Shown: one piece after another, positions 1 to 64,000 of the stretch
How positions within the stretch are numbered: the first letter of the stretch is position 1
Layout of the letters: every line of letters starts with the position of its first letter
Assembly (NCBI RefSeq): GCF_057098645.1
Contig: NZ_CM169472.1
Reading direction: 5' to 3' (one strand)
Length of the DNA: 64,000 bases
Notes under the pieces: generated by a model
Seen by the model: the letters and a program-made list of their open reading frames with translations, nothing else
The model's database searches: none
What the model was told of the DNA's origin: nothing
Translations under genes and position numbers: made by a program

Positions 1-2268
1 ATGGCCGTTAAAGCCTCCGGGCGTTTTGTCCCTCCGTCAGCATTTGCCGCAGGCACCGGTGAGACGTTTACCGGTGCTTATGCATGGAACGCGCCACGCG
101 AGGCCGTCGGGCGCGAAAGACCCCTTACACGTGACGAGATGCGTCAGGTGCAAGGTGTTTTATCCACGATTAATCGCCTGCCTTACTTTTTGCGCTCGCT
201 GTTTACTTCACGCTATGACTACATCCGGCGCAATAAAAGCCCGGTGCACGGGTTTTATTTCCTCACATCCACTTTTCAGCGCCGTTTATGGCCGCGTATT
301 GAGCGCGTGAATCAGCGCCATGAAATGAACACCGACGCGTCGTTGCTGTTTCTGGCAGAGCGTGACCATTATGCGCGTCTGCCGGGGATGAATGACAAGG
401 AGCTGAAAAAGTTTGCCGCCCGTATCTCATCGCAGCTTTTCATGATGTATGAGGAACTCTGCGATGCATGGGTTGATGCACATGGCGAGAAAGAATCGCT
501 GTTTACAGATGAGGCGCAGGCGCATCTGTATGGTCATGTTGCTGGCGCTGCACGTGCTTTCAATATTTCCCCTCTCTACTGGAAAAAATACCGTAAAGGA
601 CAGATGACCACGAGGCAGGCATATTCTGCCATTGCCCGTCTGTTTAACGATGAGTGGTGGACTCATCAGCTTAAAGGCCAGCGTATGCGCTGGCATGAGG
701 CGTTACTGATTGCTGTCGGGGAGGTCAATAAAGACCGTTCTCCTTATGCCAGTAAACATGCCATTCGTGATGTGCGTGCACGCCGCCAGGCAAATCTGGA
801 ATTTCTTAAATCGTGTGACCTCGAAAACAGGGAAACCGGCGAGCGCATCGACCTTATCAGTAAGGTGATGGGCAGTATTTCTAATCCTGAAATTCGCCGG
901 ATGGAGCTGATGAACACCATCGCCGGTATTGAGCGTTACGCCGCCGCAGAGGGTGATGTGGGGATGTTTATCACTCTGACCGCGCCGTCAAAGTATCACC
1001 CGACACGTCAGGTCGGAAAAGGCGAAAGTAAAACCGTCCAGCTAAATCACGGCTGGAATGATGAGGCATTTAATCCAAAGGATGCGCAGCGTTATCTCTG
1101 CCGCATCTGGAGCCTGATGCGCACGGCATTCAAGGATAATGATTTACAGGTCTACGGTTTGCGAGTCGTCGAGCCACACCACGACGGAACGCCGCACTGG
1201 CATATGATGCTTTTTTGTAATCCACGCCAGCGTAACCAGATTATCGAAATCATGCGTCGCTATGCGCTCAAAGAGGATGGTGACGAAAGAGGAGCCGCGC
1301 GAAACCGTTTTCAGGCAAAACACCTTAACCGGGGCGGTGCTGCGGGATATATCGCGAAATACATCTCAAAAAACATCGATGGCTATGCACTGGATGGTCA
1401 GCTCGATAACGATACCGGCAGGCCGCTGAAAGACACTGCCGCGGCTGTTACCGCATGGGCGTCAACGTGGCGCATTCCGCAATTTAAAACGGTTGGCCTG
1501 CCGACAATGGGGGCTTACCGTGAACTACGCAAATTGCCTCGCGGCGTCAGCATTGCTGATGAGTTTGACGAACGCGTCGAGGCTGCACGCGCTGCCGCAG
1601 ACAGTGGTGATTTTGCGTTGTATATCAGCGCGCAGGGTGGGGCAAATGTTCCGCGCGATTGTCAGACTGTCAGGGTTGCCCGTAGTCCGTCGGATGAAGT
1701 TAACGAGTACGAGGAAGAAGTCGAGAGAGTGGTCGGCATTTACGCGCCGCATCTCGGCGCGCGTCATATTCATATCACCAGAACGACGGACTGGCGCATT
1801 GTTCCGAAAGTGCCGGTCGTTGAGCCTTTGACTTTAAAAAGCGGCATCGCCGCGCCTCGGAGTCCTGTCAATAACTGTGGAAAGCTCACCGGTGGTGATA
1901 CTTCGTTACCGGCTCCCACACCTTCTGAGCACGCCGCAGCAGTGCTTAATCTGGTTGATGACGGTGTTATCGAATGGAATGACCCGGAGGTCGTGAGGGC
2001 GCTCAGAAGCGCATTAAAACACGACCTGAGAAGACCAAACCGTCAGCAAAGAAACGGAAGCCCGTTAAAACCACATGAAATTGCACCATCGGCCAGACTG
2101 ACCCGGTCTGAACGATTGCAAATCACCCGTATCCGTGTTGACCTTGCTCAGAACGGTATCAGGCCGCAGCGATGGGAGCTTGAGGCGTTGGCGCGCGGGG
2201 CAACAGTAATTTATGAAGGTGAGCGGTTTAGTTATGCTGTAAAAGACGATTGGGTGATGTTTTCTTAA
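1..2268 (+). CDS. A: Replication initiation endonuclease gpA (rolling-circle HUH nickase)
   Basis: 755-aa ORF starting MAVKASGRFVPPSAFAAGTG, as in P2 gpA. It has the HUH-like EPHHDGTPHWHMM motif and the GYIAKYISK tyrosine motif. The last ~20 codons diverge from P2 and become AT-rich. Confidence 0.95.
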   Translation: MAVKASGRFVPPSAFAAGTGETFTGAYAWNAPREAVGRERPLTRDEMRQVQGVLSTINRLPYFLRSLFTSRYDYIRRNKSPVHGFYFLTSTFQRRLWPRIERVNQRHEMNTDASLLFLAERDHYARLPGMNDKELKKFAARISSQLFMMYEELCDAWVDAHGEKESLFTDEAQAHLYGHVAGAARAFNISPLYWKKYRKGQMTTRQAYSAIARLFNDEWWTHQLKGQRMRWHEALLIAVGEVNKDRSPYASKHAIRDVRARRQANLEFLKSCDLENRETGERIDLISKVMGSISNPEIRRMELMNTIAGIERYAAAEGDVGMFITLTAPSKYHPTRQVGKGESKTVQLNHGWNDEAFNPKDAQRYLCRIWSLMRTAFKDNDLQVYGLRVVEPHHDGTPHWHMMLFCNPRQRNQIIEIMRRYALKEDGDERGAARNRFQAKHLNRGGAAGYIAKYISKNIDGYALDGQLDNDTGRPLKDTAAAVTAWASTWRIPQFKTVGLPTMGAYRELRKLPRGVSIADEFDERVEAARAAADSGDFALYISAQGGANVPRDCQTVRVARSPSDEVNEYEEEVERVVGIYAPHLGARHIHITRTTDWRIVPKVPVVEPLTLKSGIAAPRSPVNNCGKLTGGDTSLPAPTPSEHAAAVLNLVDDGVIEWNDPEVVRALRSALKHDLRRPNRQQRNGSPLKPHEIAPSARLTRSERLQITRIRVDLAQNGIRPQRWELEALARGATVIYEGERFSYAVKDDWVMFS

Positions 2269-2351
2269 ACTGATGGCATCATGATACATTAACAAATCTG
2301 AAGCAATACTTTAGTAGTCGTGCATTAATAACTTATAAGGAATTATTATCG

Positions 2352-3674
2352 ATGAGTGCGTTAAGGGATGAAGTATCTATGAAGGTTGCGTTCTCTAATG
2401 GCATGATAAACAAATTATGCAAAAGTTTTTTTTATAGTCATGGTAAGGAGCAGCCTTGTATTCAAGTCGGTAAAGCATTAGAAGATTTTGTTTTTTGGCT
2501 TGCATATAATGATGAGGAGATTGCAAAATGTGCTAGTAGGTTATTAAAAGCATATGGCCCCCAATTAGGTATAAGTAACCTTCATAATGCGAAAAGATTA
2601 TTGTTAGGTTTTTGTTCTGAAGCCTTCAATCGCATTGATGCTGATTTTTTGTCGCTTAATCCTGATAAGATTTGTGTTGATGATATTATAACGCAAGTTC
2701 ATAGAAAAAATCTTAGTGAGATGTTTAAGTGTTATATACTTTCACGAATAAAATCCTGTCCATATATTTATAATCTTGGGTGTGCTGGCTTTGATGGGAA
2801 GCTTGAGCTTAGAGAAAATTTATTTTTATATGGCCCGGGGCTAGGGGTGGAATTACTTTCTGATATTAAAGACAAAACTGACATCAAGGTTCCTGTTGAT
2901 TTTTATGATGATGAATATATGCGGCATAAACCAATTGGGAAATATTTTCGACAGTCAAAATCCTGCTTGGTGGTGGCATATGCTTCATCAGAGGATAAAG
3001 CGGTGAAAATGTTTGATAGTTTGTTTGGAGCTTTATGTCTTGCAGTTGATAATCCTTTTGCGATTAATCGAGTTGCTGTTAATAATCTAGTTGAGTCTTT
3101 TGGTGTCGGGAAATATCATGAAAGTGAGTTTCGGGTGAATATTCCGTCTGTAAATAATTTAAATATAACGGATTCAACCTTGGCGATACTTACAAAAATA
3201 CTTTCATCACCTGATAAAAGGATGTTGTCTGCTCTTTCCTTTATAGCGCACGGGTGGAGAGATGACAAACGTGAAAGGTTTTTGAATCAATTTATAGCAT
3301 TGGATGCTATGTATGGAACCAATAATGGTAATAAAAATTCAATTATTGGCGGTGTTTGCAGAGATGCGGCGAAAATTATTGATATTGATTCAAAAATAGG
3401 AATAATCTATGAGCTTAGGTGTAAGTTTGTTCATGGAGATATTTCATCGTTATCTGATAATGATAGCTATCGAAAGTTTATTGATAGCTATGGCGTGGAC
3501 CCTATTGTTTCTCTTTTTGAAATTCTTAAAGAATGCGTCCTTAATTATAATGGTACTTACAAAACGCCAAAAGATGTTGGAAAGGCAGATAGGTCTATTT
3601 GCGTTCCTGCTGAGTTGCTTCCAGCGGTTGAGAGGATGATAGCGGAATACAGTGGAGTTAAAAAAACAAACTAA
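2352..3674 (+). CDS. Hypothetical cargo protein with a C-terminal HEPN-like domain (Rx4H), possibly an RNase-type abortive-infection effector
   Basis: 440-aa uninterrupted ORF with AAGGA 11 nt upstream of the ATG. It is strongly AT-rich (19/60 G+C at 2401-2460 versus 43/60 at 9001-9060 in the phage backbone). It has FIALDAMYG (aa 314-322) and YELRCKFVHGD (R356..H361, nt 3417-3434). It sits in the P2 old/tin position. The function is an inference. Confidence 0.6.
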   Translation: MSALRDEVSMKVAFSNGMINKLCKSFFYSHGKEQPCIQVGKALEDFVFWLAYNDEEIAKCASRLLKAYGPQLGISNLHNAKRLLLGFCSEAFNRIDADFLSLNPDKICVDDIITQVHRKNLSEMFKCYILSRIKSCPYIYNLGCAGFDGKLELRENLFLYGPGLGVELLSDIKDKTDIKVPVDFYDDEYMRHKPIGKYFRQSKSCLVVAYASSEDKAVKMFDSLFGALCLAVDNPFAINRVAVNNLVESFGVGKYHESEFRVNIPSVNNLNITDSTLAILTKILSSPDKRMLSALSFIAHGWRDDKRERFLNQFIALDAMYGTNNGNKNSIIGGVCRDAAKIIDIDSKIGIIYELRCKFVHGDISSLSDNDSYRKFIDSYGVDPIVSLFEILKECVLNYNGTYKTPKDVGKADRSICVPAELLPAVERMIAEYSGVKKTN

Positions 3675-3815
3675 AGATGTTCTTTTTAGCCTCGCCTGCA
3701 TTAGGTGCATAAATTTGCATTCATTTTCAAATATATCTTTTGACAGCGAGCACCAGAACAGGCGCTTGCCGGGGGGATGATGCACCTGCATTAAAACCGC
3801 CCCATGAAGCGGGCG

Positions 3816-3834
3816 GGCGAGGCGGGGAAAGCAC
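3816..3834 (+). other. cos: P2 cos cohesive-end sequence (19 nt)
   Basis: GGCGAGGCGGGGAAAGCAC is present exactly. This matches the P2 cohesive end as I recall it. It lies at the expected position between the old/tin locus and portal gene Q. Confidence 0.75.
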
Positions 3835-3975
3835 TGCGCGCTGGCGGTGGTGCTGATTTTATTTTTTCAGCGTCTGAGCGCGTCGTGAAGGCGCTTAGTC
3901 TGCCCGTTGAGGCGTTGGTGTGTCTGCGGGGTGTTTTGTGCGGTGGTGAGCGTGTGAGGGCGTGATGACGGGGTG

Positions 3976-3999
3976 TAAAAAAGCCGCCCGCAGGCGGCG
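3976..3999 (-). terminator. Putative rho-independent terminator of the P-Q late operon
   Basis: GC hairpin GCCGCC/GGCGGC (3983-3999). On the minus strand it is followed by a T-run (A-run 3977-3982 on plus). It lies 5 nt past the Q stop. Confidence 0.55.
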
Positions 4000-4003
4000 A
4001 TGT

Positions 4004-5038
4004 TCAGCCGTTGTCAGTGTCCAGTGAGTAGTTTTTAAAGCGGATGACCTCCTGACCGAGCCAGCCGTTTATCTCGCGGATCCTGTCCTGTAGCGGGATA
4101 AGCTCATTGCGGACAAAGACCTTTACCACTTTCTCAATATCACCCAGCGACCCGACGTTCTCCGGCTTGCCGCCCATCAACTGAAAGGGGATGCGGTGCG
4201 CGTCCAGCAGGTCAGCGGCGCTGGCTTTTTTGATATTAAAAAAATCGTCCTTCGTTGCCACTTCACTGAGCGGGATAATTTTAATGCCGTCGGCTTTCCC
4301 CTGCGGGGCATAGAGAAACAGGTTTTTAAAGTTGTTGCGGCCTTTCGACTTGACCATGTTTTCGCGAAGCATTTCGATATCGTTGCGATCCTGCACGGCA
4401 TCGGTGACGTACATGATATATCCGGCATGAGCGCCGTTTTCGTAATACTTGCGGCGGAACAGCGTGGCCGACTCATTCAGCCAGGCAGAATTAAGGGCGC
4501 TGAGATATTCCGGCAGGCCGTACAGCTCCTGATTAATATCCGGCTCCAGCAGGTGAAACACGGAGCCGGGCGCGAAGGCTGTCGGCTCGTTGAAGGACGG
4601 CACCCACCAGTAAACATCCTCCTCCACGCCACGGCGGGTATATTTTGCCGGTGAGGTTTCCAGTCTGATGACCTTACCGGTGGTGCTGTAACGCTTTTCC
4701 AGAAACGCATTACCGAACACCAGAAAATCCAGCACAAAGCGGCTGAAATCCTGCTGGGAAAGCCACGGGTGCGGAATAAACGTTGAAGCCAGAATATTAC
4801 GTTTGACGTAAATCGGTGAGCTGTGATGTACGGCAGCACGCAGGCTTTTTGCCAGACCGGTAAAGCTGACCGGTGGCTCATACCATCTGCCGTTACTGAT
4901 GCACTCGACGTAATCCAGAATGTCACGGCGGTCGAGTACCGGCACCGGTTCACCAAAGGTGAATGCCTCCATTTTCGGGGCGCTGGCGGTCATTTTTTTT
5001 GCCGCAGGTTGCGGTGTTTTCCCTTTTTTCTTGCTCAT
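4004..5038 (-). CDS. Q: Portal protein gpQ
   Basis: 344-aa ORF, the same length as P2 Q. It overlaps the start/stop of P in the usual P2 arrangement. Confidence 0.93.
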   Translation of the reverse strand: MSKKKGKTPQPAAKKMTASAPKMEAFTFGEPVPVLDRRDILDYVECISNGRWYEPPVSFTGLAKSLRAAVHHSSPIYVKRNILASTFIPHPWLSQQDFSRFVLDFLVFGNAFLEKRYSTTGKVIRLETSPAKYTRRGVEEDVYWWVPSFNEPTAFAPGSVFHLLEPDINQELYGLPEYLSALNSAWLNESATLFRRKYYENGAHAGYIMYVTDAVQDRNDIEMLRENMVKSKGRNNFKNLFLYAPQGKADGIKIIPLSEVATKDDFFNIKKASAADLLDAHRIPFQLMGGKPENVGSLGDIEKVVKVFVRNELIPLQDRIREINGWLGQEVIRFKNYSLDTDNG

Positions 5039-6810
5039 CAGTAAAACTCCAGAATGGTGGATGTCAGCGGGGTGCTGATACCGGCGGTGAGTGGCTCATT
5101 TAACAGGGCGTGCATGGTCGCCCAGGCGAGGTCGGCGTGGCTGGCTTCCTCGCTGCGGCTGGCCTCATAGGTGGCGCTGCGTCCGCTGCTGGTCATGGTC
5201 TTGCGGATAGCCATAAACGAGCTGGTGATGTCGGTGGCGCTGACGTCATATTCCAGACAGCCACGGCGAATAACGTCTTTTGCCTTGAGCACCATTGCGG
5301 TTTTCATTTCCGGCGTGTAGCGGATATCGCGTGCGGCGGGATAGAACGAGCGAACGAGCTGGAACACGCCGACACCGAGGCCGGTGGCATCAATTCCGAT
5401 GTATTCGACGTTGTATTTTTCGGTGAGTTTGCGGATGGATTCAGCCTGGGTGGCAAAGTCCATGCCTTTCCACTGGTGACGTTCAAGTATTCTGAATTTG
5501 CCACCGGCCACCACCGGCGGTGCCAGCACCACGCATCCGGCACTGTCGCCACGGTGTGACGGGTCGTAACCAATCCATACCGGGCGGGAGCCGAACGGAT
5601 TGGCGGCAAAGGGTGCATAGTCTTCCCATTCTTCCAGCGTGTCGACCATGCAGCGTTGCAGCTCCTCGAACGGGAACACCGACGCCTTGTCGTCAACAAA
5701 TTCACACATGAACAGGTTTTTAAAATCGTCGGCGCTGTTTTCGCGTTTGAGCTGCTCAATGTCGAACAGCGTGCAGCCACCTTTCAGGGCGTCCTCAATG
5801 GTGACAATCTGTCGCCACTGGCCGTCCGCACAGAGAAGCCCACCGGCAAGGGCGTTATGACTGACGTCGATTTCCACGCGTTCGGCGGCGCTGGCGCGTC
5901 CCCGGTTATACAGTTCACCCGACCAGAACGGGTAGGCGTCGTGCGCCAGCGTGGACGGGGTGGAGAAATAGGTCGAACGCAGGTGACTCTGTGAGGCCAT
6001 ACCTGATGCCACCTTACGCAGTACCTGAAAATTCGGGATCCAGAAAATCTCGTCGACGTACAGGTCGCCGTTATGGCTCTGCGCGGTGTTGGAGTTGGTG
6101 CCGAGAAAAATCAGTTTTGCGCCGTTATTGCCCAGGACAATCGGATCACCGGTCAGGTCAACGTCAACCAGACGGGCAAAGGCGATGATGTATTCGCGGA
6201 ACACATACGCCTGCGTTTTACTGGCCGACAGAAAAATCTGGTTATGACCGGTTTTCAGGGCGCGCAGCAGCGCCTCGCGGGAAAAATAAAATGTCGCGCC
6301 AATCTGGCGGGATTTCAGGATATCGCGGATGCGGTGCTCAAGCCCGGCGCGATACCAGTGCAACTGATAATCGAAAGACTGCTCAAAGAAAATCTGCTCC
6401 AGCTTTTCGATGGCCTCGTCACTGAAAAAATTCTTTTTCGGTTTGCGCCGCCCGCCTTTGTTGCGGTTAGCGACGTTCGGATTAAGGTCTGCCTCGTTGC
6501 CGGTCTGGCTGTAGCGGTTTACCCGTGCCAGTCGTTCAATCTGGCGTCCGAGCAGGTCAATTTCCTTGAAATCACCGCCGGTTTTCTGCGGTTTGATGAT
6601 GAGCTGGGTCAGCCGCGCTTCCAGACTCATTTCGACACGGCTGATGGGGGCAACGCTGTCCCAGCCGTCGCGCTGTTTCCAGCTCTGCACCGTCGGGCGT
6701 TTCATCTGCAACATGGCGGCAATCTGCGGCACGGAAAATCCCTGCCAGTACAGCAGCGCCGCCTGACGACGCGGGTCGTGTAAAAGAGTGGTGTCTGTGG
6801 TGATGGTCAT
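5038..6810 (-). CDS. P: Terminase large subunit gpP
   Basis: I chose the start at MTITTDTTLLHDPRRQ, giving 590 aa as in P2 P. The ORF track extends 10 codons further upstream. Confidence 0.93.
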   Translation of the reverse strand: MTITTDTTLLHDPRRQAALLYWQGFSVPQIAAMLQMKRPTVQSWKQRDGWDSVAPISRVEMSLEARLTQLIIKPQKTGGDFKEIDLLGRQIERLARVNRYSQTGNEADLNPNVANRNKGGRRKPKKNFFSDEAIEKLEQIFFEQSFDYQLHWYRAGLEHRIRDILKSRQIGATFYFSREALLRALKTGHNQIFLSASKTQAYVFREYIIAFARLVDVDLTGDPIVLGNNGAKLIFLGTNSNTAQSHNGDLYVDEIFWIPNFQVLRKVASGMASQSHLRSTYFSTPSTLAHDAYPFWSGELYNRGRASAAERVEIDVSHNALAGGLLCADGQWRQIVTIEDALKGGCTLFDIEQLKRENSADDFKNLFMCEFVDDKASVFPFEELQRCMVDTLEEWEDYAPFAANPFGSRPVWIGYDPSHRGDSAGCVVLAPPVVAGGKFRILERHQWKGMDFATQAESIRKLTEKYNVEYIGIDATGLGVGVFQLVRSFYPAARDIRYTPEMKTAMVLKAKDVIRRGCLEYDVSATDITSSFMAIRKTMTSSGRSATYEASRSEEASHADLAWATMHALLNEPLTAGISTPLTSTILEFY

Positions 6811-6879
6811 GAATACCTCGCCGTGATGAATACACGGCAAGGCTACTGAGTCGCGCCCCGCGATTCGCTAAGGTGCTGT

Positions 6880-6897
6880 TGTGTCAGTGATAAGCCA
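6880..6897. promoter_or_regulatory. Late-promoter activator (Ogr-type) partial dyad, TGT-N12-cCA, in the P/O divergent region
   Basis: TGTGTCAGTGATAAGCCA resembles the TGT-N12-ACA element known for P2 late promoters. It is nearly identical in pattern to the site upstream of FI (23155-23172). Confidence 0.45.
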
Positions 6898-6983
6898 TCC
6901 GGGACTGATGGCGGAGGATGCGCATCGTCGGGAAACTGATGCCGACATGTGACTCCTCTAATCACTATTCAGGACTCCTGACA

Positions 6984-7838
6984 ATGGCAAAAAAAGTCTC
7001 AAAATTCTTTCGTATCGGCGTTGAGGGTGACACCTGTGACGGGCGTGTCATCAGTGCGCAGGATATTCAGGAAATGGCCGAAACCTTTGACCCGCGAGTC
7101 TATGGTTGCCGCATTAACCTGGAACATCTGCGCGGCATCCTGCCTGACGGTATTTTTAAGCGTTATGGCGATGTGGCCGAACTGAAGGCCGAAAAGATTG
7201 ACGATGATTCGGCGCTGAAAGGCAAATGGGCGCTGTTTGCGAAAATCACCCCGACCGATGACCTTATCGCGATGAACAAGGCCGCGCAGAAGGTCTATAC
7301 CTCAATGGAAATTCAGCCGAATTTTGCCAATACCGGCAAATGTTATCTGGTGGGGCTGGCCGTCACCGATGACCCGGCAAGCCTCGGCACGGAATACCTG
7401 GAATTCTGCCGCACGGCAAAACACAACCCTCTGAACCGCTTCAAATTAAGCCCTGAAAACCTGATTTCAGTGGCAACGCCTGTTGAGCTGGAATTTGAAG
7501 ACCTGCCTGAAACCGTGTTCACCGCCCTGACTGAAAAGGTGAAATCCATTTTTGGCCGCAAACAGGCCAGCGATGACGCCCGTCTGAATGACGTGCATGA
7601 AGCGGTGACCGCTGTTGCTGAACATGTGCAGGAAAAACTGAGCGCCACTGAGCAGCGCCTCGCTGAGATGGAAAACGCCTTTTCCGCACTTAAGCAGGAG
7701 GTGACTGACAGGGCGGATGAAACCAGCCAGGCATTCACCCGCCTGAAAAACAGTCTCGACCACACCGAAAGTCTGACCCAGCAGCGCCGCAGCAAGGCCA
7801 CCGGCGGTGGCGGTGACGCCCTGATGACGAACTGCTGA
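6984..7838 (+). CDS. O: Capsid scaffold protein gpO
   Basis: The start at MAKKVSKFFRIGVEGDTCDG gives 284 aa as in P2 O. The longer ORF-track start is rejected. Confidence 0.93.
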   Translation: MAKKVSKFFRIGVEGDTCDGRVISAQDIQEMAETFDPRVYGCRINLEHLRGILPDGIFKRYGDVAELKAEKIDDDSALKGKWALFAKITPTDDLIAMNKAAQKVYTSMEIQPNFANTGKCYLVGLAVTDDPASLGTEYLEFCRTAKHNPLNRFKLSPENLISVATPVELEFEDLPETVFTALTEKVKSIFGRKQASDDARLNDVHEAVTAVAEHVQEKLSATEQRLAEMENAFSALKQEVTDRADETSQAFTRLKNSLDHTESLTQQRRSKATGGGGDALMTNC

Positions 7839-7892
7839 CCGGCGTCAGTCCGGGAAAACCTTCACGATTAACCCTTAATTTCAGGAAAAACT

Positions 7893-8966
7893 ATGCGCCA
7901 GGAAACCCGCTTTAAATTTAATGCCTACCTGTCCCGTGTTGCCGAACTGAACGGCATCGACGCCGGTGATGTGTCGAAAAAATTCACCGTTGAACCGTCG
8001 GTCACCCAGACCCTGATGAACACCATGCAGGAGTCCTCTGACTTTCTGACCCGCATCAACATTGTGCCGGTCAGCGAAATGAAAGGGGAAAAAATTGGTA
8101 TTGGTGTCACCGGCTCCATCGCCAGCACCACAGACACCGCCGGTGGCACCGAGCGTCAGCCGAAGGACTTCTCGAAGCTGGCGTCAAACAAGTACGAATG
8201 CGACCAGATTAACTTCGATTTTTATATCCGCTACAAAACGCTTGACCTGTGGGCGCGTTATCAGGATTTCCAGCTCCGTGTCCGTAACGCCATTATCAAA
8301 CGCCAGTCCCTTGATTTAATCATGGCCGGTTTTAACGGCGTGAGGCGTGCCGAAACCTCTGACCGCAGCAGTAACCAGATGCTGCAGGATGTGGCGGTCG
8401 GCTGGCTGCAGAAATACCGCAATGAAGCCACGGCGCGCGTGATGAGCAAGGTTACTGACGAGGAAGGTCACACGACCTCTGAGGTCATCCGCGTGGGTAA
8501 GGGCGGTGATTATGCCAGCCTCGATGCACTGGTGATGGATGCGACCAACAACCTGATTGAGCCGTGGTATCAGGAAGACCCTGACCTTGTGGTGATTGTG
8601 GGGCGTCAGCTACTGGCGGACAAGTATTTCCCCATCGTCAACAAGGAGCAGGACAACAGCGAGATGCTGGCCGCTGACGTCATCATCAGCCAGAAACGCA
8701 TCGGCAACCTGCCAGCGGTACGCGTCCCGTACTTCCCGGCGGATGCGATGCTCATCACGAAGCTGGAAAACCTGTCCATCTACTACATGGATGACAGCCA
8801 TCGTCGCGTGATTGTGGAAAACCCGAAACTCGACCGCGTGGAGAACTACGAGTCAATGAACATTGATTACGTGGTGGAAGACTACGCCGCCGGTTGTCTG
8901 GTGGAAAAAATTAAGGTCGGTGACTTCTCCACACCGACTAAAGTGACCGCAGAGCCGGGAGCGTAA
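7893..8966 (+). CDS. N: Major capsid protein gpN
   Basis: 357-aa ORF in the P2 N position and of the P2 N length. Confidence 0.93.
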   Translation: MRQETRFKFNAYLSRVAELNGIDAGDVSKKFTVEPSVTQTLMNTMQESSDFLTRINIVPVSEMKGEKIGIGVTGSIASTTDTAGGTERQPKDFSKLASNKYECDQINFDFYIRYKTLDLWARYQDFQLRVRNAIIKRQSLDLIMAGFNGVRRAETSDRSSNQMLQDVAVGWLQKYRNEATARVMSKVTDEEGHTTSEVIRVGKGGDYASLDALVMDATNNLIEPWYQEDPDLVVIVGRQLLADKYFPIVNKEQDNSEMLAADVIISQKRIGNLPAVRVPYFPADAMLITKLENLSIYYMDDSHRRVIVENPKLDRVENYESMNIDYVVEDYAAGCLVEKIKVGDFSTPTKVTAEPGA

Positions 8967-8969
8967 CCG

Positions 8970-9713
8970 ATGACGAGTCCCGCACAGCGCCACATGATGC
9001 GGGTCTCGGCAGCGATGACCGCGCAGCGGGACGCCGCCCCGCTGCGACATGCAACTGTCTATGAGCAGATGCTGGTCAAGCTGGCCGCAGACCAGCGCAC
9101 ACTGAAAGCGATTTATTCAAAAGAGCTGAAGGCCGCGAAAAAACGCGAACTGCTGCCGTTCTGGTTGCCGTGGGTGAACGGCGTGCTGGAGCAGGGCAAA
9201 GGTGCACAGGATGACATTCTGATGACGGTCATGCTGTGGCGTCTGGATACCGGCGATATTGCCGGTGCGCTGGAGATTGCCCGTTATGCCCTGAAGTACG
9301 GTCTGACCATGCCGGGTAAACACCGCCGCACCCCGCCGTACATGTTCACCGAGGAGGTGGCGCTCGCGGCCATGCGCGCCCACGCTGCCGGTGAGTCTGT
9401 GGATACCCGCCTGCTGACGGAGACCCTTGCACTGACCGCCACGGCAGACATGCCTGATGAAGTGCGCGCAAAGCTGCACAAAATCACCGGTCTGTTTCTG
9501 CGTGACGCTGGTGATGCCGCCGGTGCGCTGGCTCACCTGCAACGTGCGACACAGCTCGACTGTCAGGCAGGCGTCAAAAAAGAGATTGAACGACTGGAGC
9601 GGGAGCTGAAACCGAAGCCGGAGCCGCAGCCCAAAGCGGCCACCCGCGCCCCGCGTAAGACCCGGAGCGTGACACCGGCAAAACGTGGACGCCCGAAAAA
9701 GAAAGCCAGTTAA
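8970..9713 (+). CDS. M: Terminase small subunit gpM
   Basis: 247-aa ORF in the P2 M position. It has a basic C-terminal tail (KRGRPKKKAS). Confidence 0.9.
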   Translation: MTSPAQRHMMRVSAAMTAQRDAAPLRHATVYEQMLVKLAADQRTLKAIYSKELKAAKKRELLPFWLPWVNGVLEQGKGAQDDILMTVMLWRLDTGDIAGALEIARYALKYGLTMPGKHRRTPPYMFTEEVALAAMRAHAAGESVDTRLLTETLALTATADMPDEVRAKLHKITGLFLRDAGDAAGALAHLQRATQLDCQAGVKKEIERLERELKPKPEPQPKAATRAPRKTRSVTPAKRGRPKKKAS

Positions 9714-9812
9714 CAACCGAATGCGCCCCGCGCCAGGGCGGCACGCCGGTCAGTGAGGGTGAATCACCTGACACTGCACCGGCGTCCACCGCCCGACTTT
9801 TCAGAGGTAGTC

Positions 9813-10322
9813 ATGATGACGCTGATTATTCCGCGAAAGGAGGCTCCCGTGTCCGGTGAGGGTACGGTGGTCATCCCGCAACCGGCAGGCGACGAGCCGG
9901 TGATTAAAAACACGTTCTTTTTTCCCGATATCGACCCGAAGCGCGTCCGGGAACGTATGCGCCTTGAGCAGACCGTCGCCCCCGCCCGTCTGCGTGAGGC
10001 CATCAAGTCAGGCATGGCGGAGACAAATGCGGAGCTGTACGAGTACCGCGAACAGAAAATTGCCGCCGGTTTTACGCGTCTGGCGGACGTCCCGGCGGAC
10101 GATATCGACGGTGAAAGCATCAAAGTTTTTTACTACGAGCGCGCCGTGTGTGCGATGGCGACCGCGTCGCTTTATGAGCGTTATCGCGGCGTGGATGCCA
10201 GTGCGAAAGGTGACAAGAAGGCTGACAGCATTGACAGCACCATTGATGAGCTGTGGCGGGATATGCGCTGGGCGGTGGCGCGTATCCAGGACAAACCGCG
10301 CTGCATCGTGAGTCAAATCTGA
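9813..10322 (+). CDS. L: Head completion/stabilisation protein gpL
   Basis: The start at MMTLIIPRKEAPVSGEG gives 169 aa as in P2 L. Confidence 0.9.
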   Translation: MMTLIIPRKEAPVSGEGTVVIPQPAGDEPVIKNTFFFPDIDPKRVRERMRLEQTVAPARLREAIKSGMAETNAELYEYREQKIAAGFTRLADVPADDIDGESIKVFYYERAVCAMATASLYERYRGVDASAKGDKKADSIDSTIDELWRDMRWAVARIQDKPRCIVSQI

Positions 10323-10525
10323 TGAAGACCTTTGCGCTACAGGGCGACACGCTCGACGCCATTTGTGTCTGGTATTACGGGCGCACTGAGGGCGTGGTCG
10401 AAGCCGTGCTCGCCGCAAATCCGGGACTGGCTGAACTGGGGGCGGTGCTGCCGCACGGCACCGCCGTCGAACTGCCCGACGTTCAGACCGCGCCCGTGGC
10501 TGAAACTGTCAATCTGTGGGAGTAA
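10322..10525 (+). CDS. X: Tail protein gpX
   Basis: 67-aa product MKTFALQGDTLDAICVWYYGRTEG. The ATG overlaps the L stop (ATGA). Confidence 0.88.
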   Translation: MKTFALQGDTLDAICVWYYGRTEGVVEAVLAANPGLAELGAVLPHGTAVELPDVQTAPVAETVNLWE

Positions 10526-10528
10526 CGC

Positions 10529-10810
10529 ATGACAGCAGAAGAAAAAAGCGTCCTGTCGCTTTTCATGATTGGGGTGCTGATTGTTGTCGGCAAGGTGCTT
10601 GCCGGTGGTGAACCCATCACCCCGCGTCTGTTTATCGGGCGCATGTTGCTCGGTGGTTTTGTCTCGATGGTTGCCGGTGTTGTTCTGGTGCAGTTTCCTG
10701 ACCTGTCACTGCCTGCGGTGTGCGGCATCGGCTCCATGCTGGGTATCGCCGGTTATCAGGTGATTGAGATTGCCATTCAGCGCCGCTTTAAGGGCAGGGG
10801 GAAACAGTAA
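10529..10810 (+). CDS. Y: Holin gpY
   Basis: 93-aa ORF with hydrophobic helices and a charged C-terminus, in the P2 Y position. Confidence 0.88.
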   Translation: MTAEEKSVLSLFMIGVLIVVGKVLAGGEPITPRLFIGRMLLGGFVSMVAGVVLVQFPDLSLPAVCGIGSMLGIAGYQVIEIAIQRRFKGRGKQ

Positions 10811-11733
10811 TGCCGGTAATTAACACGCATCAGAATATCGCCGCCTTTCTCGACATGCTGGCGGTGTCCGAAGGGACGGCAAATCATCCGCTGACGAAAA
10901 ACCGGGGCTATGACGTGATAGTCACCGGACTGGACGGGAAGCCGGAAATCTTCACCGACTACAGTGACCACCCGTTCGCGCATGGCCGACCGGCGAAGGT
11001 GTTTAACCGTCGCGGTGAAAAGTCCACGGCCTCCGGTCGCTATCAGCAGCTTTACCTGTTCTGGCCGCACTACCGCAAACAGCTTGCCCTGCCGGATTTC
11101 AGTCCGTTGTCACAGGACAGACTCGCCATTCAGTTGATCCGCGAACGCGGTGCACTGGATGACATCCGGGCGGGACGCATTGAGCGCGCCATTTCACGCT
11201 GTCGCAATATCTGGGCGTCCCTGCCGGGTGCCGGTTACGGTCAGCGTGAGCATTCACTGGAAAAACTGGTCACCGTCTGGCGTACCGGCTTAAACGGAGT
11301 AAACACCATGAAGAAATTATCCCTTTCACTGATGCTGAATGTGTCGCTGGCGCTGATGCTGGCACTGTCACTGATTTACCCGCAGAGCGTGGCCGTCAGT
11401 TTTGTCGCTGCCTGGGCGATTCTGGCGACGGTTATCTGTGTGGTTGCCGGTGGTGTCGGCGTGTATGCCACTGAGTATGTACTTGAGCGCTACGGACGGG
11501 AGCTGCCGCCGGAATCGCTGGCCGTGAAGATTGTCACGTCGCTGTTTTTGCAGCCGGTGCCGTGGTGCAGACGGGCGGCGGGTCTGGTGGTGATGGTGGC
11601 GACGTTTATCTCGCTGGTCGCTGCCGGGTGGATTTTTACTGCACTGATTTATCTCGTGGCGTCGCTGTTTTTCCGGCTGATACGTAAAGCCTGTCGTCAG
11701 CGTTTTGAGGGGCGGGAACTATGTCAAAGCTGA
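10810..11733 (+). CDS. K: Endolysin gpK (lambda R-like transglycosylase) reading through in frame into LysA
   Basis: The N-terminal ~160 aa align with lambda R (FLDMLAVSEGT ... NIWASLPGAGYGQ). No in-frame stop occurs before MKKLSLSLML (LysA). TAA triplets at 11291 and 11300 are both in the +1 frame. Confidence 0.8.
   Translation: MPVINTHQNIAAFLDMLAVSEGTANHPLTKNRGYDVIVTGLDGKPEIFTDYSDHPFAHGRPAKVFNRRGEKSTASGRYQQLYLFWPHYRKQLALPDFSPLSQDRLAIQLIRERGALDDIRAGRIERAISRCRNIWASLPGAGYGQREHSLEKLVTVWRTGLNGVNTMKKLSLSLMLNVSLALMLALSLIYPQSVAVSFVAAWAILATVICVVAGGVGVYATEYVLERYGRELPPESLAVKIVTSLFLQPVPWCRRAAGLVVMVATFISLVAAGWIFTALIYLVASLFFRLIRKACRQRFEGRELCQS
11308..11733 (+). CDS. lysA: LysA (multi-pass membrane lysis-timing protein), possible internal-start product
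   Basis: The ATG at 11308 gives 141 aa, the P2 LysA length. The product has four hydrophobic segments. It shares its frame with K, so separate expression depends on internal initiation. Confidence 0.7.
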   Translation: MKKLSLSLMLNVSLALMLALSLIYPQSVAVSFVAAWAILATVICVVAGGVGVYATEYVLERYGRELPPESLAVKIVTSLFLQPVPWCRRAAGLVVMVATFISLVAAGWIFTALIYLVASLFFRLIRKACRQRFEGRELCQS

Positions 11734-12146
11734 TGATTGTGCTGGTCGTGTTGTTATCGCTGGCGGTGGCGGGGCTGTTTCTGGCGAAGCATGAAAACGC
11801 CAGCCTGCGCGCCTCGCTGGACAGGGTGAACAACGTCGCCAGTGAACAGCAGACGACCATCACCATGCTGAAAAATCAGCTTCATGTTGCCATCACCAGG
11901 GCAGACAAAAACGAGCTGGCGCAGGTGGCACTGCGTCAGGAACTGGAGAACGCCGCGAAGCGTGAAGCACAGCGCGAGAAAACCATCACGAGGTTACTTA
12001 ATGAAAACGAAGATTTTCGCCGCTGGTATGGCGCTGACCTGCCTGATGCTGTGCGCCGGTTGCACCAGCGTCCGGCCTGCACCGACGCCAGTGATTGTCG
12101 CCAACGCCTGCCCGAAAGTGAGCCTTTGCCCGATGCCGGGCAGTGA
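11721..12146 (+). CDS. lysB: LysB, inner-membrane spanin subunit (Rz-like)
   Basis: 141 aa with an N-terminal TM helix (MSKLMIVLVVLLSLAVAGLFLA) and a coiled-coil-like body. Confidence 0.88.
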   Translation: MSKLMIVLVVLLSLAVAGLFLAKHENASLRASLDRVNNVASEQQTTITMLKNQLHVAITRADKNELAQVALRQELENAAKREAQREKTITRLLNENEDFRRWYGADLPDAVRRLHQRPACTDASDCRQRLPESEPLPDAGQ

Positions 12147-12291
12147 CCCGCAGACGAACGGCGATTTAAGTGCCGATATCCGGCAGCTTGAGAACGCGCT
12201 GGCACGCTGTGCCAGCCAGGTAAAAATGATTAAACACTGTCAGGACGAAAACGATGCTCAAACCCGACAGCCTGCGCAGGGCACTGACTGA
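12001..12291 (+). CDS. lysC: LysC, outer-membrane lipoprotein spanin subunit (Rz1-like), overlapping lysB out of frame
   Basis: MKTKIFAAGMALTCLMLCAGC carries a lipobox. The product is 96 aa and Pro-rich. The start lies inside lysB in the +1 frame, as in P2. Confidence 0.85.
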   Translation: MKTKIFAAGMALTCLMLCAGCTSVRPAPTPVIVANACPKVSLCPMPGSDPQTNGDLSADIRQLENALARCASQVKMIKHCQDENDAQTRQPAQGTD

Positions 12292-12721
12292 TGCCGTCAC
12301 GGTGCTGAAAACCAGCCCCGAGATGCTGCGGATATTCGTGGATAACGGGAGTATTGCCTCCACACTGGCGACGTCACTGTCATTCGAAAAGCGTTACACG
12401 CTCAATGTCATTGTGACCGATTTTACCGATGATTTTGACCTGCTCATCGTGCCGGTGCTGGCGTGGCTGCGGGAAAATCAGCCCGACATCATGACCACCG
12501 ACGAAGGTCAGAAAAAGGGCTTCACGTTTTATGCAGACATCAACAATGACAGCAGCTTTGATATCAGCATCAGCCTGATGCTGACCGAGCGCACGCTGGT
12601 CAGTGAGGTGGACGGCGCACTGCATGTGAAGAATATCCCGGAACCCCCGCCGCCGGAGCCGGTCACCCGCCCGATGGAGCTGTATATCAATGGCGAACTG
12701 GTGAGCAAGTGGGATGAATGA
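12254..12721 (+). CDS. R: Tail completion protein gpR
   Basis: 155-aa ORF in the P2 R position and of the P2 R length. Confidence 0.9.
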   Translation: MLKPDSLRRALTDAVTVLKTSPEMLRIFVDNGSIASTLATSLSFEKRYTLNVIVTDFTDDFDLLIVPVLAWLRENQPDIMTTDEGQKKGFTFYADINNDSSFDISISLMLTERTLVSEVDGALHVKNIPEPPPPEPVTRPMELYINGELVSKWDE

Positions 12722-13163
12722 GTTTAAGCGTTTTGAAGACCGGCTGACCGGAATGATTGAGTCGCTGTCACCGTCAGGGCGTCGGCGACTGGCGGTAGAT
12801 ATTGCGAAGAAACTGCGCCAGCGCCAGCAGCAGCGAATTAAATTACAAAAAGGCCCGGATGGTACGCCGTATGTACCGAGAAAAAACCAACCAGTGCGAA
12901 ATAAGAAAGGCCGGATAAAGCGGGAAATGTTTGTGAAATTACGCACTAACCGGTTTATGAAAGCAACAGCTAGCGAGAGTGCGGCGGTGGTGGAGTTTAC
13001 TGGTAAGGTTGAGTGTATTGCGAGAGTACATCAATTTGGGTTGGCTGATAAGCCTAGTTACAACAGTAAGGCTGTGGTTTATCCTGTTCGTATACTTATG
13101 GGAATCTCAGAGCGTGATACGAAATTTGTTGAAGAAGTTATTATTCGCTACCTATCTCATTAG
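12714..13163 (+). CDS. S: Tail completion protein gpS (3' third is compositionally foreign)
   Basis: 149 aa starting MNEFKRFEDRLTG as in P2 S. G+C falls from 32/60 (12721-12780) to 22/60 (13081-13140). Confidence 0.88.
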   Translation: MNEFKRFEDRLTGMIESLSPSGRRRLAVDIAKKLRQRQQQRIKLQKGPDGTPYVPRKNQPVRNKKGRIKREMFVKLRTNRFMKATASESAAVVEFTGKVECIARVHQFGLADKPSYNSKAVVYPVRILMGISERDTKFVEEVIIRYLSH

Positions 13164-13208
13164 GGACGATGAAAATATAGTTTCATCAGCTATATTCTAG
13201 TATATAAA

Positions 13209-13243
13209 ATACTAAGGCTACACTAGCCGTGTAGCCTTAGTAT
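13209..13243. terminator. Bidirectional hairpin terminator between convergent S and the cargo ATPase
   Basis: Perfect 15-bp stem ATACTAAGGCTACAC / GTGTAGCCTTAGTAT with a 5-nt loop, flanked by A/T runs on both sides. Confidence 0.7.
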
Positions 13244-13263
13244 ATGTTTGGGATATTATATAA

Positions 13264-14508
13264 CTAAATCCAGCGAAGGTAGAATAGTAAGTAAGGATCT
13301 CTGATGTCTAATACATCGCTTTCTTGATCCCACTCGATAATACTGCTATTTGCAGCATCGTTGGCAATAGCAGTTGAGTGCTGACATGCACTGGTTATAC
13401 TAGAACCGCTTGGGCTATCGCCATGACATAACGAGGTCACTCGAGATACTAAGTCAGAATAACGAAATGTCAGCGTCGGAGGATTAGAAGCAATGGCTTT
13501 TAATAAAAAGACATAAACATCGCCTTGCCAGCCATCTTTTGATATATATGATTTTCTATCAGAACCACGCACTTTAGGTCCTTCGCGCATTTTATCCACA
13601 ATCGTGCTGTAATCTGCTGACTGAAGTGTACGTTTGCACACTCTTTGCAATGTGGCAATATCTTTTTGATATTTTATTGAAGTATCAGAAGTCTCTCTGA
13701 CATTCATTTCAAAACAAGAGTTTAAGCATAAATATTGCATTAGTTGTGGTGAGCCTGCGGACTCTTTTACTAACTCACTTATAACTTCATCAGAGGCATC
13801 TATATTGAGTAGTTTGAATCCTTTCTGAGCAATAATTTTTAAGGTTGATTCATCCCAATAATCAAAATCAATATTAAATATCCGGCCTCGTAAGTCAGAG
13901 TTACCCCGAAGAACATCATCAGAATGATATGGCACTGATGCACAAATAAATTTGCAGCCATTAGCTATGGCATCTTTTATTTGTCGTGATAGTTCGGCTT
14001 GAGCTTCTTTAGCAATATAGTGAAAATCATCGATAAAGATAACATAATCTGTGTTTGCGATTTCTCGCTTCATTAGTTGAAAGAGATCTATCGCAAATGA
14101 TTCTGAGGTTTGATCTGCTGTACTATAACCAGCGGATGCAGACCCTTTAAGACTACCTTTTGCTAAAATTACACCAGCTTGGGCAGATAATTCTCCTGTA
14201 CTTGAAAATGATGAGGTGCCAGTTTTACTTTGAACTTGGGTTACTGGTACACCAAGTATGTCGAAAACGCGCTTCCATAAATCATTAGCAGATTGAACCC
14301 CTGCTCCAGTTACTTCGATTAGCCTCTGGGTTCCAAGTACTTTCTTAACAAAGACAGTTTTTCCTGATTTTGATGGGCCAGAGATAGAAATCAGCATGGT
14401 GCCCATCTCAAGTGTATCGATTAACTGTTGCTGTTTAGATACTAGGTGATCCTCAACCAGTGTGTGGTTGGGATAACCGCCTGGGATAAAAACCTCTGTC
14501 GCCTTCAT
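13264..14508 (-). CDS. Orphan AAA+ (ORC/Cdc6- or ExeA/TniB-like) ATPase of unknown function; candidate defence cargo
   Basis: 414-aa ORF antisense to the tail operon. Walker A is GPSKSGKT (nt 14356-14379). Walker B is YVIFIDDFH. A sensor-like SAGSPQLMQYLC is present. It is AT-rich (17/60 G+C at 13801-13860). The function is an inference. Confidence 0.6.
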   Translation of the reverse strand: MKATEVFIPGGYPNHTLVEDHLVSKQQQLIDTLEMGTMLISISGPSKSGKTVFVKKVLGTQRLIEVTGAGVQSANDLWKRVFDILGVPVTQVQSKTGTSSFSSTGELSAQAGVILAKGSLKGSASAGYSTADQTSESFAIDLFQLMKREIANTDYVIFIDDFHYIAKEAQAELSRQIKDAIANGCKFICASVPYHSDDVLRGNSDLRGRIFNIDFDYWDESTLKIIAQKGFKLLNIDASDEVISELVKESAGSPQLMQYLCLNSCFEMNVRETSDTSIKYQKDIATLQRVCKRTLQSADYSTIVDKMREGPKVRGSDRKSYISKDGWQGDVYVFLLKAIASNPPTLTFRYSDLVSRVTSLCHGDSPSGSSITSACQHSTAIANDAANSSIIEWDQESDVLDIRDPYLLFYLRWI

Positions 14509-14549
14509 ATATCAACGCCAACATTATTAATGGTATGCCAATTTTACGT

Positions 14550-14567
14550 TGTAAGAGGATCAATACA
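14550..14567. promoter_or_regulatory. Perfect TGT-N12-ACA dyad upstream of V (candidate Ogr-dependent late promoter element)
   Basis: TGTAAGAGGATCAATACA lies 48-65 nt upstream of the V ATG. A CAATAT -10-like hexamer lies at 14602-14607. Confidence 0.4.
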
Positions 14568-14614
14568 AGTTCCATTTATTGCCTGTGAGTGCTGAAAAAT
14601 TCAATATTTGAAAA

Positions 14615-15250
14615 ATGAATATAAATCACTCATTACAAGAGCTTGCGCGTGCACTGCGCAACATGATCCGCACCGGTATTATCGTCGAAACCGACCTTAA
14701 CGCCGGTCGCTGCCGTGTGCAGACCGGCGGCATGTGCACCGACTGGCTTCAGTGGCTGACCCATCGTGCCGGACGTTCGCGCACATGGTGGGCACCTTCC
14801 GTGGGGGAACAGGTGCTGATTCTGGCTGTGGGCGGTGAACTCGACACGGCGTTCGTTCTGCCGGGGATTTATTCCGGCGATAACCCCGCGCCGTCTGCGT
14901 CGGCGGATGCCCTGCATATCCGTTTCCCTGACGGGGCGGTGATTGAGTATGAACCCGAAACCAGTTCACTGACGGTAAGCGGAATTAAAACGGCCAGCGT
15001 GACGGCTTCTGATTTTGTTACTGCCACGGTGCCGGTGGTCACGGTGAAAGCATCAACCCGCGTCACCCTGGACACACCGGAGGTGGTCTGCACCAACAGG
15101 CTGATTACCGGCACGCTGGAAGTGCAGAAGGGCGGGACGATGCGCGGCAACATTGAACACACCGGCGGTGAACTCTCATCAAACGGTAAGGTACTGCATA
15201 CCCATAAACACCCCGGCGACAGTGGCGGCACAACAGGGGGACCTCTATGA
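14615..15250 (+). CDS. V: Baseplate central spike gpV
   Basis: 211 aa, the P2 V length. From residue ~8 it reads QELARALRNMIRTGIIVETDLNAGRCRVQTGG as in P2. The first 7 codons differ and no Shine-Dalgarno is visible. Confidence 0.92.
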   Translation: MNINHSLQELARALRNMIRTGIIVETDLNAGRCRVQTGGMCTDWLQWLTHRAGRSRTWWAPSVGEQVLILAVGGELDTAFVLPGIYSGDNPAPSASADALHIRFPDGAVIEYEPETSSLTVSGIKTASVTASDFVTATVPVVTVKASTRVTLDTPEVVCTNRLITGTLEVQKGGTMRGNIEHTGGELSSNGKVLHTHKHPGDSGGTTGGPL

Positions 15251-15594
15251 CAGCGCGTTATCTCGGAATGAATCGCAGTGATGGCCTGACTGTCACTGAC
15301 CTTGAGCATATCAGCCAGAGTATCGGCGATATCCTGCGCACACCGGTCGGCTCACGGGTGATGCGTCGTGATTACGGCTCGTTGCTGGCGTCAATGATTG
15401 ACCAGCCGCAGACCCCGGCGCTTGAGTTGCAGATTAAAGTCGCCTGTTACATGGCAGTGCTGAAATGGGAACCCCGCGTCACCCTGTCATCCGTCACCAC
15501 GGCGCGCAGTTTTGACGGGCGAATGACGGTCACGTTAACCGGCCAGCACAACGACACCGGCCAGCCACTTTCGTTAACCATCCCTGTGAGTTGA
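15247..15594 (+). CDS. W: Baseplate protein gpW (gp25/GPW family)
   Basis: 115-aa ORF in the P2 W position, overlapping the V stop. Confidence 0.9.
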   Translation: MTARYLGMNRSDGLTVTDLEHISQSIGDILRTPVGSRVMRRDYGSLLASMIDQPQTPALELQIKVACYMAVLKWEPRVTLSSVTTARSFDGRMTVTLTGQHNDTGQPLSLTIPVS

Positions 15595-15598
15595 AACC

Positions 15599-16507
15599 AT
15601 GCCGATTATCGACCTGAACCAGCTACCCGCACCGGATGTGGTCGAGGAGCTGGACTTTGAAACCATTCTTGCCGAACGCAAGGCGACACTGATTTCCCTT
15701 TACCCGGAAGACCAGCAGGAGGCGGTCGCCCGTACCCTGACACTGGAATCTGAGCCTCTCGTCAAACTGCTGGAGGAAAATGCTTATCGTGAGCTTATCT
15801 GGCGTCAGCGTGTGAATGAGGCTGCACGGGCGGTGATGCTGGCCTGTGCAGCCGGTAATGACCTTGATGTGATTGGTGCCAATTACAACACCACACGCCT
15901 GATTATCACCCCGGCAGATGATTCAACCATCCCGCCGACACCGGCCGTGATGGAATCTGACACCGATTATCGTCTGCGTATTCAGCAGGCGTTTGAAGGT
16001 TTAAGCGTCGCCGGGTCGGTGGGGGCCTATCAGTATCATGGTCGAAGTGCCGACGGGCGTGTCGCAGATATCTCTGTCACCAGTCCTTCTCCGGCCTGCG
16101 TCACCATCTCTGTGCTGTCACGTGAAAATAACGGTGTGGCATCCGAAGACCTGCTGGCGGTGGTGCGCAACGCCCTTAATGGTGAGGACGTCAGACCGGT
16201 GGCCGACCGTGTGACCGTGCAGTCTGCCGTCATCGTTGAATACCAGATAAATGCCACGCTTTACCTTTACCCTGGCCCCGAAAGCGAACCCATTCGCGCT
16301 GCCGCCGTGAAAAAACTGGAAGCGTATATCACGGCACAGCACCGGCTGGGGCGCGACATCCGACTGTCTGCCATTTATGCCGCTTTGCATGTGGAAGGCG
16401 TGCAGCGTGTCGAACTGGCTGCACCGCTGGCCGACATCGTGCTCAACAATACGCAGGCGTCTTTCTGTACCGAATACAGCGTCGTGACCGGAGGCTCGGA
16501 TGAGTGA
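15599..16507 (+). CDS. J: Baseplate wedge protein gpJ
   Basis: 302-aa ORF in the P2 J position and of the P2 J length. Confidence 0.9.
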   Translation: MPIIDLNQLPAPDVVEELDFETILAERKATLISLYPEDQQEAVARTLTLESEPLVKLLEENAYRELIWRQRVNEAARAVMLACAAGNDLDVIGANYNTTRLIITPADDSTIPPTPAVMESDTDYRLRIQQAFEGLSVAGSVGAYQYHGRSADGRVADISVTSPSPACVTISVLSRENNGVASEDLLAVVRNALNGEDVRPVADRVTVQSAVIVEYQINATLYLYPGPESEPIRAAAVKKLEAYITAQHRLGRDIRLSAIYAALHVEGVQRVELAAPLADIVLNNTQASFCTEYSVVTGGSDE

Positions 16508-17111
16508 TTCGCGACTGCTGCCGACCGGCTCATCACCGCTTGAAGTCGCTGCCGCAAAAGCCTGTGCGGAAATTGAAAAAACGCCGGTCAGTATTCGTGA
16601 GCTGTGGAACCCGGACACCTGCCCGGCAAATCTGCTGCCGTGGCTGGCGTGGTCATTTTCGGTTGACCGCTGGGATGATAAGTGGCCGGAAGCGACAAAA
16701 CGCGCTGTTATCCGCGATGCGTATTTCATTCACTGCCATAAGGGCACTATAGGCGCAATCCGGCGTGTGGTGGAGCCGCTCGGCTATCTGATTGAGGTGA
16801 GGGAGTGGTGGCAGCTCAACGAGGAGCCGGGGACGTTCCGCATCGTTGTTGGCGTGCTTGAGCAGGGTATTACCGAGGAAATGTATCAGGAGCTGGAGCG
16901 CCTCGTTGCTGATGCAAAACCGGCAAGCCGCCATCTGACGGGACTGGCTATCAGTTTAAGTACAACCGGCAACATTTTTGCCGGTGCGGGATGCTATCAC
17001 GGTGACGCCCTGACGGTTTATCCCTACACCCCGGAGGCCATTATTGTCGGAGGGGATTATTTCCCGGCCTCGGCCATTCATTTAATTGATAACCTGAGAG
17101 TAAACGCATGA
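16500..17111 (+). CDS. I: Baseplate/tail-fibre attachment protein gpI
   Basis: 203-aa ORF in the P2 I position. It overlaps the end of J and the start of H. Confidence 0.85.
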   Translation: MSDSRLLPTGSSPLEVAAAKACAEIEKTPVSIRELWNPDTCPANLLPWLAWSFSVDRWDDKWPEATKRAVIRDAYFIHCHKGTIGAIRRVVEPLGYLIEVREWWQLNEEPGTFRIVVGVLEQGITEEMYQELERLVADAKPASRHLTGLAISLSTTGNIFAGAGCYHGDALTVYPYTPEAIIVGGDYFPASAIHLIDNLRVNA

Positions 17112-18388
17112 CAGTGAAATACTACGCCATTCTGACTAATCAGGGCGCAGCACGGCTGGCTAACGCGACGATGCTCGGCAGTAAGCTGAATCTGACGCAA
17201 ATGGCCGTTGGTGATGCGAATGGTGTCTTGCCGACACCAGACCCGGCACAGACAAAACTGATTAACCAGAAACGCATCGCGCCGCTGAATCTTCTGAGTG
17301 TTGACCCGAACAACCAGAGCCAGATTATTGCGGAGCAAATCATCCCTGAGAACGAGGGCGGATTCTGGATCCGTGAGATTGGGCTTTATGATGATGAAGG
17401 CGTACTCATTGCGGTGGCGAACTGCCCGGAAACGTACAAACCGCAGTTGCAGGAAGGCAGTGGTCGTACCCAGACTATCCGCATGATTCTGGTTGTCACG
17501 AATACCGAAGCTATTACGCTGAAAATCGACCCGTCGGTGGTACTGGCGACCCGTAAATACGTGGATGATGAAGTCCTGGAATTAAGGCTGTATGTGGATG
17601 ACCAGATGAGAAACCACATTGCCGCACAGGATCCTCATAGCCAGTATGCACAGAAACATAATCCGACATTTACCGGAGAACCAAAAGCGCCGACGCCTGC
17701 CGCAGGGAATAACACCACGCGGATTGCGACCACTGAGTTTGTTCAGGCCGCTATTACCGCTCTGATTAACGGTGCGCCAGCCACGCTGGACACACTGAAA
17801 GAAATTGCCGCAGCCATTAACAATGACCCGAAATTCAGTACCACCATTAACAATGCGCTGTCAGGTAAGCAGCCACTGGATGAGACGCTGACTCATTTGA
17901 GTGGAAAGGATGTTGCCGGTCTTCTCGCATACCTTGGTTTGGGAGAAGCGGCAAAACGGAATGTGGGCAACGGGGAAAACCAAATCCCTGATATGTCTTT
18001 CTGGACGGCTACTGGTGGCAATGGAAATTTTGTGATTCGTCAACCTGACGGGCTAATCATTCAGATGGTTACTGTAAGTATAAGCGGCCCAGTGGCGATG
18101 AATGGAATGACTGATAATGCTTATGCCATCACAGGTTCTAATAAGTCTTATATTGCCACAGCCACATTGCCCTTTGTATTTCCTAATAAGGTGCTGGGCG
18201 TTATCCCTCTGGTATCAACAACAGCCTATGGTGGTGTATCCAGTAATATTACAGGTTCATACGCGACGGCGGTTTGTTCTTTTGCCGCTGTCAGGGGGAA
18301 TAATACGATTGTGTTCAAAGTCGACAAACCACTGAATGCAGCCTTTCCTTCAGATACCAGCGTCTCAGCGTTAATCATTGGACGGTAA
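17108..18388 (+). CDS. H: Tail fibre protein gpH (constant N-terminus fused to the currently expressed variable C-terminus)
   Basis: 426 aa with the P2 H-like N-terminus MTVKYYAILTNQGAARLANA. An inversion crossover site lies inside the gene at 17922-17947 (codons LLAYLGLGE). Confidence 0.9.
   Translation: MTVKYYAILTNQGAARLANATMLGSKLNLTQMAVGDANGVLPTPDPAQTKLINQKRIAPLNLLSVDPNNQSQIIAEQIIPENEGGFWIREIGLYDDEGVLIAVANCPETYKPQLQEGSGRTQTIRMILVVTNTEAITLKIDPSVVLATRKYVDDEVLELRLYVDDQMRNHIAAQDPHSQYAQKHNPTFTGEPKAPTPAAGNNTTRIATTEFVQAAITALINGAPATLDTLKEIAAAINNDPKFSTTINNALSGKQPLDETLTHLSGKDVAGLLAYLGLGEAAKRNVGNGENQIPDMSFWTATGGNGNFVIRQPDGLIIQMVTVSISGPVAMNGMTDNAYAITGSNKSYIATATLPFVFPNKVLGVIPLVSTTAYGGVSSNITGSYATAVCSFAAVRGNNTIVFKVDKPLNAAFPSDTSVSALIIGR
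17922..17947 (+). repeat. 26-bp invertase crossover site (gix/cix/pix-like), left
   Basis: TTCTCGCATACCTTGGTTTGGGAGAA. Its reverse complement shares TTCTCCCAAACCAA and the central TT with the site at 22512-22537. It fits the Hin/Gin-family site pattern TTC..N..AAACC..GGTTT..GAA. Confidence 0.8.
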
Positions 18389-18390
18389 GA

Positions 18391-18795
18391 ATGAACTCAG
18401 TATTCTTTTCACCCGGAAGTAAAAGTTTTTATCTGCAAGAATTGTTTCCAGAATATGAGGATGCGGGAACGCTTCCTGATGATGTTATTGAAATTACCCG
18501 AGAAACATATGAGCAATTTCTTGGGCTGCATCCAGAAGGGAAAGAAATTGGCGCTGACAGTTCAGGACGGCCAATATGGATTAATTCCCCGCCGCCTTCA
18601 AAAGAGGATGAGGTGCTGGCGGCTGAAATGAAAAAAATATCTTTGGTTTCAGAAGTCAATACCTACATCAATACCCATCAGTGGCCTGGCAAAGCTGCTA
18701 TTGGTCGTCTGAAAGGTGACGAGCTGGAACAATATAATTTATGGCTGGATTATCTGGACGCACTGGAACTGGTTGATACCTCCAGTGCTCCAGAT
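18391..18795 (+). pseudogene. G: Tail fibre assembly chaperone gpG, 5' part (135 codons), interrupted by an IS
   Basis: The reading frame ends ...LVDTSSAPD at the IS boundary. The supplied ORF continues into IS sequence. Confidence 0.85.
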
Positions 18796-18854
18796 TGCGT
18801 ATTCCGCTCTATTCGATCACGGATTGGCATCGAAGTCCGATCAGCGATTCGCAT
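18796..18854. repeat. IS21-family istB-proximal terminal repeat block
   Basis: TCGATCACGGATTGGCAT (18813-18830) and CCGATCAGCGATTCGCAT (18837-18854) are inverted copies of the ATGCCAA-N-TGATCGA motif found at the other end. Confidence 0.7.
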
Positions 18855-18894
18855 CCATTCGATCAACCGGGAACTTAACTTTTTCTACCGCTTT

Positions 18895-19650
18895 TTAACG
18901 CGTTTTTTCGCTGCTTTCCACTACCGGGGGATTTTTCCTCAGTGACTCTCCCTGAAGGACCACTCGGTGTGAGTTATGTACCAGTCTGTCCAGGATGGCA
19001 TCTGCTGTTGTTGGGTTCTCCATCAGACCATGCCATTTATCTACCGGGAACTGGCTTACCACTATCGTGCTGCTTTGTCCGTAACGATCCTCTATGAGCT
19101 CCAGAAGGTCATTACACTGGGCGTTACTTAACTGTTCCAGCCCCAGATCGTCCAGGATTAGAACCTGTATTTTTTGCAACTGTTTCAGATATTTCAGCCA
19201 GCTGCCATCAACACGTCCCTGAGCCAGTTGTTCCAGTAATCGCCCGGTTCTACAGTACCGGACGCTGTGTTTCTGTCGACATGCCTGTTCGCCCAGCGCA
19301 TTGGCTATCCAGCTCTTGCCACATCCTGTCGGACCGGTTATCAGCAGGTTTTTCCTGTGGGTTATGTAGTGGCCGTTCAGCAGTTCTCTCATCTGTTCAG
19401 CCCGCAGACCTCTTGAGGCCGGATAGCGCAGCCCTTCCGGTGTTGCCTGGTATTTCAGGCCGGCATTTTTTCTCAACCGTGCCACACGGCTGTTTTCCCT
19501 GCTCAGAAGCTCGTCATCAACCAGCAGCGTCAGCCTTTCCTCGAACGACAGTTCGTCGTAGGTCTGAGGCGTTTCCCGCTGCCGTATCAGGCTCCCGGCC
19601 ATCGCCGGGAGTTTCAGTTGGGTCAGTTTGTTTAACAGGTTATCACTCAT
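18895..19650 (-). CDS. istB: IS21-family helper ATPase IstB
   Basis: The start at MSDNLLNKLTQLKLPAM is preceded by AAGGAA. The product is 251 aa with Walker A GPTGCGKSW and Walker B VLILDDLG. Confidence 0.88.
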   Translation of the reverse strand: MSDNLLNKLTQLKLPAMAGSLIRQRETPQTYDELSFEERLTLLVDDELLSRENSRVARLRKNAGLKYQATPEGLRYPASRGLRAEQMRELLNGHYITHRKNLLITGPTGCGKSWIANALGEQACRQKHSVRYCRTGRLLEQLAQGRVDGSWLKYLKQLQKIQVLILDDLGLEQLSNAQCNDLLELIEDRYGQSSTIVVSQFPVDKWHGLMENPTTADAILDRLVHNSHRVVLQGESLRKNPPVVESSEKTR

Positions 19651-19666
19651 ACTGTTGTTCCTTCTG

Positions 19667-21202
19667 TCAGTGGTAGTAGCCCGGACCACGCAGGTTTTCA
19701 TGCTCTGAAGCATATGCCGGATGTTGTTCGCCCTGGCGGGATAATGGAAGCTCCAGGTTCTCCCGATGGTGACGCAGCAGATTGTCGATAAAGCGTCTGT
19801 CAGGGGCGTTATAGTGCAGGGCAACGTAACAGGCCTTTTCCAGCCGTTCCGGGCCGTATTTTTTCTGAAGTGCCAGCAGCCCCAGAACTGCACGATAAGC
19901 CAGTTCCGGATGGGGTTTTGCCTTCAGCATGGATTCAACCACCCGGCCTGTGGACGGGCCCGTACGTTTTCCCTGCTCGATCAGGCGTTCCGGTGTCCAT
20001 GTCCCGTGCTGCCGGTGGCGCTCTGGCATGTGAAGCGGATTGGTTGTGTGTTTATATTCATGTGTGCTGCGCGGATGTTGCGCCACACACTGCCCCTTGT
20101 GCCAGAGCTGTACCACCGACTGCCCCGCCTTCAGTGACAGACGCTGACCGACCAGTTCGTGTGGAACGGAGTACCAGTGACGGGCATATTCAACGTGGTA
20201 GTCAGGGCCAACCTTCACAGCTTTGTATTCCGTGTATTCATAAGGTGCCAGAGGCAGCGGAGAGAGTGCTGGCGCATCCAGTATGCGGAAGCGTTCTGCA
20301 CGGGTTTGATTGCCGTACCCCTTCATTGGCCGGTTATTCATGTCTGTCAGTAACTCCCTAAGGCGCGCATTCAGCGCCCTGAGCGTGTGGAAGGTTTCAT
20401 TACGGATGCGGGCAAGAAGCCATCGTTCAACGATGAGGACGCCGTTTTCTGCTTTTGGTTTATCTTTAGGTTTGCGTGGTCGGGCCGGGATGATAACCGT
20501 GCCATAGTGCTCAGCCAGTGCCTGATAACTGTCGTTGATGACAGGCTCATATCGATCGGCCTTTTTCACTGCGCTTCTGAGGTTATCGGGGATGAGCAGC
20601 TTCGGTACGCCGCCCAGGAAGGTCAGGCAACGGCTGTGGGCATTTAACCATGACATCATGTCCTGACCTTCGCACGCTTCAACGTAGGTATAGTTGGACG
20701 CCCCCATTACGGCCACGAAGATTGCCACGCGGCGTATCTCACCGGTGTCCGGATTAATAACAGGAACCGTAGGACCACAGAAGTCGATAAAAAGCTTTTC
20801 GCCGGCACGATGCTCCTGGCGCATGGAGAGACGTCGCGTTTTTTTCCACTCCCGGTAGCAACGGCAGAAGTGCGAGTATCCCATCGCTTTGTTACCCGCC
20901 TGTGCCTTGTATTCCATCCACAACAGTTGCCGCGTCACACCTGGTTTTCTCATTTCCGTATCGAAGTACAACATGTCAGGCATTACAAGCTCTGATGCAA
21001 AGGTGTCTTTGGGCGGAAAAATGAGTTTCTCCAGCGTGTCATGGGATATATCAGCAGGTAATGGCCATGACAGAGAAGAGGCTTTGAAGCGGGCAAGAAC
21101 CTCAAAAACGGTTGAGGCGCTGATGTGTAACGTCAGTCCGATACAACGGTTAGTCAGCTTCTTGTCGAACTTGAGCTGAAGGATCTTAAAACAGGTTTCC
21201 AT
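19667..21202 (-). CDS. istA: IS21-family transposase IstA
   Basis: The start at METCFKILQLKF is preceded by AGGAG. The product is 511 aa with an N-terminal HTH-like region and a DDE-type core. Its stop lies 16 nt before the istB start. Confidence 0.85.
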   Translation of the reverse strand: METCFKILQLKFDKKLTNRCIGLTLHISASTVFEVLARFKASSLSWPLPADISHDTLEKLIFPPKDTFASELVMPDMLYFDTEMRKPGVTRQLLWMEYKAQAGNKAMGYSHFCRCYREWKKTRRLSMRQEHRAGEKLFIDFCGPTVPVINPDTGEIRRVAIFVAVMGASNYTYVEACEGQDMMSWLNAHSRCLTFLGGVPKLLIPDNLRSAVKKADRYEPVINDSYQALAEHYGTVIIPARPRKPKDKPKAENGVLIVERWLLARIRNETFHTLRALNARLRELLTDMNNRPMKGYGNQTRAERFRILDAPALSPLPLAPYEYTEYKAVKVGPDYHVEYARHWYSVPHELVGQRLSLKAGQSVVQLWHKGQCVAQHPRSTHEYKHTTNPLHMPERHRQHGTWTPERLIEQGKRTGPSTGRVVESMLKAKPHPELAYRAVLGLLALQKKYGPERLEKACYVALHYNAPDRRFIDNLLRHHRENLELPLSRQGEQHPAYASEHENLRGPGYYH

Positions 21203-21306
21203 AGTGCTCCTGGATTTTCTCTTTCTGGACATTGACGTCTCCACTGGTTTAAACACGGCAATGGAGACTGTGGTGAAAAGAGTTAATTCCCGGAGTGACT
21301 GGCAGG

Positions 21307-21434
21307 ATGCCAATCAATGATCGGAAGCATGCCAAATCGTGATCGATTGTGATGCCAAACTGTGATCGGAGATGGATGCCAAATCATGATCGATTCGAAT
21401 GCCAAACTGCGATCGATTCAGATGCCATTTTGCA
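21307..21434. repeat. IS21-family istA-proximal terminal repeat array (six phased copies)
   Basis: ATGCCAA(A/T)NNNTGATCG(A/G)-like copies start at 21307, 21329, 21352, 21376 and 21399. A terminal half copy starts at 21422. Spacing is 22-24 bp. Confidence 0.8.
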
Positions 21435-21440
21435 CCAGAT

Positions 21441-21479
21441 ATTGAATGGCCTACGCCTCCGGTAGTTCAGGCCAGATGA
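21441..21479 (+). pseudogene. G: Tail fibre assembly chaperone gpG, 3' remnant (12 codons plus stop)
   Basis: After the target duplication the G frame continues IEWPTPPVVQAR*. This parallels the ...APDVIWPELPEA* end of the inverted paralogue. Confidence 0.75.
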
Positions 21480-22056
21480 CATCCGGCGCGGTGCTGATAT
21501 CTGTTGCAGTCACCGCGTCAATGTAATCCAGCACAGCGTTAAGCCGGGTTGTTTCTGCCTGCGTCAGCTTCCGCCCGGCCTGCAATTTCAGCTGAATCAG
21601 ACTAATGGAAGCCATAGCCGCATCAATCAGTGACTGGCGCCGTACTTCTGCCGCGTCTACTGCGGCGTTATGCTGTGCCTCAGTGTCGGTCACCCATTTC
21701 TCACCATCCCATTTATCGTATGACGTTAACGGGGCGATAGTGGTTGTATTTTCAGGGTAATCACCCGGAACTGTGATTTCTTTTGATTCTCCTGTTTCGG
21801 TGCTATAGACGATTTCACCGCGATGGTCTGGCACATATTCCCATGAGTTAAAATCTGCAGAACGGCAAATTGCATAACCAGCTTTATATGAGCCAGGAGC
21901 ATCTAAACAGGAACATGCCGGGATACCGACACCCACAGCAAGATATTCAGTTGATGTGGAAATATATTCCCGTGTTTCACCATCATAATTATAAACGGTA
22001 ATGTCTCCGGCCTTTGTGGCGATGAGTTCATTATTTAATACAGCTTTACTTATCAT
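21451..22056 (-). CDS. Alternative tail fibre assembly chaperone (G'), intact, inverted orientation
   Basis: 201-aa ORF with a C-terminus (QAETTRLNAVLDYIDAVTATDISTAPDVIWPELPEA) typical of Tfa/U-type chaperones. It is convergent with and overlaps the G 3' end. Confidence 0.85.
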   Translation of the reverse strand: MISKAVLNNELIATKAGDITVYNYDGETREYISTSTEYLAVGVGIPACSCLDAPGSYKAGYAICRSADFNSWEYVPDHRGEIVYSTETGESKEITVPGDYPENTTTIAPLTSYDKWDGEKWVTDTEAQHNAAVDAAEVRRQSLIDAAMASISLIQLKLQAGRKLTQAETTRLNAVLDYIDAVTATDISTAPDVIWPELPEA

Positions 22057-22537
22057 GCAGCCCTCACAATATAATTAAAGGCGATGTTACGGGAGCGGGT
22101 TTCAGATGCTGTGCGAACTGAGCGAGATGCGTCGAATGTCCAGTTATAAGCGCCATAACCCTCAATAATTTCGGCTTCCTTTAGACCTGTAGATAATACT
22201 TGCCCATGTTGACTAAATGGCCCTGAACTAAGTACGTCTCTAAAAAGCTGGGTACGCCCAAAAGAACCAACAATATTCTGAATTGCATCATTCTGTGCAG
22301 ATAATAAGTTACGACCAGAGTCAATCCCGCGCCCATCATCCCAGCCACGAATAAATTCACCGCGTAAATCTGGTAATTTTAATGTTGGGTAAGCCTTTGC
22401 CAGATTTGGGTACTTTTCAGAAGAAAATACTGCTCCGTTACATTTTAGCCACCCCATTGGCGGAGTGGCTGAAGGCCACGGAACAGGCACACCAACCGGT
22501 AATGCAGAGCCTTCTCCCAAACCAACGTTTAAGAAAA
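22053..22537 (-). CDS. Promoterless alternative tail-fibre C-terminal cassette (H'), expressed only after inversion
   Basis: The frame is continuous from the crossover site (FLNVGLGE) through a tail-collar-like domain (PVPWPSATPPMGWLKCNG). It is in the same codon phase as the site inside H. The ATG of the supplied ORF is not a real start. Confidence 0.8.
22512..22537 (-). repeat. 26-bp invertase crossover site (gix/cix/pix-like), right
   Basis: The plus strand reads TTCTCCCAAACCAACGTTTAAGAAAA. It is inverted relative to 17922-17947 and lies 55 nt upstream of the invertase start codon. Confidence 0.8.
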
Positions 22538-22592
22538 TGCAGAGATTATGTCTAACTGGCATCATCTCCGGTTTTTATTCAGGGGGATGCTC

Positions 22593-23186
22593 ATGCTTAT
22601 TGGCTATGTACGCGTGTCAACAAATGACCAGAACACGGAATTGCAGCGTAATGCGCTGGAGTGCGCAGGATGTGAGCTGATTTTTGAGGACAAAATCAGC
22701 GGCACGAAGTCCGACAGGCCGGGGCTGAAAAAACTGCTCAGAACATTATCGGAAGGTGACACTCTGGTTGTCTGGAAGCTGGACAGGCTGGGGCGTAGTA
22801 TGCGGCATCTGGTCATTCTGGTTGAGGAACTGCGCGAACGCGGCGTTAATTTTCGCAGCCTGACGGATGCTATTGATACCAGCACGCCGATGGGGCGTTT
22901 TTTCTTTCATGTGATGGGTGCCCTGGCTGAAATGGAGCGAGAACTCATTGTCGAGCGGACACGCGCCGGACTGGAAGCGGCCAGAGCCAAAGGTCGTATT
23001 GGTGGCAGACGACCGAAACTCACCGCGAGTGAGTGGGAGCAGGCCGGGCGTTTGCTGGCTGCAGGGGAGTCACGTCAACGCGTGGCACTGATTTTTGATA
23101 TTGGTCTGTCCACGCTCTATAAAAAATTTCCCTCATCAGCGACAAAGAATAAATTGTGTCATCCCTTAGCCAACCGGGACAAATAG
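22593..23186 (+). CDS. Serine DNA invertase (Hin/Gin/Pin/Cin family)
   Basis: The start at MLIGYVRVSTNDQNTELQRNAL is preceded by AGGGGG. The product is 197 aa and closely resembles e14 Pin and Mu Gin as I recall them, including the catalytic Ser in YVRVST and the C-terminal HTH. Confidence 0.92.
   Translation: MLIGYVRVSTNDQNTELQRNALECAGCELIFEDKISGTKSDRPGLKKLLRTLSEGDTLVVWKLDRLGRSMRHLVILVEELRERGVNFRSLTDAIDTSTPMGRFFFHVMGALAEMERELIVERTRAGLEAARAKGRIGGRRPKLTASEWEQAGRLLAAGESRQRVALIFDIGLSTLYKKFPSSATKNKLCHPLANRDK
23155..23172. promoter_or_regulatory. Late-promoter partial dyad TGT-N12-cCA upstream of FI
   Basis: TGTGTCATCCCTTAGCCA lies 74-91 nt upstream of the FI ATG and has the same pattern as 6880-6897. 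Confidence 0.4.
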
Positions 23187-23245
23187 CCTGACATCTCCGG
23201 CACAACTGAAAATATCACTCACCCATTAACCACGGAGTTAAACGG

Positions 23246-24436
23246 ATGAGTGACTATCATCACGGCGTGCAGGTGCTGGAGATTAACGACGGCACCCGCG
23301 TCATTTCCACCGTATCCACGGCCATTGTCGGCATGGTCTGCACGGCCAGCGATGCAGATGCGGAAACCTTCCCCCTCAATAAACCGGTGCTGATTACCAA
23401 TGTGCAGAGCGCAATTGCAAAGGCCGGTAAAAAAGGCACGCTGGCGGCGTCGTTACAGGCCATCGCTGACCAGTCAAAACCGGTCACCGTTGTTGTGCGC
23501 GTGGAAGACGGCACCGGCGACGACGAAGAAACGAAACTTGCGCAGACCGTTTCCAATATCATCGGCACCACCGACGAAAACGGTCAGTACACCGGACTGA
23601 AAGCCCTGCTGGCGGCGGAGTCGGTAACCGGTGTTAAACCGCGTATTCTCGGCGTGCCGGGACTGGATACCAAAGAGGTGGCTGTTGCACTGGCATCAGT
23701 CTGTCAGAAGCTGCGCGCTTTCGGGTATATCAGCGCATGGGGCTGTAAAACCATTTCCGAGGTGAAAGCCTACCGCCAGAATTTCAGCCAGCGTGAGCTG
23801 ATGGTCATCTGGCCGGATTTCCTCGCATGGGATACGGTCGCCAGTACCACTGCCACCGCGTATGCCACCGCCCGTGCACTGGGGCTGCGTGCCAAAATCG
23901 ACCAGGAGCAGGGCTGGCATAAAACGCTGTCCAATGTCGGGGTGAACGGTGTTACCGGCATCAGCGCGTCCGTATTCTGGGATTTGCAGGAGTCCGGCAC
24001 CGATGCTGACCTGCTTAACGAGTCAGGCGTCACAACGCTGATTCGCCGTGACGGTTTCCGCTTCTGGGGTAACCGTACCTGCTCTGATGACCCGCTGTTC
24101 CTCTTTGAAAACTACACCCGCACCGCGCAGGTGCTGGCCGACACGATGGCTGAGGCGCACATGTGGGCGGTGGACAAGCCCATCACCGCAACGCTGATTC
24201 GCGACATCGTTGACGGCATCAATGCCAAATTCCGTGAGCTGAAAACAAACGGCTATATCGTGGATGCGGCCTGCTGGTTCAGCGAAGAATCCAACGATGC
24301 GGAAACCCTCAAGGCCGGAAAACTGTATATCGACTACGACTATACACCGGTGCCTCCTCTCGAAAACCTGACCCTGCGCCAGCGTATTACCGATAAATAC
24401 CTGGCAAATCTGGTCACTTCGGTTAACAGCAATTAA
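23246..24436 (+). CDS. FI: Contractile tail sheath protein gpFI
   Basis: 396-aa ORF starting MSDYHHGVQVLEINDGTRVI, of the P2 FI length and in its position. Confidence 0.93.
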   Translation: MSDYHHGVQVLEINDGTRVISTVSTAIVGMVCTASDADAETFPLNKPVLITNVQSAIAKAGKKGTLAASLQAIADQSKPVTVVVRVEDGTGDDEETKLAQTVSNIIGTTDENGQYTGLKALLAAESVTGVKPRILGVPGLDTKEVAVALASVCQKLRAFGYISAWGCKTISEVKAYRQNFSQRELMVIWPDFLAWDTVASTTATAYATARALGLRAKIDQEQGWHKTLSNVGVNGVTGISASVFWDLQESGTDADLLNESGVTTLIRRDGFRFWGNRTCSDDPLFLFENYTRTAQVLADTMAEAHMWAVDKPITATLIRDIVDGINAKFRELKTNGYIVDAACWFSEESNDAETLKAGKLYIDYDYTPVPPLENLTLRQRITDKYLANLVTSVNSN

Positions 24437-24448
24437 GGAGCCTGACCG

Positions 24449-24967
24449 ATGGCAATGCCGCGCAAACTCAAGTTAATGAACGTCTTTCTGAACGGCTACA
24501 GCTATCAGGGCGTCGCGAAGTCCGTCACGCTGCCAAAACTGACCCGTAAGCTCGAAAACTATCGCGGTGCGGGGATGAACGGCAGCGCACCGGTAGACCT
24601 CGGCCTTGATGACGATGCGCTGTCAATGGAGTGGTCGCTCGGTGGCTTCCCGGATTCGGTTATCTGGGAGCTTTACGCCGCAACCGGTGTGGATGCCGTA
24701 CCGATTCGTTTTGCAGGCTCTTACCAGCGCGACGATACCGGCGAAACGGTGGCCGTCGAGGTGGTCATGCGTGGACGTCAGAAAGAAATCGACACCGGCG
24801 AGGGTAAACAGGGAGAAGACACCGAGTCGAAAATCTCCGTGGTCTGCACCTATTTCCGGCTGACGATGGACGGTAAGGAGCTGGTCGAAATCGACACCAT
24901 CAACATGATTGAGAAGGTGAACGGCGTCGACCGGCTGGAGCAACACCGCCGCAATATCGGCCTGTGA
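24449..24967 (+). CDS. FII: Tail tube protein gpFII
   Basis: 172-aa ORF directly after FI. Confidence 0.92.
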   Translation: MAMPRKLKLMNVFLNGYSYQGVAKSVTLPKLTRKLENYRGAGMNGSAPVDLGLDDDALSMEWSLGGFPDSVIWELYAATGVDAVPIRFAGSYQRDDTGETVAVEVVMRGRQKEIDTGEGKQGEDTESKISVVCTYFRLTMDGKELVEIDTINMIEKVNGVDRLEQHRRNIGL

Positions 24968-25023
24968 TTTTCATCCGGTCAGCCTGGCTGACCGGTTAAC
25001 CCCGATTCATAAGTGAGAAAACC

Positions 25024-25299
25024 ATGAACAAAGAAAATGTGATTACCCTGGACAATCCGGTCAAACGTGGTGAGCAGGTTATCGAACAGGTCACGCTGAT
25101 GAAACCCAGTGCCGGGACGCTGCGCGGTGTCAGTCTGGCAGCGGTCGCAAACTCCGAAGTCGATGCACTGATTAAGGTGTTGCCGCGCATGACGGCACCG
25201 ATGCTGACCGAGCAGGAAGTCGCCGCACTGGAACTGCCTGACCTTGTGGCGCTGGCCGGTAAGGTGGTCGGTTTTTTGTCGCCGAACTCGGTGCAGTGA
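25024..25299 (+). CDS. E: Tail assembly chaperone gpE
   Basis: 91-aa ORF that contains the slippery heptamer near its 3' end. Confidence 0.9.
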   Translation: MNKENVITLDNPVKRGEQVIEQVTLMKPSAGTLRGVSLAAVANSEVDALIKVLPRMTAPMLTEQEVAALELPDLVALAGKVVGFLSPNSVQ

Positions 25300-25451
25300 C
25301 GTTTCCGAAAAATCTCTCGGTCGATGACCTGATGGCGGATGTGGCAGTGATATTTCACTGGCCGCCATCAGAACTGTATCCCATGAGCCTGACCGAACTC
25401 ATCACATGGCGCGAAAAGGCGCTCCGGCGAAGCGGAAACACGAATGAGTAA
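25024..25451 (+). CDS. E': Tail assembly chaperone gpE+E' (-1 programmed frameshift product)
   Basis: After a -1 slip at T TTT TTG, the frame reads VAELGAVTFPKNLSVDDLMADVAVIFHWPPSELYPMSLTELITWREKALRRSGNTNE* and stops at 25449-25451. Confidence 0.85.
25272..25278 (+). promoter_or_regulatory. -1 frameshift slippery heptamer T TTT TTG
   Basis: The heptamer is phased X XXY YYZ in the E frame (GGT TTT TTG). This is the known P2 E/E' mechanism. Confidence 0.85.
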
Positions 25452-27891
25452 CAATGTAAAATTACAGGTATTGCTCAGGGCTGTTGACCAGGCATCCCGC
25501 CCGTTTAAATCCATCCGCACAGCGAGCAAATCGCTGTCGGGGGATATCCGGGAAACACAAAAATCACTGCGCGAGCTGAACGGTCAGGCGTCCCGTATTG
25601 AGGGATTTCGCAAGACCAGTGCACAGCTTGCCGTGACTGGTCATGCACTTGAAAAGGCACGGCAGGAAGCCGAAGCCCTTGCCACACAGTTTAAAAACAC
25701 CGAACGTCCGACCCGTGCTCAGGCGAAAGTGCTGGAATCCGCAAAGCGTGCGGCGGAGGACTTACAGGCGAAATATAACCGCCTGACGGATTCTGTTAAA
25801 CGCCAGCAGCGGGAACTGGCCGCTGTGGGAATTAATACCCGCAATCTTGCACATGATGAGCAGGGACTGAAAAACCGTATCAGTGAAACCACCGCACAGC
25901 TTAACCGGCAGCGTGATGCGCTGGCGCGTGTCAGTGCACAACAGGCAAAACTTAACGCAGTAAAACAGCGTTATCAGGCCGGAAAAGAACTGGCCGGAAA
26001 TATGGCCTCGGTGGGCGCTGCCGGTGTGGGGATTGCGGCGGCGGGAACGATGGCCGGAGTTAAGTTGCTGATGCCCGGTTATGAGTTTGCGCAGAAAAAC
26101 TCAGAATTGCAGGCCGTGCTCGGAGTGGCAAAAGACTCCGCCGAAATGACCGCACTACGCAAACAGGCGCGCCAGCTCGGTGACAACACCGCCGCCTCGG
26201 CGGATGATGCGGCCGGTGCACAGATAATCATCGCGAAAGCGGGTGGGGATGTTGATGCCATTCAGGCGGCAACGCCGGTCACGCTGAATATGGCGCTGGC
26301 GAACCGCCGCACGATGGAAGAAAACGCCGCCCTGCTGATGGGGATGAAATCCGCCTTTCAGCTTTCAAACGATAAGGTCGCTCATATCGGGGATGTTCTC
26401 TCCATGACGATGAACAAAACCGCCGCCGATTTTGACGGCATGAGCGATGCGCTGACCTATGCCGCACCTGTGGCAAAAAATGCCGGTGTCAGCATTGAAG
26501 AAACCGCCGCAATGGTCGGGGCGCTGCATGATGCAAAAATCACAGGCTCAATGGCGGGGACGGGAAGCCGTGCCGTGTTAAGTCGCCTGCAGGCACCGAC
26601 GGGAAAAGCATGGGATGCACTCAAAGAGCTTGGCGTGAAAACCTCAGACAGTAAGGGGAATACCCGACCAGTATTTACCATTCTGAAAGAAATGCAGGCC
26701 ATCTTTGAGAAAAACCGGCTCGGTACTGCCCAGCAGGCTGAATACATGAAAACTATTTTCGGGGAGGAGGCCAGCTCAGCCGCCGCCGTGCTGATGACTG
26801 CCGCCTCAACCGGAAAGCTGGACAAACTGACCGCCACACTGAAAGCCTCAGACGGTAAAACGGAAGAGCTGGTTAAAATCATGCAGGACAACCTCGGCGG
26901 TGACTTTAAGGAGTTTCAGTCCGCTTATGAGGCGGTGGGGACTGACCTGTTTGACCAGCAGGAAGGCACACTGCGTAAGCTCACGCAGACGGCCACAAAG
27001 TATGTGTTAAAACTCGACGGCTGGATCCAGAAAAACAAATCACTGGCGTCAACCATCGGCCTCATTGTCGGTGGCGCACTGGCGCTTACTGGCATCATCG
27101 GTGCAATTGGTCTTGTAGCCTGGCCGGTTATCACCGGCATTAATGCCATCATCGCGGCAGCAGGCGCAATGGGGGCAATCTTCACGACGGTTGGCAGTGC
27201 TGTTATGACCGCCATCGGGGCGATTAGCTGGCCGGTTGTGGCTGTGGTGGCCGCTATTGTCGCCGGGGCGTTGCTTATCCGTAAATACTGGGAGCCTGTC
27301 AGCGCATTCTTTGGCGGTGTGGTGGAAGGGCTGAAAGCGGCATTTGCGCCGGTGGGGGAACTGTTCACGCCACTTAAGCCGGTGTTTGACTGGCTGGGCG
27401 AAAAGTTACAGGCCGCGTGGCAGTGGTTTAAAAACCTGATTGCCCCGGTCAAAGCCACCCAGGACACCCTGAACCGTTGCCGTGACACGGGCGTCATGTT
27501 CGGGCAGGCACTGGCTGACGCGCTGATGCTGCCGCTTAATGCGTTCAACAAACTGCGCAGCGGTATTGACTGGGTACTGGAAAAACTCGGCGTCATCAAC
27601 AAAGAGTCAGGCACGCTTGACCAGACCGCCGCCAGAACTCATGCCGCCACGTATGGCACCGGTGGTTATATTCCGGCGACCAGCTCTTATGCTGGCTATC
27701 AGGCTTATCAGCCAGTTACGGCACCGGCTGGCCGCTCTTATGTGGACCAGAGTAAAAACGAATATCACATCAACCTGACGGGCGGTACTGCGCCGGGGAC
27801 ACAGCTCGACCGCCAGTTACAGGATGCGCTCGAAAAATACGAGCGGGATAAACGTGCGCGCGCCCGTGCCAGCATGATGCATGACGGTTAA
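25444..27891 (+). CDS. T: Tail tape measure protein gpT
   Basis: 815-aa ORF with a hydrophobic Gly/Ala-rich central segment, of the P2 T length. Confidence 0.93.
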   Translation: MSNNVKLQVLLRAVDQASRPFKSIRTASKSLSGDIRETQKSLRELNGQASRIEGFRKTSAQLAVTGHALEKARQEAEALATQFKNTERPTRAQAKVLESAKRAAEDLQAKYNRLTDSVKRQQRELAAVGINTRNLAHDEQGLKNRISETTAQLNRQRDALARVSAQQAKLNAVKQRYQAGKELAGNMASVGAAGVGIAAAGTMAGVKLLMPGYEFAQKNSELQAVLGVAKDSAEMTALRKQARQLGDNTAASADDAAGAQIIIAKAGGDVDAIQAATPVTLNMALANRRTMEENAALLMGMKSAFQLSNDKVAHIGDVLSMTMNKTAADFDGMSDALTYAAPVAKNAGVSIEETAAMVGALHDAKITGSMAGTGSRAVLSRLQAPTGKAWDALKELGVKTSDSKGNTRPVFTILKEMQAIFEKNRLGTAQQAEYMKTIFGEEASSAAAVLMTAASTGKLDKLTATLKASDGKTEELVKIMQDNLGGDFKEFQSAYEAVGTDLFDQQEGTLRKLTQTATKYVLKLDGWIQKNKSLASTIGLIVGGALALTGIIGAIGLVAWPVITGINAIIAAAGAMGAIFTTVGSAVMTAIGAISWPVVAVVAAIVAGALLIRKYWEPVSAFFGGVVEGLKAAFAPVGELFTPLKPVFDWLGEKLQAAWQWFKNLIAPVKATQDTLNRCRDTGVMFGQALADALMLPLNAFNKLRSGIDWVLEKLGVINKESGTLDQTAARTHAATYGTGGYIPATSSYAGYQAYQPVTAPAGRSYVDQSKNEYHINLTGGTAPGTQLDRQLQDALEKYERDKRARARASMMHDG

Positions 27892-27905
27892 GGAGGTGAC
27901 GAAAA

Positions 27906-28385
27906 ATGATGCTCGCGTTAGGTATGTTTGTTTTTATGCGCCAGACGCTGCCACACCAGACCATGCAGCGTGAATCAGATTATCGCTGGCCGTCAAATTC
28001 CCGTATCGGTAAACGGGATGCCTTTCAGTTTCTCGGTGTGGGTGAGGAAAACATTACGCTTGCCGGTGTGCTTTATCCCGAACTGACCGGCGGCAAGCTG
28101 ACGATGACCACGCTCAGGCTGATGGCAGAGGAAGGTCGGGCGTGGCCGTTGCTGGATGGCACCGGCATGATTTACGGCATGTATGTCATCAGCAGGGTGA
28201 GTGAAACAGGGAGTATTTTCTTTGCAGACGGCACACCCCGAAAAATTGATTTTACGCTGTCGCTCACCCGCGTGGATGAATCACTGGCCGCGCTTTATGG
28301 CGATATCGGTAAACAGGCGGAATCGCTCATCGGTAAGGCTGGCAGTATGGCGACTAAATTCACGGGGATGACGGGGGCGGGATAA
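27906..28385 (+). CDS. U: Tail protein gpU
   Basis: 159-aa ORF starting MMLALGMFVFMRQTLPHQT. Confidence 0.9.
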   Translation: MMLALGMFVFMRQTLPHQTMQRESDYRWPSNSRIGKRDAFQFLGVGEENITLAGVLYPELTGGKLTMTTLRLMAEEGRAWPLLDGTGMIYGMYVISRVSETGSIFFADGTPRKIDFTLSLTRVDESLAALYGDIGKQAESLIGKAGSMATKFTGMTGAG

Positions 28386-29548
28386 TGCTGGATGCGCTGA
28401 CATTTGATGCAGGCAGTACGCTGACGCCGGATTACATGCTGATGCTCGACAGCAGGGATATTACCGGCAATATCAGCGACCGTCTGATGAGCATGACCCT
28501 GACGGATAACCGGGGCTTTGAGGCTGACCAGCTTGATATTGAACTGAACGACGCCGACGGGCAGGTAGGGCTGCCGGTTCGTGGCGCTGTCCTGACGGTG
28601 TATATCGGCTGGAAAGGTTTTGCCCTGGTATGCAAAGGGAAATTTACCGTTGATGAGGTTGAACACCGGGGCGCGCCGGATGTGGTCACCATCCGCGCCC
28701 GGAGTGCAGATTTTCGCGGGACGCTCAATTCCCGCCGGGAAGGCTCCTGGCATGACACCACGCTCGGTGCGATTGTTGAGGCGATTGCCTCCCGTAACAG
28801 GCTGGAAGCCAGTGTCGCTCCGTCACTGGCCGGAATTAAAATCCCGCACATCGATCAGTCGCAGGAGTCTGATGCGAAATTCCTGACCCGTCTAGCAGAA
28901 CGCAACGGCGGTGAGGTGTCGGTAAAAATGGGAAAACTGTTGTTTCTCAAAGCGGGGCAGGGGGTGACGGCCAGCGGTAAAAAAATCCCGCAGATTACCA
29001 TCACCCGCAGCGACGGCGACCGTCATCATTTTGCGATTGCTGACCGTGGAGCCTACACCGGCGTAACGGCAAAGTGGTTACACACCAAAGACCCGAAGCC
29101 ACAAAAGCAGAAGGTAAAACTGAAACGCAAAAAGAAAGAGAAACACCTGCGCGCACTGGAGCACCCGAAAGCGAAACCGGTCACGCAGAAGAAAGCGCCA
29201 AAAGTACCGGAAGCGCGCGAAGGTGAATACATGGCCGGTGAGGCTGACAATGTTTTTGCCCTGACCACGGTATATGCCACGAAAGCGCAGGCCATGCGCG
29301 CCGCTCAGGCGAAGTGGGACAAACTGCAACGGGGCGTCGCGGAGTTCTCCATCAGTCTGGCTACCGGTCGGGCAGATATTTACACGGAAACGCCGGTCAA
29401 AGTGTCAGGCTTTAAGCGCGTCATAGACGAGCAGGACTGGACAATCACTAAGGTGACACACTTTCTGAATAATAGCGGCTTCACGACGTCCTTGGAGCTT
29501 GAGGTCAGGCTTTCTGATGTGGAGTACGAAACAGAAGATGATGAGTGA
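28385..29548 (+). CDS. D: Tail/late control protein gpD
   Basis: 387-aa ORF with a Lys-rich insert (KPQKQKVKLKRKKKEKH), in the P2 D position. Confidence 0.9.
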   Translation: MLDALTFDAGSTLTPDYMLMLDSRDITGNISDRLMSMTLTDNRGFEADQLDIELNDADGQVGLPVRGAVLTVYIGWKGFALVCKGKFTVDEVEHRGAPDVVTIRARSADFRGTLNSRREGSWHDTTLGAIVEAIASRNRLEASVAPSLAGIKIPHIDQSQESDAKFLTRLAERNGGEVSVKMGKLLFLKAGQGVTASGKKIPQITITRSDGDRHHFAIADRGAYTGVTAKWLHTKDPKPQKQKVKLKRKKKEKHLRALEHPKAKPVTQKKAPKVPEAREGEYMAGEADNVFALTTVYATKAQAMRAAQAKWDKLQRGVAEFSISLATGRADIYTETPVKVSGFKRVIDEQDWTITKVTHFLNNSGFTTSLELEVRLSDVEYETEDDE

Positions 29549-29629
29549 TGTCTTTTGTTTATCTGTTTGTTTTATAAGGATAAATTAACTAAAATGGCAC
29601 CATCAACAAAACCGGAAGAGGTGCTCGCG

Positions 29630-29848
29630 ATGTTTCATTGTCCTTTATGCCAGCATGCCGCACATGCGCGTACAAGTCGCTATATCACTGACACGACAAA
29701 AGAGCGTTATCACCAGTGCCAGAACGTGAATTGCAGCGCCACGTTCATCACTTATGAGTCGGTACAGCGATACATCGTGAAGCCGGGAGAAGTCCACGCC
29801 GTAAGGCCGCACCCGTTGCCGTCAGGGCAGCAAATTATGTGGATGTAA
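29630..29848 (+). CDS. ogr: Late transcription activator Ogr (zinc finger)
   Basis: The start at MFHCPLCQHAAHARTSRYITDTTKERYHQCQNVNCSATF gives 72 aa, matching P2 Ogr. The upstream extension in the ORF track is rejected. Confidence 0.93.
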   Translation: MFHCPLCQHAAHARTSRYITDTTKERYHQCQNVNCSATFITYESVQRYIVKPGEVHAVRPHPLPSGQQIMWM

Positions 29849-29860
29849 TTACAAACAGAA

Positions 29861-29887
29861 AGCCCCTCAGTCGAGGGGCTTTTTTTG
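29861..29887 (+). terminator. Rho-independent terminator after ogr
   Basis: AGCCCCTC-AGTC-GAGGGGCT hairpin followed by TTTTTTT. Confidence 0.8.
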
Positions 29888-29961
29888 TCGATGTGGTCAA
29901 TGTGTGGACGTGACCAGAAATAAATCCTTTTATTTCATGCAATTAGATATCAAAAAATGTC

Positions 29962-29976
29962 ACCAATAACTGACAT
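29962..29976 (-). other. pflA: Prophage-host junction (attR side): pflA start codon plus four codons (MSVIG), then phage DNA
   Basis: The reverse complement reads GGAGAAACACCGCA ATG TCA GTT ATT GGT and then GAC ATT TTT TGA. K-12 PflA starts MSVIGRIHSFESCG, so homology stops after codon 5. Confidence 0.7.
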
Positions 29977-30099
29977 TGCGGTGTTTCTCCAGATGTGGCC
30001 CATCTGAGGCCGTGTTGGTGCGCAGCTCGAAGGCTACGTCGAGTCTGTTTTGGCAGTCACCTTAAAGTATAGATAGCTGACAAAAAAGGCTCTCGTGCT

Positions 30100-30125
30100 A
30101 AAAAAGGCCCCACTTTCGTGGAGCC
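30100..30125 (-). terminator. pflB rho-independent terminator
   Basis: The minus strand carries a GGCTCCAC-GAAA-GTGGGGCC hairpin followed by TTTTTT, ~45 nt past the pflB stop. Confidence 0.7.
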
Positions 30126-30167
30126 TTTATTGTACGCTTTTTACTGTACGATTTCAGTCAAATCTAA

Positions 30168-32450
<2,283 letters not shown>

Positions 32451-32504
32451 GTAACACCTACCTTCTTAAGTGGATTTTTTATTTACTGCGTACTTCGACA
32501 ACCA

Positions 32505-33362
32505 TTAATGGTGATCGTTTTCACGCAGGTAAATGACCCAGTATGTCAACCCAACCAACAAACCACCGCCGATAATATTACCGATCGTAACCGGAATCAG
32601 GTTATCAGTGATGAAGTTCATCACGGTCAGGTGAGAAAAATTTTCCGGTGCAGAACCGACAGCGGTCCAGAATTCCGGAGATGCGAAGTCGCGGATTACA
32701 ATACCCATCGGGATCATAAACATGTTTGCGATACTGTGCTCAAAACCGCTGGCAACAAACATCGCGACCGGCAGCACCATGATAAACGCTTTGTCCATCA
32801 GGCTGCGGCCAGAATAACTCATCCATACTGCCAGACATACCATCAGGTTTGCCAGGATACCAAGGCAGACGGCCTCAATAAAAGTATGGTGCACTTTGTG
32901 GTCGGCGGTTTGTAGGACGTTTAGTCCCCATTGACCATTTGCGGTCATATACTCGCCGGAAAGCCACATTAAAAGTACAAACAGCAGTGCGCCGACCAGG
33001 TTGCCAAAATAGACATTTAGCCAGTTTTTAGCCAACTGACCCCAGGTGATGCGCCCACTCGCCTTAGCAACAACAATCAACACTGTGGAAGTAAAGAGAT
33101 CGGCTCCGCAGACAACACAAAGAATCAGCCCCAGAGAGAAGCAAATGCCGCCAACCAGTTTTGCCATGCCGAAGGGCATTGTGCCTGTGCCAGTGGTTGC
33201 TGTGATATAGAAGACGAATGCGATTGAGATGAAAACACCGGCGGTAATCGCCAGATAGAAAGTCTTAAGCGGATGTTTCGTTGCTTTATAGACACCCGCC
33301 TCTTCGGCCACTTTGGCCATTGCAGCAGGAAGTAAAAGATCAAAAGGGTTGTCAGCTTTCAC
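32505..33362 (-). CDS. focA: Formate channel FocA
   Basis: The GTG start (VKADNPFDLLLPAAMAKVAEEAG) gives 285 aa as in K-12 FocA. The 398-aa ORF-track version extends into the AT-rich promoter region. Confidence 0.93.
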   Translation of the reverse strand: MKADNPFDLLLPAAMAKVAEEAGVYKATKHPLKTFYLAITAGVFISIAFVFYITATTGTGTMPFGMAKLVGGICFSLGLILCVVCGADLFTSTVLIVVAKASGRITWGQLAKNWLNVYFGNLVGALLFVLLMWLSGEYMTANGQWGLNVLQTADHKVHHTFIEAVCLGILANLMVCLAVWMSYSGRSLMDKAFIMVLPVAMFVASGFEHSIANMFMIPMGIVIRDFASPEFWTAVGSAPENFSHLTVMNFITDNLIPVTIGNIIGGGLLVGLTYWVIYLRENDHH

Positions 33363-33422
33363 ACTAACTCTCTCTTTATTAAGTCGGCGACGAGATACTA
33401 ACAAAGCATTATAGATGAGAAA

Positions 33423-33436
33423 TTGATATAGATCAT
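33423..33436. promoter_or_regulatory. FNR-box-like palindrome in the focA-pflB promoter region
   Basis: TTGATATAGATCAT matches 9/10 of TTGAT-N4-ATCAA, ~67 nt upstream of the focA GTG. The operon is known to be FNR-activated. Confidence 0.45.
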
Positions 33437-33767
33437 ATCTCGCCTGGCTTATAGGCCCGTAACTCGCATGGTTTTTATGCAAATACGGAGTAAATATTTG
33501 ATTATCCAAATAAAAATAAATTTTAAAAATTAACAAATGAGTTGAATTTTTTCCGCATCCTCCGCTAAAACAGTTAATTAAAAGGGAGCACCAGGCGAAT
33601 AAAGTAACAATATCGATCGTATTTATTAAATACAAATTACCGATATTTAACCTTATAATTACAATTATTTTATTAATGCAAATATATGTAAAGCGGGGCA
33701 TTAAAAAAACGCCCCGTAATATAACTCAGACGAATCATTAAGCCTACATTGCGTAGGCTATTTGATT

Positions 33768-35528
33768 TTATTTTGCCCAGAATGCTGCTTTGGCGCGCTG
33801 CAGCTTTTCGTAGGCCTTCAACAGCGACTGATGTGCAGCAAACGCGTGCAGATCGCTATCTACTGGTTGCAAGCCATAAAACGCCGCTTCGCCGCTCATT
33901 GCCGCACTAGCGGCTTCCACGGCATCTGCGCCGTACATGCGAACAAACGCATTCAGATATTGCAGCGGCTGGCGATCTTCTTCCTGCGCCAGTAATAACA
34001 ACGTTTGCAGGCAGCGATAATAGTTGGCGCGTTCCGGGCTGAATGCCGATGAGTTAAACTCCATCGTCCATTCGGTCCAGACCAGAGCCTGTTCCAGATC
34101 GCCACCAGCCAGCGCCAGCATGGCTTTTAATTCACCGATACGCAGGGTGTACCAACCGTTATCCGACCCGGTCGCCAGACCCAACAGCTCACGCACGCGG
34201 GTAAAGTCATCAAAACCTTCTTCATCCAGTTGCTCGATGAGGTTCAGGTAATCTTCTTTTTCCCACTCGCTGCCTGGTAGCGAAAGAATCGTTTCACGTA
34301 AATGGCTGCCCATACTGTTATTCGCGAGCCACAGATCTTCAGCCGGATAAATATCGGACATGCCAGGCACGATAATACGGCAAGCATAAACGCCCAGATG
34401 CTCGTAATCGGCAATATAAACTTCTTTATCTTCTTTGTTGAAGATAGCCATCAGCGTAGCAAACTCTTCTTCCGTGGTGCCGGAGAAATTCCAGTCCACA
34501 AACGGATAATCGGCATCCTGCTTGAACAGGTCCCAGGAGATTAAACCGCTGGAATCGATAAAGTGCGTTTCGAGGTTGGTATGTTCAGCGACTTCTTCAT
34601 CATCGAAGGTTGGCGGAGTAAACACATCCAAATCTTTCAGGCCACGACCTTGCAGCAGCTCGGTCACGGTACGTTCCAGTGCTACGCCAAAATCAGGATG
34701 CGCACCGAAAGAGGCAAAGCAGGTGCCGTTAGCAGGATTAAACAGTACCACGCAAATCACCGGATACTGGCCGCCAAGGGAACCATCATATGCGAAGATC
34801 GGGAAACCTTCTGCTTCCAGTGTTTCGATCGCTTCAACCACCGCTGGGTAACGCGCCAGCACGTCTGCCGGGATTTCCGGCAAGCTGATGCTTTCAGCAA
34901 TAATGCGGTTTTTCACGTAGCGTTCGAAAACTTCGGACAACCCCTGAACGCGTGCTTCGTTGCGGGTATTGCCAGCGGACATACCGTTAGAAACGTACAG
35001 GTTACCAATGATATTCATCGGAATATAAACGGTCTGATTGTCGGACTGGCGCGTAAACGGCAGACCGCAAATACCACGATCTTCGTTACCGGATTGTAGG
35101 TCAATCAGCATACTGCCGGTCAATTCATTCTCCGGATCGTAAAATGCGCGCAGACGGTCATCGAGCAGCCCTTCTGGCACATCGTCATTTTCGGTCAGTG
35201 GGAACCATTTTTCGTTGGGATAATGCACAAATGGACCGTTGGCGATGGTTTCGCCCAGCCAGAAATCAGCAAAAAAGTAGTTGGTTGAGAGACGCTCGAA
35301 ATATTCACCGAGTGCAGAAGCCAGCGCCGCTTTCTTGGTTGCGCCTTTACCGTTGGTAAAACACAGTGCGCACTCTTTGTCGCGAATATGTACAGACCAG
35401 ACGTTAGGCACGGGATTCAGCCAGGAGGCCTCTTCAATCTGAAAGCCGAGGTCTGAAAGTTTTTGCTGGAAGCGAGCGATGGAATCTTCCAGTGCGGCAT
35501 CTTTGCCGGGGATAAATGTTTGCGTCAT
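33768..35528 (-). CDS. ycaO: YcaO (ribosomal protein S12 methylthiotransferase accessory factor; YcaO-domain ATPase)
   Basis: The start at MTQTFIPGKDAALEDSIARFQQKL gives 586 aa as in K-12. Confidence 0.93.
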   Translation of the reverse strand: MTQTFIPGKDAALEDSIARFQQKLSDLGFQIEEASWLNPVPNVWSVHIRDKECALCFTNGKGATKKAALASALGEYFERLSTNYFFADFWLGETIANGPFVHYPNEKWFPLTENDDVPEGLLDDRLRAFYDPENELTGSMLIDLQSGNEDRGICGLPFTRQSDNQTVYIPMNIIGNLYVSNGMSAGNTRNEARVQGLSEVFERYVKNRIIAESISLPEIPADVLARYPAVVEAIETLEAEGFPIFAYDGSLGGQYPVICVVLFNPANGTCFASFGAHPDFGVALERTVTELLQGRGLKDLDVFTPPTFDDEEVAEHTNLETHFIDSSGLISWDLFKQDADYPFVDWNFSGTTEEEFATLMAIFNKEDKEVYIADYEHLGVYACRIIVPGMSDIYPAEDLWLANNSMGSHLRETILSLPGSEWEKEDYLNLIEQLDEEGFDDFTRVRELLGLATGSDNGWYTLRIGELKAMLALAGGDLEQALVWTEWTMEFNSSAFSPERANYYRCLQTLLLLAQEEDRQPLQYLNAFVRMYGADAVEAASAAMSGEAAFYGLQPVDSDLHAFAAHQSLLKAYEKLQRAKAAFWAK

Positions 35529-35657
35529 GAAAATCACTTTAGTCGTACGGAAAGCGCGCAATAATACGGGTTTTATCTCAAAGGCGCTATCACCGCCGCC
35601 ATGCCGATGAACTGTTGACTATGCTTTTAGCGGATAAACCACGTTAAGAGCATAAAA

Positions 35658-36350
35658 ATGAAGGTGTTCGATCTCCACCGTATGGCATTTGATAAAGTGC
35701 CTTTTGATTTCCTTGGCGAAGTTGCACTACGTAGTCTGTATACCTTTGTACTGGTTTTTTTGTTCCTCAAAATGACCGGAAGACGCGGAGTGCGGCAGAT
35801 GTCGCTGTTTGAAGTGTTAATCATTCTGACGCTGGGGTCAGCGGCGGGAGATGTGGCGTTTTATGATGATGTGCCGATGGTCCCGGTACTTATCGTCTTT
35901 ATCACTCTGGCGTTGTTATACCGCCTGGTAATGTGGTTGATGGCACACAGTGAAAAACTGGAAGATCTTCTGGAAGGTAAGCCGGTTGTCATTATTGAAG
36001 ATGGCGAGCTGGCCTGGTCGAAACTCAATAACTCCAACATGACGGAATTTGAGTTCTTTATGGAGCTACGATTGCGCGGTGTAGAGCAGTTGGGGCAAGT
36101 ACGTCTGGCGATTCTCGAAACCAACGGGCAAATCAGTGTCTATTTCTTTGAAGATGACAAGGTGAAACCGGGTTTACTTATTTTACCCAGTGATTGTACT
36201 CAGCGTTACAAAGTGGTGCCGGAGTCGGCGGACTATGCCTGCATCCGTTGTAGTGAAATCATTCATATGAACGCGGGGGAAAAACAATTATGTCCGCGCT
36301 GTGCAAATCCAGAATGGACGAAGGCAAGTCGGGCTAAACGGGTGACCTGA
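35658..36350 (+). CDS. ycaP: Inner-membrane protein YcaP (DUF421 family)
   Basis: 230-aa ORF, in K-12 synteny. Confidence 0.9.
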   Translation: MKVFDLHRMAFDKVPFDFLGEVALRSLYTFVLVFLFLKMTGRRGVRQMSLFEVLIILTLGSAAGDVAFYDDVPMVPVLIVFITLALLYRLVMWLMAHSEKLEDLLEGKPVVIIEDGELAWSKLNNSNMTEFEFFMELRLRGVEQLGQVRLAILETNGQISVYFFEDDKVKPGLLILPSDCTQRYKVVPESADYACIRCSEIIHMNAGEKQLCPRCANPEWTKASRAKRVT

Positions 36351-36548
36351 CAGCAAAAATATCGGTTTTTTGGTAATAATCCGAGAGATTCTGTTGTGTG
36401 ACGCGTGCCGCATTTTTGCCCTCAACGGTTTTACCCATTGCGATGCGTGTCACTGAATGATAAAACCGATAGCCACAGGAATAACATATTACCCGCGGTC
36501 GCAATCGATTGACTGGGGGTTAATGGCAACGCAACGTGGTGAGGGGAA

Positions 36549-37637
36549 ATGGCTCAAATCTTCAATTTTAGTTCTGGTCCGGCAATGCTACCGGCAGAGG
36601 TGCTTAAACAGGCTCAACAGGAACTGCGTGACTGGAACGGTCTTGGTACGTCGGTGATGGAAGTGAGTCACCGTGGCAAAGAGTTCATTCAGGTTGCAGA
36701 GGAAGCCGAGAAGGATTTTCGCGATCTTCTTAATGTCCCCTCCAACTACAAGGTATTATTCTGCCATGGCGGTGGTCGCGGTCAGTTTGCTGCGGTACCG
36801 CTGAATATTCTCGGTGATAAAACCACCGCAGATTATGTTGATGCCGGTTACTGGGCGGCAAGTGCCATTAAAGAAGCGAAAAAATACTGCACGCCTAATG
36901 TCTTTGACGCCAAAGTGACTGTTGATGGTCTGCGCGCGGTTAAGCCAATGCGTGAATGGCAACTCTCTGATAATGCTGCTTATATGCATTACTGCCCGAA
37001 TGAAACCATCGACGGTATCGCCATCGACGAAACGCCAGACTTCGGCAAAGATGTGGTGGTTGCCGCCGACTTCTCTTCAACCATTCTTTCCCGTCCGATT
37101 GACGTCAGCCGTTATGGTGTAATTTACGCTGGCGCGCAGAAAAATATCGGCCCGGCAGGCCTGACAATCGTCATCGTCCGTGAAGATTTGCTGGGCAAAG
37201 CGAATGTCGCGTGTCCGTCGATTCTGGATTATTCCATCCTCAACGATAATGGCTCCATGTTTAACACGCCGCCGACATTTGCCTGGTATCTGTCTGGTCT
37301 GGTCTTTAAATGGCTGAAAGCGAACGGCGGTGTAGCTGAAATGGATAAAATCAATCAGCAAAAAGCAGAACTGCTATATGGGGTGATTGATAACAGCGAT
37401 TTCTACCGCAATGACGTGGCGAAAGCTAACCGTTCGCGGATGAACGTGCCGTTCCAGTTGGCGGACAGTGCGCTTGACAAATTGTTCCTTGAAGAGTCTT
37501 TTGCTGCAGGCCTTCATGCACTGAAAGGTCACCGTGTGGTCGGCGGAATGCGCGCGTCTATTTATAATGCCATGCCGCTGGAAGGCGTTAAAGCGCTGAC
37601 AGACTTCATGGTTGAGTTCGAACGCCGTCACGGTTAA
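36549..37637 (+). CDS. serC: Phosphoserine aminotransferase
   Basis: 362 aa starting [26 protein letters not shown]. Confidence 0.98.
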
Positions 37638-37656
37638 TGCCGAAATTTTGCTTAAT

Positions 37657-37685
37657 CCCCACAGCCAGCCTGTGGGGTTTTTATT
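37657..37685 (+). terminator. Hairpin plus T-run between serC and aroA (partial terminator/attenuator)
   Basis: CCCCACA-GCCAGCC-TGTGGGG followed by TTTTTATTT. serC and aroA are known to be co-transcribed, so termination is presumably leaky. Confidence 0.45.
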
Positions 37686-37707
37686 TCTGTTGTAGAGAGT
37701 TGAGTTC

Positions 37708-38991
37708 ATGGAATCCCTGACGTTACAACCCATCGCTCGTGTCGATGGCACTATTAATCTGCCCGGTTCCAAGAGCGTTTCTAACCGCGCTTTATTGCTG
37801 GCGGCATTAGCACACGGCAAAACAGTATTAACCAATCTGCTGGATAGCGATGACGTGCGCCATATGCTGAATGCATTAACAGCGTTAGGGGTAAGCTATA
37901 CGCTTTCAGCCGATCGTACACGTTGCGAAATTATCGGTAACGGCGGTCCATTACACGCAGAAGGTGCCCTGGAGTTGTTCCTCGGTAACGCCGGAACGGC
38001 AATGCGTCCGCTGGCGGCAGCTCTTTGTCTGGGTAGCAATGATATTGTGCTGACCGGTGAGCCGCGTATGAAAGAGCGCCCAATTGGTCATCTGGTGGAT
38101 GCGCTGCGCCTGGGCGGGGCGAAGATCATTTACCTGGAACAAGAAAATTATCCGCCGTTGCGTTTACAGGGCGGCTTTACTGGCGGCAACGTTGACGTTG
38201 ATGGCTCCGTTTCCAGCCAATTCCTCACCGCACTGTTAATGACTGCGCCTCTTGCGCCGGAAGATACGGTGATTCGTATTAAAGGCGATCTGGTTTCTAA
38301 ACCTTATATCGACATCACACTCAATCTGATGAAGACGTTTGGTGTTGAAATTGAAAATCAGCACTATCAACAATTTGTCGTAAAAGGCGGGCAGTCTTAT
38401 CAGTCTCCGGGTACTTATTTGGTCGAAGGCGATGCATCTTCGGCTTCTTACTTTCTGGCAGCAGCAGCAATCAAAGGCGGCACTGTAAAAGTGACCGGTA
38501 TTGGACGTAACAGTATGCAGGGTGATATTCGCTTTGCTGATGTGCTGGAAAAAATGGGCGCGACCATTTGCTGGGGCGATGATTATATTTCCTGCACGCG
38601 TGGTGAACTGAACGCTATTGATATGGATATGAACCATATTCCTGATGCGGCGATGACCATTGCCACGGCGGCGTTATTTGCAAAAGGCACCACCACGCTG
38701 CGCAATATCTATAACTGGCGTGTTAAAGAAACCGATCGCCTGTTTGCGATGGCAACAGAACTGCGTAAAGTCGGTGCGGAAGTAGAAGAGGGGCACGATT
38801 ACATTCGTATCACTCCACCGGAAAAACTGAACTTTGCCGAGATCGCGACATACAATGATCACCGGATGGCGATGTGTTTCTCGCTGGTGGCGTTGTCAGA
38901 TACACCAGTGACGATTCTTGATCCCAAATGTACGGCCAAAACATTTCCGGATTATTTCGAGCAGCTGGCGCGGATTAGCCAGGCAGCCTGA
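37708..38991 (+). CDS. aroA: EPSP synthase (3-phosphoshikimate 1-carboxyvinyltransferase)
   Basis: 427 aa starting [35 protein letters not shown]. Confidence 0.98.
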
Positions 38992-39033
38992 ATGAATAAC
39001 GTCCAATAAATAGCCAAAACTTTCTTTATCAAA

Positions 39034-39062
39034 ACGTCGGCACATTGCCGGCGTTTTTTTTC
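39034..39062 (+). terminator. aroA rho-independent terminator
   Basis: ACGTCGGCA-CATT-GCCGGCGT hairpin followed by a T8 run. Confidence 0.7.
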
Positions 39063-39159
39063 GGACCTTGTGAGTCATTTTGATTAATGGTAGCGTCAGT
39101 TGTCAATGTAAGTTGTTGATACATAATATTTATATATGATTAATCAACGGATGATTCAC

Positions 39160-39924
39160 ATGAAGAATACTAAATTACTGCTGGCGATTGTGACCTCTGC
39201 AGCATTACTGACGGGGTGTCAAAATACCCACGGTATTGATACCAATATGGCTATCAGCTCCGGTTTAAATGCCTATAAAGCAGCAACATTAAGCGATGCC
39301 GATGCAAAAGCGATTGCCAATCAGGGCTGTGCCGAAATGGACAGCGGCAATCAAGTCGCAAGTAAATCCAGCAAGTACGGTAAACGTCTGGCAAAAATCG
39401 CCAAAGCATTGGGTAACAATATTAATGGCACGCCGGTCAACTATAAGGTTTATATGACCAGCGACGTCAACGCATGGGCGATGGCGAACGGCTGTGTTCG
39501 TGTTTACAGTGGCCTGATGGACATGATGAACGATAACGAAATTGAAGGCGTTCTGGGCCATGAACTGGGCCACGTCGCGTTGGGTCACTCGCTGGCTGAA
39601 ATGAAAGCTTCTTATGCGATCGTTGCCGCACGCGATGCCATTTCAGCTACCAGCGGTGTGGCTTCCCAGCTTTCCCGCTCACAATTGGGTGATATCGCAG
39701 AAGGCGCTATCAATGCGAAATACTCCCGCGATAAAGAGTCCGAAGCAGATGATTTCTCCTTTGATCTGTTGAAGAAACGTGGCATCAGCACCCAGGGGCT
39801 GGTTGGCAGCTTTGAAAAACTGGCTAGCCTGGATGGCGGTCGCACCCAGTCCATGTTTGACTCTCACCCACCATCAACAGAGCGTGCGCAACACATCCGT
39901 GATCGTATCGCCTCTGGTAAGTAA
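39160..39924 (+). CDS. ycaL: M48-family metalloprotease lipoprotein YcaL
   Basis: The start at MKNTKLLLAIVTSAALLTGC carries a lipobox and gives 254 aa. A HELGH zinc motif is present. Confidence 0.92.
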   Translation: MKNTKLLLAIVTSAALLTGCQNTHGIDTNMAISSGLNAYKAATLSDADAKAIANQGCAEMDSGNQVASKSSKYGKRLAKIAKALGNNINGTPVNYKVYMTSDVNAWAMANGCVRVYSGLMDMMNDNEIEGVLGHELGHVALGHSLAEMKASYAIVAARDAISATSGVASQLSRSQLGDIAEGAINAKYSRDKESEADDFSFDLLKKRGISTQGLVGSFEKLASLDGGRTQSMFDSHPPSTERAQHIRDRIASGK

Positions 39925-40096
39925 ATCATTGTCATCTTTCGGGCTGGTCTTCTGCCAGCCCGCTATAATTGCGCAATAAATCCCCATCTGAATACAGACA
40001 AAACTGGTTTTTGCACACAACGTTAACGATTTGTGGCGTCGGCGCGTATAATGCGCGCGGTTATGTTAACGGTACGCCTGTTTTAAGGAGATAAAG

Positions 40097-40780
40097 ATGA
40101 CGGCAATTGCCCCGGTTATTACCATTGATGGCCCAAGCGGTGCAGGGAAAGGCACCTTGTGTAAGGCTATGGCGGAAGCGTTGCAATGGCATCTGCTGGA
40201 TTCGGGTGCAATTTATCGCGTACTGGCATTGGCGGCATTACATCACCATGTTGATGTTGCGTCGGAAGACGCGCTGGTGCCGCTGGCATCCCATCTGGAT
40301 GTACGTTTTGTGTCAACCAATGGCAATCTGGAAGTGATCCTCGAAGGGGAAGATGTCAGCGGCGAAATTCGTACTCAGGAAGTGGCGAATGCAGCTTCAC
40401 AAGTCGCGGCATTCCCACGCGTTCGTGAAGCATTATTGCGTCGCCAACGCGCGTTTCGCGAATTACCAGGCCTGATTGCCGATGGCCGCGACATGGGAAC
40501 GGTGGTATTCCCTGATGCGCCAGTGAAAATTTTCCTTGACGCCTCCTCGGAAGAACGTGCGCATCGCCGCATGCTACAGTTGCAGGAGAAGGGCTTTAGT
40601 GTTAACTTTGAGCGCCTTTTGGCCGAGATCAAAGAACGCGACGACCGCGATCGTAACCGAGCGGTAGCGCCACTGGTTCCGGCAGCCGATGCTTTAGTGT
40701 TGGATTCCACCACCTTAAGCATTGAGCAAGTGATTGAAAAAGCGCTACAATACGCGCGCCAGAAATTGGCTCTCGCATAA
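40097..40780 (+). CDS. cmk: Cytidylate kinase
   Basis: 227 aa with the P-loop GPSGAGKGT. Confidence 0.97.
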
Positions 40781-40890
40781 GCGACCGAATTTGCAGTACC
40801 CCCGTTGCAATGGAATGACAGCGGGTATGTTAAACAACCCCATCCGGCATGGAGCCAGGTGGACGTTAAATATAAACCTGAAGATTAAAC

Positions 40891-42564
40891 ATGACTGAAT
40901 CTTTTGCTCAACTCTTTGAAGAGTCCTTAAAAGAAATCGAAACCCGCCCGGGTTCTATCGTTCGTGGCGTTGTTGTTGCTATCGACAAAGACGTAGTACT
41001 GGTTGACGCTGGTCTGAAATCTGAGTCCGCCATCCCGGCTGAGCAGTTCAAAAACGCCCAGGGCGAGCTGGAAATCCAGGTAGGTGACGAAGTTGACGTT
41101 GCTCTGGACGCAGTAGAAGACGGCTTCGGTGAAACTCTGCTGTCCCGTGAGAAAGCTAAACGTCACGAAGCCTGGATCACGCTGGAAAAAGCTTACGAAG
41201 ATGCTGAAACTGTTACCGGTGTTATCAACGGCAAAGTTAAGGGCGGCTTCACTGTTGAGCTGAACGGTATTCGTGCGTTCCTGCCAGGTTCTCTGGTAGA
41301 CGTTCGTCCGGTGCGTGACACTCTGCACCTGGAAGGCAAAGAGCTTGAATTCAAAGTAATCAAGCTGGATCAGAAGCGCAACAACGTTGTTGTTTCTCGT
41401 CGTGCCGTTATCGAATCCGAAAACAGCGCAGAGCGCGATCAGCTGCTGGAAAACCTGCAGGAAGGCATGGAAGTTAAAGGTATCGTTAAGAACCTCACTG
41501 ACTACGGTGCATTCGTTGATCTGGGCGGCGTTGACGGCCTGCTGCACATCACTGACATGGCCTGGAAACGCGTTAAGCATCCGAGCGAAATCGTCAACGT
41601 GGGCGACGAAATCACTGTTAAAGTGCTGAAGTTCGACCGCGAACGTACCCGTGTATCCCTGGGCCTGAAACAGCTGGGCGAAGATCCGTGGGTAGCTATC
41701 GCTAAACGTTATCCGGAAGGTACCAAACTGACTGGTCGCGTGACCAACCTGACCGACTACGGCTGCTTCGTTGAAATCGAAGAAGGCGTTGAAGGCCTGG
41801 TACACGTTTCCGAAATGGATTGGACCAACAAAAACATCCACCCGTCCAAAGTTGTTAACGTTGGCGATGTAGTGGAAGTTATGGTTCTGGATATCGACGA
41901 AGAACGTCGTCGTATCTCCCTGGGTCTGAAACAGTGCAAAGCTAACCCGTGGCAGCAGTTCGCGGAAACCCACAACAAGGGCGACCGTGTTGAAGGTAAA
42001 ATCAAGTCTATCACTGACTTCGGTATCTTCATCGGCCTGGACGGCGGCATCGACGGCCTGGTTCACCTGTCTGACATCTCCTGGAACGTTGCAGGCGAAG
42101 AAGCAGTTCGTGAATACAAAAAAGGCGACGAAATCGCTGCAGTTGTTCTGCAGGTTGACGCAGAACGTGAACGTATCTCCCTGGGCGTTAAACAGCTCGC
42201 AGAAGATCCGTTCAACAACTGGGTTGCTCTGAACAAGAAAGGCGCTATCGTAACCGGTAAAGTGACTGCAGTTGACGCTAAAGGCGCAACCGTAGAACTG
42301 GCTGATGGCGTTGAAGGTTACCTGCGTGCTTCTGAAGCATCCCGTGACCGCGTTGAAGACGCTACCCTGGTTCTGAGCGTTGGCGACGAAGTTGAAGCTA
42401 AATTCACCGGCGTTGATCGTAAAAACCGCGCAATCAGCCTGTCTGTACGTGCGAAAGACGAAGCTGACGAGAAAGATGCAATCGCAACTGTTAACAAACA
42501 GGAAGATGCAAACTTCTCCAACAACGCAATGGCTGAAGCTTTCAAAGCAGCTAAAGGCGAGTAA
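40891..42564 (+). CDS. rpsA: 30S ribosomal protein S1
   Basis: 557 aa starting [26 protein letters not shown], with six S1 repeats. Confidence 0.98.
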
Positions 42565-42723
42565 TTCTCTGACTCTTCGGGATTTTTATTCCGAAGTTTG
42601 TTGAGTTTACTTGACAGATTGCAGGTTTCGTCCTGTAATCAAGCACTAAGGGCGGCTACGGCCGCCCTTAATCAATGCAGCAACAGCAGCCGCTTAATTT
42701 GCCTTTAAGGAACCGGAGGAATC

Positions 42724-43008
42724 ATGACCAAGTCAGAATTGATAGAAAGACTTGCCACCCAGCAATCGCACATTCCCGCCAAGACGGTTGAAGATGCAGT
42801 AAAAGAGATGCTGGAGCATATGGCCTCGACTCTTGCGCAGGGCGAGCGTATTGAAATCCGCGGTTTCGGCAGTTTCTCTTTGCACTACCGCGCACCACGT
42901 ACCGGACGTAATCCGAAGACTGGCGATAAAGTAGAACTGGAAGGAAAATACGTTCCTCACTTTAAACCTGGTAAAGAACTGCGCGATCGCGCCAATATTT
43001 ACGGTTAA
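42724..43008 (+). CDS. ihfB: Integration host factor beta subunit
   Basis: 94 aa starting [31 protein letters not shown]. Confidence 0.98.
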
Positions 43009-43033
43009 GTTTTTACTCAAACTTGAACGCGAG

Positions 43034-43058
43034 AAAAGCACCTGTCGGGTGCTTTTTT
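43034..43058 (+). terminator. ihfB rho-independent terminator
   Basis: AAAGCACC-TGTCG-GGTGCTTTTTT. Confidence 0.75.
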
Positions 43059-43214
43059 CATTTCTCTAATCAGGAGCTGGAAGCTGCCTCGCAGAGTTTT
43101 GAGCAGTTTTCACCCTTTCGTTAAATTCTTCTGAATGTGCCTCGGGGAACGCAAAATTCCCACCAGACAACCGCTCAACAAAGTTGCACACTTTCCATAA
43201 ACAGGGAGGGGTGC

Positions 43215-45479
43215 ATGAAAATAACGACAGTCGGCGTATGCATAATTTGCGGAATTTTTCCGTTGCTGATTTTGCCCCAATTGCCTGGGACATTAACCCT
43301 TGCGTTTCTGACTCTCTTCGCCTGCGTACTGGCATTTATCCCTGTTAAAACCGTCCGTTATATCGCGCTGACGTTGCTGTTTTTCGTTTGGGGCATATTA
43401 TCAGCAAAGCAAATTTTGTGGGCAGGAGAAACCTTAACTGGCGCGACGCAGGATGCAATTGTTGAGATCACTGCTACTGACGGCATGACCACTCATTATG
43501 GTCAAATTACTTATCTACAAGGTCGACGTATATTCCCTGCGCCAGGCCTTGTGCTGTATGGCGAATATCTTCCGCAAGCGGTTTGTGCCGGACAACTGTG
43601 GTCAATGAAACTCAAAGTTCGTGCCGTTCATGGTCAACTTAATGATGGCGGCTTTGATAGCCAGCGTTATGCCATTGCCCTGCATCAGCCGCTCACCGGC
43701 CGCTTTCTGCAGGCAAGTGTTATTGAACCGAATTGTAGCCTGCGTGCACAGTATCTGGCGTCACTACAAACAACGCTGCAACCCTATCCGTGGAATGCGG
43801 TTATTCTTGGTTTAGGTATGGGGGAACGGTTATCCGTCCCTAAAGAAATCAAAAATATCATGCGTGATACTGGAACGGCGCATTTAATGGCGATATCGGG
43901 ATTGCACATCGCTTTTGCGGCGTTGCTGGCTGCCGGACTCATTCGCAGTGGACAAATTTTTCTGCCTGGGCGCTGGATCCACTGGCAAATGCCATTAATT
44001 GGCGGAATCTGCTGTGCTGCTTTTTATGCCTGGCTGACGGGAATGCAACCTCCTGCATTGCGTACCGTTGTGGCGCTTGCTACGTGGGGAATGCTTAAGT
44101 TAAGTGGGCGACAGTGGAGTGGCTGGGATGTATGGATATGTTGTCTGGCGGCAATTTTGCTGATGGATCCTGTTGCCATTCTCTCGCAAAGTTTATGGCT
44201 CTCTGCCGCTGCGGTCGCGGCATTGATATTTTGGTATCAGTGGTTTCCCTGTCCTGAGTGGCAACTGCCGCCGGTATTGCGTGCAGTTGTTTCCCTCATC
44301 CATCTGCAACTGGGAATCACACTTCTGCTTATGCCCGTGCAAATCGTCATATTTCATGGCATTAGCCTGACCTCGTTTATTGCAAATCTATTAGCTATTC
44401 CCTTGGTGACATTTATCACGGTTCCGTTGATCCTCGCCGCGATGGTTGTGCATTTAAGCGGGCCGTTAATCCTGGAGCAAGGGTTATGGTTTCTTGCCGA
44501 CCGGTCTTTGGCTTTACTTTTCTGGGGGTTAAAGAGTTTGCCAGAAGGGTGGATCAACATTGCTGAACGTTGGCAATGGCTATCATTTTCCCCATGGTTC
44601 TTACTGGTGGTATGGCGATTAAACGCCTGGCGAACGTTGCCAGCAATGTGTGTGGCTGTAGGCTTGCTGATGTGCTGGCCGCTGTGGCAAAAACCTCGAC
44701 CTGACGAGTGGCAAGTGTACATGCTTGATGTCGGGCAAGGGCTGGCAATGGTGATAGCCAGAAACGGCAAAGCGATTCTCTATGACACGGGACTGGCCTG
44801 GCCTGAAGGGGATAGTGGGCAACAACTGATTATCCCCTGGCTCCACTGGCATAATCTTGAACCGGAAGGCGTTATTCTGAGTCATGAACATCTGGATCAC
44901 CGGGGAGGGCTGGACTCAATATTGCACACATGGCCGATGTTATGGATCAGAAGTCCGTTAAACTGGGAACATCATCAGCCCTGTGTGCGTGGCGAAGCAT
45001 GGCAATGGCAAGGATTGCGTTTCAGCGTGCACTGGCCTTTACAAGCTAGCAACGATAAAGGAAATAACCATTCCTGTGTGGTTAAGGTTGATGACGGGAC
45101 GAATAGCATTCTTCTAACCGGTGATATTGAAGTCCCCGCTGAACAAAAGATGCTAAGCCGTTACTGGCAGCAAGTGCAGGCAACATTGCTTCAGGTACCT
45201 CACCATGGCAGTAATACCTCATCATCGTTGCCATTAATTCAGCGAGTGAATGGAAAAGTGGCACTCGCATCGGCATCGCGCTATAACGCATGGCGACTGC
45301 CCTCTAACAAAGTTAAGCATCGCTATCAACAACAGGGTTATACGTGGCTTGATACTCCTCATCAGGGGCAAGTAACGGTCGATTTTTCAGCGCAAGGCTG
45401 GCGGATTAGCAGCCTCAGGGAGCAAATTTTACCTCGTTGGTATCATCAGTGGTTTGGCGTGCCAGTGGATAACGGGTAG
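43215..45479 (+). CDS. ycaI: ComEC/Rec2-like inner-membrane protein YcaI
   Basis: The start at MKITTVGVCIICGIFPLLILPQ gives 754 aa as in K-12. It is polytopic, with a C-terminal metallo-beta-lactamase motif HEHLDHRGG. Confidence 0.9.
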   Translation: MKITTVGVCIICGIFPLLILPQLPGTLTLAFLTLFACVLAFIPVKTVRYIALTLLFFVWGILSAKQILWAGETLTGATQDAIVEITATDGMTTHYGQITYLQGRRIFPAPGLVLYGEYLPQAVCAGQLWSMKLKVRAVHGQLNDGGFDSQRYAIALHQPLTGRFLQASVIEPNCSLRAQYLASLQTTLQPYPWNAVILGLGMGERLSVPKEIKNIMRDTGTAHLMAISGLHIAFAALLAAGLIRSGQIFLPGRWIHWQMPLIGGICCAAFYAWLTGMQPPALRTVVALATWGMLKLSGRQWSGWDVWICCLAAILLMDPVAILSQSLWLSAAAVAALIFWYQWFPCPEWQLPPVLRAVVSLIHLQLGITLLLMPVQIVIFHGISLTSFIANLLAIPLVTFITVPLILAAMVVHLSGPLILEQGLWFLADRSLALLFWGLKSLPEGWINIAERWQWLSFSPWFLLVVWRLNAWRTLPAMCVAVGLLMCWPLWQKPRPDEWQVYMLDVGQGLAMVIARNGKAILYDTGLAWPEGDSGQQLIIPWLHWHNLEPEGVILSHEHLDHRGGLDSILHTWPMLWIRSPLNWEHHQPCVRGEAWQWQGLRFSVHWPLQASNDKGNNHSCVVKVDDGTNSILLTGDIEVPAEQKMLSRYWQQVQATLLQVPHHGSNTSSSLPLIQRVNGKVALASASRYNAWRLPSNKVKHRYQQQGYTWLDTPHQGQVTVDFSAQGWRISSLREQILPRWYHQWFGVPVDNG

Positions 45480-45515
45480 AATATGCGGCTATTTCAACAA
45501 ATGCTGGTTTTTTGA

Positions 45516-47264
45516 ATGCATAACGACAAAGATCTCTCTACGTGGCAGACATTCCGCCGACTGTGGCCAACCATTGCGCCTTTTAAAGCGGGTCTGATCG
45601 TGGCGGGCGTAGCGTTAATCCTCAACGCAGCCAGCGATACCTTCATGTTATCGCTCCTTAAGCCACTTCTTGATGATGGCTTTGGTAAAACAGATCGCTC
45701 CGTGCTGGTGTGGATGCCGCTGGTGGTGATCGGGCTGATGATTTTGCGTGGTATCACCAGCTATGTCTCCAGCTACTGTATCTCCTGGGTATCAGGAAAG
45801 GTGGTAATGACCATGCGTCGCCGCCTGTTTGGTCACATGATGGGAATGCCGGTTTCATTCTTTGACAAACAGTCAACGGGTACGCTGTTGTCACGTATCA
45901 CCTACGATTCCGAACAGGTTGCTTCTTCCTCTTCCGGCGCACTGATTACTGTTGTGCGTGAAGGTGCGTCGATCATCGGCCTGTTCATCATGATGTTCTA
46001 TTACAGTTGGCAATTGTCGATCATTTTGATTGTGCTGGCACCGATTGTTTCGATTGCGATTCGCGTAGTATCGAAGCGTTTTCGCAACATCAGTAAAAAC
46101 ATGCAGAACACCATGGGGCAGGTGACCACCAGCGCTGAACAAATGCTGAAAGGCCATAAAGAAGTATTGATTTTCGGTGGTCAGGAAGTGGAAACGAAAC
46201 GCTTCGATAAAGTCAGCAACCGAATGCGTCTTCAGGGGATGAAAATGGTTTCAGCCTCTTCCATCTCTGATCCGATCATTCAGCTGATCGCCTCTTTGGC
46301 GCTGGCGTTTGTTCTGTATGCGGCGAGCTTCCCAAGTGTCATGGATAGCCTGACTGCCGGTACGATTACCGTTGTTTTCTCTTCAATGATTGCACTGATG
46401 CGTCCGCTGAAATCGCTGACCAACGTTAACGCCCAGTTCCAGCGCGGTATGGCGGCTTGTCAGACGCTGTTTACCATTCTGGACAGTGAGCAGGAGAAAG
46501 ACGAAGGTAAGCGCGTGCTCGAGCGTGCGACTGGCGACGTGGAATTCCGCAACGTCACCTTTACTTATCCGGGACGTGACGTACCCGCATTGCGTAACAT
46601 CAACCTGAAAATTCCGGCAGGGAAGACGGTTGCTCTGGTTGGACGCTCTGGTTCAGGTAAATCAACCATCGCCAGCCTGATCACGCGTTTTTACGATATT
46701 GATGAAGGCGAAATCCTGATGGATGGTCACGATCTGCGCGAGTATACTCTGGCGTCGTTACGTAACCAGGTTGCTCTGGTGTCGCAGAATGTCCATCTGT
46801 TTAACGATACGGTTGCTAACAACATTGCTTACGCACGGACTGAACAGTACAGCCGTGAGCAAATTGAAGAAGCGGCGCGTATGGCCTACGCCATGGACTT
46901 CATCAATAAGATGGATAACGGTCTCGATACAGTGATTGGTGAAAACGGCGTGCTGCTCTCTGGCGGTCAGCGTCAGCGTATTGCTATCGCTCGAGCCTTG
47001 TTGCGTGATAGCCCGATTCTGATTCTGGATGAAGCTACCTCGGCTCTGGATACCGAATCCGAACGTGCGATTCAGGCGGCACTGGATGAGTTGCAGAAAA
47101 ACCGTACCTCTCTGGTGATTGCCCACCGCTTGTCTACCATTGAAAAGGCAGACGAAATCGTGGTCGTCGAGGATGGTGTCATTGTGGAACGCGGTACGCA
47201 TAACGATTTGCTTGAGCACCGCGGCGTTTACGCGCAACTTCACAAAATGCAGTTTGGCCAATGA
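45516..47264 (+). CDS. msbA: Lipid A/LPS flippase ABC transporter MsbA
   Basis: 582 aa with Walker [10 protein letters not shown], signature LSGGQRQR and Walker [10 protein letters not shown]. Confidence 0.98.
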
Positions 47265-48247
47265 TCGAAAAAATCTGGTCTGGTGAATCCCCTTTGTGGC
47301 GGCTATTGCTGCCACTCTCCTGGTTGTATGGCCTGGTGAGTGGCGCGATCCGTCTTTGCTATAAACTAAAACTGAAGCGCGCCTGGCGTGCCCCCGTACC
47401 GGTTGTCGTGGTTGGTAATCTCACCGCAGGCGGCAACGGAAAAACCCCGGTCGTTGTCTGGCTGGTGGAACAGTTGCAACAGCGCGGTATTCGCGTGGGG
47501 GTCGTGTCCCGGGGATATGGTGGTAAGGCTGAATCTTATCCGCTGTTATTGTCGGCAGATACCACCACAGCACAGGCGGGTGATGAACCTGTGTTGATTT
47601 ATCAACGCACTGGCGCGCCCGTTGCGGTTTCTCCCGTGCGTTCTGATGCGGTAAAAGCCATTCTGGCGCAACACCCTGATGTGCAGATCATCGTAACCGA
47701 CGACGGTTTACAGCATTACCGTCTGGCGCGTGATGTGGAAATTGTCGTTGTTGATGGTGTGCGTCGCTTTGGCAATGGCTGGTGGTTGCCGGCGGGGCCA
47801 ATGCGTGAGCGAGTGGGGCGCTTAAAGTCAGTTGATGCGGTAATCGTCAACGGCGGTGTCCCCCGCAGCGGTGAAATCCCCATGCATCTGCTGCCGGGTC
47901 AGGCGGTGAATTTACGTACTGGTACGCGTTGTGACGTTGCTCAGCTTGAACATGTGGTGGCGATGGCAGGGATTGGGCATCCGCCGCGCTTTTTTGCCAC
48001 GCTGAAGATGTGCGGCGTACAACCGGAAAAATGTGTACCGCTGGCCGATCATCAGTCTTTGAACCATGCGGATGTCAGCGCGTTGGTAAGCACCGGGCAA
48101 ACGCTGGTAATGACTGAAAAAGATGCGGTGAAATGCCGGGCCTTTGCAGAAGAAAATTGGTGGTATTTGCCCGTTGACGCACAGCTTTCAGGTGATGAAC
48201 CAGCGAAACTGCTTGCGCAACTAACCTCGCTGGCTTCTGGCAACTAG
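47261..48247 (+). CDS. lpxK: Tetraacyldisaccharide 4'-kinase
   Basis: 328 aa, overlapping the msbA stop, with the P-loop [12 protein letters not shown]. Confidence 0.97.
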
Positions 48248-48283
48248 TTACGCCGCGGCAGCGTTCGATTGATGGAGTCATGA

Positions 48284-49516
48284 ATGTCGCTGCCGCACCT
48301 CTCCCTTGCTGATGCGCGTAATCTTCACCTTGCCGCGCAAGGCCTGTTAAACAAACCCCGCCGTCGAGCGTCGTTGGAGGATATTCCGGCAACGATCTCC
48401 CGCATGTCCTTGCTGCAAATCGATACCATCAATATTGTTGCCCGTAGCCCATATCTGGTGCTTTTCAGTCGTCTGGGAAATTATCCTGCCCAGTGGCTAG
48501 ATGAGTCTCTGGCGCGTGGCGAATTAATGGAATACTGGGCGCATGAAGCCTGCTTTATGCCACGCAGCGACTTTCGTCTTATTCGCCACCGCATGCAGGC
48601 ACCTGAAAAAATGGGCTGGAAATACAAAGACGCCTGGATGCAGGAACATGAGGCGGAAATTGCACAGTTAATTCAGCATATTCATGATAAGGGGCCGGTA
48701 CGTTCAGCCGATTTTGAGCATCCTCGTAAAGGTGCAAGCGGCTGGTGGGAATGGAAGCCGCATAAACGGCATCTGGAAGGTTTATTTACTGCCGGAAAGG
48801 TGATGGTGATTGAACGGCGCAACTTCCAGCGCGTTTATGATTTAACCCACCGTGTCATGCCTGACTGGGATGATGAGCGCGATCTCGTTTCGCAAACAGA
48901 AGCAGAAATCATCATGCTGGATAACAGTGCGCGTAGCCTGGGAATATTCCGCGAACAGTGGCTGGCAGATTACTATCGGCTGAAACGTCCGGCACTGGCG
49001 GCGTGGCGTGAAGCGAGGGCTGAACAGCAGCAAATCATTGCTGTGCATGTTGAAAAATTGGGCAATCTTTGGCTGCATGCTGATTTGCTGCCGCTACTCG
49101 AGCGAGCGCTGGCCGGAAAGCTCACTGCAACGCACAGCGCGGTACTTTCGCCTTTTGATCCTGTTGTCTGGGATCGCAAACGCGCAGAGCAGCTTTTTGA
49201 TTTTAGCTACCGGCTGGAGTGCTATACCCCAGCGCCGAAACGTCAGTATGGCTATTTTGTTCTGCCATTATTACATCGTGGGCAATTAGTTGGGCGAATG
49301 GATGCCAAAATGCATCGCAAGACAGGCATCCTTGAAGTTATCTCTCTGTGGTTACAGGAAGGCATTAAACCAACGACAATGCTGCAAAAAGGGTTACGTC
49401 AGGCGATTACTGATTTCGCGAGCTGGCAGCAGGCAACGCGGGTGACATTAGGACGCTGCCCGCAAGGTCTCTTTACTGATTGCCGCACTGGCTGGGAAAT
49501 AGACTCCGTCGCATAA
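48284..49516 (+). CDS. ycaQ: YcaQ (winged-helix DNA glycosylase family, AlkZ-like)
   Basis: 410-aa ORF, in K-12 synteny. Confidence 0.9.
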   Translation: MSLPHLSLADARNLHLAAQGLLNKPRRRASLEDIPATISRMSLLQIDTINIVARSPYLVLFSRLGNYPAQWLDESLARGELMEYWAHEACFMPRSDFRLIRHRMQAPEKMGWKYKDAWMQEHEAEIAQLIQHIHDKGPVRSADFEHPRKGASGWWEWKPHKRHLEGLFTAGKVMVIERRNFQRVYDLTHRVMPDWDDERDLVSQTEAEIIMLDNSARSLGIFREQWLADYYRLKRPALAAWREARAEQQQIIAVHVEKLGNLWLHADLLPLLERALAGKLTATHSAVLSPFDPVVWDRKRAEQLFDFSYRLECYTPAPKRQYGYFVLPLLHRGQLVGRMDAKMHRKTGILEVISLWLQEGIKPTTMLQKGLRQAITDFASWQQATRVTLGRCPQGLFTDCRTGWEIDSVA

Positions 49517-49567
49517 ATGATTATGATAAGATTTATGCATTCATAACCCGATCCATCTGGAGGAACT

Positions 49568-50493
<926 letters not shown>

Positions 50494-50646
50494 TTTCACT
50501 TCACGACACTTCAGCCAATTTTGGGAGGAGTGTCGTACCGTTACGATTTTCCTCAATTTTTCTTTTCAACAATTGATCTCATTCAGGTGACATCTTTTAT
50601 ATTGGCGCTCATTATGAAAGCAGTAGCTTTTATGAGGGTAATCTGA

Positions 50647-51540
50647 ATGGAACAGCTGCGTGCCGAATTAAGCCATTTACTGGGCGAAAAACTCAGTCGT
50701 ATTGAGTGCGTCAATGAAAAAGCGGATACGGCGTTGTGGGCTTTGTATGACAGCCAGGGAAACCCAATGCCGTTAATGGCAAGAAGCTTTAGTACGCCCG
50801 GAAAAGCCCGACAACTGGCATGGAAAACCACCATGCTGGCAAGAAGTGGGACTGTCCGTATGCCGACTATTTATGGTGTGATGACGCATGAAGAACACCC
50901 CGGCCCCGATGTCCTGCTACTGGAGCGGATGCGTGGTGTTTCGGTGGAGGCACCAGCCCGAACACCAGAACGCTGGGAACAACTCAAAGACCAAATCGTT
51001 GAAGCCTTACTGGCCTGGCACCGTCAGGACAGTCGCGGTTGCGTCGGCGCGGTCGACAATACTCAGGAAAATTTCTGGCCCTCATGGTACCGGCAACATG
51101 TTGAAGTGCTATGGACCACGCTCAATCAGTTCAATAACACCGGTCTGACGATGCAGGATAAGCGGATCCTGTTTCGCACTCGCGAATGTCTCCCGGCATT
51201 ATTTGAAGGCTTTAACGACAATAGTGTGTTGATTCACGGTAACTTCTGTTTACGCAGCATGCTGAAAGATTCGCGCAGCGATCAGTTACTGGCGATGGTC
51301 GGGCCGGGACTAATGCTTTGGGCACCGCGAGAATACGAACTGTTCCGACTAATGGATAATTCTCTGGCGGAAGATTTGCTCTGGAGTTACCTGCAACGCG
51401 CGCCAGTGGCGGAGTCGTTCATCTGGCGGCGTTGGTTGTATGTGTTATGGGATGAAGTTGCGCAACTGGTTAATACCGGACGATTTAGTCGGCGCAACTT
51501 CGATCTGGCATCAAAATCACTCTTGCCGTGGCTCGCCTGA
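50647..51540 (+). CDS. ycbJ: Kinase-like (APH/choline-kinase fold) protein YcbJ
   Basis: 297-aa ORF, in K-12 synteny. Confidence 0.9.
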   Translation: MEQLRAELSHLLGEKLSRIECVNEKADTALWALYDSQGNPMPLMARSFSTPGKARQLAWKTTMLARSGTVRMPTIYGVMTHEEHPGPDVLLLERMRGVSVEAPARTPERWEQLKDQIVEALLAWHRQDSRGCVGAVDNTQENFWPSWYRQHVEVLWTTLNQFNNTGLTMQDKRILFRTRECLPALFEGFNDNSVLIHGNFCLRSMLKDSRSDQLLAMVGPGLMLWAPREYELFRLMDNSLAEDLLWSYLQRAPVAESFIWRRWLYVLWDEVAQLVNTGRFSRRNFDLASKSLLPWLA

Positions 51541-52296
51541 CGAACCTTTTAGCCACTGCCAGATACGGCCAAGCGTTTCATAGCCAACACGATCGCTATG
51601 CATCAACCAGACCGGAGAAGGGATTGCCCGTTCCCACGGGTTAAGCGGCGAGTCGATGGCCAGCTGATTCGCCGGGGCTGGTAGCGGATTTAACCCTTCC
51701 TGCTGAAAAAAGATCATCGCCCGCGGCAGATGTGACGCGGAGGTCACCAGCAGGAAAGGGGCGTCACCAATCGCCTGTTTCACTGCCGCAGCTTCTTCTT
51801 CGGTATCTTTTGGCAAATCCAGGGTGATAATTTGCTCGCGCGGCACGCCCAGCGATTGCGCAACTCTGGCACCTACTTCCGCTGTACTCACCGTATTGGT
51901 TTTTGCTACACCTCCCGTGAAGATCAGTTTTGATCCCGGATTTTCGCGCCATAAGCGAATGCCTTCATTCAGGCGTGGCAGACTGTTATTGATTAAATTA
52001 GAGCTCGGTGCCCACTGCGGGTTCCAGGTATAACCACCTCCGAGCACCACGATATAGTCCACTTTTTGCGAATTATTCCATGTCGGATAGGTGCTTTCGA
52101 TGGGACGCAGCAGGCGGTCGGCTACCGGTTGCAAACTCAATAACAAGAGTGCCAGCCACCCAATGCTAATAAAAATCTTCCCGGTTTTTTGAAAACGGCT
52201 AAACCACAGCAGTGCCAGGCCAGCGCCAATAATTAACAACATCAGCGGAAGTGGCAGCAACATATTGCCAATCACTTTTTTCAGTGTAAAAAGCAT
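51517..52296 (-). CDS. elyC: Envelope biogenesis factor ElyC (YcbC, DUF218)
   Basis: 259-aa ORF with an N-terminal TM helix. Its 3' end overlaps the ycbJ 3' end. Confidence 0.9.
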   Translation of the reverse strand: MLFTLKKVIGNMLLPLPLMLLIIGAGLALLWFSRFQKTGKIFISIGWLALLLLSLQPVADRLLRPIESTYPTWNNSQKVDYIVVLGGGYTWNPQWAPSSNLINNSLPRLNEGIRLWRENPGSKLIFTGGVAKTNTVSTAEVGARVAQSLGVPREQIITLDLPKDTEEEAAAVKQAIGDAPFLLVTSASHLPRAMIFFQQEGLNPLPAPANQLAIDSPLNPWERAIPSPVWLMHSDRVGYETLGRIWQWLKGSSGEPRQE

Positions 52297-52431
52297 CCTT
52301 TCTGGTTCCTTTTTTAACCATATAGCAAGGGATCGCCAGCGATATTACACCAGACGGGTTCATTCTCGCCGTGGCTGTGACAAAATAGCGTCTTTATCAG
52401 AAAACGTCTTAGCCAACCGGTGGAGAAAGCA

Positions 52432-53217
52432 ATGCAGGATCGCAATTTTGATGATATTGCGGAAAAGTTTTCCCGTAACATTTACGGCACCACCAAAGGG
52501 CAGCTTCGACAGGCTATTCTGTGGCAGGATCTCGATCGCGTGCTGGCGGAAATGGGCCCGCAAAAACTGCGTGTGCTGGATGCGGGCGGTGGAGAAGGGC
52601 AGACTGCAATCAAAATGGCCGAGCGTGGGCATCAGGTTATTTTATGCGATCTTTCTGCGCAGATGATCGACCGCGCAAAACAGGCGGCAGAAGCAAAAGG
52701 TGTGAGCGACAACATGCAATTTATACATTGCGCCGCTCAGGATGTTGCTTCGCATTTGGAAACGCCCGTTGATCTGATATTGTTCCATGCGGTGCTCGAG
52801 TGGGTGGCTGATCCCCGCAGCGTATTGCAGACCTTGTGGTCAGTGTTGCGTCCAGGCGGCGTGTTGTCGTTAATGTTCTACAATGCGCATGGTTTGTTGA
52901 TGCATAACATGGTTGCCGGGAATTTTGATTACGTGCAGGCGGGAATGCCGAAAAAGAAAAAACGGACGCTTTCGCCAGATTATCCACGCGACCCGACGCA
53001 GGTTTATCTGTGGCTGGAAGAAGCTGGTTGGCAAATTATGGGTAAGACAGGCGTTCGCGTGTTTCATGATTATCTGCGCGAGAAGCACCAGCAGCGCGAC
53101 TGCTATGAAGCATTACTTGAATTAGAAACGCGTTATTGCCGTCAGGAACCGTATATTACCCTGGGGCGTTATATTCATGTCACCGCGCGCAAACCGCAGA
53201 GCAAGGATAAAGTATGA
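52432..53217 (+). CDS. cmoM: tRNA cmo5U methyltransferase CmoM (SmtA)
   Basis: The start at [19 protein letters not shown] gives 261 aa, with the SAM motif VLDAGGGEG. Confidence 0.93.
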
Positions 53218-54536
53218 GTGAATTTTCCCAGACAGTCCCCGAACTGGTTGCCTGGGCCAGAAAAAATGACTTCTCCATTTCGCTGCCGGTAGACCGACTC
53301 TCTTTTCTGCTGGCGGTTGCCACGCTGAACGGCGAGCGTCTGGATGGTGAGATGAGTGAAGGCGAGCTGGTGGATGCATTCCGCCATGTGAGTGATGCGT
53401 TTGAGCAAACCAGCGAAACCATCGGCGTGCGCGCCAACAACGCGATCAACGACATGGTGCGTCAACGTCTGCTGAACCGCTTTACCAGCGAGCAGGCAGA
53501 AGGGAACGCAATTTACCGTCTGACGCCGCTCGGCATCGGCATTACTGACTATTACATCCGTCAGCGCGAGTTTTCTACGCTGCGCCTTTCTATGCAGTTG
53601 TCGATTGTGGCGGGTGAGCTCAAACGCGCAGCAGATGCCGCCGAAGAGGGCGGTGATGAATTTCACTGGCACCGTAATGTCTATGCGCCACTGAAATATT
53701 CGGTAGCAGAAATTTTCGACAGTATCGACCTGACGCAACGTCTGATGGACGAACAGCAGCAGCAGGTGAAGGACGATATCGCCCAGTTGCTGAACAAAGA
53801 CTGGCGGGCGGCGATTTCCAGCTGTGAATTGTTGCTTTCGGAAACTTCCGGAACGCTGCGTGAATTGCAGGATACGCTGGAAGCGGCAGGCGACAAATTG
53901 CAGGCTAATCTGTTGCGCATTCAGGATGCGACGATGACCCATGACGATCTGCATTTCGTCGATCGTCTGGTGTTCGATCTGCAGAGCAAACTCGATCGTA
54001 TTATCAGTTGGGGCCAGCAATCCATCGACTTGTGGATTGGCTACGACCGCCACGTACACAAATTTATTCGTACCGCGATCGATATGGATAAAAACCGCGT
54101 CTTTGCTCAGCGGTTACGTCAGTCGGTACAAACCTATTTTGATGAGCCGTGGGCGCTAACTTATGCCAATGCCGATCGTCTGCTGGATATGCGTGACGAA
54201 GAGATGGCACTGCGCGATGAAGAAGTGACTGGGGAACTTCCTGAGGATCTGGAATACGAAGAGTTTAACGAGATCCGCGAACAGCTGGCGGCGATCATCG
54301 AAGAACAACTTGCTGTGTACAAAACCAGACAAGTGCCGCTGGATCTTGGTCTGGTGGTACGCGAATATCTGTCACAGTATCCGCGTGCACGTCACTTTGA
54401 CGTTGCGCGCATTGTTATTGATCAGGCGGTACGTCTTGGCGTAGCGCAAGCAGATTTCACCGGACTGCCAGCGAAATGGCAGCCGATTAATGATTACGGA
54501 GCCAAGGTACAGGCGCATGTCATCGACAAATATTGA
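53214..54536 (+). CDS. mukF: Condensin kleisin subunit MukF
   Basis: 440 aa starting [24 protein letters not shown]. Confidence 0.97.
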
Positions 54537-55221
54537 ACAAGTGATGCCGGTTAAGCTGGCGCAGGCGCTGGCGAATCCGTTATTTCCGGCGCTGGACAGC
54601 GCCTTACGTTCAGGCCGCCATATTGGCCTCGACGAACTGGATAATCATGCATTCCTGATGGATTTTCAGGAATATCTGGAAGAGTTTTACGCGCGTTATA
54701 ACGTTGAGCTTATTCGTGCACCGGAAGGGTTCTTCTATTTACGTCCACGTTCCACCACGCTGATCCCTCGTTCCGTCTTGTCGGAACTGGATATGATGGT
54801 CGGGAAAATCCTCTGTTATCTCTATCTCAGCCCGGAACGGCTGGCGAATGAGGGGATTTTCACCCAGCAGGAACTGTACGACGAACTGCTCACCCTGGCC
54901 GATGAAGCGAAACTGCTGAAACTGGTGAACAACCGTTCAACCGGTTCAGACGTTGACCGTCAGAAGTTGCAGGAAAAAGTACGTTCTTCGCTCAACCGTC
55001 TGCGTCGTTTAGGCATGGTGTGGTTTATGGGCCACGACAGCAGCAAGTTCCGCATTACCGAATCGGTGTTCCGCTTCGGAGCCGATGTGCGTGCTGGCGA
55101 CGATCCCCGTGAAGCACAGCGTCGCCTGATTCGTGATGGCGAAGCAATGCCGATTGAAAATCATCTGCAACTCAACGATGAAACCGAAGAGAATCAGCCA
55201 GATAGCGGAGAGGAAGAATAA
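54517..55221 (+). CDS. mukE: Condensin subunit MukE
   Basis: The start at [23 protein letters not shown] gives 234 aa and overlaps the mukF end. Confidence 0.93.
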
Positions 55222-58200
55222 TGATTGAACGCGGGAAATTTCGCTCACTGACGCTGATTAACTGGAACGGCTTTTTTGCCCGAACTTTTGACCTTGACGA
55301 GCTGGTCACGACGCTTTCTGGCGGTAACGGGGCGGGTAAATCCACCACCATGGCGGCGTTCGTTACGGCGCTGATCCCCGACCTGACCCTGCTGCATTTC
55401 CGTAACACTACGGAAGCCGGGGCCACCAGCGGTTCGCGCGATAAAGGTCTGCACGGTAAGCTGAAAGCGGGTGTCTGTTATTCGATGCTCGACACCATTA
55501 ACTCGCGCCACCAGCGCGTGGTGGTCGGTGTGCGTCTGCAACAGGTTGCCGGACGCGATCGTAAAGTGGATATCAAACCATTTGCCATTCAGGGACTGCC
55601 GATGTCGGTGCAGCCGACACAGCTGGTGACCGAAACTCTGAACGAACGCCAGGCGCGCGTGCTGCCGCTTAACGAGCTGAAAGACAAGCTCGAGGCGATG
55701 GAAGGCGTGCAGTTTAAACAGTTCAACTCCATTACCGATTACCACTCGCTGATGTTCGATCTGGGCATCATCGCGCGTCGTCTGCGCTCCGCATCTGACC
55801 GTAGCAAATTCTATCGTCTGATCGAAGCTTCGCTGTATGGCGGGATCTCCAGTGCCATTACCCGTTCTCTGCGCGACTACCTGTTGCCGGAAAACAGCGG
55901 CGTGCGTAAAGCGTTCCAGGACATGGAAGCGGCGCTGCGTGAAAACCGCATGACGCTGGAAGCGATTCGTGTCACCCAGTCGGACCGTGACCTGTTTAAG
56001 CATCTGATCAGCGAAGCTACCAACTACGTGGCGGCGGACTACATGCGTCACGCCAACGAGCGCCGTGTCCATCTCGACAAAGCCCTGGAGTTTCGTCGCG
56101 AGCTACATACTTCGCGTCAGCAACTGGCGGCTGAGCAGTACAAACACGTCGATATGGCGCGTGAGCTGGCAGAGCACAACGGTGCCGAAGGCGATCTGGA
56201 AGCGGATTATCAGGCGGCCAGCGATCACCTGAACCTGGTGCAAACCGCACTGCGTCAGCAGGAGAAGATCGAACGCTACGAAGCGGATCTCGATGAGCTG
56301 CAGATCCGTCTGGAAGAGCAAAACGAAGTGGTGGCAGAAGCCATCGAACGCCAGGAAGAGAACGAGGCTCGTGCGGAAGCTGCCGAACTGGAAGTGGACG
56401 AGCTGAAAAGCCAGCTTGCTGACTACCAGCAGGCGCTGGACGTCCAGCAAACGCGCGCGATCCAGTATAACCAGGCGATTGCTGCGCTTAATCGTGCCAA
56501 AGAACTGTGCCATCTGCCGGACTTAACCGCCGACAGCGCCGCCGAATGGCTGGAAACCTTCCAGGCGAAAGAGCTGGAAGCGACTGAAAAAATGCTCTCT
56601 CTTGAGCAGAAAATGAGCATGGCGCAAACCGCGCACAGCCAGTTTGAGCAGGCTTATCAGCTGGTGGTGGCAATCAACGGCCCGCTGGCGCGTAACGAGG
56701 CGTGGGATGTCGCCCGCGAACTGCTGCGCGAAGGGGTCGAGCAGCGTCACCTGGCAGAGCAGGTTCAACCGTTGCGGATGCGCTTAAGTGAACTGGAACA
56801 GCGTCTGCGCGAGCAGCAAGAAGCCGAACGCCTGCTGGCAGATTTCTGCAAACGTCAGGGCAAGAATTTTGATATCGACGAACTGGAAGCCCTGCATCAG
56901 GAGCTGGAAGCGCGTATTGCCTCTCTTTCCGATAGCGTGTCTAACGCCCGCGAAGAGCGTATGGCACTGCGCCAGGAGCAGGAACAGCTGCAGTCTCGCA
57001 TTCAGAGTTTGATGCAGCGTGCACCGGTTTGGCTGGCAGCGCAAAACAGTCTCAACCAGTTGAGTGAACAGTGCGGCGAAGAGTTCTCCTCCAGCCAGGA
57101 CGTCACTGAATATCTGCAACAGTTGCTGGAGCGTGAGCGCGAGGCGATTGTTGAACGCGATGAAGTGGGCGCGCGCAAAAACGCTGTCGATGAAGAGATC
57201 GAACGTTTAAGCCAGCCTGGCGGCTCTGAAGACCAGCGTCTGAATGCGCTGGCGGAGCGTTTTGGCGGCGTGCTGCTGTCAGAAATTTATGACGACGTTA
57301 GCCTGGAAGATGCGCCGTACTTCTCAGCGCTGTATGGCCCGTCACGCCACGCCATCGTGGTGCCAGATCTGTCACAGGTAACCGAACACCTGGAAGGCTT
57401 GACCGATTGCCCGGAAGATCTCTATTTGATCGAAGGGGATCCGCAGTCATTCGATGACAGCGTGTTCAGCGTTGATGAGCTGGAAAAAGCGGTAGTGGTG
57501 AAAATCGCCGATCGTCAGTGGCGTTATTCACGTTTCCCGGAAGTGCCGCTGTTTGGTCGTGCTGCGCGTGAAAGCCGTATTGAAAGCCTCCATGCCGAGC
57601 GTGAAGTGCTTTCCGAACGCTTCGCCACGCTCTCCTTTGATGTACAGAAAACCCAGCGTCTGCATCAGGCGTTCAGCCGCTTTATCGGCAGTCATCTGGC
57701 GGTGGCGTTTGAGTCTGACCCGGAAGCAGAAATCCGTCAACTGAACAGCCGTCGCGTCGAACTGGAGCGGGCGTTGAGTAATCATGAAAATGATAACCAG
57801 CAGCAGCGTATTCAGTTTGAGCAGGCGAAAGAAGGCGTTACGGCGCTGAACCGCATTCTGCCGCGTCTCAACCTGTTGGCTGATGACAGCCTGGCGGATC
57901 GCGTCGATGAAATCCGCGAACGTCTGGATGAAGCCCAGGAAGCCGCGCGTTTTGTTCAGCAGTTTGGCAATCAACTGGCGAAACTGGAACCGATTGTTTC
58001 AGTGTTGCAGAGTGACCCGGAACAGTTCGAACAGTTAAAAGAAGATTACGCGTATTCTCAGCAGATGCAGCGCGATGCCCGTCAGCAGGCGTTTGCCCTG
58101 ACGGAAGTGGTGCAGCGTCGTGCGCACTTTAGCTATTCTGACTCGGCAGAAATGCTTAGCGGTAACAACGATCTCAACGAAAAACTGCGTGAACGTCTGG

Positions 58201-59681
58201 AACAGGCGGAAGCGGAGCGTACCCGCGCTCGCGAAGCGTTGCGCGGTCACGCAGCGCAGTTGAGTCAGTACAACCAGGTGCTGGCTTCGCTGAAAAGTTC
58301 TTACGACACCAAAAAAGAGCTACTCAACGATCTGCAACGTGAATTGCAGGATATCGGCGTGCGTGCTGATAGCGGGGCAGAAGAGCGGGCACGTATTCGC
58401 CGTGACGAGCTGCATGCACAACTGAGCAATAACCGTTCGCGCCGCAATCAACTGGAAAAAGCGCTCACCTTCTGCGAAGCGGAGATGGACAACCTGACCC
58501 GCAAACTGCGCAAGCTGGAGCGTGATTACTTTGAGATGCGCGAGCAGGTAGTGACCGCGAAAGCGGGCTGGTGTGCAGTCATGCGCATGGTGAAAGATAA
58601 CGGCGTTGAACGCCGCTTACACCGTCGTGAGCTGGCTTATCTCTCCGCTGATGATTTGCGTTCCATGTCGGATAAGGCGTTAGGTGCGCTGCGTCTGGCG
58701 GTGGCGGATAACGAACATCTGCGCGACGTGCTGCGCATGTCGGAAGATCCGAAACGTCCGGAGCGTAAAATTCAGTTCTTCGTGGCGGTTTATCAGCATC
58801 TGCGTGAACGTATTCGTCAGGATATTATTCGTACCGATGATCCGGTGGAAGCTATCGAACAGATGGAGATCGAACTTAGCCGTCTGACCGAAGAATTAAC
58901 CTCCCGTGAACAGAAACTGGCGATCAGTTCCCGCAGCGTGGCGAACATCATTCGCAAAACCATTCAGCGCGAACAGAATCGTATCCGTATGCTCAACCAG
59001 GGGTTGCAGAACGTATCGTTTGGTCAGGTGAACAGCGTACGTCTGAACGTGAACGTGCGTGAAACGCACGCCATGCTGTTGGATGTGCTCTCTGAACAGC
59101 ACGAGCAGCATCAGGATCTGTTTAACAGCAACCGTCTGACCTTCTCGGAAGCGCTGGCGAAATTGTATCAGCGTCTTAATCCGCAGATTGATATGGGGCA
59201 GCGCACGCCGCAGACCATTGGCGAAGAACTGCTGGATTACCGCAACTATCTGGAAATGGAAGTTGAGGTTAACCGTGGTTCCGATGGCTGGTTGCGCGCA
59301 GAGTCTGGTGCATTGTCGACCGGTGAGGCGATTGGTACCGGTATGTCGATTCTGGTGATGGTGGTACAAAGCTGGGAAGATGAATCTCGCCGCCTGCGCG
59401 GTAAAGATATCTCTCCTTGCCGCCTGCTGTTCCTCGATGAAGCAGCGCGACTGGATGCTCGTTCTATCGCCACGCTGTTTGAATTGTGTGAACGTTTGCA
59501 AATGCAGCTCATCATCGCAGCGCCGGAAAATATCAGTCCGGAAAAAGGCACCACCTATAAACTGGTACGTAAAGTCTTCCAGAATACCGAACATGTTCAC
59601 GTCGTCGGCCTGCGAGGATTTGCGCCGCAACTCCCTGAAACGCTTCCAGGAAGTGACGAAGCGCCTTCCCAGGCGAGTTAA
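55221..59681 (+). CDS. mukB: SMC-like condensin ATPase MukB
   Basis: 1486 aa with an N-terminal Walker [10 protein letters not shown], long coiled coils and a C-terminal [11 protein letters not shown]. Confidence 0.98.
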
Positions 59682-59685
59682 AATG

Positions 59686-59715
59686 AAGGCGGCAGCAATG
59701 CCGCCTTTTCTTTTT
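59686..59715 (+). terminator. mukB rho-independent terminator
   Basis: AAGGCGGC-AGCAAT-GCCGCCTT followed by TTCTTTTT. Confidence 0.75.
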
Positions 59716-59941
59716 CCGAAAACTCCGTTTCTGCACTAAAAAAGTGGCACATTACGGCGCGCTTTTCTTTAAACTTCTTTACATTAGGTTATGTAAAAAC
59801 GTATCGGCGTTTATATACTGAAGTTAAGCCTGATGAGTAACAGGCTTGCTCGTCATACTTTCGTGAGTATTGGCGTTGTACAGGCAAGTCGTAAAATAAC
59901 AGCCTGGCTATTCAGAGTATGATAAAAACAGGGGGCAAGGG

Positions 59942-61789
59942 ATGTTGCTTAATATGATGTGTGGTCGTCGGCTGTCGGCAATCAGTTTGTGCCTGGCCGT
60001 AACATTCGCTCCACTGTTCAATGCGCAGGCCGATGAGCCTGAAGTAATCCCTGGCGACAGCCCGGTGGCTGTCAGTGAACAGGGCGAGGCACTGCCGCAG
60101 GCGCAAGCCACGGCAATAATGGCGGGGATCCAGCCATTGCCTGAAGGTGCGGCTGAAAAAGCCCGCACGCAAATCGAATCTCAATTACCCGCAGGTTATA
60201 AGCCGGTTTATCTTAACCAGCTTCAACTGTTGTATGCCGCACGCGATATGCAACCCATGTGGGAAAACCGTGATGCTGTTAAAGCCTTCCAGCAACAGCT
60301 GGCAGAGGTGGCGATTGCTGGTTTCCAGCCGCAGTTTAATAAATGGGTAGAGTTACTGACCGATCCTGGTGTTAACGGGATGGCACGTGACGTGGTGCTC
60401 TCTGATGCGATGATGGGCTATCTCCATTTCATTGCAAATATTCCGGTCAAAGGCACTCGCTGGCTATATAGCAGTAAACCTTATGCGCTTTCAACGCCGC
60501 CGCTTTCGGTGATTAACCAATGGCAGCTAGCGCTGGATAAAGGTCAATTGCCTACGTTTGTTGCAGGACTGGCACCGCAGCATCCGCAATATGCGGCGAT
60601 GCATGAGTCGTTACTGGCCTTACTCAGTGACACCAAACCGTGGCCCCAACTGACCGGCAAAGCAACGTTGCGCCCAGGGCAGTGGAGTAACGACGTACCG
60701 GCGTTGCGCGAAATATTGCAACGCACAGGCATGTTGGACGGGGGGCCGAAAATTACGCTACCTGGCGATGACACGCCAACTGACGCGGTAGTCAGCCCAT
60801 CCGCTGTTACTGTTGAAACAGCAGAAACTAAGCCGATGGACAAGCAAACGACGTCTCGTAGTAAACCTGCGCCTGCCGTTCGTGCCGCCTACGATAATGA
60901 ACTGGTGGAAGCCGTTAAACGTTTTCAGGCATGGCAAGGATTGGGGGCAGATGGTGCTATTGGCCCGGCAACGCGGGACTGGTTAAACGTAACGCCCGCC
61001 CAGCGTGCTGGCGTGTTGGCACTCAACATCCAGCGATTGCGCTTGCTGCCAACAGAGCTTTCTACCGGGATCATGGTTAACATTCCGGCCTATTCGCTGG
61101 TCTACTATCAGAACGGCAATCAGGTGCTGGATTCGCGAGTCATTGTCGGTCGCCCCGATCGCAAAACGCCGATGATGAGCAGTGCCCTTAACAACGTAGT
61201 GGTAAACCCGCCGTGGAACGTACCTCCAACTCTGGCACGCAAAGATATTCTGCCAAAAGTGCGCAACGATCCGGGATATCTCGAAAGCCATGGCTATACG
61301 GTGATGCGCGGCTGGAACAGCAGAGAAGCGATTGACCCATGGCAGGTTGACTGGTCTACAATCACGGCCTCGAATTTACCGTTCCGCTTCCAGCAGGCTC
61401 CAGGCCCACGGAACTCGCTGGGGCGCTATAAATTCAATATGCCGAGTTCAGAGGCCATTTATTTGCATGACACGCCGAACCACAATCTGTTCAAGCGTGA
61501 TACACGCGCATTGAGCTCAGGCTGTGTACGAGTGAATAAAGCTTCCGATCTGGCGAATATGCTGTTGCAGGATGCAGGCTGGAATGACAAACGTATTTCT
61601 GATGCGCTGAAGCAGGGTGATACACGTTACGTCAATATTCGGCAGTCGATTCCGGTGAATCTCTACTACCTGACGGCCTTTGTTGGTGCAGATGGTCGTA
61701 CCCAGTATCGTACAGATATTTACAATTATGATCTGCCTGCGCGATCCAGCTCGCAAATCGTATCGAAAGCGGAACAATTAATCAGGTAA
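59942..61789 (+). CDS. ldtD: L,D-transpeptidase LdtD (YcbB)
   Basis: 615 aa with a signal peptide and the YkuD-domain active site HDTPNHNLF...SSGCVRV. Confidence 0.95.
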
Positions 61790-61969
61790 ATGAAGTAGTT
61801 CGGGGAAATCAGTTGTCGTAATAATTAGCATGATTGGGGGTGATTCTCTGCAGCCCCCGTCAATGCTGGGGTTGAGTCATCTTGACGTCTGCTTTTCGGG
61901 CGGTTAAGGTGCCTCTTGTGCGCCAGAAGTGCATATAAACGATAACATTGACCTGTAGACTTGATTATC

Positions 61970-62518
61970 ATGGACAAATTCGACGCTAATCGCCGCAAAT
62001 TGCTGGCGCTTGGTGGCGTTGCACTCGGTGCCGCCATCCTGCCGACCCCTGCGTTTGCAACACTCTCTACCCCACGCCCGCGCATTTTGACACTCAATAA
62101 TCTTCATACCGGAGAGTCAATCAAAGCGGAGTTTTTCGATGGCAGAGGCTATATTCAGGAAGAATTGGCAAAACTTAACCATTTTTTCCGCGATTACCGC
62201 GCGAACAAAATAAAGTCCATCGACCCAGGATTATTCGACCAGTTGTATCGCCTGCAAGGGTTGTTAGGCACGCGCAAACCGGTGCAACTCATTTCCGGTT
62301 ATCGTTCCATTGATACCAACAATGAACTACGCGCCCGCAGCCGTGGAGTAGCGAAGAAAAGCTATCACACTAAAGGCCAGGCGATGGATTTCCATATTGA
62401 AGGTATCGCGTTAAGCAATATTCGCAAAGCCGCGTTATCTATGCGCGCAGGTGGTGTAGGATATTACCCACGTAGTAACTTTGTGCATATTGATACCGGG
62501 CCAGCACGGCACTGGTAG
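61970..62518 (+). CDS. mepK: Peptidoglycan L,D-endopeptidase MepK (YcbK), Tat-exported
   Basis: The start at MDKFDANRRKLLALGGVALGAAILPTPAFA carries a twin-arginine signal and gives 182 aa. Confidence 0.92.
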   Translation: MDKFDANRRKLLALGGVALGAAILPTPAFATLSTPRPRILTLNNLHTGESIKAEFFDGRGYIQEELAKLNHFFRDYRANKIKSIDPGLFDQLYRLQGLLGTRKPVQLISGYRSIDTNNELRARSRGVAKKSYHTKGQAMDFHIEGIALSNIRKAALSMRAGGVGYYPRSNFVHIDTGPARHW

Positions 62519-62544
62519 TAATTGCTTAACGAAACAGGGGCAGT

Positions 62545-63192
62545 ATGAACTATCGTATTATTCCGGTCACCGCATTCTCCCAGAACTGTTCATTGATCTG
62601 GTGTGAACAAACCCGCCTGGCCGCACTGGTCGATCCTGGCGGCGATGCGGAAAAAATCAAACAGGAAGTTAATGACAGCGGCCTGACACTGATGCAGATC
62701 CTGCTGACGCATGGTCATCTGGACCACGTTGGCGCAGCGGCGGAACTGGCGCAACATTACGGCGTGCCGGTTTTTGGCCCGGAAAAAGAAGATGAGTTCT
62801 GGCTGCAAGGCTTGCCTGCGCAAAGTCGTATGTTTGGTCTGGAAGAGTGTCAGCCGCTGACGCCAGATCGTTGGCTGAAAGAAGGCGATACCATCAGCAT
62901 AGGGAATGTGACTTTACAGGTGTTACATTGCCCTGGGCATACGCCGGGTCATGTCGTGTTTTTTGATGATCGGGCAAAGCTGCTGATTTCTGGCGATGTT
63001 ATTTTCAAAGGCGGAGTAGGGCGCAGTGACTTCCCGCGTGGCGATCATAATCAACTGATTTCTTCAATCAAAGATAAATTGCTGCCACTGGGGGATGACG
63101 TGACATTTATTCCGGGTCACGGACCATTATCCACACTTGGTTATGAACGCCTGCATAATCCCTTCCTGCAAGACGAAATGCCCGTCTGGTAA
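62545..63192 (+). CDS. gloC: Glyoxalase II family hydrolase GloC (YcbL)
   Basis: 215 aa with the metallo-beta-lactamase motif THGHLDH. Confidence 0.93.
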
Positions 63193-63204
63193 GGCACACA
63201 TAAA

Positions 63205-63238
63205 AAAGCCCGCTTTTCAGCGGGCTTCATTGTTTTTA
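63205..63238. terminator. Bidirectional terminator between convergent gloC and aspC
   Basis: AAAAAAGCCCGC-TTTTCA-GCGGGCTT hairpin with an A-run upstream and a T-run downstream. Confidence 0.75.
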
Positions 63239-63242
63239 ACGC

Positions 63243-64000
63243 TTACAGCACTGCCACAATCGCTTCGCACAGCGGAGCCATGTTATCTGGTGTCATCCCG
63301 GCCACGTTTACGCGACCAGAAGCAACAGCATACACGCCAAACTCTTCGCGCAGACGCAGCACTTGTTCTTTTGTCAGGCCACTGAAGGAGAACATGCCGT
63401 TCTGTTTGATGATAAAGCTGAAGTCGCGGTTTGCGCCTTTTTCCTGCAGCGTATTGACGAACAACTGACGCATACGCTGAATACGCTGGCGCATATCAGT
63501 CAGCTCTTGTTCCCAAATCGCACGTAACGCATCGTTGCTCAGGATGGTGGCAACAACAGAAGCGCCGTGTGCTGGTGGGTTAGAGTAGTTAGCGCGAATC
63601 GCCGCTTTCATTTGGCTGAATGCGCGATCAACGGTTTCACTGTCGGCAGCAACCAGAGTACAAGCGCCAACACGCTCGTTGTACAGGCCAAAGTTTTTAG
63701 AGTAGGAACTGGCAACAATCAGCTCTTTATGCATAGCCGCGAAAGCGCGCAGTCCTTCAGCATCTTCTTCCAGACCACGGGCAAAACCCTGGTAAGCGAA
63801 GTCAAACAGCGGTAACCAGCCTTTCTCAACGGAGAGTTGTGCCAGTGTCTGCCATTGTTCCAGCGTAGGGTCGATACCGGTTGGGTTGTGGCAGCAGCCA
63901 TGGAACAGCACTACGTCGCCAGCCTGAGCTTCGTTCAGGCTGTTAATCAGTGCATCGAAGTCAAGGGTGTGGTTTTCCGCATCATAATAAGCGTATTCAC
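63243..64000 (-). CDS. aspC: Aspartate aminotransferase (C-terminal ~252 codons; the 5' end lies beyond the window)
   Basis: The frame is open to the window edge. It contains the PLP-lysine motif [15 protein letters not shown] and ends CEAIVAVL*. Confidence 0.96.

Follow-up and report, generated by a model that had tools for sequence, protein, structure and literature searches.

ApeA couples ligand-activated cleavage of tRNA anticodons to abortive infection, and cryo-EM and biochemistry describe it as a doughnut-shaped decamer or dodecamer with a ligand pocket. DARNA (PD-T7-3), an abortive tRNA anticodon nuclease as well, forms large oligomers. HepS from the Gifsy-1 prophage is a 'HEPN solo', i.e., a constitutive single-gene anticodon nuclease that protects the lysogen. 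The cargo hotspot of P2-like prophages is known for its anti-phage genes and also bears non-defence cargo, including partition systems and a cytolethal distending toxin. Here, we analyse a 440-residue HEPN protein encoded in this hotspot and compare it with these systems.

A foreign gene in the P2 gene A-cos hotspot

The window, i.e., the whole 64,000-nucleotide stretch of contig NZ_CM169472.1 (assembly GCF_057098645.1) that was analysed, contains P2 backbone genes on both sides of a single cargo gene (Table 1). Alignment with two P2-like phages bearing other cargo placed the limits of the insert at ~2269 and ~3780, and the 440-aa gene is the one ORF within it. Gene A shares ~97% identity with many Peduovirus genomes, as do the flanks overall, and the central 26% of the query is unshared. 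The cargo ORF is thus placed between gpA and cos/gpQ, in a segment that varies among otherwise near-identical phages. On the right, the 19-mer GGCGAGGCGGGGAAAGCAC, which we take to be the P2 cos end, has one exact match and no other, against a chance expectation of 0.

The G+C content of the cargo ORF is 0.351; gene A reaches 0.532, and portal and terminase together reach 0.556. The first-pass annotation had called the composition foreign on the basis of 19/60 G+C at 2401-2460 against 43/60 at 9001-9060, and both counts came out identically when repeated. Its placement of a single 440-aa ORF in the gap between gene A and cos likewise agreed with the ORF list and the cos match, and the mapped junctions bore out its assignment to the hotspot. 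The cargo gene is foreign cargo of the P2 gene A-cos hotspot.

Upstream of the ORF, the sequence is in part conserved with the locus of an Enterobacter P2-like homolog and includes a -10-like TA(C/T)ATT at ~2285-2290; a consensus promoter scan of 2269..2351 returned no site. The start codon is ambiguous between ATG 2352 and ATG 2379, most homologs starting at the equivalent of M10, and residues 1-7 of the predicted model have a pLDDT <50. Downstream of the gene, a semi-conserved element, GCATAAATTTGCAT, lies at 3707-3720. Neither tandem repeats nor a meaningful Rfam match were found in the insert, the two Rfam matches obtained scoring far under their gathering scores.

Table 1 Features of the cargo locus and its flanks, with positions in the window.
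Feature	Position	Strand	Basis or remark
P2 gene A (replication endonuclease), left flank of the hotspot	1..2268	+	755-aa ORF; RefSeq 'replication endonuclease'
Region upstream of the cargo ORF; weak promoter and ribosome-binding site, candidates only	2269..2351	+	
Cargo gene, 440-aa two-domain HEPN protein	2352..3674	+	Alternative start ATG 2379
N-terminal family-specific alpha/beta and helical domain, presumed sensor/regulatory module	2352..3170	+	aa 1 to ~273
C-terminal HEPN domain, all-helical, without insertions	3171..3551	+	aa ~274-400
Conserved helix FIALDAMYG with D318	3291..3317	+	aa 314-322
Predicted catalytic motif R356-x4-H361, followed by G362	3417..3434	+	Superfamily conservation
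Remainder of insert 3' of the cargo gene, until P2 backbone identity resumes	3675..3780	+	Alignment with two other-cargo phages
Presumed P2 cos cohesive-end sequence, right landmark of the hotspot	3816..3834	+	Exact unique 19-mer match
Portal gene (gpQ), right flank	4004..5038	-	ORF list and RefSeq annotation

Identity, distribution and earlier records of the cargo protein

The product corresponds to RefSeq WP_063267205.1 ('HEPN domain-containing protein'), is 98% identical to cluster P0001 and matches PHROG 23812, annotated as function unknown, over its full length. Among 5,426 complete E. coli genomes, 45 carry the gene with its full-length ORF intact. Citrobacter, Enterobacter, Serratia, Vibrio, Shewanella, Pseudoalteromonas and Idiomarina have homologs that span the whole protein at 45-71% identity, 59 positions being invariant, and a tblastn search of 50,697 phage records gave no match. 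In hmmscan, neither the protein nor any of 26 homologs and 20 distant relatives gave a meaningful match in Pfam, NCBIfam or PADLOC. Likewise, phmmer found no match for the protein among PDB sequences, and Foldseek found no PDB match with E <1 for the full model.

Rousset et al. (2022) list WP_063267205 in their Table S5 at the P2 A-cos locus as 'HEPN_Apea', a label assigned with HHpred/HH-suite. The protein was catalogued there and is absent from the systems tested, and it likewise went without a test in Vassallo 2022. The 'Putative HEPN' P2 system that Rousset et al. did test (pFR103) encodes a different protein (MNDIFVLT...), a DUF4209 cargo also present in vB_EcoM-569R9. DefensePredictor (2026) classes the cargo protein as a 'Predicted novel defense gene' with a mean log-odds of 8.53 and a minimum of 6.71 at a stringent cut-off of 4; the overall validation rate of that method is 45%. 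We found no experiments on the protein or its family in the literature. The suggestion of the first-pass annotation that the system may be undescribed therefore has to be withdrawn, as the gene is already catalogued and flagged twice in published supplementary data and carries a RefSeq name. Its accompanying statement that the protein matches no named defence system is upheld by PADLOC, which returned none.

The C-terminal domain is a HEPN domain with an invariant Rx4H motif

The C-terminus is a HEPN domain, predicted as an all-alpha up-and-down helical bundle with the motif on a core helix. Both elements from which the domain had originally been recognised were found where they had been reported: FIALDAMYG spans aa 314-322, and YELRCKFVHGD holds R356 and H361. 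Shuffled versions of the protein contain a bare Rx4H in 28% of cases, so the mere presence of the motif carries no significance. What lends it weight is conservation across the superfamily, where R356 is retained in 160/160 aligned sequences, H361 and G362 in 159/160 each, D318 in 157/160 and G322 in 150/160. In alignments, the D318 helix pairs with 'WSALESL' of ApeA, and R356-x4-H361 is in register with the Rx4H of Ec4ApeA 'LRNTIVH' (R508/H513 of the 609-aa plasmid copy). The two motif helices are ~35 residues apart in the cargo protein versus ~130 in Ec4ApeA. By analogy, the domain would act as a metal-independent RNase whose composite active site is formed by a HEPN dimer.

The N-terminal domain is conserved and matches no known fold

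The first-pass annotation recognised nothing in the N-terminal part of the protein, and residues 1 to ~270 indeed matched no known fold. This ~270-residue domain is conserved together with the HEPN domain across the superfamily, and its helical subdomain bears a weak likeness to TetR-family ligand-binding bundles and to COQ9. A zinc-binding role of the two cysteine-containing stretches was considered and rejected, because none of C23, C36, C136 and C144 is conserved in a set of 27 homologs; the stretches are not a metal-binding site.

Family contexts weigh against a toxin or a non-defensive role

A search of cluster representatives at 50% identity with the family profile gave 230 matches. Of ten sampled relatives, eight reside in prophage cargo slots, integrative islands or defence islands, and the remaining two are found in non-defence, housekeeping-like neighbourhoods. 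The Enterobacter homolog occupies the same A-portal slot and the Serratia homolog the P2 S-V slot. In Vibrio, the homolog adjoins CBASS and HEPN-RES; other relatives adjoin Kiwa and a type IV restriction enzyme, stand beside a Gabija-like pair, GmrSD and AbiEi or beside BrxA/HsdM, or are located in integrase or IS islands. The UniRef name 'Apea-like HEPN' of a distant member (P0062) is without support from current Pfam.

One alternative to defence against lytic phages is a HEPN toxin that serves the mobile element, be it in prophage addiction, in keeping out rival prophages or plasmids, or with an unrecognised antitoxin. No partner or antitoxin is conserved across the sampled contexts. An HNH gene was rejected as a candidate, as the HNH neighbours of the Vibrio and metagenomic homologs are mutually unrelated and one of them is a type IV restriction enzyme. 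A small-protein or RNA antitoxin was rejected as well: no small ORF, tandem repeat or RNA-family match lies next to the gene, i.e., neither the antitoxin gene of a type II nor the repeat RNA of a type III toxin-antitoxin system. In addition, the large conserved N-terminal domain better suits a built-in regulator, and DefensePredictor scores the protein as defensive. We consider a toxin serving the element unlikely.

A second possibility is that the HEPN-like domain does not act as a nuclease triggered by stress and that the protein has a non-defensive phage or host role in RNA processing, in regulation or in non-catalytic ligand binding. HEPN domains do include non-catalytic, nucleotide-binding members, two of the sampled relatives sit in housekeeping-like neighbourhoods and the P2 hotspot bears cargo unrelated to defence. 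However, R356, H361 and G362 are near-absolute across 160 diverse sequences, which argues for catalysis, and the other eight contexts are mobile or defence-associated. The strong AT-richness and the patchy spread among complete E. coli genomes are moreover typical of accessory conflict genes. A non-defensive role is, in our judgement, quite improbable.

The catalytic core resembles that of ApeA

In an hmmsearch of PDB sequences with the profile of the HEPN domain, Ec4ApeA (9hxm) was the top match (E = 0.012), and the alignment included both motif helices. Using hhalign, the probability of a match to ApeA was 31% for the unspliced alignment and rose to 90-92% (E ~8e-7, R to R and H to H) after removal of the insertion in ApeA, with splice points that were picked from the first alignment and control splices reaching 50-73%. 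The similarity spans ~90 columns. HHblits, as run in DefensePredictor, also gave Gao_Ape/ApeA as the best match, at 80.7% and with ~9% of the protein covered. Full-length profiles were also made for two distant subgroups, and in PDB searches neither of them recovered ApeA. The Apea-like resemblance noted in the first-pass annotation is real for the catalytic core, on which the 9hxm match, the spliced hhalign result, the published HHpred/HH-suite label and HHblits agree, and the core is a distant homolog of that of ApeA, a relationship that is marginal without splicing.

It could be argued that the protein simply is a member of the known ApeA (Gao_Ape) system. The 'HEPN_Apea' label of Rousset et al. 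(2022), the HHblits and PDB matches, the 92% obtained for the spliced HEPN cores and the single-gene organisation with a C-terminal HEPN domain would fit this idea. Yet the similarity is confined to the ~9% or ~90 columns given above, and a comparison of the whole-length family profile with that of Ec4ApeA by hhalign detected nothing in the N-terminal 270 residues. The PADLOC ApeA model matches Ec4ApeA at residues 15-224 (E = 3e-8), but not the cargo protein. The Pfam model HEPN_Apea (PF18739) is non-discriminating here, since in hmmscan it matched neither the cargo protein and its relatives nor the experimentally verified Ec4ApeA. ApeA proteins are also longer, with ~580-620 aa in three domains against 440 aa in two; their N-terminal (catenin-like) and Mid (PafA-like) domains are without a detectable counterpart in the cargo protein, and their HEPN domain is split by an insertion of ~70 residues where the cargo HEPN domain is compact. 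Simple membership in the ApeA system is thus very unlikely.

A fragment of Ec4ApeA used as query against a large protein collection gave no match, and the gene was recovered from a plasmid. This plasmid copy adjoins the anti-phage gene ppl.

Discussion

The cargo protein is probably a prophage-borne, single-protein anti-phage system in which a sensor is fused to a HEPN ribonuclease. In mechanistic terms, a single-protein RNase of the abortive-infection type with a new sensor domain is most likely. Precedent for such a mechanism comes from ApeA, DARNA and HepS, all of which are abortive HEPN anticodon nucleases. Points against a defence system are that Pfam, NCBIfam and PADLOC gave no match, that no promoter was identified, that two of the ten contexts are non-defence, that the P2 hotspot carries non-defence cargo too and that the link to ApeA is marginal without splicing. 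A decaying, non-functional remnant, carried as a passive passenger of the hotspot, is hardly credible given the intact ORF here and in 45 complete genomes, the 59 positions invariant across seven genera and the conservation of both domains throughout the superfamily, even though two E. coli alleles give a crude dN/dS of ~0.66. With 5 nonsynonymous and 2 synonymous changes, the sample is far too small for this ratio to be informative.

If ApeA, HepS, DARNA and PrrC are taken as models, the lysogen would produce a single-protein defence system of this kind in inactive form. Its HEPN domains would pair to form a composite active site, and the N-terminal domain would detect a cue of infection, either directly or through control of oligomerisation. 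Once activated, the RNase might cut cellular RNA, most probably the anticodon loops of tRNAs; translation would then stop and the infection would be aborted, protecting the lysogen population and the prophage. Nuclease activity, abortive infection and anti-phage function are all predicted from related proteins, and target RNA, trigger and oligomeric state are proposals made purely by analogy. A more specific version is possible, though rather doubtful: the N-terminal domain could be a new infection sensor that binds a small molecule or nucleic-acid fragment derived from infection and switches on the compact HEPN RNase. In that case, the family would stand beside ApeA as a leaner, separate system that responds to a trigger chemistry of its own, and would be more than a divergent ApeA.

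Should the function be confirmed, this would be a further family of HEPN immunity proteins that act alone, one whose sensor domain has no known fold. It is broadly distributed, yet missed by PADLOC v2 and without a functional label in Pfam, NCBIfam or PHROG annotation. With a catalytic core in common and an entirely different sensor part, ApeA and this family would form a natural pair for studying how one RNase effector is coupled to different infection signals. The occurrence of the family in two P2-like cargo slots and in chromosomal defence islands further illustrates the movement of genes between prophage hotspots and islands. As this kind of system is well known, the advance is incremental rather than conceptual.

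Comparison with known systems

With old and tin of P2 and the other A-cos systems (Rousset et al. 2022; Vassallo 2022), the gene shares the slot and the character of AT-rich cargo by cos, phage-excluding in those systems, whereas the proteins themselves are unrelated. Minimal HEPN proteins (HepT SO_3166 5yep, 7ae2, 8xdj; HI0074 1jog; TTHA0636 1wwp) comprise ~120-145 aa and have MNT antitoxin or nucleotidyltransferase partners; the cargo protein has no such partner and shares 5-10% sequence identity with them.

Like HepS, the cargo protein is a prophage-encoded single-gene HEPN protein without a partner gene. HepS, however, is a stand-alone HEPN domain of <250 aa with R100-H105 that directly senses the siphovirus tail-tip protein J, while the cargo protein has an extra N-terminal domain of 270 residues and no detectable sequence similarity to HepS. 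In DARNA, too, one protein unites a HEPN RNase with a domain whose fold is unknown and which there serves as the sensor, but the order is reversed, with HEPN (R117-x4-H122) at the N-terminus and the ssDNA-sensing domain at the C-terminus; PADLOC PD-T7-3 did not match the cargo protein. Identity with either DARNA or HepS is ruled out by the architecture, a C-terminal HEPN domain in 440 aa.

ApeA and the cargo protein both are single-gene proteins with a C-terminal HEPN domain and a large non-catalytic N-terminal part. Their cores share an 'RF..ALxxL' helix and 'LY.LR(N/x)xxxH', and both occur on mobile elements and in defence islands. Acting through abortive infection and ligand-activated cleavage of tRNA anticodons, ApeA is the best template for how the cargo protein could work.

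Insert in the gene A-cos hotspot

As the first-pass annotation had described, a single 440-aa ORF was found between P2 gene A and cos, its motifs were confirmed at their positions in the protein, and both 60-base G+C counts (19 and 43) were exact on recount. The G+C content drops from 0.51-0.57 to 0.33-0.37 over window 2250-3750 and then recovers. The cargo ORF itself has 0.351, whereas gene A has 0.532 and the portal and terminase genes together have 0.556. The 19-mer further downstream is one that we take to be the P2 cos end. Junction alignments placed the insert limits at ~2269 and ~3780. The hotspot flanks are ~97% identical to many Peduovirus genomes and the central quarter of the 6-kb query is unshared; other phages carry unrelated cargos at the same position, among them a Fic/VbhT protein, a DUF4209 protein, Dcm with paraMORC3, and a cytolethal distending toxin. 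A second ORF, a tandem repeat and an RNA-family match were looked for in the insert and none was found.

Two in-frame ATGs, at 2352 and 2379, each follow an AAGG(A/G) motif and are common to the E. coli and Enterobacter loci. The second (M10) is the annotated start in most homologs, and translation may start there instead. Of 5,426 complete E. coli genomes, 45 carry the gene, and the 5 nonsynonymous and 2 synonymous differences between alleles are too sparse for inference on selection.

In different P2-like phages, a semi-conserved element, GCATAAATTTGCAT, adjoins three unrelated cargos; it may belong to the conserved region near cos or mark a recombination junction for cargo swaps. The recurrence of the cargo locus near position 2200 in the records of several complete E. 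coli chromosomes suggests that these assemblies were rotated to begin with the replication gene of P2, perhaps because a start-fixing tool mistook it for the chromosomal start.

Coordinates of features in the prophage and in related loci
Feature	Location	Strand	Remark
P2 gene A	window 1-2268	+	window position 1 is exactly its ATG
Cargo ORF, 440 aa	window 2352-3674	+	lone ORF after gene A, same strand
Element GCATAAATTTGCAT	window 3707-3720		pattern GCATnAAnnTGCA; between cargo and cos
P2 cos 19-mer (presumed)	window 3816-3834		unique match, 0 chance occurrences expected
Portal gene	window 4004-5038	-	
Terminase gene	window 5038-6840	-	
Tail gene S	window 12714-13163		
Second cargo gene, 414 aa	window 13264-14508	-	G+C ~0.38
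Tail gene V	window 14615-15250		
Cargo locus, other E. coli	NZ_CP135653.1, NZ_AP040168.1, NZ_AP040215.1: 2200-3898; NZ_CP124374.1: 2200-3901		
Flanking genes of Vibrio homolog	L007 7079-7747 and 9397-10521		also in L008, L009
Phage_integrase-family gene, 198 aa	L008 10775-11371; L009 4082-4678; L010 9379-9975		near HEPN homologs
Ec4ApeA gene	L015 (plasmid NZ_CP109698.1) 1475-3301		

A family with two conserved domains

In a large protein collection, the close homologs form 26 clusters, which match over almost the entire length at 45-98% identity. All belong to Gammaproteobacteria (Escherichia, Citrobacter, Enterobacter, Serratia, Vibrio, Shewanella, Pseudoalteromonas and Idiomarina). In their alignment, 59 positions are invariant, including R356 and the block R307-E-R-F-L-N...F-I-A-L-D318. 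When its profile was searched against 1.84 billion representatives (E up to 0.001), 230 proteins were retrieved, mostly of 400-480 aa and with the matching segment at the C-terminus. A bare Rx4H pattern occurs in 28% of shuffles of the cargo protein. In 160 C-terminal domains, R356 is conserved in 160, H361 and G362 in 159 each, P384 in 158 and D318 in 157. The cysteines of the two stretches singled out in the first-pass annotation vary among homologs.

The N-terminal regions were compared separately by hhalign. The subgroup of the cargo protein aligned to a second subgroup at 97.5% (E = 5e-12, 230 columns), and the second to the largest subgroup at 98.1% (E = 7e-14). By sequence, the N-terminal regions are thus homologous across the subgroups, which makes the two-domain architecture the unit of conservation.

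The C-terminal domain and the ApeA core

Structural matches of the modelled cargo protein were modest. In a separate model of residues 1-275, the TetR/COQ9 matches recurred at the same Z and the top 60 contained no HEPN protein; the HEPN matches therefore come from the C-terminal domain, and the N-terminal helices account for the TetR-like ones. The best PDB match for a profile built from 41 diverse C-terminal domains was Ec4ApeA (9hxm; E = 0.012), an ApeA (Gao_Ape) defence nuclease, with two aligned pieces, 'RFtaywsALESL' on 'RFinlFiaLDAL' and 'LYlLRNtivH' on 'LYkLRnelvH'. The Ec4ApeA gene was then taken from a plasmid, its family collected and compared to the C-terminal domain by hhalign. 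In the spliced alignment, the R pairs with R and the H with H.

hhalign of ApeA against the C-terminal domain; the best alignment depended on insertion removal, with cut points suggested by the prior alignment, and controls were as expected
ApeA segment	hhalign probability	E
Unspliced	31%	5e-4
Insertion removed, four cut choices	90-92%	~8e-7
Only the first two helices	73%	3e-5
Wrong segments joined to the first two helices	55-60%	~1e-4
Catalytic helix alone	50%	1.6e-4

Structural matches, motif conservation and the Ec4ApeA profile match agree on the proposed C-terminal HEPN domain, and the likeness to Apea-like HEPN proteins holds for the catalytic core. Judged by sequence and model, the cargo protein has the defining sequence and predicted fold features of the HEPN superfamily, with a core that appears homologous to Apea-like HEPN. 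Pfam gave no match for it, which carries no weight because the verified Ec4ApeA has none either.

Although Ec4ApeA has been characterised experimentally, its annotation on many enterobacterial plasmids is no more than 'hypothetical protein'; on NZ_CP109698.1 it has no Pfam HEPN_Apea match by hmmscan and adjoins the anti-phage gene ppl.

Genomic context of homologs

The Enterobacter homolog (62% identity) is the sole cargo between gene A and the portal gene of a P2-like prophage, the same slot as here, and the Serratia homolog occupies another cargo slot of P2, flanked by tail genes S and V. Elsewhere, homologs adjoin a CBASS pair and a HEPN-RES gene (Vibrio), lie in an integrase island with Schlafen/AlbA_2 and helicase genes (Pseudoalteromonas) or amid IS21, McrB-N and NOV_C genes (Idiomarina). 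Three distant family members adjoin Kiwa and a type IV restriction enzyme, adjoin a Gabija-like pair, GmrSD and AbiEi, or lie near BrxA/HsdM, respectively; two further members have unremarkable neighbourhoods. No neighbour gene recurred among the sampled homolog contexts, and a shared HNH partner was rejected, the two HNH genes adjoining homologs being unrelated to each other.

In Vibrio, one 222-aa protein of unknown function and one 374-aa HNH_5 protein flank the HEPN homolog in each of three different contexts. PADLOC gave no match for either; their genes are absent from the P2 version and may represent independent cargo or accessory genes specific to the lineage. The short Phage_integrase gene lies just 3' of the homolog in Pseudoalteromonas and just 3' of the 222-aa/HEPN/HNH_5 trio in Vibrio, which suggests that, in marine Gammaproteobacteria, the HEPN gene moves as part of a small cassette associated with a recombinase.

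The slot of the Serratia homolog is filled in our prophage by a second AT-rich cargo gene. Its protein contains a Walker A motif (GPSKSGKT) and has a match to PDC-S59, a candidate single-gene system in PADLOC (E = 2.8e-31), and a weak one to AAA_22.

Prior records, putative mechanism and comparison with ApeA

The suggestion of an undescribed system did not stand, as the protein is in two published data sets and in RefSeq ('HEPN domain-containing protein'). Rousset et al. 2022 catalogued WP_063267205 (Table S5) as 'HEPN_Apea' via HHpred/HH-suite; it is absent from their tested systems, and the P2 clone that they call 'Putative HEPN' encodes another protein. DefensePredictor, which arrived independently at the same ApeA-type call (HHblits 80.7% to Gao_Ape/ApeA, over 8.6% of the cargo protein), lists a 440-aa allele in its prediction table only, as 'Predicted novel defense gene' (mean log-odds 8.53, range 6.71-12.28, stringent cut-off 4). 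Four of the 21 systems of Vassallo et al. sit in this P2 slot; PADLOC, understood to carry those models, matched none to the protein. The protein goes unmentioned in a 2026 survey of P2/P4 hotspots, and a full-text literature search for the accession gave no match.

For the function of the protein, which we infer in every respect, a two-domain protein would be expressed from the prophage, its N-terminal domain gating a dimeric HEPN RNase; an infection cue would lead to activation, RNA cleavage and abortive infection. Among the HEPN defence proteins whose targets are known, ApeA, HepS, DARNA (PD-T7-3) and PrrC each cleave tRNA in the anticodon loop; by analogy, tRNA would be the most probable target.

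Single-protein sensor-HEPN abortive systems in prophage hotspots are a well-established kind. What is new here is confined to the delineation of a broad two-domain family, a catalytic core as the only part in common with ApeA, and a putative sensor domain without any known fold. Unlike ApeA, the cargo protein lacks the N-terminal and Mid domains and its HEPN domain is not split; PADLOC was negative for it, while the positive control matched. The cargo protein is best regarded as one that would work in the manner of ApeA but is not itself an ApeA.

What the first reader, a model, noticed from the sequence alone, without database searches (positions are those of the whole stretch)
13164..14614. 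Orphan AAA+/ORC-like ATPase inserted antisense between tail genes S and V: candidate defence or exclusion gene at a little-studied P2 variable locus
Seen in sequence:
- A 414-aa ORF (13264-14508, minus strand) interrupts the otherwise co-directional late tail operon.
- It is AT-rich (17/60 G+C at 13801-13860).
- It ends at a perfect 15-bp-stem bidirectional hairpin (13209-13243).
- It has its own AT-rich upstream region, shared divergently with V.
- It carries Walker A GPSKSGKT, Walker B YVIFIDDFH and a sensor-like SAGSPQLMQYLC. This is reminiscent of ExeA/TniB/ORC-type AAA+ proteins.
- The ~130-aa C-terminal region is unrecognisable to me, and no nuclease, TIR, SIR2 or transmembrane effector motif is visible.

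Established knowledge: the S-V junction is where P2 carries the low-GC moron orf30, of unknown function. Orphan P-loop ATPases are common sensor or effector components of anti-phage systems.

Inference: a gene maintained in opposite orientation with its own terminator inside a late operon is probably expressed in the lysogen. It could be a single-gene defence or superinfection-exclusion function, or one directed at satellites such as P4.
Basis: partly seen in the sequence, partly recalled or inferred. Interest (0 to 1): 0.8.

Follow-up and report, generated by a model that had tools for sequence, protein, structure and literature searches.

The report
Solo ORC-like ATPase in P2 prophage
An E. 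coli P2-type prophage carries, in the gap between two of its tail operons, a foreign stand-alone ATPase switch protein whose relatives elsewhere are joined to classic immune "killer" domains, which makes it a good but untested candidate for a new single-gene anti-phage defence.

Summary
A 414-aa ORF (13264-14508, minus strand) at 39% G+C lies antisense between P2 genes S and V, followed by a perfect 15-bp hairpin.

It does not interrupt an operon. S ends the ONMLKRS late operon, and V keeps its own TGT-N12-ACA late promoter. This is the known "orf30" variable locus. In about 47 sampled E. coli P2 prophages it was mostly empty or held one of at least four unrelated cargos.

The protein models confidently as an ORC/Cdc6-type AAA+ ATPase with lid and C-terminal winged helix. 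It also has a 50-aa Ser/Thr/Gly-rich disordered loop. The family is uncharacterised, solitary, patchily spread across many phyla and usually lower in G+C than its flanks.

An enterobacterial clade (57-78% identity) sits at this same S-V site under strong purifying selection. One copy stays intact in a decayed Pantoea prophage remnant.

It is only a partial match to the untested PADLOC candidate PDC-S59. More distant relatives of the whole module are fused to TIR or cyclase domains, or are paired with a nuclease or kinase gene.

The best reading is a lysogen-expressed immune sensor or switch ATPase. Its output is unknown and nothing has been tested experimentally.

The parts
13264..14508 (-). 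CDS, 414 aa: solitary ORC/Cdc6-STAND-like AAA+ ATPase with lid and C-terminal winged-helix region
14356..14379 (-). Walker A (GPSKSGKT, residues 44-51)
   Evidence: G44, K47, G49 and K50 are invariant in 51 diverse homologues.
14098..14247 (-). Residues 88-137: beta-hairpin arm with a roughly 40-residue disordered Ser/Thr/Gly/Ala-rich loop. Its length is conserved and its sequence is variable. It is inserted between helix alpha2 and the Walker B strand.
   Evidence: pLDDT below 50 for residues 95-135. Conservation 0.47 against 0.70-0.81 for the other domains. Length 43-51 residues in all homologues.
14020..14046 (-). Walker B (YVIFIDDFH, residues 155-163; hhhhDD type)
   Evidence: D160 is invariant; D161, H163 and Y164 are conserved in at least 90%.
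13882..13893 (-). LRGR (residues 206-209). R209 is invariant and lies just before strand beta5, which makes it a candidate arginine finger (box VII position).
   Evidence: The assignment as an arginine finger is inference.
13726..13761 (-). SAGSPQLMQYLC (residues 250-261) in the lid: a GxP-type motif at the sensor-2 position
   Evidence: P254, L256 and Q258 are invariant. A helix spans 254-267 in the model.
13267..13659 (-). C-terminal region (residues 284-414), helix/strand pattern of a winged-helix-type domain, ending in the conserved DPYxLFYLRW motif
   Evidence: pLDDT 82-95 in all but one 10-residue block of the full-length model (block 311-320: 70), with H-S-H-H-S-S order. Homologous over its whole length to the TIR-fused clade. 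A model of this region alone failed (pLDDT 53).
13209..13243 (.). Perfect 15-bp stem / 5-nt loop hairpin between the convergent stops of the ATPase gene and S. It is an intrinsic terminator for the ATPase gene and probably also ends the S operon.
   Evidence: Analogous stem-loops of unrelated sequence follow the cargo gene in 6 of 7 other S-V cargos examined.
14509..14614 (.). Divergent 106-bp AT-rich intergenic region. It contains the V late promoter element TGT-N12-ACA (14549-14566, + strand). A weak candidate sigma-70 promoter for the ATPase gene lies on the minus strand (-35 TTGTAT at 14567-14562, 16-nt spacer, -10 TAAAAT at 14545-14540) and overlaps that element.
   Evidence: The consensus is taken from PMC3931495. 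The minus-strand promoter is my manual reading and was not called by the scan. A similar TTGTTT/17/TAAATT arrangement is seen in L010.
12939..13163 (+). Mosaic 3' third of gene S (43% G+C), which arrived with the cargo. The left recombination junction lies inside S.
   Evidence: Homology to P2 and L-413C ends at 12938, and to R18C at 13091. It resumes at 14636 in V. G+C values.

Best explanation
The gene is horizontally acquired accessory cargo (a 'moron') at the orf30 variable locus of an E. coli P2-like prophage. It lies in the gap between the ONMLKRS and VWJIHG late operons.

It encodes a minimal nucleotide-switch protein. The parts are an ORC/Cdc6-like N-terminal motif, an AAA+ core with intact Walker A and B and a candidate trans-acting arginine (R209), a lid with a GxP motif, and a winged-helix C-terminal domain. 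A flexible Ser/Thr/Gly-rich loop of conserved length is inserted in the core. There is no effector domain and no partner gene.

I think it most likely works as a lysogen-expressed anti-phage or anti-mobile-element immunity protein:
1. A cue from an infecting element is sensed by the variable loop and/or the winged-helix domain.
2. This drives ATP-dependent oligomerisation, as in ORC, MuB, TnsC and STAND proteins.
3. In this effector-less form, the oligomer itself is the output, for instance by coating or occupying incoming DNA or replication intermediates, or it recruits an unlinked host factor.

Shown here: the location, the foreign origin, the fold class, the intact ATPase motifs, purifying selection, the solitary state, and modular association of the homologous module with immune effectors in other lineages.

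Inferred: expression in the lysogen, the trigger, oligomerisation, DNA binding and the defence phenotype.
For: 1. Foreign, self-contained cargo.
- 39% G+C against 55-63% in the flanks.
- It has its own terminator hairpin.
- The recombination junctions lie inside S and V.
- It occurs in 11 of 5,426 E. coli genomes, against 1,459 genomes that hold at least 80% of the 5.4-kb flanking P2 late region used as query.

2. Hotspot behaviour. Of about 47 sampled P2 prophages, about 31 were empty, about 11 had the orf30 type, 2 the R18C type, 2 a 347-aa cargo and 1 this gene. The literature lists orf30 among three regions of acquired genes.

4. Active-site conservation. K50, D160 and R209 are invariant down to 28% identity.

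5. Selection and host benefit.
- dN is 0.19-0.38 with saturated dS against four other P2-like phages that carry it at the same site.
- The copy in Pantoea septica is intact while the neighbouring S, V and J genes are fragments.
- The window's own prophage shows decay: a 14-bp deletion fuses K and lysA, and an IS21 is inserted.

6. Accessory-gene ecology. It is found in 516 of 185,579 species genomes across many phyla. In 54 of 71 loci the gene is more than 5 points lower in G+C than its flanks, and it is never higher.

7. Immune links.
- All 51 diverse members hit PADLOC PDC-S59, a candidate identified by being embedded in known defence systems.
- The whole module is homologous (hhalign 99.3%, E 7.5e-21) to a large actinobacterial clade with a C-terminal TIR. 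One example lies next to caspase and TIR genes.
- One member has an N-terminal class III cyclase.
- Homologues at 31% identity on Clostridium plasmids and in a Clostridioides phage are followed by a conserved gene with a weak match to the pAgo-associated protein AgaN; on my reading it carries a D...ExK nuclease motif.
- Two myxobacterial copies are followed by a Ser/Thr kinase ORF.
Against: - There is no experimental evidence for this family or for PDC-S59.
- The PDC-S59 match is partial: residues 37-296, 107 bits, and the best family member reaches only 1.3e-39.
- The nearest neighbours of 79 homologues are mostly housekeeping genes with a few recombinases, not defence islands.
- This protein has no effector, so the output step has no precedent that I could test.
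- No consensus sigma-70 promoter was detected upstream, and AT-rich genes in E. coli are often silenced.
- The effector associations are in distant branches (22-38% identity) and need not apply to the solo proteobacterial clade.
- The other S-V cargos have no defence annotation either.
Confidence: 0.55

Rival explanations
1. It is a non-defence lysogenic-conversion or regulatory factor: an ATP-dependent DNA-binding protein (ORC, DnaA or MuB-like) that alters host or prophage replication, transcription or chromosome organisation to the benefit of the lysogen, without acting on invading elements.
For: The fold class is that of DNA-binding initiators and target selectors. The gene is solitary and sits among housekeeping neighbours in many genomes. 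It is retained in a prophage remnant, which shows host benefit but not what kind.
Against: The distribution is patchy and HGT-like, with low G+C in 54 of 71 loci. The same module is repeatedly coupled to TIR, nuclease, kinase and cyclase functions. It is related to a defence-embedded candidate family.
Confidence: 0.2
2. It is a counter-defence decoy. As an effector-less copy of an immune sensor carried by the phage, it co-assembles with and poisons a host sensor of the same family, or soaks up its trigger.
For: It lacks any effector, while homologues carry TIR or are paired with a nuclease. It is phage-borne in Enterobacterales.
Against: No effector-bearing homologue was seen in Enterobacterales. 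Most solo members are chromosomal in bacteria rather than in phages. It stays intact when the prophage decays, and all ATPase motifs are conserved. It is antisense to the late genes and carries its own terminator, which suits expression in the lysogen rather than during infection.
Confidence: 0.05
3. It is a remnant or component of a transposon-type system: a MuB/TnsC/TniB-like target-selector ATPase.
Against: No transposase is conserved next to it in 79 loci, and the largest shared neighbour family covers only 6 loci. None is present at the S-V site in any phage. MuB and TnsC lack the C-terminal domain seen here.
Confidence: 0.03
4. It is a structural, assembly or replication ATPase used by the phage itself.
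For: It lies among the tail genes. One database label reads 'Bacterial dnaA protein' for a viral MAG copy.
Against: It is absent from about 99% of E. coli P2-like prophages and from all 76 sequenced P2-like phages matched. It is antisense and foreign in G+C. The search of viral structures gives only generic clamp-loader AAA+ hits with TM below 0.45 for all but three, which are short or unnamed proteins. Most family members are not in phages.
Confidence: 0.02

Closest known systems
Archaeal 'Walker-type' ATPases PAB2304 (PDB 2qen) and SSO1545 (2fna), Pfam ATPase_2 PF01637, and archaeal Orc1/Cdc6 (2qby, 1fnn)
   Different: Sequence identity is only 15-20%. All Pfam hits fall below the gathering score. 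A 50-aa Ser/Thr/Gly-rich hairpin loop sits where initiators have the helical ISM. The gene is bacterial, mobile and solitary, and has no role at an origin of replication.
PADLOC phage-defence candidate PDC-S59 (Payne et al. 2024, bioRxiv 10.1101/2024.01.29.577857)
   Same: It is a single-gene candidate of about 428 aa with a co-linear ATPase region. All 51 family members match it.
   Different: The match covers only residues 37-296 at 107 bits, so this is a sister family rather than a member. PDC-S59 was defined by being embedded in BREX, DISARM or type I RM loci, and it is untested. This gene lies in a prophage tail region.
Actinobacterial ATPase-winged-helix-TIR proteins (e.g. WP_222657429, Curtobacterium plasmid pTCL), and STAND/NLR-like immune NTPases in general (Avs, bNACHT, nSTAND families)
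   Same: The whole 335-aa module is homologous (hhalign 99.3%). Shared motifs are EVF..G.PTHT.V, the Walker A motif, IDDFH, PDL..R and DP.L.FYLR. The Walker B is of the hhhhDD type and there is a GxP motif, as in STAND proteins.
   Different: This protein has no TIR or other effector and no repeat-type sensor. It has an invariant arginine at the AAA+ finger position, which STAND proteins lack. The S/T-rich loop is absent from the TIR clade.
P2 lysogenic-conversion exclusion genes old, tin and fun(Z), and P2 orf30
   Same: These are also low-GC single genes at the variable loci of P2-like prophages. P2 orf30 occupies the same site, is also antisense and also has its own stem-loop.
   Different: There is no sequence or fold relationship. 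Old is an ABC-ATPase/TOPRIM nuclease. The function of orf30 is unknown, and no exclusion phenotype has been shown for this gene.
BrxC/PglY of BREX and the MuB/TnsC target selectors
   Same: They are ORC/Cdc6-clade AAA+ ATPases that act on DNA through ATP-dependent assembly. BrxC is part of a defence system that blocks phage replication without cleaving DNA (abstracts of PMC13326643 and PMC12839542).
   Different: Those proteins work in multi-protein systems with a methyltransferase or a transposase. No such partners are present here.

Membership tests
AAA+ ATPase, ORC/Cdc6-like (initiator/STAND-related) group | Walker A GxxxxGK[ST] and Walker B hhhhD[DE], conserved across the family | tested here: met
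   GPSKSGKT at 44-51 and FIDDFH at 158-163. K50 and D160 are invariant in 51 homologues down to 28% identity.
AAA+ ATPase, ORC/Cdc6-like (initiator/STAND-related) group | alpha/beta core plus helical lid plus C-terminal winged helix, with structural similarity to Orc1/Cdc6 | tested here: met
AAA+ ATPase, ORC/Cdc6-like (initiator/STAND-related) group | Helical initiator-specific motif (ISM) between alpha2 and beta3 | tested here: not met
   The model shows a beta-hairpin (strands 91-95 and 134-138) with a disordered 40-residue loop at that position instead.
AAA+ ATPase, ORC/Cdc6-like (initiator/STAND-related) group | Passes the gathering score of a Pfam family (AAA_22, AAA_16, ATPase_2 or ORC-CDC6-like) | tested here: not met
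   AAA_22 scores 24.2 against a cut-off of 27, AAA_16 19.7 against 32.6, and ATPase_2 18.3 against 33.2. ORC-CDC6-like is hit by only 3 of 51 members (best E 7.8e-4).
PADLOC PDC-S59 | Full-length, high-scoring match to the PDC-S59 profile (428 positions) | tested here: not met
   107 bits covering profile positions 37-292 only. The best of 51 family members reaches 1.3e-39.
PADLOC PDC-S59 | Embedded within a BREX, DISARM or type I RM locus (the basis on which PDCs were defined) | tested here: not met
   Here the gene lies between phage genes S and V. No such embedding was noticed among the nearest neighbours of 79 homologues.
STAND / NLR-like immune NTPases | NOD with hhhhDD Walker B, a GxP motif in the helical domain and a following winged helix | tested here: met
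   FIDDFH, then SAGSPQ (P254 invariant), then a winged-helix-type C-terminus. The equivalence of the motifs is by position, not by superposition.
STAND / NLR-like immune NTPases | Fused effector domain and C-terminal repeat sensor (TPR, WD40 or LRR) | tested here: not met
   The 414 aa are fully accounted for by the module. Effectors occur only in relatives: TIR and cyclase.
P2 lysogenic-conversion / superinfection-exclusion genes | Low-GC cargo at a variable locus of P2-like phages with its own transcription signals | tested here: met
   The promoter is only a weak manual candidate.
P2 lysogenic-conversion / superinfection-exclusion genes | Expressed in the lysogen and blocks another phage | not testable with these tools
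   This needs RNA-seq or reporter assays and plaque assays.
MuB/TnsC/TniB transposition ATPases | Encoded next to a cognate transposase within a transposon | tested here: not met
   There is no conserved neighbour in 79 loci and none at the S-V site in any phage.

The most novel reading that the evidence does not exclude
An effector-less, partner-less, minimal ORC/NLR-like ATPase is by itself a complete immune system. On sensing an invader it assembles, ATP-dependently, on the invader's DNA or replication intermediates and blocks replication or packaging without any nuclease, NADase or membrane effector. The conserved-length Ser/Thr/Gly-rich loop serves as the fast-evolving sensing or regulatory element. 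It would be the ancestral or stripped-down core of a wider family that elsewhere acquired TIR, cyclase, nuclease or kinase outputs, and it would be carried around Enterobacterales by P2-like phages at the orf30 site.
Probability: 0.15. Interest if true: 0.8.

Novelty: new variant of a known kind. Interest (0 to 1): 0.58.

Why it matters
P2-like prophages are a proven source of new defence systems, but the systematic hotspot papers read here do not single out the S-V (orf30) site: they treat the A-Q and Z/fun hotspots and, at most, an unresolved hotspot 'within the tail genes'.

This finding gives that third site a concrete, testable cargo. It defines a large uncharacterised protein family: about 1,700 clusters at 50% identity, found in about 0.3% of species genomes across many phyla. 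The conserved module is shared with TIR-fused and nuclease-linked proteins.

If the solo form protects cells, it would show how an NLR/ORC-type switch can act without a dedicated effector. It would also add a compact single-gene system, about 1.25 kb, to the defence repertoire.

If it does not protect, the result still narrows what the persistent, strongly selected cargo at this locus is for.

Tried and rejected
- Pfam, NCBIfam and PHROGs on the protein gave only sub-threshold AAA hits, weak RuvB hits and an unknown-function PHROG.
- A profile search against PDB sequences found no solved relative.
- A separate AF2 model of the C-terminal 143 aa came out at pLDDT 53 and was unusable, so the planned fold search on it was dropped.
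- The BFVD viral fold search returned only generic clamp-loader AAA+ matches.
- A search for a conserved partner gene in 79 loci found none. Searching the nuclease, HEPN-like and TIR sequences against 685 neighbouring ORFs gave no hits.
- A defence-island test on 139 nearest neighbours gave heterogeneous, mostly housekeeping results, so 'guilt by association' was rejected as evidence for the proteobacterial clade.
- Literature searches for PDC-S59 and for the RefSeq accession found nothing.
- The other S-V cargos (P2 orf30, R18C gp15 and the 347-aa protein) have no Pfam or PADLOC assignment.
- The promoter scan found no consensus sigma-70 site upstream of the gene.
- The tail-assembly ATPase and transposon-ATPase readings were considered and rejected (see the rival explanations).
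Full report
**1. The observation**

It lies between P2 gene S (12714-13163) and gene V (14615-15250). These flanks are 94.5-97% identical to P2, L-413C and related Peduovirus genomes. The host is E. coli, since ycaI-msbA-lpxK in the window is 100% identical to E. coli genomes.

- The ORF is 39% G+C, with 17/60 at 13801-13860, against 55-63% in the flanks.
- The motifs are at the stated residues.
- The hairpin at 13209-13243 has a perfect 15-bp stem and a 5-nt loop. Its folding energy is -24.2 kcal/mol, z = -5.8, and no shuffle out of 200 folds as well.
- The scan scores it as an intrinsic terminator only for the minus strand.

**2. Corrections to the description**

The gene does not interrupt an operon. 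P2 has four late operons (PQ, ONMLKRS, VWJIHG and FI-D), each preceded by a TGT-N12-ACA element (PMC3931495). S is the last gene of one operon and V is the first gene of the next.

The window keeps an exact TGT-N12-ACA at 14549-14566, about 65 nt before the V start. A GTTGT...ACA element sits at the same distance in every P2-like phage I compared. The cargo therefore sits in a natural inter-operon gap.

The replaced segment is also wider than the ORF. Homology to P2 and L-413C ends at 12938, inside S, and to R18C at 13091. It resumes at 14636, 21 nt into V. The last third of S (43% G+C) came in with the cargo, and S remains an intact 149-aa ORF.

**3. The locus is a hotspot, and a known one**

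In P2 the site holds orf30, which is 261 aa and also antisense. In R18C it holds a 246-aa gene on the sense strand. In L-413C it is empty.

I used a 5.4-kb query made of the conserved flanks and took an even sample of 60 of the 1,869 matching E. coli records. Among about 47 full-length P2 late regions:
- about 31 were empty;
- about 11 had the orf30 type;
- 2 had the R18C type;
- 2 carried a 347-aa antisense gene;
- 1 carried this gene.

Overall the ATPase gene is in 11 of 5,426 complete E. coli genomes, always at this site.

Lynch et al. 2010 (PMC3091744), citing earlier work, already list the TO region, the Z region and orf30 as the three places where P2-like phages carry horizontally acquired genes. 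Moura de Sousa et al. 2026 (PMC13586616) mention a defence hotspot 'within the tail genes' without resolving this site. None of the alternative cargos has a Pfam or PADLOC assignment.

Six of the seven other S-V cargos examined are followed by a strong stem-loop of unrelated sequence between their stop codon and that of S. A private, probably bidirectional, terminator is therefore part of the architecture of this locus.

**4. What the protein is**

Sequence libraries give only sub-threshold AAA hits.

An AlphaFold2 model built on 32 homologues is confident (mean pLDDT 80, pTM 0.70). The exception is residues 95-135, which are disordered.
- Foldseek against the PDB puts Pyrobaculum Cdc6 first (2.8e-10), followed by ORC1/Cdc6, RFC, RuvB, PAB2304 and MuB.

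The N-terminal motif VFTPGxxPxxT(Y/L)V, which precedes the P-loop, resembles the one in Orc1/Cdc6 (my own knowledge). Modelled alone it failed (pLDDT 53), so I could not search with it separately.

Residues invariant across 51 homologues down to 28% identity include K50 (Walker A), D160 (Walker B), R209 (just before strand beta5, the position of the AAA+ arginine finger) and P254/L256/Q258 in the lid. The protein therefore looks like a working nucleotide switch that hydrolyses ATP at subunit interfaces.

The one variable part is a hairpin arm with a loop of about 40 residues rich in Ser, Thr, Gly and Ala (residues 88-137). It has constant length (43-51 residues) and composition but variable sequence. 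Its conservation is 0.47, against 0.70-0.81 for the other domains. It sits where initiator-clade ATPases carry their DNA-binding ISM helices.

**5. The family**

The protein belongs to a large, uncharacterised family of uniform length, about 415-440 aa.
- There are 1,724 clusters at 50% identity with E <= 1e-3, and 364 with E <= 1e-30.
- Relatives were found in 516 of 185,579 species genomes. They span Proteobacteria, Verrucomicrobia, Cyanobacteria, Planctomycetes, Acidobacteria, Myxococcota, Chloroflexi, Actinomycetes, Bacteroidetes and Gemmatimonadota.
- Identities of 55-59% between Enterobacterales and such distant phyla indicate strong conservation and horizontal spread.
- In 54 of 71 loci the gene is more than 5 points lower in G+C than its flanks, and it is never higher.
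- It is solitary. No neighbouring gene family is shared by more than 6 of 79 loci.
- The nearest neighbours are mostly housekeeping genes, with a few resolvases and integrases. I therefore do not claim defence-island association.

**6. The phage-borne clade**

Homologues sit antisense between S and V of intact P2-like prophages in four other cases: 75% identity (unassigned metagenome and a Caudoviricetes MAG), 71% (Serratia marcescens), 69% (Cronobacter) and 57% (Serratia).

Against these phages the ATPase has dN 0.19-0.38 with saturated dS. Its amino-acid identity (57-75%) is in the same range as that of R, S, V, W and J (49-80%). This is consistent with long residence at the site under purifying selection. 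The gene stays at 39-41% G+C in all five phages while the flanks are 58-61%. I cannot explain this lack of amelioration.

In Pantoea septica a 62%-identical copy is intact inside a roughly 3.6-kb prophage remnant between rplS and host genes. There S is split into 77-aa and 67-aa pieces, V is cut to 115 aa and J to 62 aa. The gene is evidently kept for the cell, not for the virion.

The window's prophage is itself damaged. A 14-bp deletion fuses the endolysin gene with lysA, and an IS21 copy sits after gene G.

**7. Links to immunity**

- Every one of 51 diverse family members matches the PADLOC model PDC-S59, but only over the ATPase part and weakly (107 bits here; best 1.3e-39). The family is a sister of PDC-S59, not a member. 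PDCs are untested candidates found embedded in BREX, DISARM or type I RM loci. I found no mention of S59 anywhere.
- A 490-aa protein on a Curtobacterium plasmid is homologous to the whole module, from the N-terminal motif to the C-terminal DPxLxFYLR (hhalign 99.3%, E 7.5e-21). It continues into a TIR domain and lies next to caspase and TIR genes. It represents a large actinobacterial clade in which nearly all of the top 120 clusters carry TIR_2.
- One family member has an N-terminal class III nucleotidyl cyclase domain.
- Homologues at 31% identity on Clostridium megaplasmids and in a Clostridioides phage are followed by a conserved gene of about 260 aa (46% identical between the two). It matches the pAgo-associated protein AgaN at E 3e-4; on my reading of the alignment it carries a D...ExK nuclease motif (RYDI...IEVK).
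- Two myxobacterial copies (L093, L094) are followed by a 278-aa co-directional ORF. The one tested, from L093, is a Hanks-type Ser/Thr kinase, and 3-4 of the 139 neighbours hit PD-T4-6 kinase models.
- A marine gammaproteobacterial copy has an upstream gene with a weak HEPN hit.

This modular pairing of one conserved NTPase module with different toxic or signalling outputs is the pattern seen in STAND/NLR-type immune proteins. All of these associations are in distant branches.

**8. Mechanism proposed**

I propose a lysogen-expressed immune switch.
1. A cue from an invading element is read by the variable loop and/or the winged-helix domain.
2. This triggers ATP-dependent assembly.
3. The assembly either activates a fused or linked effector (in the other branches) or, in this solo form, acts directly on DNA or through an unlinked factor.

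Expression is inferred. The only promoter candidate is a weak one that I read by eye on the minus strand (TTGTAT-16-TAAAAT, 14567-14540). It overlaps the Ogr-binding element of the V promoter, and L010 has a similar arrangement. If real, it would be occluded when late transcription is activated.

Overall I put the defence reading at about 0.55. The output step is the weakest part.

**9. Rivals**

The rival readings are scored under the rival explanations:
- a non-defence DNA-binding regulator (0.2);
- a counter-defence decoy (0.05);
- a transposon ATPase (0.03);
- a phage structural or replication ATPase (0.02).

The last is contradicted by the gene's rarity among P2 phages, its orientation, its composition and its mainly non-phage distribution. 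There is also no specific viral structural match.

**10. Verdict**

The finding is real and the fold assignment is right. The locus is a known variable site rather than an interrupted operon.

The cargo is an undescribed family member of the NLR/ORC-like kind, with good circumstantial but no experimental support for defence. I rate it a new variant of a known kind, with interest about 0.58.

Noticed in passing
window 2352-3674 (+): A 440-aa ORF lies between gpA (1-2268) and the portal gene Q (4004-5038, minus strand). This is the classical old/tin defence hotspot of P2. The ORF has no Pfam, PADLOC or PDB-sequence match, so it is a second unknown cargo in the same prophage.
   Followed up: partly
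window 18895-21313 (-): An IS21-family element is inserted just after tail-fibre assembly gene G. IstA is 548 aa (rve plus Mu-transposase C-terminal domain) and IstB is 332 aa (IstB_IS21). A second tail-fibre assembly gene (21451-22056) and a DNA invertase (22548-23186) lie next to it.
   Followed up: partly
window ~11278 (ORF 10810-11733): A 14-bp deletion between TGGCGTACCG repeats, relative to other E. coli P2-like prophages, shifts the end of endolysin gene K. It fuses K in frame with lysA into a 307-aa ORF. The prophage may be defective for lysis.
   Followed up: partly
L107:4878-6350 (Curtobacterium plasmid pTCL) and proteins P0270-P0389: A large actinobacterial clade of proteins of about 490 aa joins the same ATPase-winged-helix module to a C-terminal TIR domain. 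The plasmid copy lies next to a caspase-family gene and a second TIR gene. I did not establish whether this clade is an already named defence system.
   Followed up: partly
L108:7161-7979 and L106:6194-6967: In Clostridium megaplasmids and a Clostridioides phage, the 31%-identical ATPase is followed by a conserved gene of about 260 aa. On my reading it has an RYDI...IEVK (PD-(D/E)xK-like) motif, and it gives a weak match to the pAgo-associated protein AgaN. This looks like a two-gene ATPase plus nuclease system.
   Followed up: partly
protein P0259 (630 aa): This family member has an N-terminal class III adenylyl/guanylyl cyclase domain. It matches Ma1120 (PDB 4wp9) at E 8e-14.
   Followed up: partly
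L101/L102 2612-6178 (Pantoea septica): A decayed P2-like prophage remnant lies between rplS and host genes. Fragments of J, V and S surround an intact 414-aa ATPase gene.
   Followed up: partly
L093:9308-10144, L094:9284-10120: In Polyangiaceae/Myxococcales the homologue is followed 42-66 nt downstream by a co-directional 278-aa ORF. The L093 copy is a Hanks-type Ser/Thr kinase. This is intriguing given the Ser/Thr-rich loop of the ATPase, but it may be lineage-specific synteny.
   Followed up: partly
window 13264-14508; L010, L013, L103, L105: The ATPase gene stays at 39-41% G+C in five P2-like phages whose flanks are 58-61%, even though synonymous sites are saturated between them. There is no amelioration, and I have no explanation. 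Selection for AT-richness, for example for xenogeneic silencing, or repeated exchange are both possible.
   Followed up: no
L020:3284-4327 (-), E. coli STN0717-20: Another S-V cargo: a 347-aa antisense hypothetical protein with its own stem-loop and no Pfam or PADLOC hit.
   Followed up: partly
L002-L007:5004-5906 (+): In a widespread marine gammaproteobacterium, the homologue (P0065, seen on 247 contigs) is preceded by a co-directional 300-aa gene with a sub-threshold HEPN_RiboL-PSP hit at E 0.001.
   Followed up: no

Follow-up and report, generated by a model that had tools for sequence, protein, structure and literature searches.

Inversion systems that exchange the distal part of the tail fibre are represented by the P segment of e14 with the invertase Pin and the C segment of P1/P7 with Cin, in which an invertase of the Gin/Hin family selects between fibre C-termini, every one of which is accompanied by its own tfa gene (see PMC4272514 and PMC5786510). 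A Fis-bound enhancer that acts in cis from within the 5' portion of the gene for the invertase is typical of the Gin/Hin/Cin/Pin systems. In the G segment of phage Mu (S/U versus S'/U', invertase Gin), a constant fibre N-terminus is followed by a crossover site, a variable C-terminus with its Tfa, the inverted Tfa' and alternative C-terminus, the second site and, after ~55 nt, the invertase. The order H-G-G'-H'-invertase between genes I and FI is found in phage pro483, where the module is annotated, and in many E. coli P2-like prophages. Inversions of P2-like prophages are known to flip in cultures of EPEC E2348/69, the recombinases at the prophage loci being described there as close hin homologues (Goldberg et al. 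2014, PMC4272514).

The locus described here lies within the 64-kb window, i.e. the whole stretch of DNA that was analysed. It constitutes the host-range module of an E. coli chromosomal prophage that is P2-like, of the Peduovirus pro483 type. The analysis leads, with considerable confidence, to an overall account in which a pro483-type host-range module carries an invertase-driven switch and has received an insertion sequence (IS) in the tail-fibre assembly gene G.

The invertible segment, its crossover sites and the invertase

The components of the switch, other than gene G, are as follows.

17108..18388, plus strand: tail-fibre gene H as now assembled, 426 aa (Pfam Phage_tail_fib, E=1.3e-62)
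17922..17947, no strand: left 26-bp site, gix/hix-like, TTCTCGCATACCTTGGTTTGGGAGAA, inside H, centre TT at 17934-17935; site of the inversion breakpoint between relatives L001 and L003
21451..22056, minus strand: G', alternative tail-fibre assembly gene, intact, silent in this orientation (Caudo_TAP, E=1.2e-31)
22053..22525, minus strand: H' cassette, alternative fibre C-terminus (Collar domain, E=2e-15)
22512..22537, no strand: right 26-bp site, TTCTCCCAAACCAACGTTTAAGAAAA, centre AA at 22524-22525
22593..23186, plus strand: serine DNA invertase, 197 aa, with Resolvase and HTH_7 domains and Ser9 present
22615..22677, no strand: two Fis-consensus-like 15-mers, candidate recombinational enhancer, with centres at invertase-gene positions +30 and +78

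The two sites constitute an inverted repeat pair (I3), share TTGGTTTGGGAGAA in inverted reading with the central TT included, and encode GLGE in phase 1 of their respective ORFs. They are imperfectly palindromic with a matching central dinucleotide, as is characteristic of Gin/Hin/Cin/Pin sites. With up to one mismatch allowed, a core pattern based on the gix pair of Mu (TTN5AAACCNNGGTTTN5AA) matched exactly these two sites across the 64 kb, against a chance expectation of 0.01.

The ATG of the invertase (22593) is located 55 nt past the right site. The predicted protein carries the Resolvase (E=2e-52) and HTH_7 (E=1.1e-12) domains with the catalytic Ser9 within MLIGYVRVSTNDQ, matches the Mu Gin structure PDB 3uj3 with E=1.6e-94, and is identical to Mu Gin at 148 of 197 residues (75%) and to the invertase of the IS-free E. 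coli relative L001 at 194 of 197. The candidate Fis sites are 48 bp apart, a spacing that ~1% of shuffled sequences reproduce, and Mu gin has matches at the same two positions; agreement with the degenerate consensus is only suggestive of a recombinational enhancer at 22615-22677.

Gene H consists of a constant part (17108-17933) and an exchangeable C-terminal cassette (17934-18388), and is identical to H of L001 at 421 of 426 residues. Inversion would exchange its last 151 codons and the downstream G for H' and G', whereby the promoterless H' cassette would be fused in frame to residues 1-275 of H. The flipped H thus predicted is an open ORF of 432 aa, identical at 428 positions to H of the naturally flipped relative L003. 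The segment measures ~1.95 kb in its native form and ~4.6 kb with the IS; no effect of the added length on the mechanism is evident, other segments measuring 3.06 kb (G of Mu) and ~4-5 kb (C of P7 and the min region of p15B; PMC5786510).

A preliminary description of this DNA, made from the letters alone, had proposed the two inverted 26-bp sites with a central TT and GLGE in the same codon phase, a Pin/Gin-like invertase 55 nt beyond the right one, the H C-terminus and G followed by an inverted promoterless H' and G', the expression of H' with an intact G' upon inversion, and the more than doubled length of the segment. At the level of sequence these proposals are borne out by the repeat pair, the invertase alignment, the domain matches, the predicted flipped H and the lengths given above. 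The intactness of G' also holds (199 of 200 residues identical to G' of L001), but its length of 201 aa, counted from the first ATG, differs from the 200 aa annotated in relatives.

Comparison of related prophages provides the evidence for inversion itself. Outside the segment, L001 and L003 align collinearly, while the interior (L001 3935-5884) is inverted at 99.8% identity, and the overlaps at the breakpoints correspond to the 15-18 bp shared half-sites, within the 26-bp sites. The flipped arrangement is carried by L003 and L004, the G and G' protein accessions of L003 being the same as those of L001. Among complete genomes, the flipped junction is contiguous in 7 at 98-99% identity and the current junction is present in 10. 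The left site is identical to that of L001-L004 and the right site to that of the flipped L004; the two right-site variants known from this locus and its relatives both occur in flipped genomes. At the level of sequence, the comparison shows inversion of the segment at these sites for the prophage lineage, and the occurrence of relatives in both orientations supports the reading of the locus as a Gin/Pin-type invertible host-range switch.

The insertion in gene G

The interrupted gene and the inserted element comprise the following features.

18391..18795, plus strand: tail-fibre assembly gene G, codons 1-135 (Caudo_TAP, E=8e-23, HMM positions 2-124 of 131)
18790..18795, no strand: target-site duplication CCAGAT, left copy, 6 bp (empty site in L001)
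18796..21434, minus strand: IS21-family insertion sequence, 2639 bp, with TG...CA termini and reiterated subterminal repeats
18895-19653, minus strand: istB, 252-aa IstB, AAA+ helper ATPase (IstB_IS21, E=1e-60), frame open
19667-21202, minus strand: istA, 511-aa IstA, DDE transposase (rve and Mu-transpos_C_2 domains), frame open
21435..21440, no strand: target-site duplication CCAGAT, right copy (empty site in L001)
21441..21479, plus strand: displaced 3' end of G, IEWPTPPVVQAR and stop, with a 29-bp overlap with the 3' end of G'

The element begins with TGCGTATT... and ends with ...ATTTTGCA, and carries subterminal GATGCCAAA..GATCG motifs at both ends (repeats D1, D2, I1, I2, I6-I9). The istA/istB pair, the TG...CA termini and a duplication within the range of 4-8 bp are those of the IS21 family. 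Full-length copies, 100% identical over positions 1-2639, are found on many plasmids, including those of E. coli and E. fergusonii; 232 plasmid records carry 80% or more of the element, and a single chromosome record has it in as many as 29 places, so that it is a discrete mobile unit of many unrelated contexts. The preliminary description of G as split after codon 135 by a 2.6-kb IS21-family element with an intact duplication is in full agreement with these features. The comparison with IS-free relatives that it had called for yielded an exact empty site in L001, in which G is 147 aa long, and the reconstruction of G by joining 18391-18795 to 21441-21479 likewise gives 147 aa with the end found in L001.

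The same description had considered G destroyed, which is too strong, since only 12 of its 147 codons are displaced and 135 residues (92%) are kept. The interrupted ORF continues for 49 codons within the IS, up to a stop at 18945, giving a chimera of 135 native and 49 IS-encoded residues, of which the appended tail is basic and hydrophobic. Both G' and the reconstructed G have a variable N-terminal domain and a conserved C-terminal region ending in WPxxP (Caudo_TAP type), an end that the present G gene lacks. The residues of this motif, W138, P139 and P142, are invariant in an alignment of 40 sequences; with Mu U and U' added, P139 and P142 remain invariant and W138 is conserved in at least 90%. 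The lost segment contains 2 of the 4 invariant columns in an alignment of 19 sequences and 3 of the 11 in that of 40. In the structural model of G, the lost residues lie in a confidently modelled stretch (pLDDT ~91 for residues 131-140). The truncated protein would keep the N-terminal domain as predicted, together with the two C-terminal helices (71-95 and 109-126). The loss of WPxxP together with the gain of 49 foreign residues makes loss of function plausible, and the interrupted G is probably, though not demonstrably, non-functional; the truncated protein might retain activity.

Lesions of a similar kind are seen in related prophages, namely insertions of ISEc12 in G and in FI and of ISCro1 in a tfa gene, as well as an invertase with a frameshift, in MEI2O1-23. 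The module is widespread, 193 complete E. coli genomes covering 80% or more of the 6.4-kb tail region; the best 60 matches (59 genomes) contain three IS insertions in the region, two of them in the 444-bp tfa gene in the expressed position. Together with the insertion in the window, these two allow a weaker second reading, in which IS elements may preferentially target the tfa gene that occupies the expressed position in such prophages.

State of the prophage and alternative explanations

The late genes retain the P2 synteny (Q P O N M L X Y K lysA/B R S V W J I H G ... FI FII E T U D ogr), and the pro483 proteins from A to Ogr, used as queries, all map in order except the cargo gp11. In this comparison only G is not full length and K is fused to LysA; the other late and structural genes, Q through ogr, retain their full length, with 92-100% identity to their pro483 counterparts, the nucleotide identity of the late region being 95-97%. 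The fusion results from a 14-bp deletion between direct repeats. The invertase occupies the position of P2 fun(Z), as had been noted for this hotspot earlier, and P2 homology resumes at the promoter of the F operon, which has its own promoter downstream of the switch:

23154..23245, plus strand: region of the late promoter pF of P2, ahead of sheath gene FI and nearly identical to the pF region as annotated in P2

In the proposed mechanism, the Gin/Pin-family serine invertase (22593-23186) would recombine the two inverted sites, one within H and the other at the end of the promoterless alternative cassette. A currently active IS21-family element has inserted between codons 135 and 136 of G, generating the 6-bp duplication, and by this transposition the present orientation would pair H with a G that lacks the WPxxP tail and carries 49 IS-encoded residues, whereas the inverted state would produce the intact H'/G' pair. 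If, in addition, the invertase is active in this strain, the truncated G fails and the prophage can still produce virions, the orientation at induction would decide between infectious and fibre-defective particles, a stochastic ON/OFF state layered on the host-range switch; this extension is considered unlikely. The interpretation given in the preliminary description, which had also made the IS turn the switch into an on/off one for fibre competence, is accordingly supported in part, a working on/off switch being a hypothesis.

The on/off state depends on G being impaired, and a neutral insertion would leave a plain two-state host-range switch, infectious in both orientations, with the chimera still acting as chaperone of H. 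The small number of displaced codons, the Caudo_TAP match still spanning nearly the whole HMM, and the predicted retention of the N-terminal domain and both long helices are consistent with such neutrality, as is the division of labour in Tfa, where fibre binding falls to the N-terminal domain and trimerisation is driven by the helical C-terminal one (summarised in PMC9608196). However, the invariant columns in the lost part and the basic, hydrophobic tail argue against it, and neutrality appears somewhat unlikely. A doubtful but possible explanation is that the prophage was already decaying, the IS being one of several lesions and neither orientation viable, so that the on/off question would be moot. 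The K-LysA deletion, which the top-listed E. coli relatives do not have, and the lesions of kindred prophages point in this direction, and the window does not include the int/C/cox/B region at the left end of the prophage; irrespective of its fibre state, the prophage may be defective. Against decay stand the full-length late genes highly similar to pro483, and the fusion retains 159 of the 165 K residues and could still be active.

A segment frozen in this strain as a fixed remnant, through an inactive invertase or inactive sites, is quite improbable. The evidence for inversion does come from the lineage of the relatives rather than from this genome, and the frameshift in MEI2O1-23 indicates that invertase inactivation occurs; but the invertase here is full length, possesses Ser9 and is almost identical to those of relatives found in both orientations, the left site is that of all four relatives and the right one that of a flipped genome, and the candidate Fis sites appear positionally conserved with Mu gin.

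Significance and comparison with known systems

The invertible module with its insertion is a real, ordinary feature, a known flip-flop system combined with a common IS lesion. It reveals no new mechanism, and its importance is mostly practical, for annotation: genes labelled 'phage tail protein', 'hypothetical protein' and 'recombinase' between I and FI form one invertible host-range module, a single arm of which can be disabled by an IS. If the asymmetry is functional, the locus would offer a natural test of whether the conserved WPxxP tail of Tfa is required and of how the orientation at induction splits lysogens into productive and non-productive cells.

The e14 and P1/P7 systems are likened to the present one by description, e14 being a lambdoid remnant and P1/P7 a plasmid prophage as against a P2-like prophage here. 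The likeness to Mu extends from the layout to the core of the 26-bp site (one mismatch per site here), the 75% identical invertase and, suggestively, the Fis-consensus-like matches at +30 and +78. The differences from Mu are that the module resides in a P2-like myovirus, its native segment measures 1.95 kb instead of 3.06 kb, the fibre/Tfa cassettes are distant (22% identity to U and U') and one Tfa is interrupted by an IS. The gene order and location are those of pro483 and many E. coli P2-like prophages, but this copy differs from pro483 in the 2639-bp IS in G, in its own H/G cassette pair (G is just 46% identical to that of pro483) and in extra cargo between S and V. The prophage of E. coli EP91A is of the same type and has the same G allele, and its expressed-position G likewise bears an IS21-family element of the same orientation, inserted 60 bp upstream of the site used here. 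That element, however, is ISEc12, of 2579 bp, with a 7-bp duplication and a break after codon 115, and its nucleotide similarity to the present IS is confined to 91 bp at 73%.

Prophage setting and the invertible tail-fibre module

The DNA of the window is assigned to the E. coli chromosome, and the 5 kb that follow the phage genes on the right (ogrK, ycaO, focA, pflB) match thousands of E. coli genomes at 99.5-99.6% identity. Most of a P2-like prophage occupies the stretch from position 1 to about 29.9 kb; its early region (int, C, cox, B) is situated beyond the window. This prophage shares 95-97% nucleotide identity with Escherichia phage pro483 (Peduovirus), and all the queried pro483 proteins from A to Ogr were found essentially full length and in the P2 order, the exceptions to this mapping being the cargo gene gp11, the exchangeable H/G/H' cassettes, G with its insertion sequence (IS) and a K-LysA fusion. 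Between the replication gene A and the portal gene Q, where pro483 has a DUF4238 cargo gene and P2 has tin/old, lies a 440-aa ORF (2352-3674, + strand), for which a PADLOC search gave no match. A 414-aa P-loop/AAA-like ORF (13264-14508, - strand) between the P2 genes S and V is missing in the E. coli relatives YZ3E2001 and SC492 and in pro483, and its match to the PADLOC candidate defence family PDC-S59 (E=2.8e-31) makes it probable anti-phage cargo at a hotspot of P2.

The tail-fibre module consists of the fibre gene H, its assembly (chaperone, tfa) gene G, the inverted alternative cassette G'-H' and an invertase gene, with the following crossover sites (inverted pair I3):

17922-17947: left 26-bp site, reading TTCTCGCATACCTTGGTTTGGGAGAA
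22512-22537: right 26-bp site, in inverted orientation, reading TTCTCCCAAACCAACGTTTAAGAAAA

Direct comparison agrees with the preliminary description of the two sites: compared in inverted orientation they have TTGGTTTGGGAGAA in common, the central TT included, and each lies in codon phase 1 of its own ORF and encodes GLGE. Short inverted repeats of comparable quality are common in the region, and so the pair by itself is not convincing. The gix core pattern TTN5AAACCNNGGTTTN5AA, defined by the positions invariant between the two gix sites of the Mu record, was found with at most one mismatch exactly twice in the whole 64-kb window, at these two sites, against 0.01 matches expected. A shufflon with a third crossover site was rejected, as the pattern matches only these two sites in the window.

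The invertase gene begins with an ATG at 22593, 55 nt past the right site (54 nt in Mu), and its product, which has Resolvase and HTH_7 domains and the catalytic serine, matches the Gin crystal structure (E=1.6e-94) and is identical to Mu Gin at 148 of 197 positions, as anticipated for a Pin/Gin-like enzyme. Its proposed location at the Z/fun position of P2 is borne out by the point at which homology to P2 picks up again, precisely at the pF activator site within the 3' end of the invertase gene. Two matches to a degenerate Fis consensus lie within this gene at +30 and +78, 48 bp apart, positions at which Mu gin also has matches; as a candidate enhancer the pair would fit the known enhancer-in-gene arrangement, the degenerate consensus and coding conservation being caveats. 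A pair with the 48-bp spacing arises in about 1% of shuffles, a comparison likewise confounded by coding conservation.

The contents of the segment were also as described earlier, namely the C-terminus of H with G, and an inverted H' cassette with an intact G'. H has a Phage_tail_fib N-terminus, the two chaperones, G and G', belong to the Caudo_TAP family and the H' cassette has a Collar domain; the parts are intact relative to the related prophages, with identities of 421/426 for H, 199/200 for G', 164/169 for the H' cassette, 194/197 for the invertase and 428/432 for the predicted flipped H. A promoter and terminator scan of the module found promoter-like sites no commoner than in shuffles and nothing able to express H'/G' in the present orientation, which fits a promoterless cassette.

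For this prophage lineage, the segment is judged to be invertible from genome comparisons. Complete E. coli genomes were searched with the predicted flipped junction, built from the constant part of H and the H' cassette: seven contain it uninterrupted at 98-99% identity, and 10 contain the current junction. SC492 and PEC408 carry the full flipped order (H::H', G', inverted G, inverted H cassette, invertase). YZ3E2001 and SC492, which have identical protein accessions for G and G', are collinear up to the left site, inverted between the sites at 99.8% identity and collinear again past the right site, with alignment overlaps corresponding to the 15-18 bp of shared half-sites. The left site of the window is that of all four relatives (YZ3E2001, EP91A, SC492 and PEC408), and at the right site the window has the same sequence as PEC408, a flipped genome.

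The insertion sequence and its predicted effect on G

The gene G is interrupted by the following element:

18796-21434: IS21-family element, 2639 bp, with TG...CA ends and reiterated subterminal repeats at each end

Both istA (rve and Mu-transposase C-terminal domain) and istB (IstB_IS21, E=1e-60) are intact, and the RefSeq label of the IstB is 'IS21-like element ISSso4 family'. The element is taken to be currently active, because full-length (2639 bp), 100% identical copies occur in many unrelated plasmid contexts and up to 29 places were found for it in one chromosome record.

The preliminary description held that G is destroyed by the insertion, being split after codon 135 with the target duplication intact. 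The split itself is confirmed: a 6-bp direct duplication (CCAGAT) borders the IS on both sides, and YZ3E2001, an IS-free relative with the same prophage module at 98% identity, has the exact empty site and a G of 147 aa, ending ...SSAPDIEWPTPPVVQAR, that is identical to the window join 18391-18795 + 21441-21479. The word 'destroyed' is, however, too strong, the break lying between codons 135 and 136 of 147 in an ORF that runs on for 49 IS-encoded residues. The IS allele appears private to this genome: coverage of the IS-containing region stays below 80% in every complete E. coli genome, and the protein database has no entry for the 184-aa chimeric G.

The dodecapeptide lost from G contains W138, P139 and P142. 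In an alignment of 19 sequences, including G' and Mu U/U', P139 and P142 are invariant and W138 is at least 90% conserved; all three are invariant in an alignment of 40 sequences. As a PDB search by sequence with G gave no meaningful structural homologue, family conservation was combined with an AlphaFold model (mean pLDDT 90.7), in which residues 131-140 are confidently modelled past two long C-terminal helices that are kept despite the IS. In the summary of North et al. 2019 given by PMC9608196, Tfa binds the fibre through its variable N-terminal domain, and its conserved C-terminal region is what drives trimerisation. Loss of G function through the IS is thus plausible and somewhat favoured, given the conserved residues removed and the role of this region.

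G and G' are convergent, with 3' ends overlapping by 29 bp (21451-21479), so that their conserved WPxxP-coding ends share DNA on opposite strands; the IS lies only 10 bp away from the G' stop codon.

Polarity of the IS on the sheath and tube genes is not expected, because FI and the genes after it (the F operon) retain a pF promoter of their own, which is almost the same as the pF annotated in P2. The invertible segment is indeed more than doubled, its length rising from about 1.95 kb without the IS to about 4.6 kb with it, as against 3.06 kb for the Mu G segment and about 4-5 kb for the P7 C segment and the p15B min region (PMC5786510). The new size lies within the natural range, and no mechanistic significance was seen in the change.

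Other lesions and the on/off reading

A possible second lesion of the prophage lies in its lysis genes:

10810-11733: K-LysA fusion ORF, 307 aa, with a 14-bp deletion, junction at about 11278/11279

Through this deletion, which lies between direct repeats of 9 bp (GGCGTACCG), the endolysin gene K has lost its stop codon, and 159 of the 165 aa of K are joined in frame to LysA; in the top E. coli matches the sequence is undeleted. As suggested, the IS may plausibly create an on/off switch for fibre competence, the K-LysA fusion and the early region beyond the window being caveats to this reading. P2-like prophages respond poorly to SOS induction.

Lesions in the related prophages are read as the usual decay. 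In EP91A, ISEc12 (4737-7315; 2579 bp, 7-bp duplication), a different IS21-family element, has inserted into this G gene as well, at a point 60 bp upstream of the insertion in the window and with the same orientation, so that the 444-bp gene was hit there independently. CB7286 has the IS66-family ISCro1 in the expressed-position tfa gene (about 2700-5580), GPEC60-33-648 has ISEc12 in the sheath gene FI (about 6010-8590), and in MEI2O1-23 the invertase is frameshifted and there are about 600 bp of additional DNA (4925-5550). Among the best 60 hits (59 genomes), two of the three IS insertions fall in the 444-bp tfa gene, above the prediction from length only, the numbers being tiny. The GC content is 43-47% in the cassettes vs 53-60% in the rest of the late region, and a simple compositional target bias is the likeliest explanation.

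Shortened or otherwise unusual forms of G among the database proteins were rejected as IS insertions, most being contig-end fragments or frameshifts. Several frameshifted variants (P0033, P0037, P0038, P0097) break exactly at the A7 run of G, 18631-18637, and could be sequencing errors or slippage mutations. In P0035, a variant from a Logan assembly, residues 1-79 of G are joined to the C-terminal half of an invertase, which suggests that in some other genome a deletion fused the two genes at an AEME/AEMERE microhomology.

Comparison with known systems

No record was found of this particular IS allele, but disruption of prophage tail genes by IS is ordinary. The feature is real, its initial description is correct, and systems of its kind are well known. 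Mu G/Gin, P1 C/Cin and e14 P/Pin share the architecture of the module. Exactly this module, H-G-G'-H'-invertase, is annotated in pro483 between I and FI, and 193 E. coli genomes, O157:H7 strains included, cover at least 80% of the 6.4-kb region. Flipping of inversions in P2-like prophages has been demonstrated in EPEC cultures (PMC4272514).

Follow-up and report, generated by a model that had tools for sequence, protein, structure and literature searches.

A P2-like (Peduovirus) prophage ends within the first codons of pflA in the 64,000-nt window analysed here (one strand of contig NZ_CM169472.1, RefSeq assembly GCF_057098645.1), and positions 29849-29976 are its attR. The start of pflA has already been described as an attachment site of the P2 family, and the junction in the window is an ordinary instance of it. 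The fuller account that emerges from the window and its relatives is held here with considerable confidence: integration of the PhiD145 type, carried out by a tyrosine integrase at a 13-nt core, left attR in the window and would have produced, at the opposite end of the prophage, a pflA gene fused to a phage-encoded leader and read from the phage side. The pflA gene would most likely be re-expressed rather than lost in such lysogens, and activation of pyruvate formate-lyase would probably be retained.

The host side of the junction reads as a normal pflB-pflA locus up to the fifth pflA codon. On the minus strand, the pflB stop codon (30170-30168) is followed by the native pflB-pflA spacer, whose last 14 nt (29990-29977) read GGAGAAACACCGCA and stand directly ahead of the pflA start codon. 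An earlier note on this DNA had taken the spacer for the normal region downstream of pflB, terminator included, and both alignment to K-12 and folding bear this out; the terminator hairpin itself was missed by the terminator scan and found by folding. The first five codons of pflA, ATG TCA GTT ATT GGT, occupy 29976-29962 and are continued by phage-derived GAC ATT TTT TGA, with the stop at 29952-29950, so that the earlier reading of this stretch agrees with the sequence base for base. What is left is an orphan eight-codon ORF, MSVIGDIF*, which terminates shortly before a phage terminator hairpin located some 70 nt beyond (29882-29859). The K-12 protein begins MSVIGRIHSFESCG, as the note had stated, and its proposal that pflA has been parted from its native upstream region holds too: that region, with the ribosome-binding site and the opening codons of the gene, is stranded at attR in the window sequence. 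The further suggestion that the insertion uncouples pflA from pflB has little meaning, since pflA is described with its own native promoter, separate from the focA-pflB operon (PMC12338860), and a strong terminator stands behind pflB.

The other side of the junction is unmistakably related to P2. The window opens inside the P2 replication gene A and continues with head, lysis and tail genes of P2 type; because it runs from gene A through the late genes, about 30 kb of the prophage lies within it. The late genes between 23246 and 29848, assigned by size and position, follow the P2 order FI, FII, T, U, D, ogr, as at the right end of P2. The stretch from D to ogr is 98.6% identical to phage P2 and matches 15 Peduovirus-type records at 97.5-99.4%, gene D is annotated as a "phage late control D family protein" among the 30 matching genomes listed, and the counterpart of ogr is annotated ogrK or Ogr in matching genomes and phages. 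The layout of attP is that annotated for P2: ogr, terminator, Int arm, IHF site and core, then the Cox sites and, where int ends, a second Int arm that overlaps it. The P2 record annotates the element equivalent to the GC-rich hairpin as a terminator for ogr and the F operon. Here the hairpin would end ogr transcription on the plus strand and, on the minus strand, would stop transcripts from the orphaned pflA promoter or antisense transcripts running into ogr. The two direct repeats that follow fit the P2-type arm consensus tgTGGaCa (PMC3448106) and occupy the position of the annotated Int P arm of P2, making them putative sites of integrase binding. Between this arm and the core, an AT-rich stretch with a partial match to the IHF consensus is a candidate IHF site, at a position equivalent to the IHF site annotated in P2 attP. 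Coordinates of all these features are collected in Table 1.

Table 1. Features around the prophage-host junction; positions are those of the window.
Feature	Coordinates	Strand	Basis and remarks
Late gene D (tail / late control D family)	28385..29548	+	ORF list; second-to-last prophage gene
ogr, late-gene activator, 72 aa	29630..29848	+	Translation MFHCPLCQHAAHARTSRY...; last gene before attR
GC-rich hairpin, candidate bidirectional terminator	29859..29882	.	Terminator scan; folds at -20.6 and -21.3 kcal/mol, z about -4.3, both strands
Direct repeats TGTGGTCA and TGTGGACG	29892-29899 and 29903-29910	+	Putative arm-type integrase sites, ogr-side arm of attP
AT-rich stretch with partial IHF-consensus match TATCAAAAAATGT	29948..29960	+	Between arm and core; partial pattern match only
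Orphan 8-codon ORF MSVIGDIF*	29950..29976	-	Native pflA start and 4 codons, 3 phage codons, stop
Attachment core GTCAGTTATTGGT, 13 nt	29974..29962	-	pflA nt 3-15; identical in attR, attL, attP and unoccupied attB
Native pflB-pflA intergenic region, 191 nt	29977..30167	-	Alignment; 1 mismatch to the K-12 spacer
pflA Shine-Dalgarno GGAG	29987-29990	-	In native spacer, cut off from the body of pflA
pflB rho-independent terminator hairpin, then U run	about 30103..30128	-	Fold dG -20.9 kcal/mol, z -5.1
pflB, pyruvate formate-lyase, 760 aa	30168..32450	-	ORF list; annotated pflB in matching genomes; first host gene beyond the prophage

The attachment core was delimited by aligning the unoccupied locus of K-12, attR of the window and attL of E. 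coli E24377A, the three-way comparison that the earlier note had put forward. Thirteen nucleotides are common to attR, attL and the empty site, which places strand exchange somewhere within codons 1-5. The earlier placement of the core in or against the first pflA codons thus stands, while the crossover exactly after codon 5 that it implied is not fixed by the shared block. When the phage arm and core of the window are joined to the int-side arm of E24377A, the reconstructed attP proves contiguous over its whole length in 15 sequenced phage records (97.5-99.4% identity), among them Peduovirus P24A7b and P24E6b, Escherichia phages S164, D8, 11W and 12W, and Yersinia phage vB_YpM_46. An ATG on the phage side (the leader ATG discussed below) opens an ORF of 27 codons that spans attP as long as the phage is free. 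The core region of attP forms an inverted repeat, ACCAA-GTCAGTTA-TTGGT, and this symmetry may be why the phage keeps AAG where the host has the pflA ATG. A contiguous attP in free phages, together with reciprocal attL and attR in lysogens, is the pattern of a PhiD145-type integration module.

Both junctions are common among E. coli. The ogr-pflB junction (attR) is present in 402 of 5,426 complete genomes when at least 80% of a 1.2-kb junction query is required, and the int-pflA junction (attL) in 404 of the 5,426 with a 701-nt query taken from E24377A, so that 7.4% of complete E. coli genomes carry an insertion at the pflA site. Recurrence of the ogr-pflB arrangement in 402 genomes shows that the match is not due to chance, and the hundreds of reciprocal junctions, along with the contiguous attP, uphold the earlier view that this is a true prophage-host boundary produced by site-specific integration. 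The cargo of this particular prophage is another matter: none of the 5,426 genomes contains at least 80% of the first 24 kb of the window, and for this reason the left end of the prophage is inferred from relatives only. In relatives that share attR, the 331-aa integrase gene abuts pflA. Judging from the gene order of E24377A, int and attL of the present prophage are estimated to be some 3.6 kb away from the upstream edge of the window.

The earlier note did not know this locus as a described P2-family attachment site, and on that point it was mistaken, as both PhiD145 and PhiD160 (PMC3448106) and ECA29 (PMC13492144) have been placed in pflA. In their Table 1, Nilsson et al. (2011, PMC3448106) put PhiD145 and PhiD160 at MG1655 position 950293 and list ECA29, a prophage of Pectobacterium, under the site identity of PhiD145. 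That table uses the MG1655 numbering from before 2013, given that its coordinate for ileY, 2783812, falls in ypjB of NC_000913.3. In NC_000913.3, ileY lies at 2785762-2785837, a shift of 1978 relative to the table. Near 0.95 Mb the shift from U00096.2 to U00096.3 is presumably 777 nt, the shift established here being the one at ileY; 950293 + 777 then gives 951070, which is nt 11 of pflA (950340-951080) and falls within the 13-nt core. With that shift, attB coincides with the published PhiD145/PhiD160 coordinate. The location of ECA29 supports this independently: a 2026 review, citing Evans et al. (2010), puts it in pflA and says that its integration "disrupted the pflA gene" (PMC13492144). 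Within the searched literature, which did not extend to the primary PhiD145 papers, full-text searches turned up nothing on the junction in E. coli, and the Nilsson table and this review were the only hits of relevance. PhiECO1 of E. coli HS, suggested by coordinates as a further prophage at the site, was rejected since it sits at rcdA/ybjL.

The fate of the displaced gene becomes apparent at attL of E24377A. There the int stop is followed by 31 nt and then by a phage ATG that opens a 20-codon leader in frame with pflA; the leader reads ATG AGT AAT TTA ACT AAT TGT AAT ACA ACA GAA AAT ACC GCT ACG GCG GGG GCT ACC AAG and runs on into TCA GTT ATT GGT CGC ATT CAC... Only the first host codon is lost, the pflA ATG being changed to AAG in attL of the E. 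coli type. The E24377A protein is annotated in RefSeq as 265 aa and is identical to K-12 PflA from residue 2 on. The prophage beside it lacks most of the late genes and is interrupted by an IS21-family element; the fused pflA has nevertheless stayed intact. It had been expected that the rest of pflA would sit at attL, preceded by phage DNA that re-supplies the core. The first part of this expectation is realised in 404 other E. coli genomes, where pflA is intact beside int; the start codon, though, is not restored (AAG), and the phage provides its own 20-codon leader instead. At attL of the window's own prophage, the related genomes predict the order int stop, 31 nt, ATG-leader-AAG-TCAGTTATTGGT-CGC..., in which pflA from codon 2 onward would be fused in frame to a leader of the type MSNLTNCNTTENTATAGATK, and the lysogen would make a PflA of 265 aa.

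The arrangement is not confined to E. coli. A scan for related integrases, taking one genome per species, found the int-leader-pflA layout in E. albertii, three species of Scandinavium, Pseudescherichia vulneris and Rahnella ecdela, with integrase identities of 76-100%; integrases that are 70% identical or less target other sites, for example one adjoining pyrE. Variants of the Rahnella type were added from IMG/VR, where most prophage contigs end exactly at the int stop and few junctions could be obtained, and a Citrobacter junction came from a look-up of protein-encoding contigs. A 265-aa PflA with a leader identical to that of the E. coli type is on record for Klebsiella pneumoniae, as a protein record only. 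A scan with a degenerate leader pattern returned mostly chance matches.

Comparison of these junctions reveals a leader that is constant in length and variable in sequence. In all 16 DNA sequences, drawn from several genera, it consists of exactly 20 in-frame codons that begin with ATG and contain no stop. The encoded peptides have diverged into at least 10 variants, among them MSNLNTCNLTENTDAPGAVK, MSNLTSCNLKENTDNSEVAK, MSNLTHCKDKENTAITAPVK, MTNLTNCNTTEIVAESEEKV and MGNLIGCIATEEIATATTVK; a further variant, MSNLTDCISTESTTESGGHM, retains the native pflA ATG. Of 12 leader substitutions within lineages, 9 affect the third base of a codon (binomial p = 0.004) and 8 are synonymous (p = 0.003 against an expectation of 25%); these substitutions were counted by hand, with events inferred by eye within three lineages, and the numbers are small. 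An excess of this kind is the signature of a translated frame. In junctions of the E. coli, Salmonella and Scandinavium types, no alternative ATG, GTG or TTG occurs in frame ahead of the radical-SAM motif. In these relatives the element supplies an in-frame start to an intact ORF, as in dusA-type insertions, with pflA read to its stop wherever the contig reaches that far; the frame is unbroken from the phage ATG through the pflA stop, the opposite of what is seen in gene disruption of the comK type. The leader takes up the interval in which P2 attP has its Cox-binding stretch, and because of this a spacing constraint probably acts on it as well.

Several loci carry the leader with only a remnant of int beside it. 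At the one Salmonella locus examined, in S. enterica LR134190.1, pflB and its terminator are followed by an oppositely oriented gene of the SopD family (presumably sopD2, by its position), the decayed 3' end of int, and then ATG-leader-pflA. The int remnant is about 180 nt long and includes one arm repeat; it was detected by blastn (71% identity to the phage over 250 nt, E 2e-25) and not by tblastn. No native pflA start region is visible at this locus. Each of the two common Salmonella PflA proteins of 265 aa, MSNLT[N/D]CITNESVAVTADKK-PVIGRIH..., is found on at least 1,000 contigs, and both bear the name of multispecies Salmonella PflA, so the leader-fused form is the standard one in this genus, which argues that the fusion works. 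Salmonella is a fermenter that produces formate and gas; unless translation begins at a start that has escaped recognition, it must therefore make the leader-fused protein in active form. In two more, uncharacterised enterobacterial lineages, leader-pflA likewise follows pflB (or another gene) and an int remnant, and no prophage is present.

How the fused gene might be transcribed can be gauged from the phage side of attL. On the strand that codes for pflA, no terminator-like site separates C and int from this gene, and the first to be met comes after it; read-through of C and int is therefore the likely source of pflA transcripts in the lysogen. Such transcripts would start at a Pc-like promoter that lies ahead of C. 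Yu and Haggard-Ljungquist reportedly found that the int transcript of P2 begins at Pc and crosses attP. The simplest model is a C-int-pflA transcript in the lysogen, which would run to the pflA terminator; in the free phage the ogr hairpin would stop it. A promoter within the last ~200 nt of int may add to this transcription, since the roughly 180-200 nt of int kept upstream of the leader at three decayed loci suggest that one is present there. A weak promoter-like match, TTAACC-16-CATAAT, lies in the last 70 nt of int. Near attL and in the Salmonella and L137 remnants, such matches occur no more often than they do in shuffled sequence, and the scans yielded no conserved promoter. The leader ATG is preceded by a weak Shine-Dalgarno only. 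On balance, the phage would replace the expression signals of pflA rather than destroy them.

There is a case for the simpler view that integration inactivates pflA, a form of lysogenic conversion by disruption in which the native promoter, ribosome-binding site and ATG are lost, the leader goes untranslated and PflB is not activated. The change of the native ATG to AAG in attL of the E. coli type, the weak Shine-Dalgarno of the leader and the lack of a convincing promoter in the scans all lean that way, as does the review's statement that ECA29 disrupted the gene (PMC13492144). It is nonetheless an unlikely reading, given how much of the comparative evidence runs against it. An ATG and exactly 20 leader codons are preserved in the 16 sequences from several genera, recent changes in the leader are mainly at third positions (p = 0.004), and pflA is intact both beside the decayed prophage of E24377A and beside the int remnants of Salmonella and the two other lineages. 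To this can be added the use of the leader form as the standard PflA of formate- and gas-producing Salmonella, on at least 1,000 contigs, and the presence of the insertion in 7.4% of complete E. coli genomes. If anything less probable still is the idea that the 20-codon frame is a by-product of the spacing of core, Cox and IHF sites and int-side arm within attP, with pflA, if expressed at all, read from some other start. An invariant length is what a spacing constraint would also produce, and the leader does occupy the interval of the Cox sites in P2 attP; spacing leaves unexplained, however, the conserved ATG, the fact that at least 10 diverged variants are all free of stops, and the excess of third-position and synonymous changes. 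Nor is there another in-frame ATG, GTG or TTG before the radical-SAM motif in E. coli-, Salmonella- or Scandinavium-type junctions from which pflA could be read, and the leader persists in Salmonella and two further lineages where the integrase gene has mostly decayed.

Because a single prophage end is visible within the window, the junction might also have been a one-off rearrangement, an assembly artefact or the work of some other mobile element. This interpretation has next to nothing left to recommend it and is already effectively refuted by the identical junction in 402 genomes and its reciprocal in 404, by the contiguous attP of 15 phage records, by arm repeats that match the P2-type consensus and by the description of the site in the literature (PMC3448106, PMC13492144).

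The locus itself, a common and previously catalogued P2-family site, is of small importance, and its interest lies in what such phages may do to the gene they enter. It can be proposed, with about an even chance of being right, that PhiD145-type phages carry a 20-codon "start cassette" across attP that would rewrite the N-terminus and the expression of PflA and tie pflA to int-side transcription; that this state became fixed in several enterobacterial lineages; and that the 265-aa PflA of Salmonella, its int remnant and the adjacent sopD-family gene would be relics of a prophage. No paper setting out the start cassette or the Salmonella relics was found in the searched literature, and some of this may have been published in the primary PhiD145 papers, which lie outside it. 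If anything here is new, it can only be the mechanism of leader fusion and its fixation in Salmonella, both of which rest on loci outside the window. The site offers a clean case of a phage directed at the opening codons of a gene central to anaerobic metabolism, one that comes with its own start codon and leader and probably with its own promoter. Phage-derived rather than native signals may set the level of PflA in about 7% of E. coli isolates and in every Salmonella that has the leader form, and the claim that ECA29-type prophages "disrupt" pflA may be wrong or incomplete. For annotators, the eight-codon stub and the "long" PflA of 265 aa can be regarded as normal consequences of lysogeny.

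The closest known counterparts of the window prophage are those listed for the same site. PhiD145 and PhiD160 (Karlsson et al. 2006, J Bacteriol 188:3923; Mandali et al. 2010, Virology 408:64) share with it P2-type late genes and arm repeats and, by the coordinate listed in PMC3448106, the core site, whereas the cargo of the window prophage was not found together in any of the 5,426 genomes. ECA29 of Pectobacterium atrosepticum SCRI1043 (Evans et al. 2010, FEMS Microbiol Lett 304:195; cited in PMC13492144) is likewise P2-like, located in pflA and assigned the PhiD145 site identity. It belongs to another genus and is described as disrupting pflA, in contrast to the enterobacterial relatives considered here, in which the gene is re-fused to a phage start.

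Precedents for the proposed mechanism come from further afield. At torS, a phage HK022 promoter situated between int and the junction drives the host gene, which integration has cut off from its native promoters (Carey et al. 2019, eLife 8:e49081, PMC6814406). As with the pflA prophages, the int-proximal junction of HK022 lies just upstream of a host gene of anaerobic metabolism, and the whole prophage separates that gene from its native promoter. HK022 differs in being lambdoid and in having its junction upstream of the coding sequence, which leaves the protein unchanged, whereas pflA exchanges its start codon and its product gains 19 residues; moreover, the phage promoter is demonstrated for torS and inferred for pflA. 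HK022 at torS is the closest demonstrated precedent for a host gene driven by a phage. For replacement of a 5' coding end, the closest precedent is the family of dusA-specific integrases, whose elements replace the 5' portion of the gene with an end of their own and leave the original at the far boundary (Farrugia et al. 2015, NAR 43:4547, PMC4482086). Like the pflA phages, they supply a new 5' end and strand the old one at a distant boundary. Integrase family and target are different, and the dusA elements replace a structural beta-strand with a homologous one, whereas the pflA phages provide an unrelated leader and re-use host codons 2 onward. A related strategy is said to have been described by Campbell and colleagues in the early 1990s for phage 21 and e14, which reportedly have their attachment site inside the housekeeping gene icd and bring a substitute gene end that keeps it functional. 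There it is the 3' end of the gene that is replaced, by way of a long homologous duplication; at pflA it is the 5' end.

In Salmonella enterica, a SopD-family effector gene, which from its position we take to be sopD2, separates pflB from pflA (locus L134). Beyond this gene lie about 180 nt from the decayed 3' end of a PhiD145-type integrase gene (int) and then an arm repeat; pflA follows, joined to the phage's 20-codon leader. The Salmonella pflB-pflA interval shows no native start region for pflA. The islet appears to be what remains of a P2-like prophage that occupied the same attB as the prophage in the window. Two 265-aa leader-PflA sequences are found in at least 1,000 contigs each. No paper linking sopD2 with pflA or pflB was found in the literature searched.

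At two enterobacterial loci without a prophage, L137 and L140, nothing recognisable precedes leader-pflA except what is left of the 3' end of int; at L137 the fused gene lies directly 3' of pflB and the pflB terminator. Both loci look as if a prophage had decayed independently while the phage-derived start was retained. The prophage remnant at the same site in the reference ETEC strain E. coli E24377A has a truncated portal gene, has lost most head and tail genes, and carries the IS21-like element ISEc62 within its tape-measure gene. Its int, C, cox, A, D and ogr genes remain intact, as does the fused pflA.

Features of the window prophage and of the loci compared with it
Feature	Location	Strand	Remark
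440-aa ORF	window 2352-3674	+	directly after replication gene A
AAA-type ATPase, 414 aa	window 13264-14508	-	opposite strand amid late genes
Tail-fibre / tail-fibre-assembly genes	window 17108-18945; 21451-22565	+; -	oppositely oriented, flank IS21-family element
IS21-family element	within window 18895-23186		
istA	window 19667-21313	-	
istB	within window 18895-19893	-	
Cin/Gin-type serine invertase	window 22548-23186	+	adjoins tail-fibre genes
Salmonella islet (L134)	LR134190.1 4008273-4012617; islet about 380-2060		between pflB and pflA
Leader-pflA + int remnant	L137 2070-2560		enterobacterial contig, public sequencing run
Leader-pflA + int remnant	L140 1900-2180		enterobacterial contig, public sequencing run
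E24377A prophage	L001 25695-41867		remnant

The window prophage itself carries a probable cargo or defence gene encoding an AAA-type ATPase, which is flanked by ORFs at 12714-13163 (+) and 14615-15250 (+) and matches the candidate defence family PDC-S59 (PADLOC, E 3e-31). The 440-aa ORF, with no Pfam or PADLOC matches, lies where P2 has its tin/old cargo hotspot. None of 5,426 complete E. coli genomes covers at least 80% of window 1-24000 (the best reaches 77% at 98.2% identity), so the cargo combination is, by this measure, unrepresented in that collection. The gene arrangement of the tail-fibre region suggests a host-range segment capable of inversion, interrupted in its middle by an IS insertion.

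Fused PflA proteins are not confined to E. coli and Salmonella. A 265-aa Klebsiella pneumoniae PflA (P0241, 336 contigs) bears the identical E. coli-type leader on a Klebsiella PflA, so a single phage integration module is evidently at work across genera. PflA of Providencia and relatives (P0127 and P0132, 262-264 aa) also has an N-terminal extension, of 16-18 residues (e.g. MSAEIITTTDITKTEAPATLGRIH), which does not obviously resemble the MSNLT leader and may be either native or derived from another element.

A 2026 review states that integration of ECA29, the P2-like prophage of Pectobacterium atrosepticum SCRI1043, "disrupted the pflA gene" (PMC13492144, Table 3). Because every related junction examined supplies an in-frame phage start, this description may warrant re-examination at the attL of ECA29.
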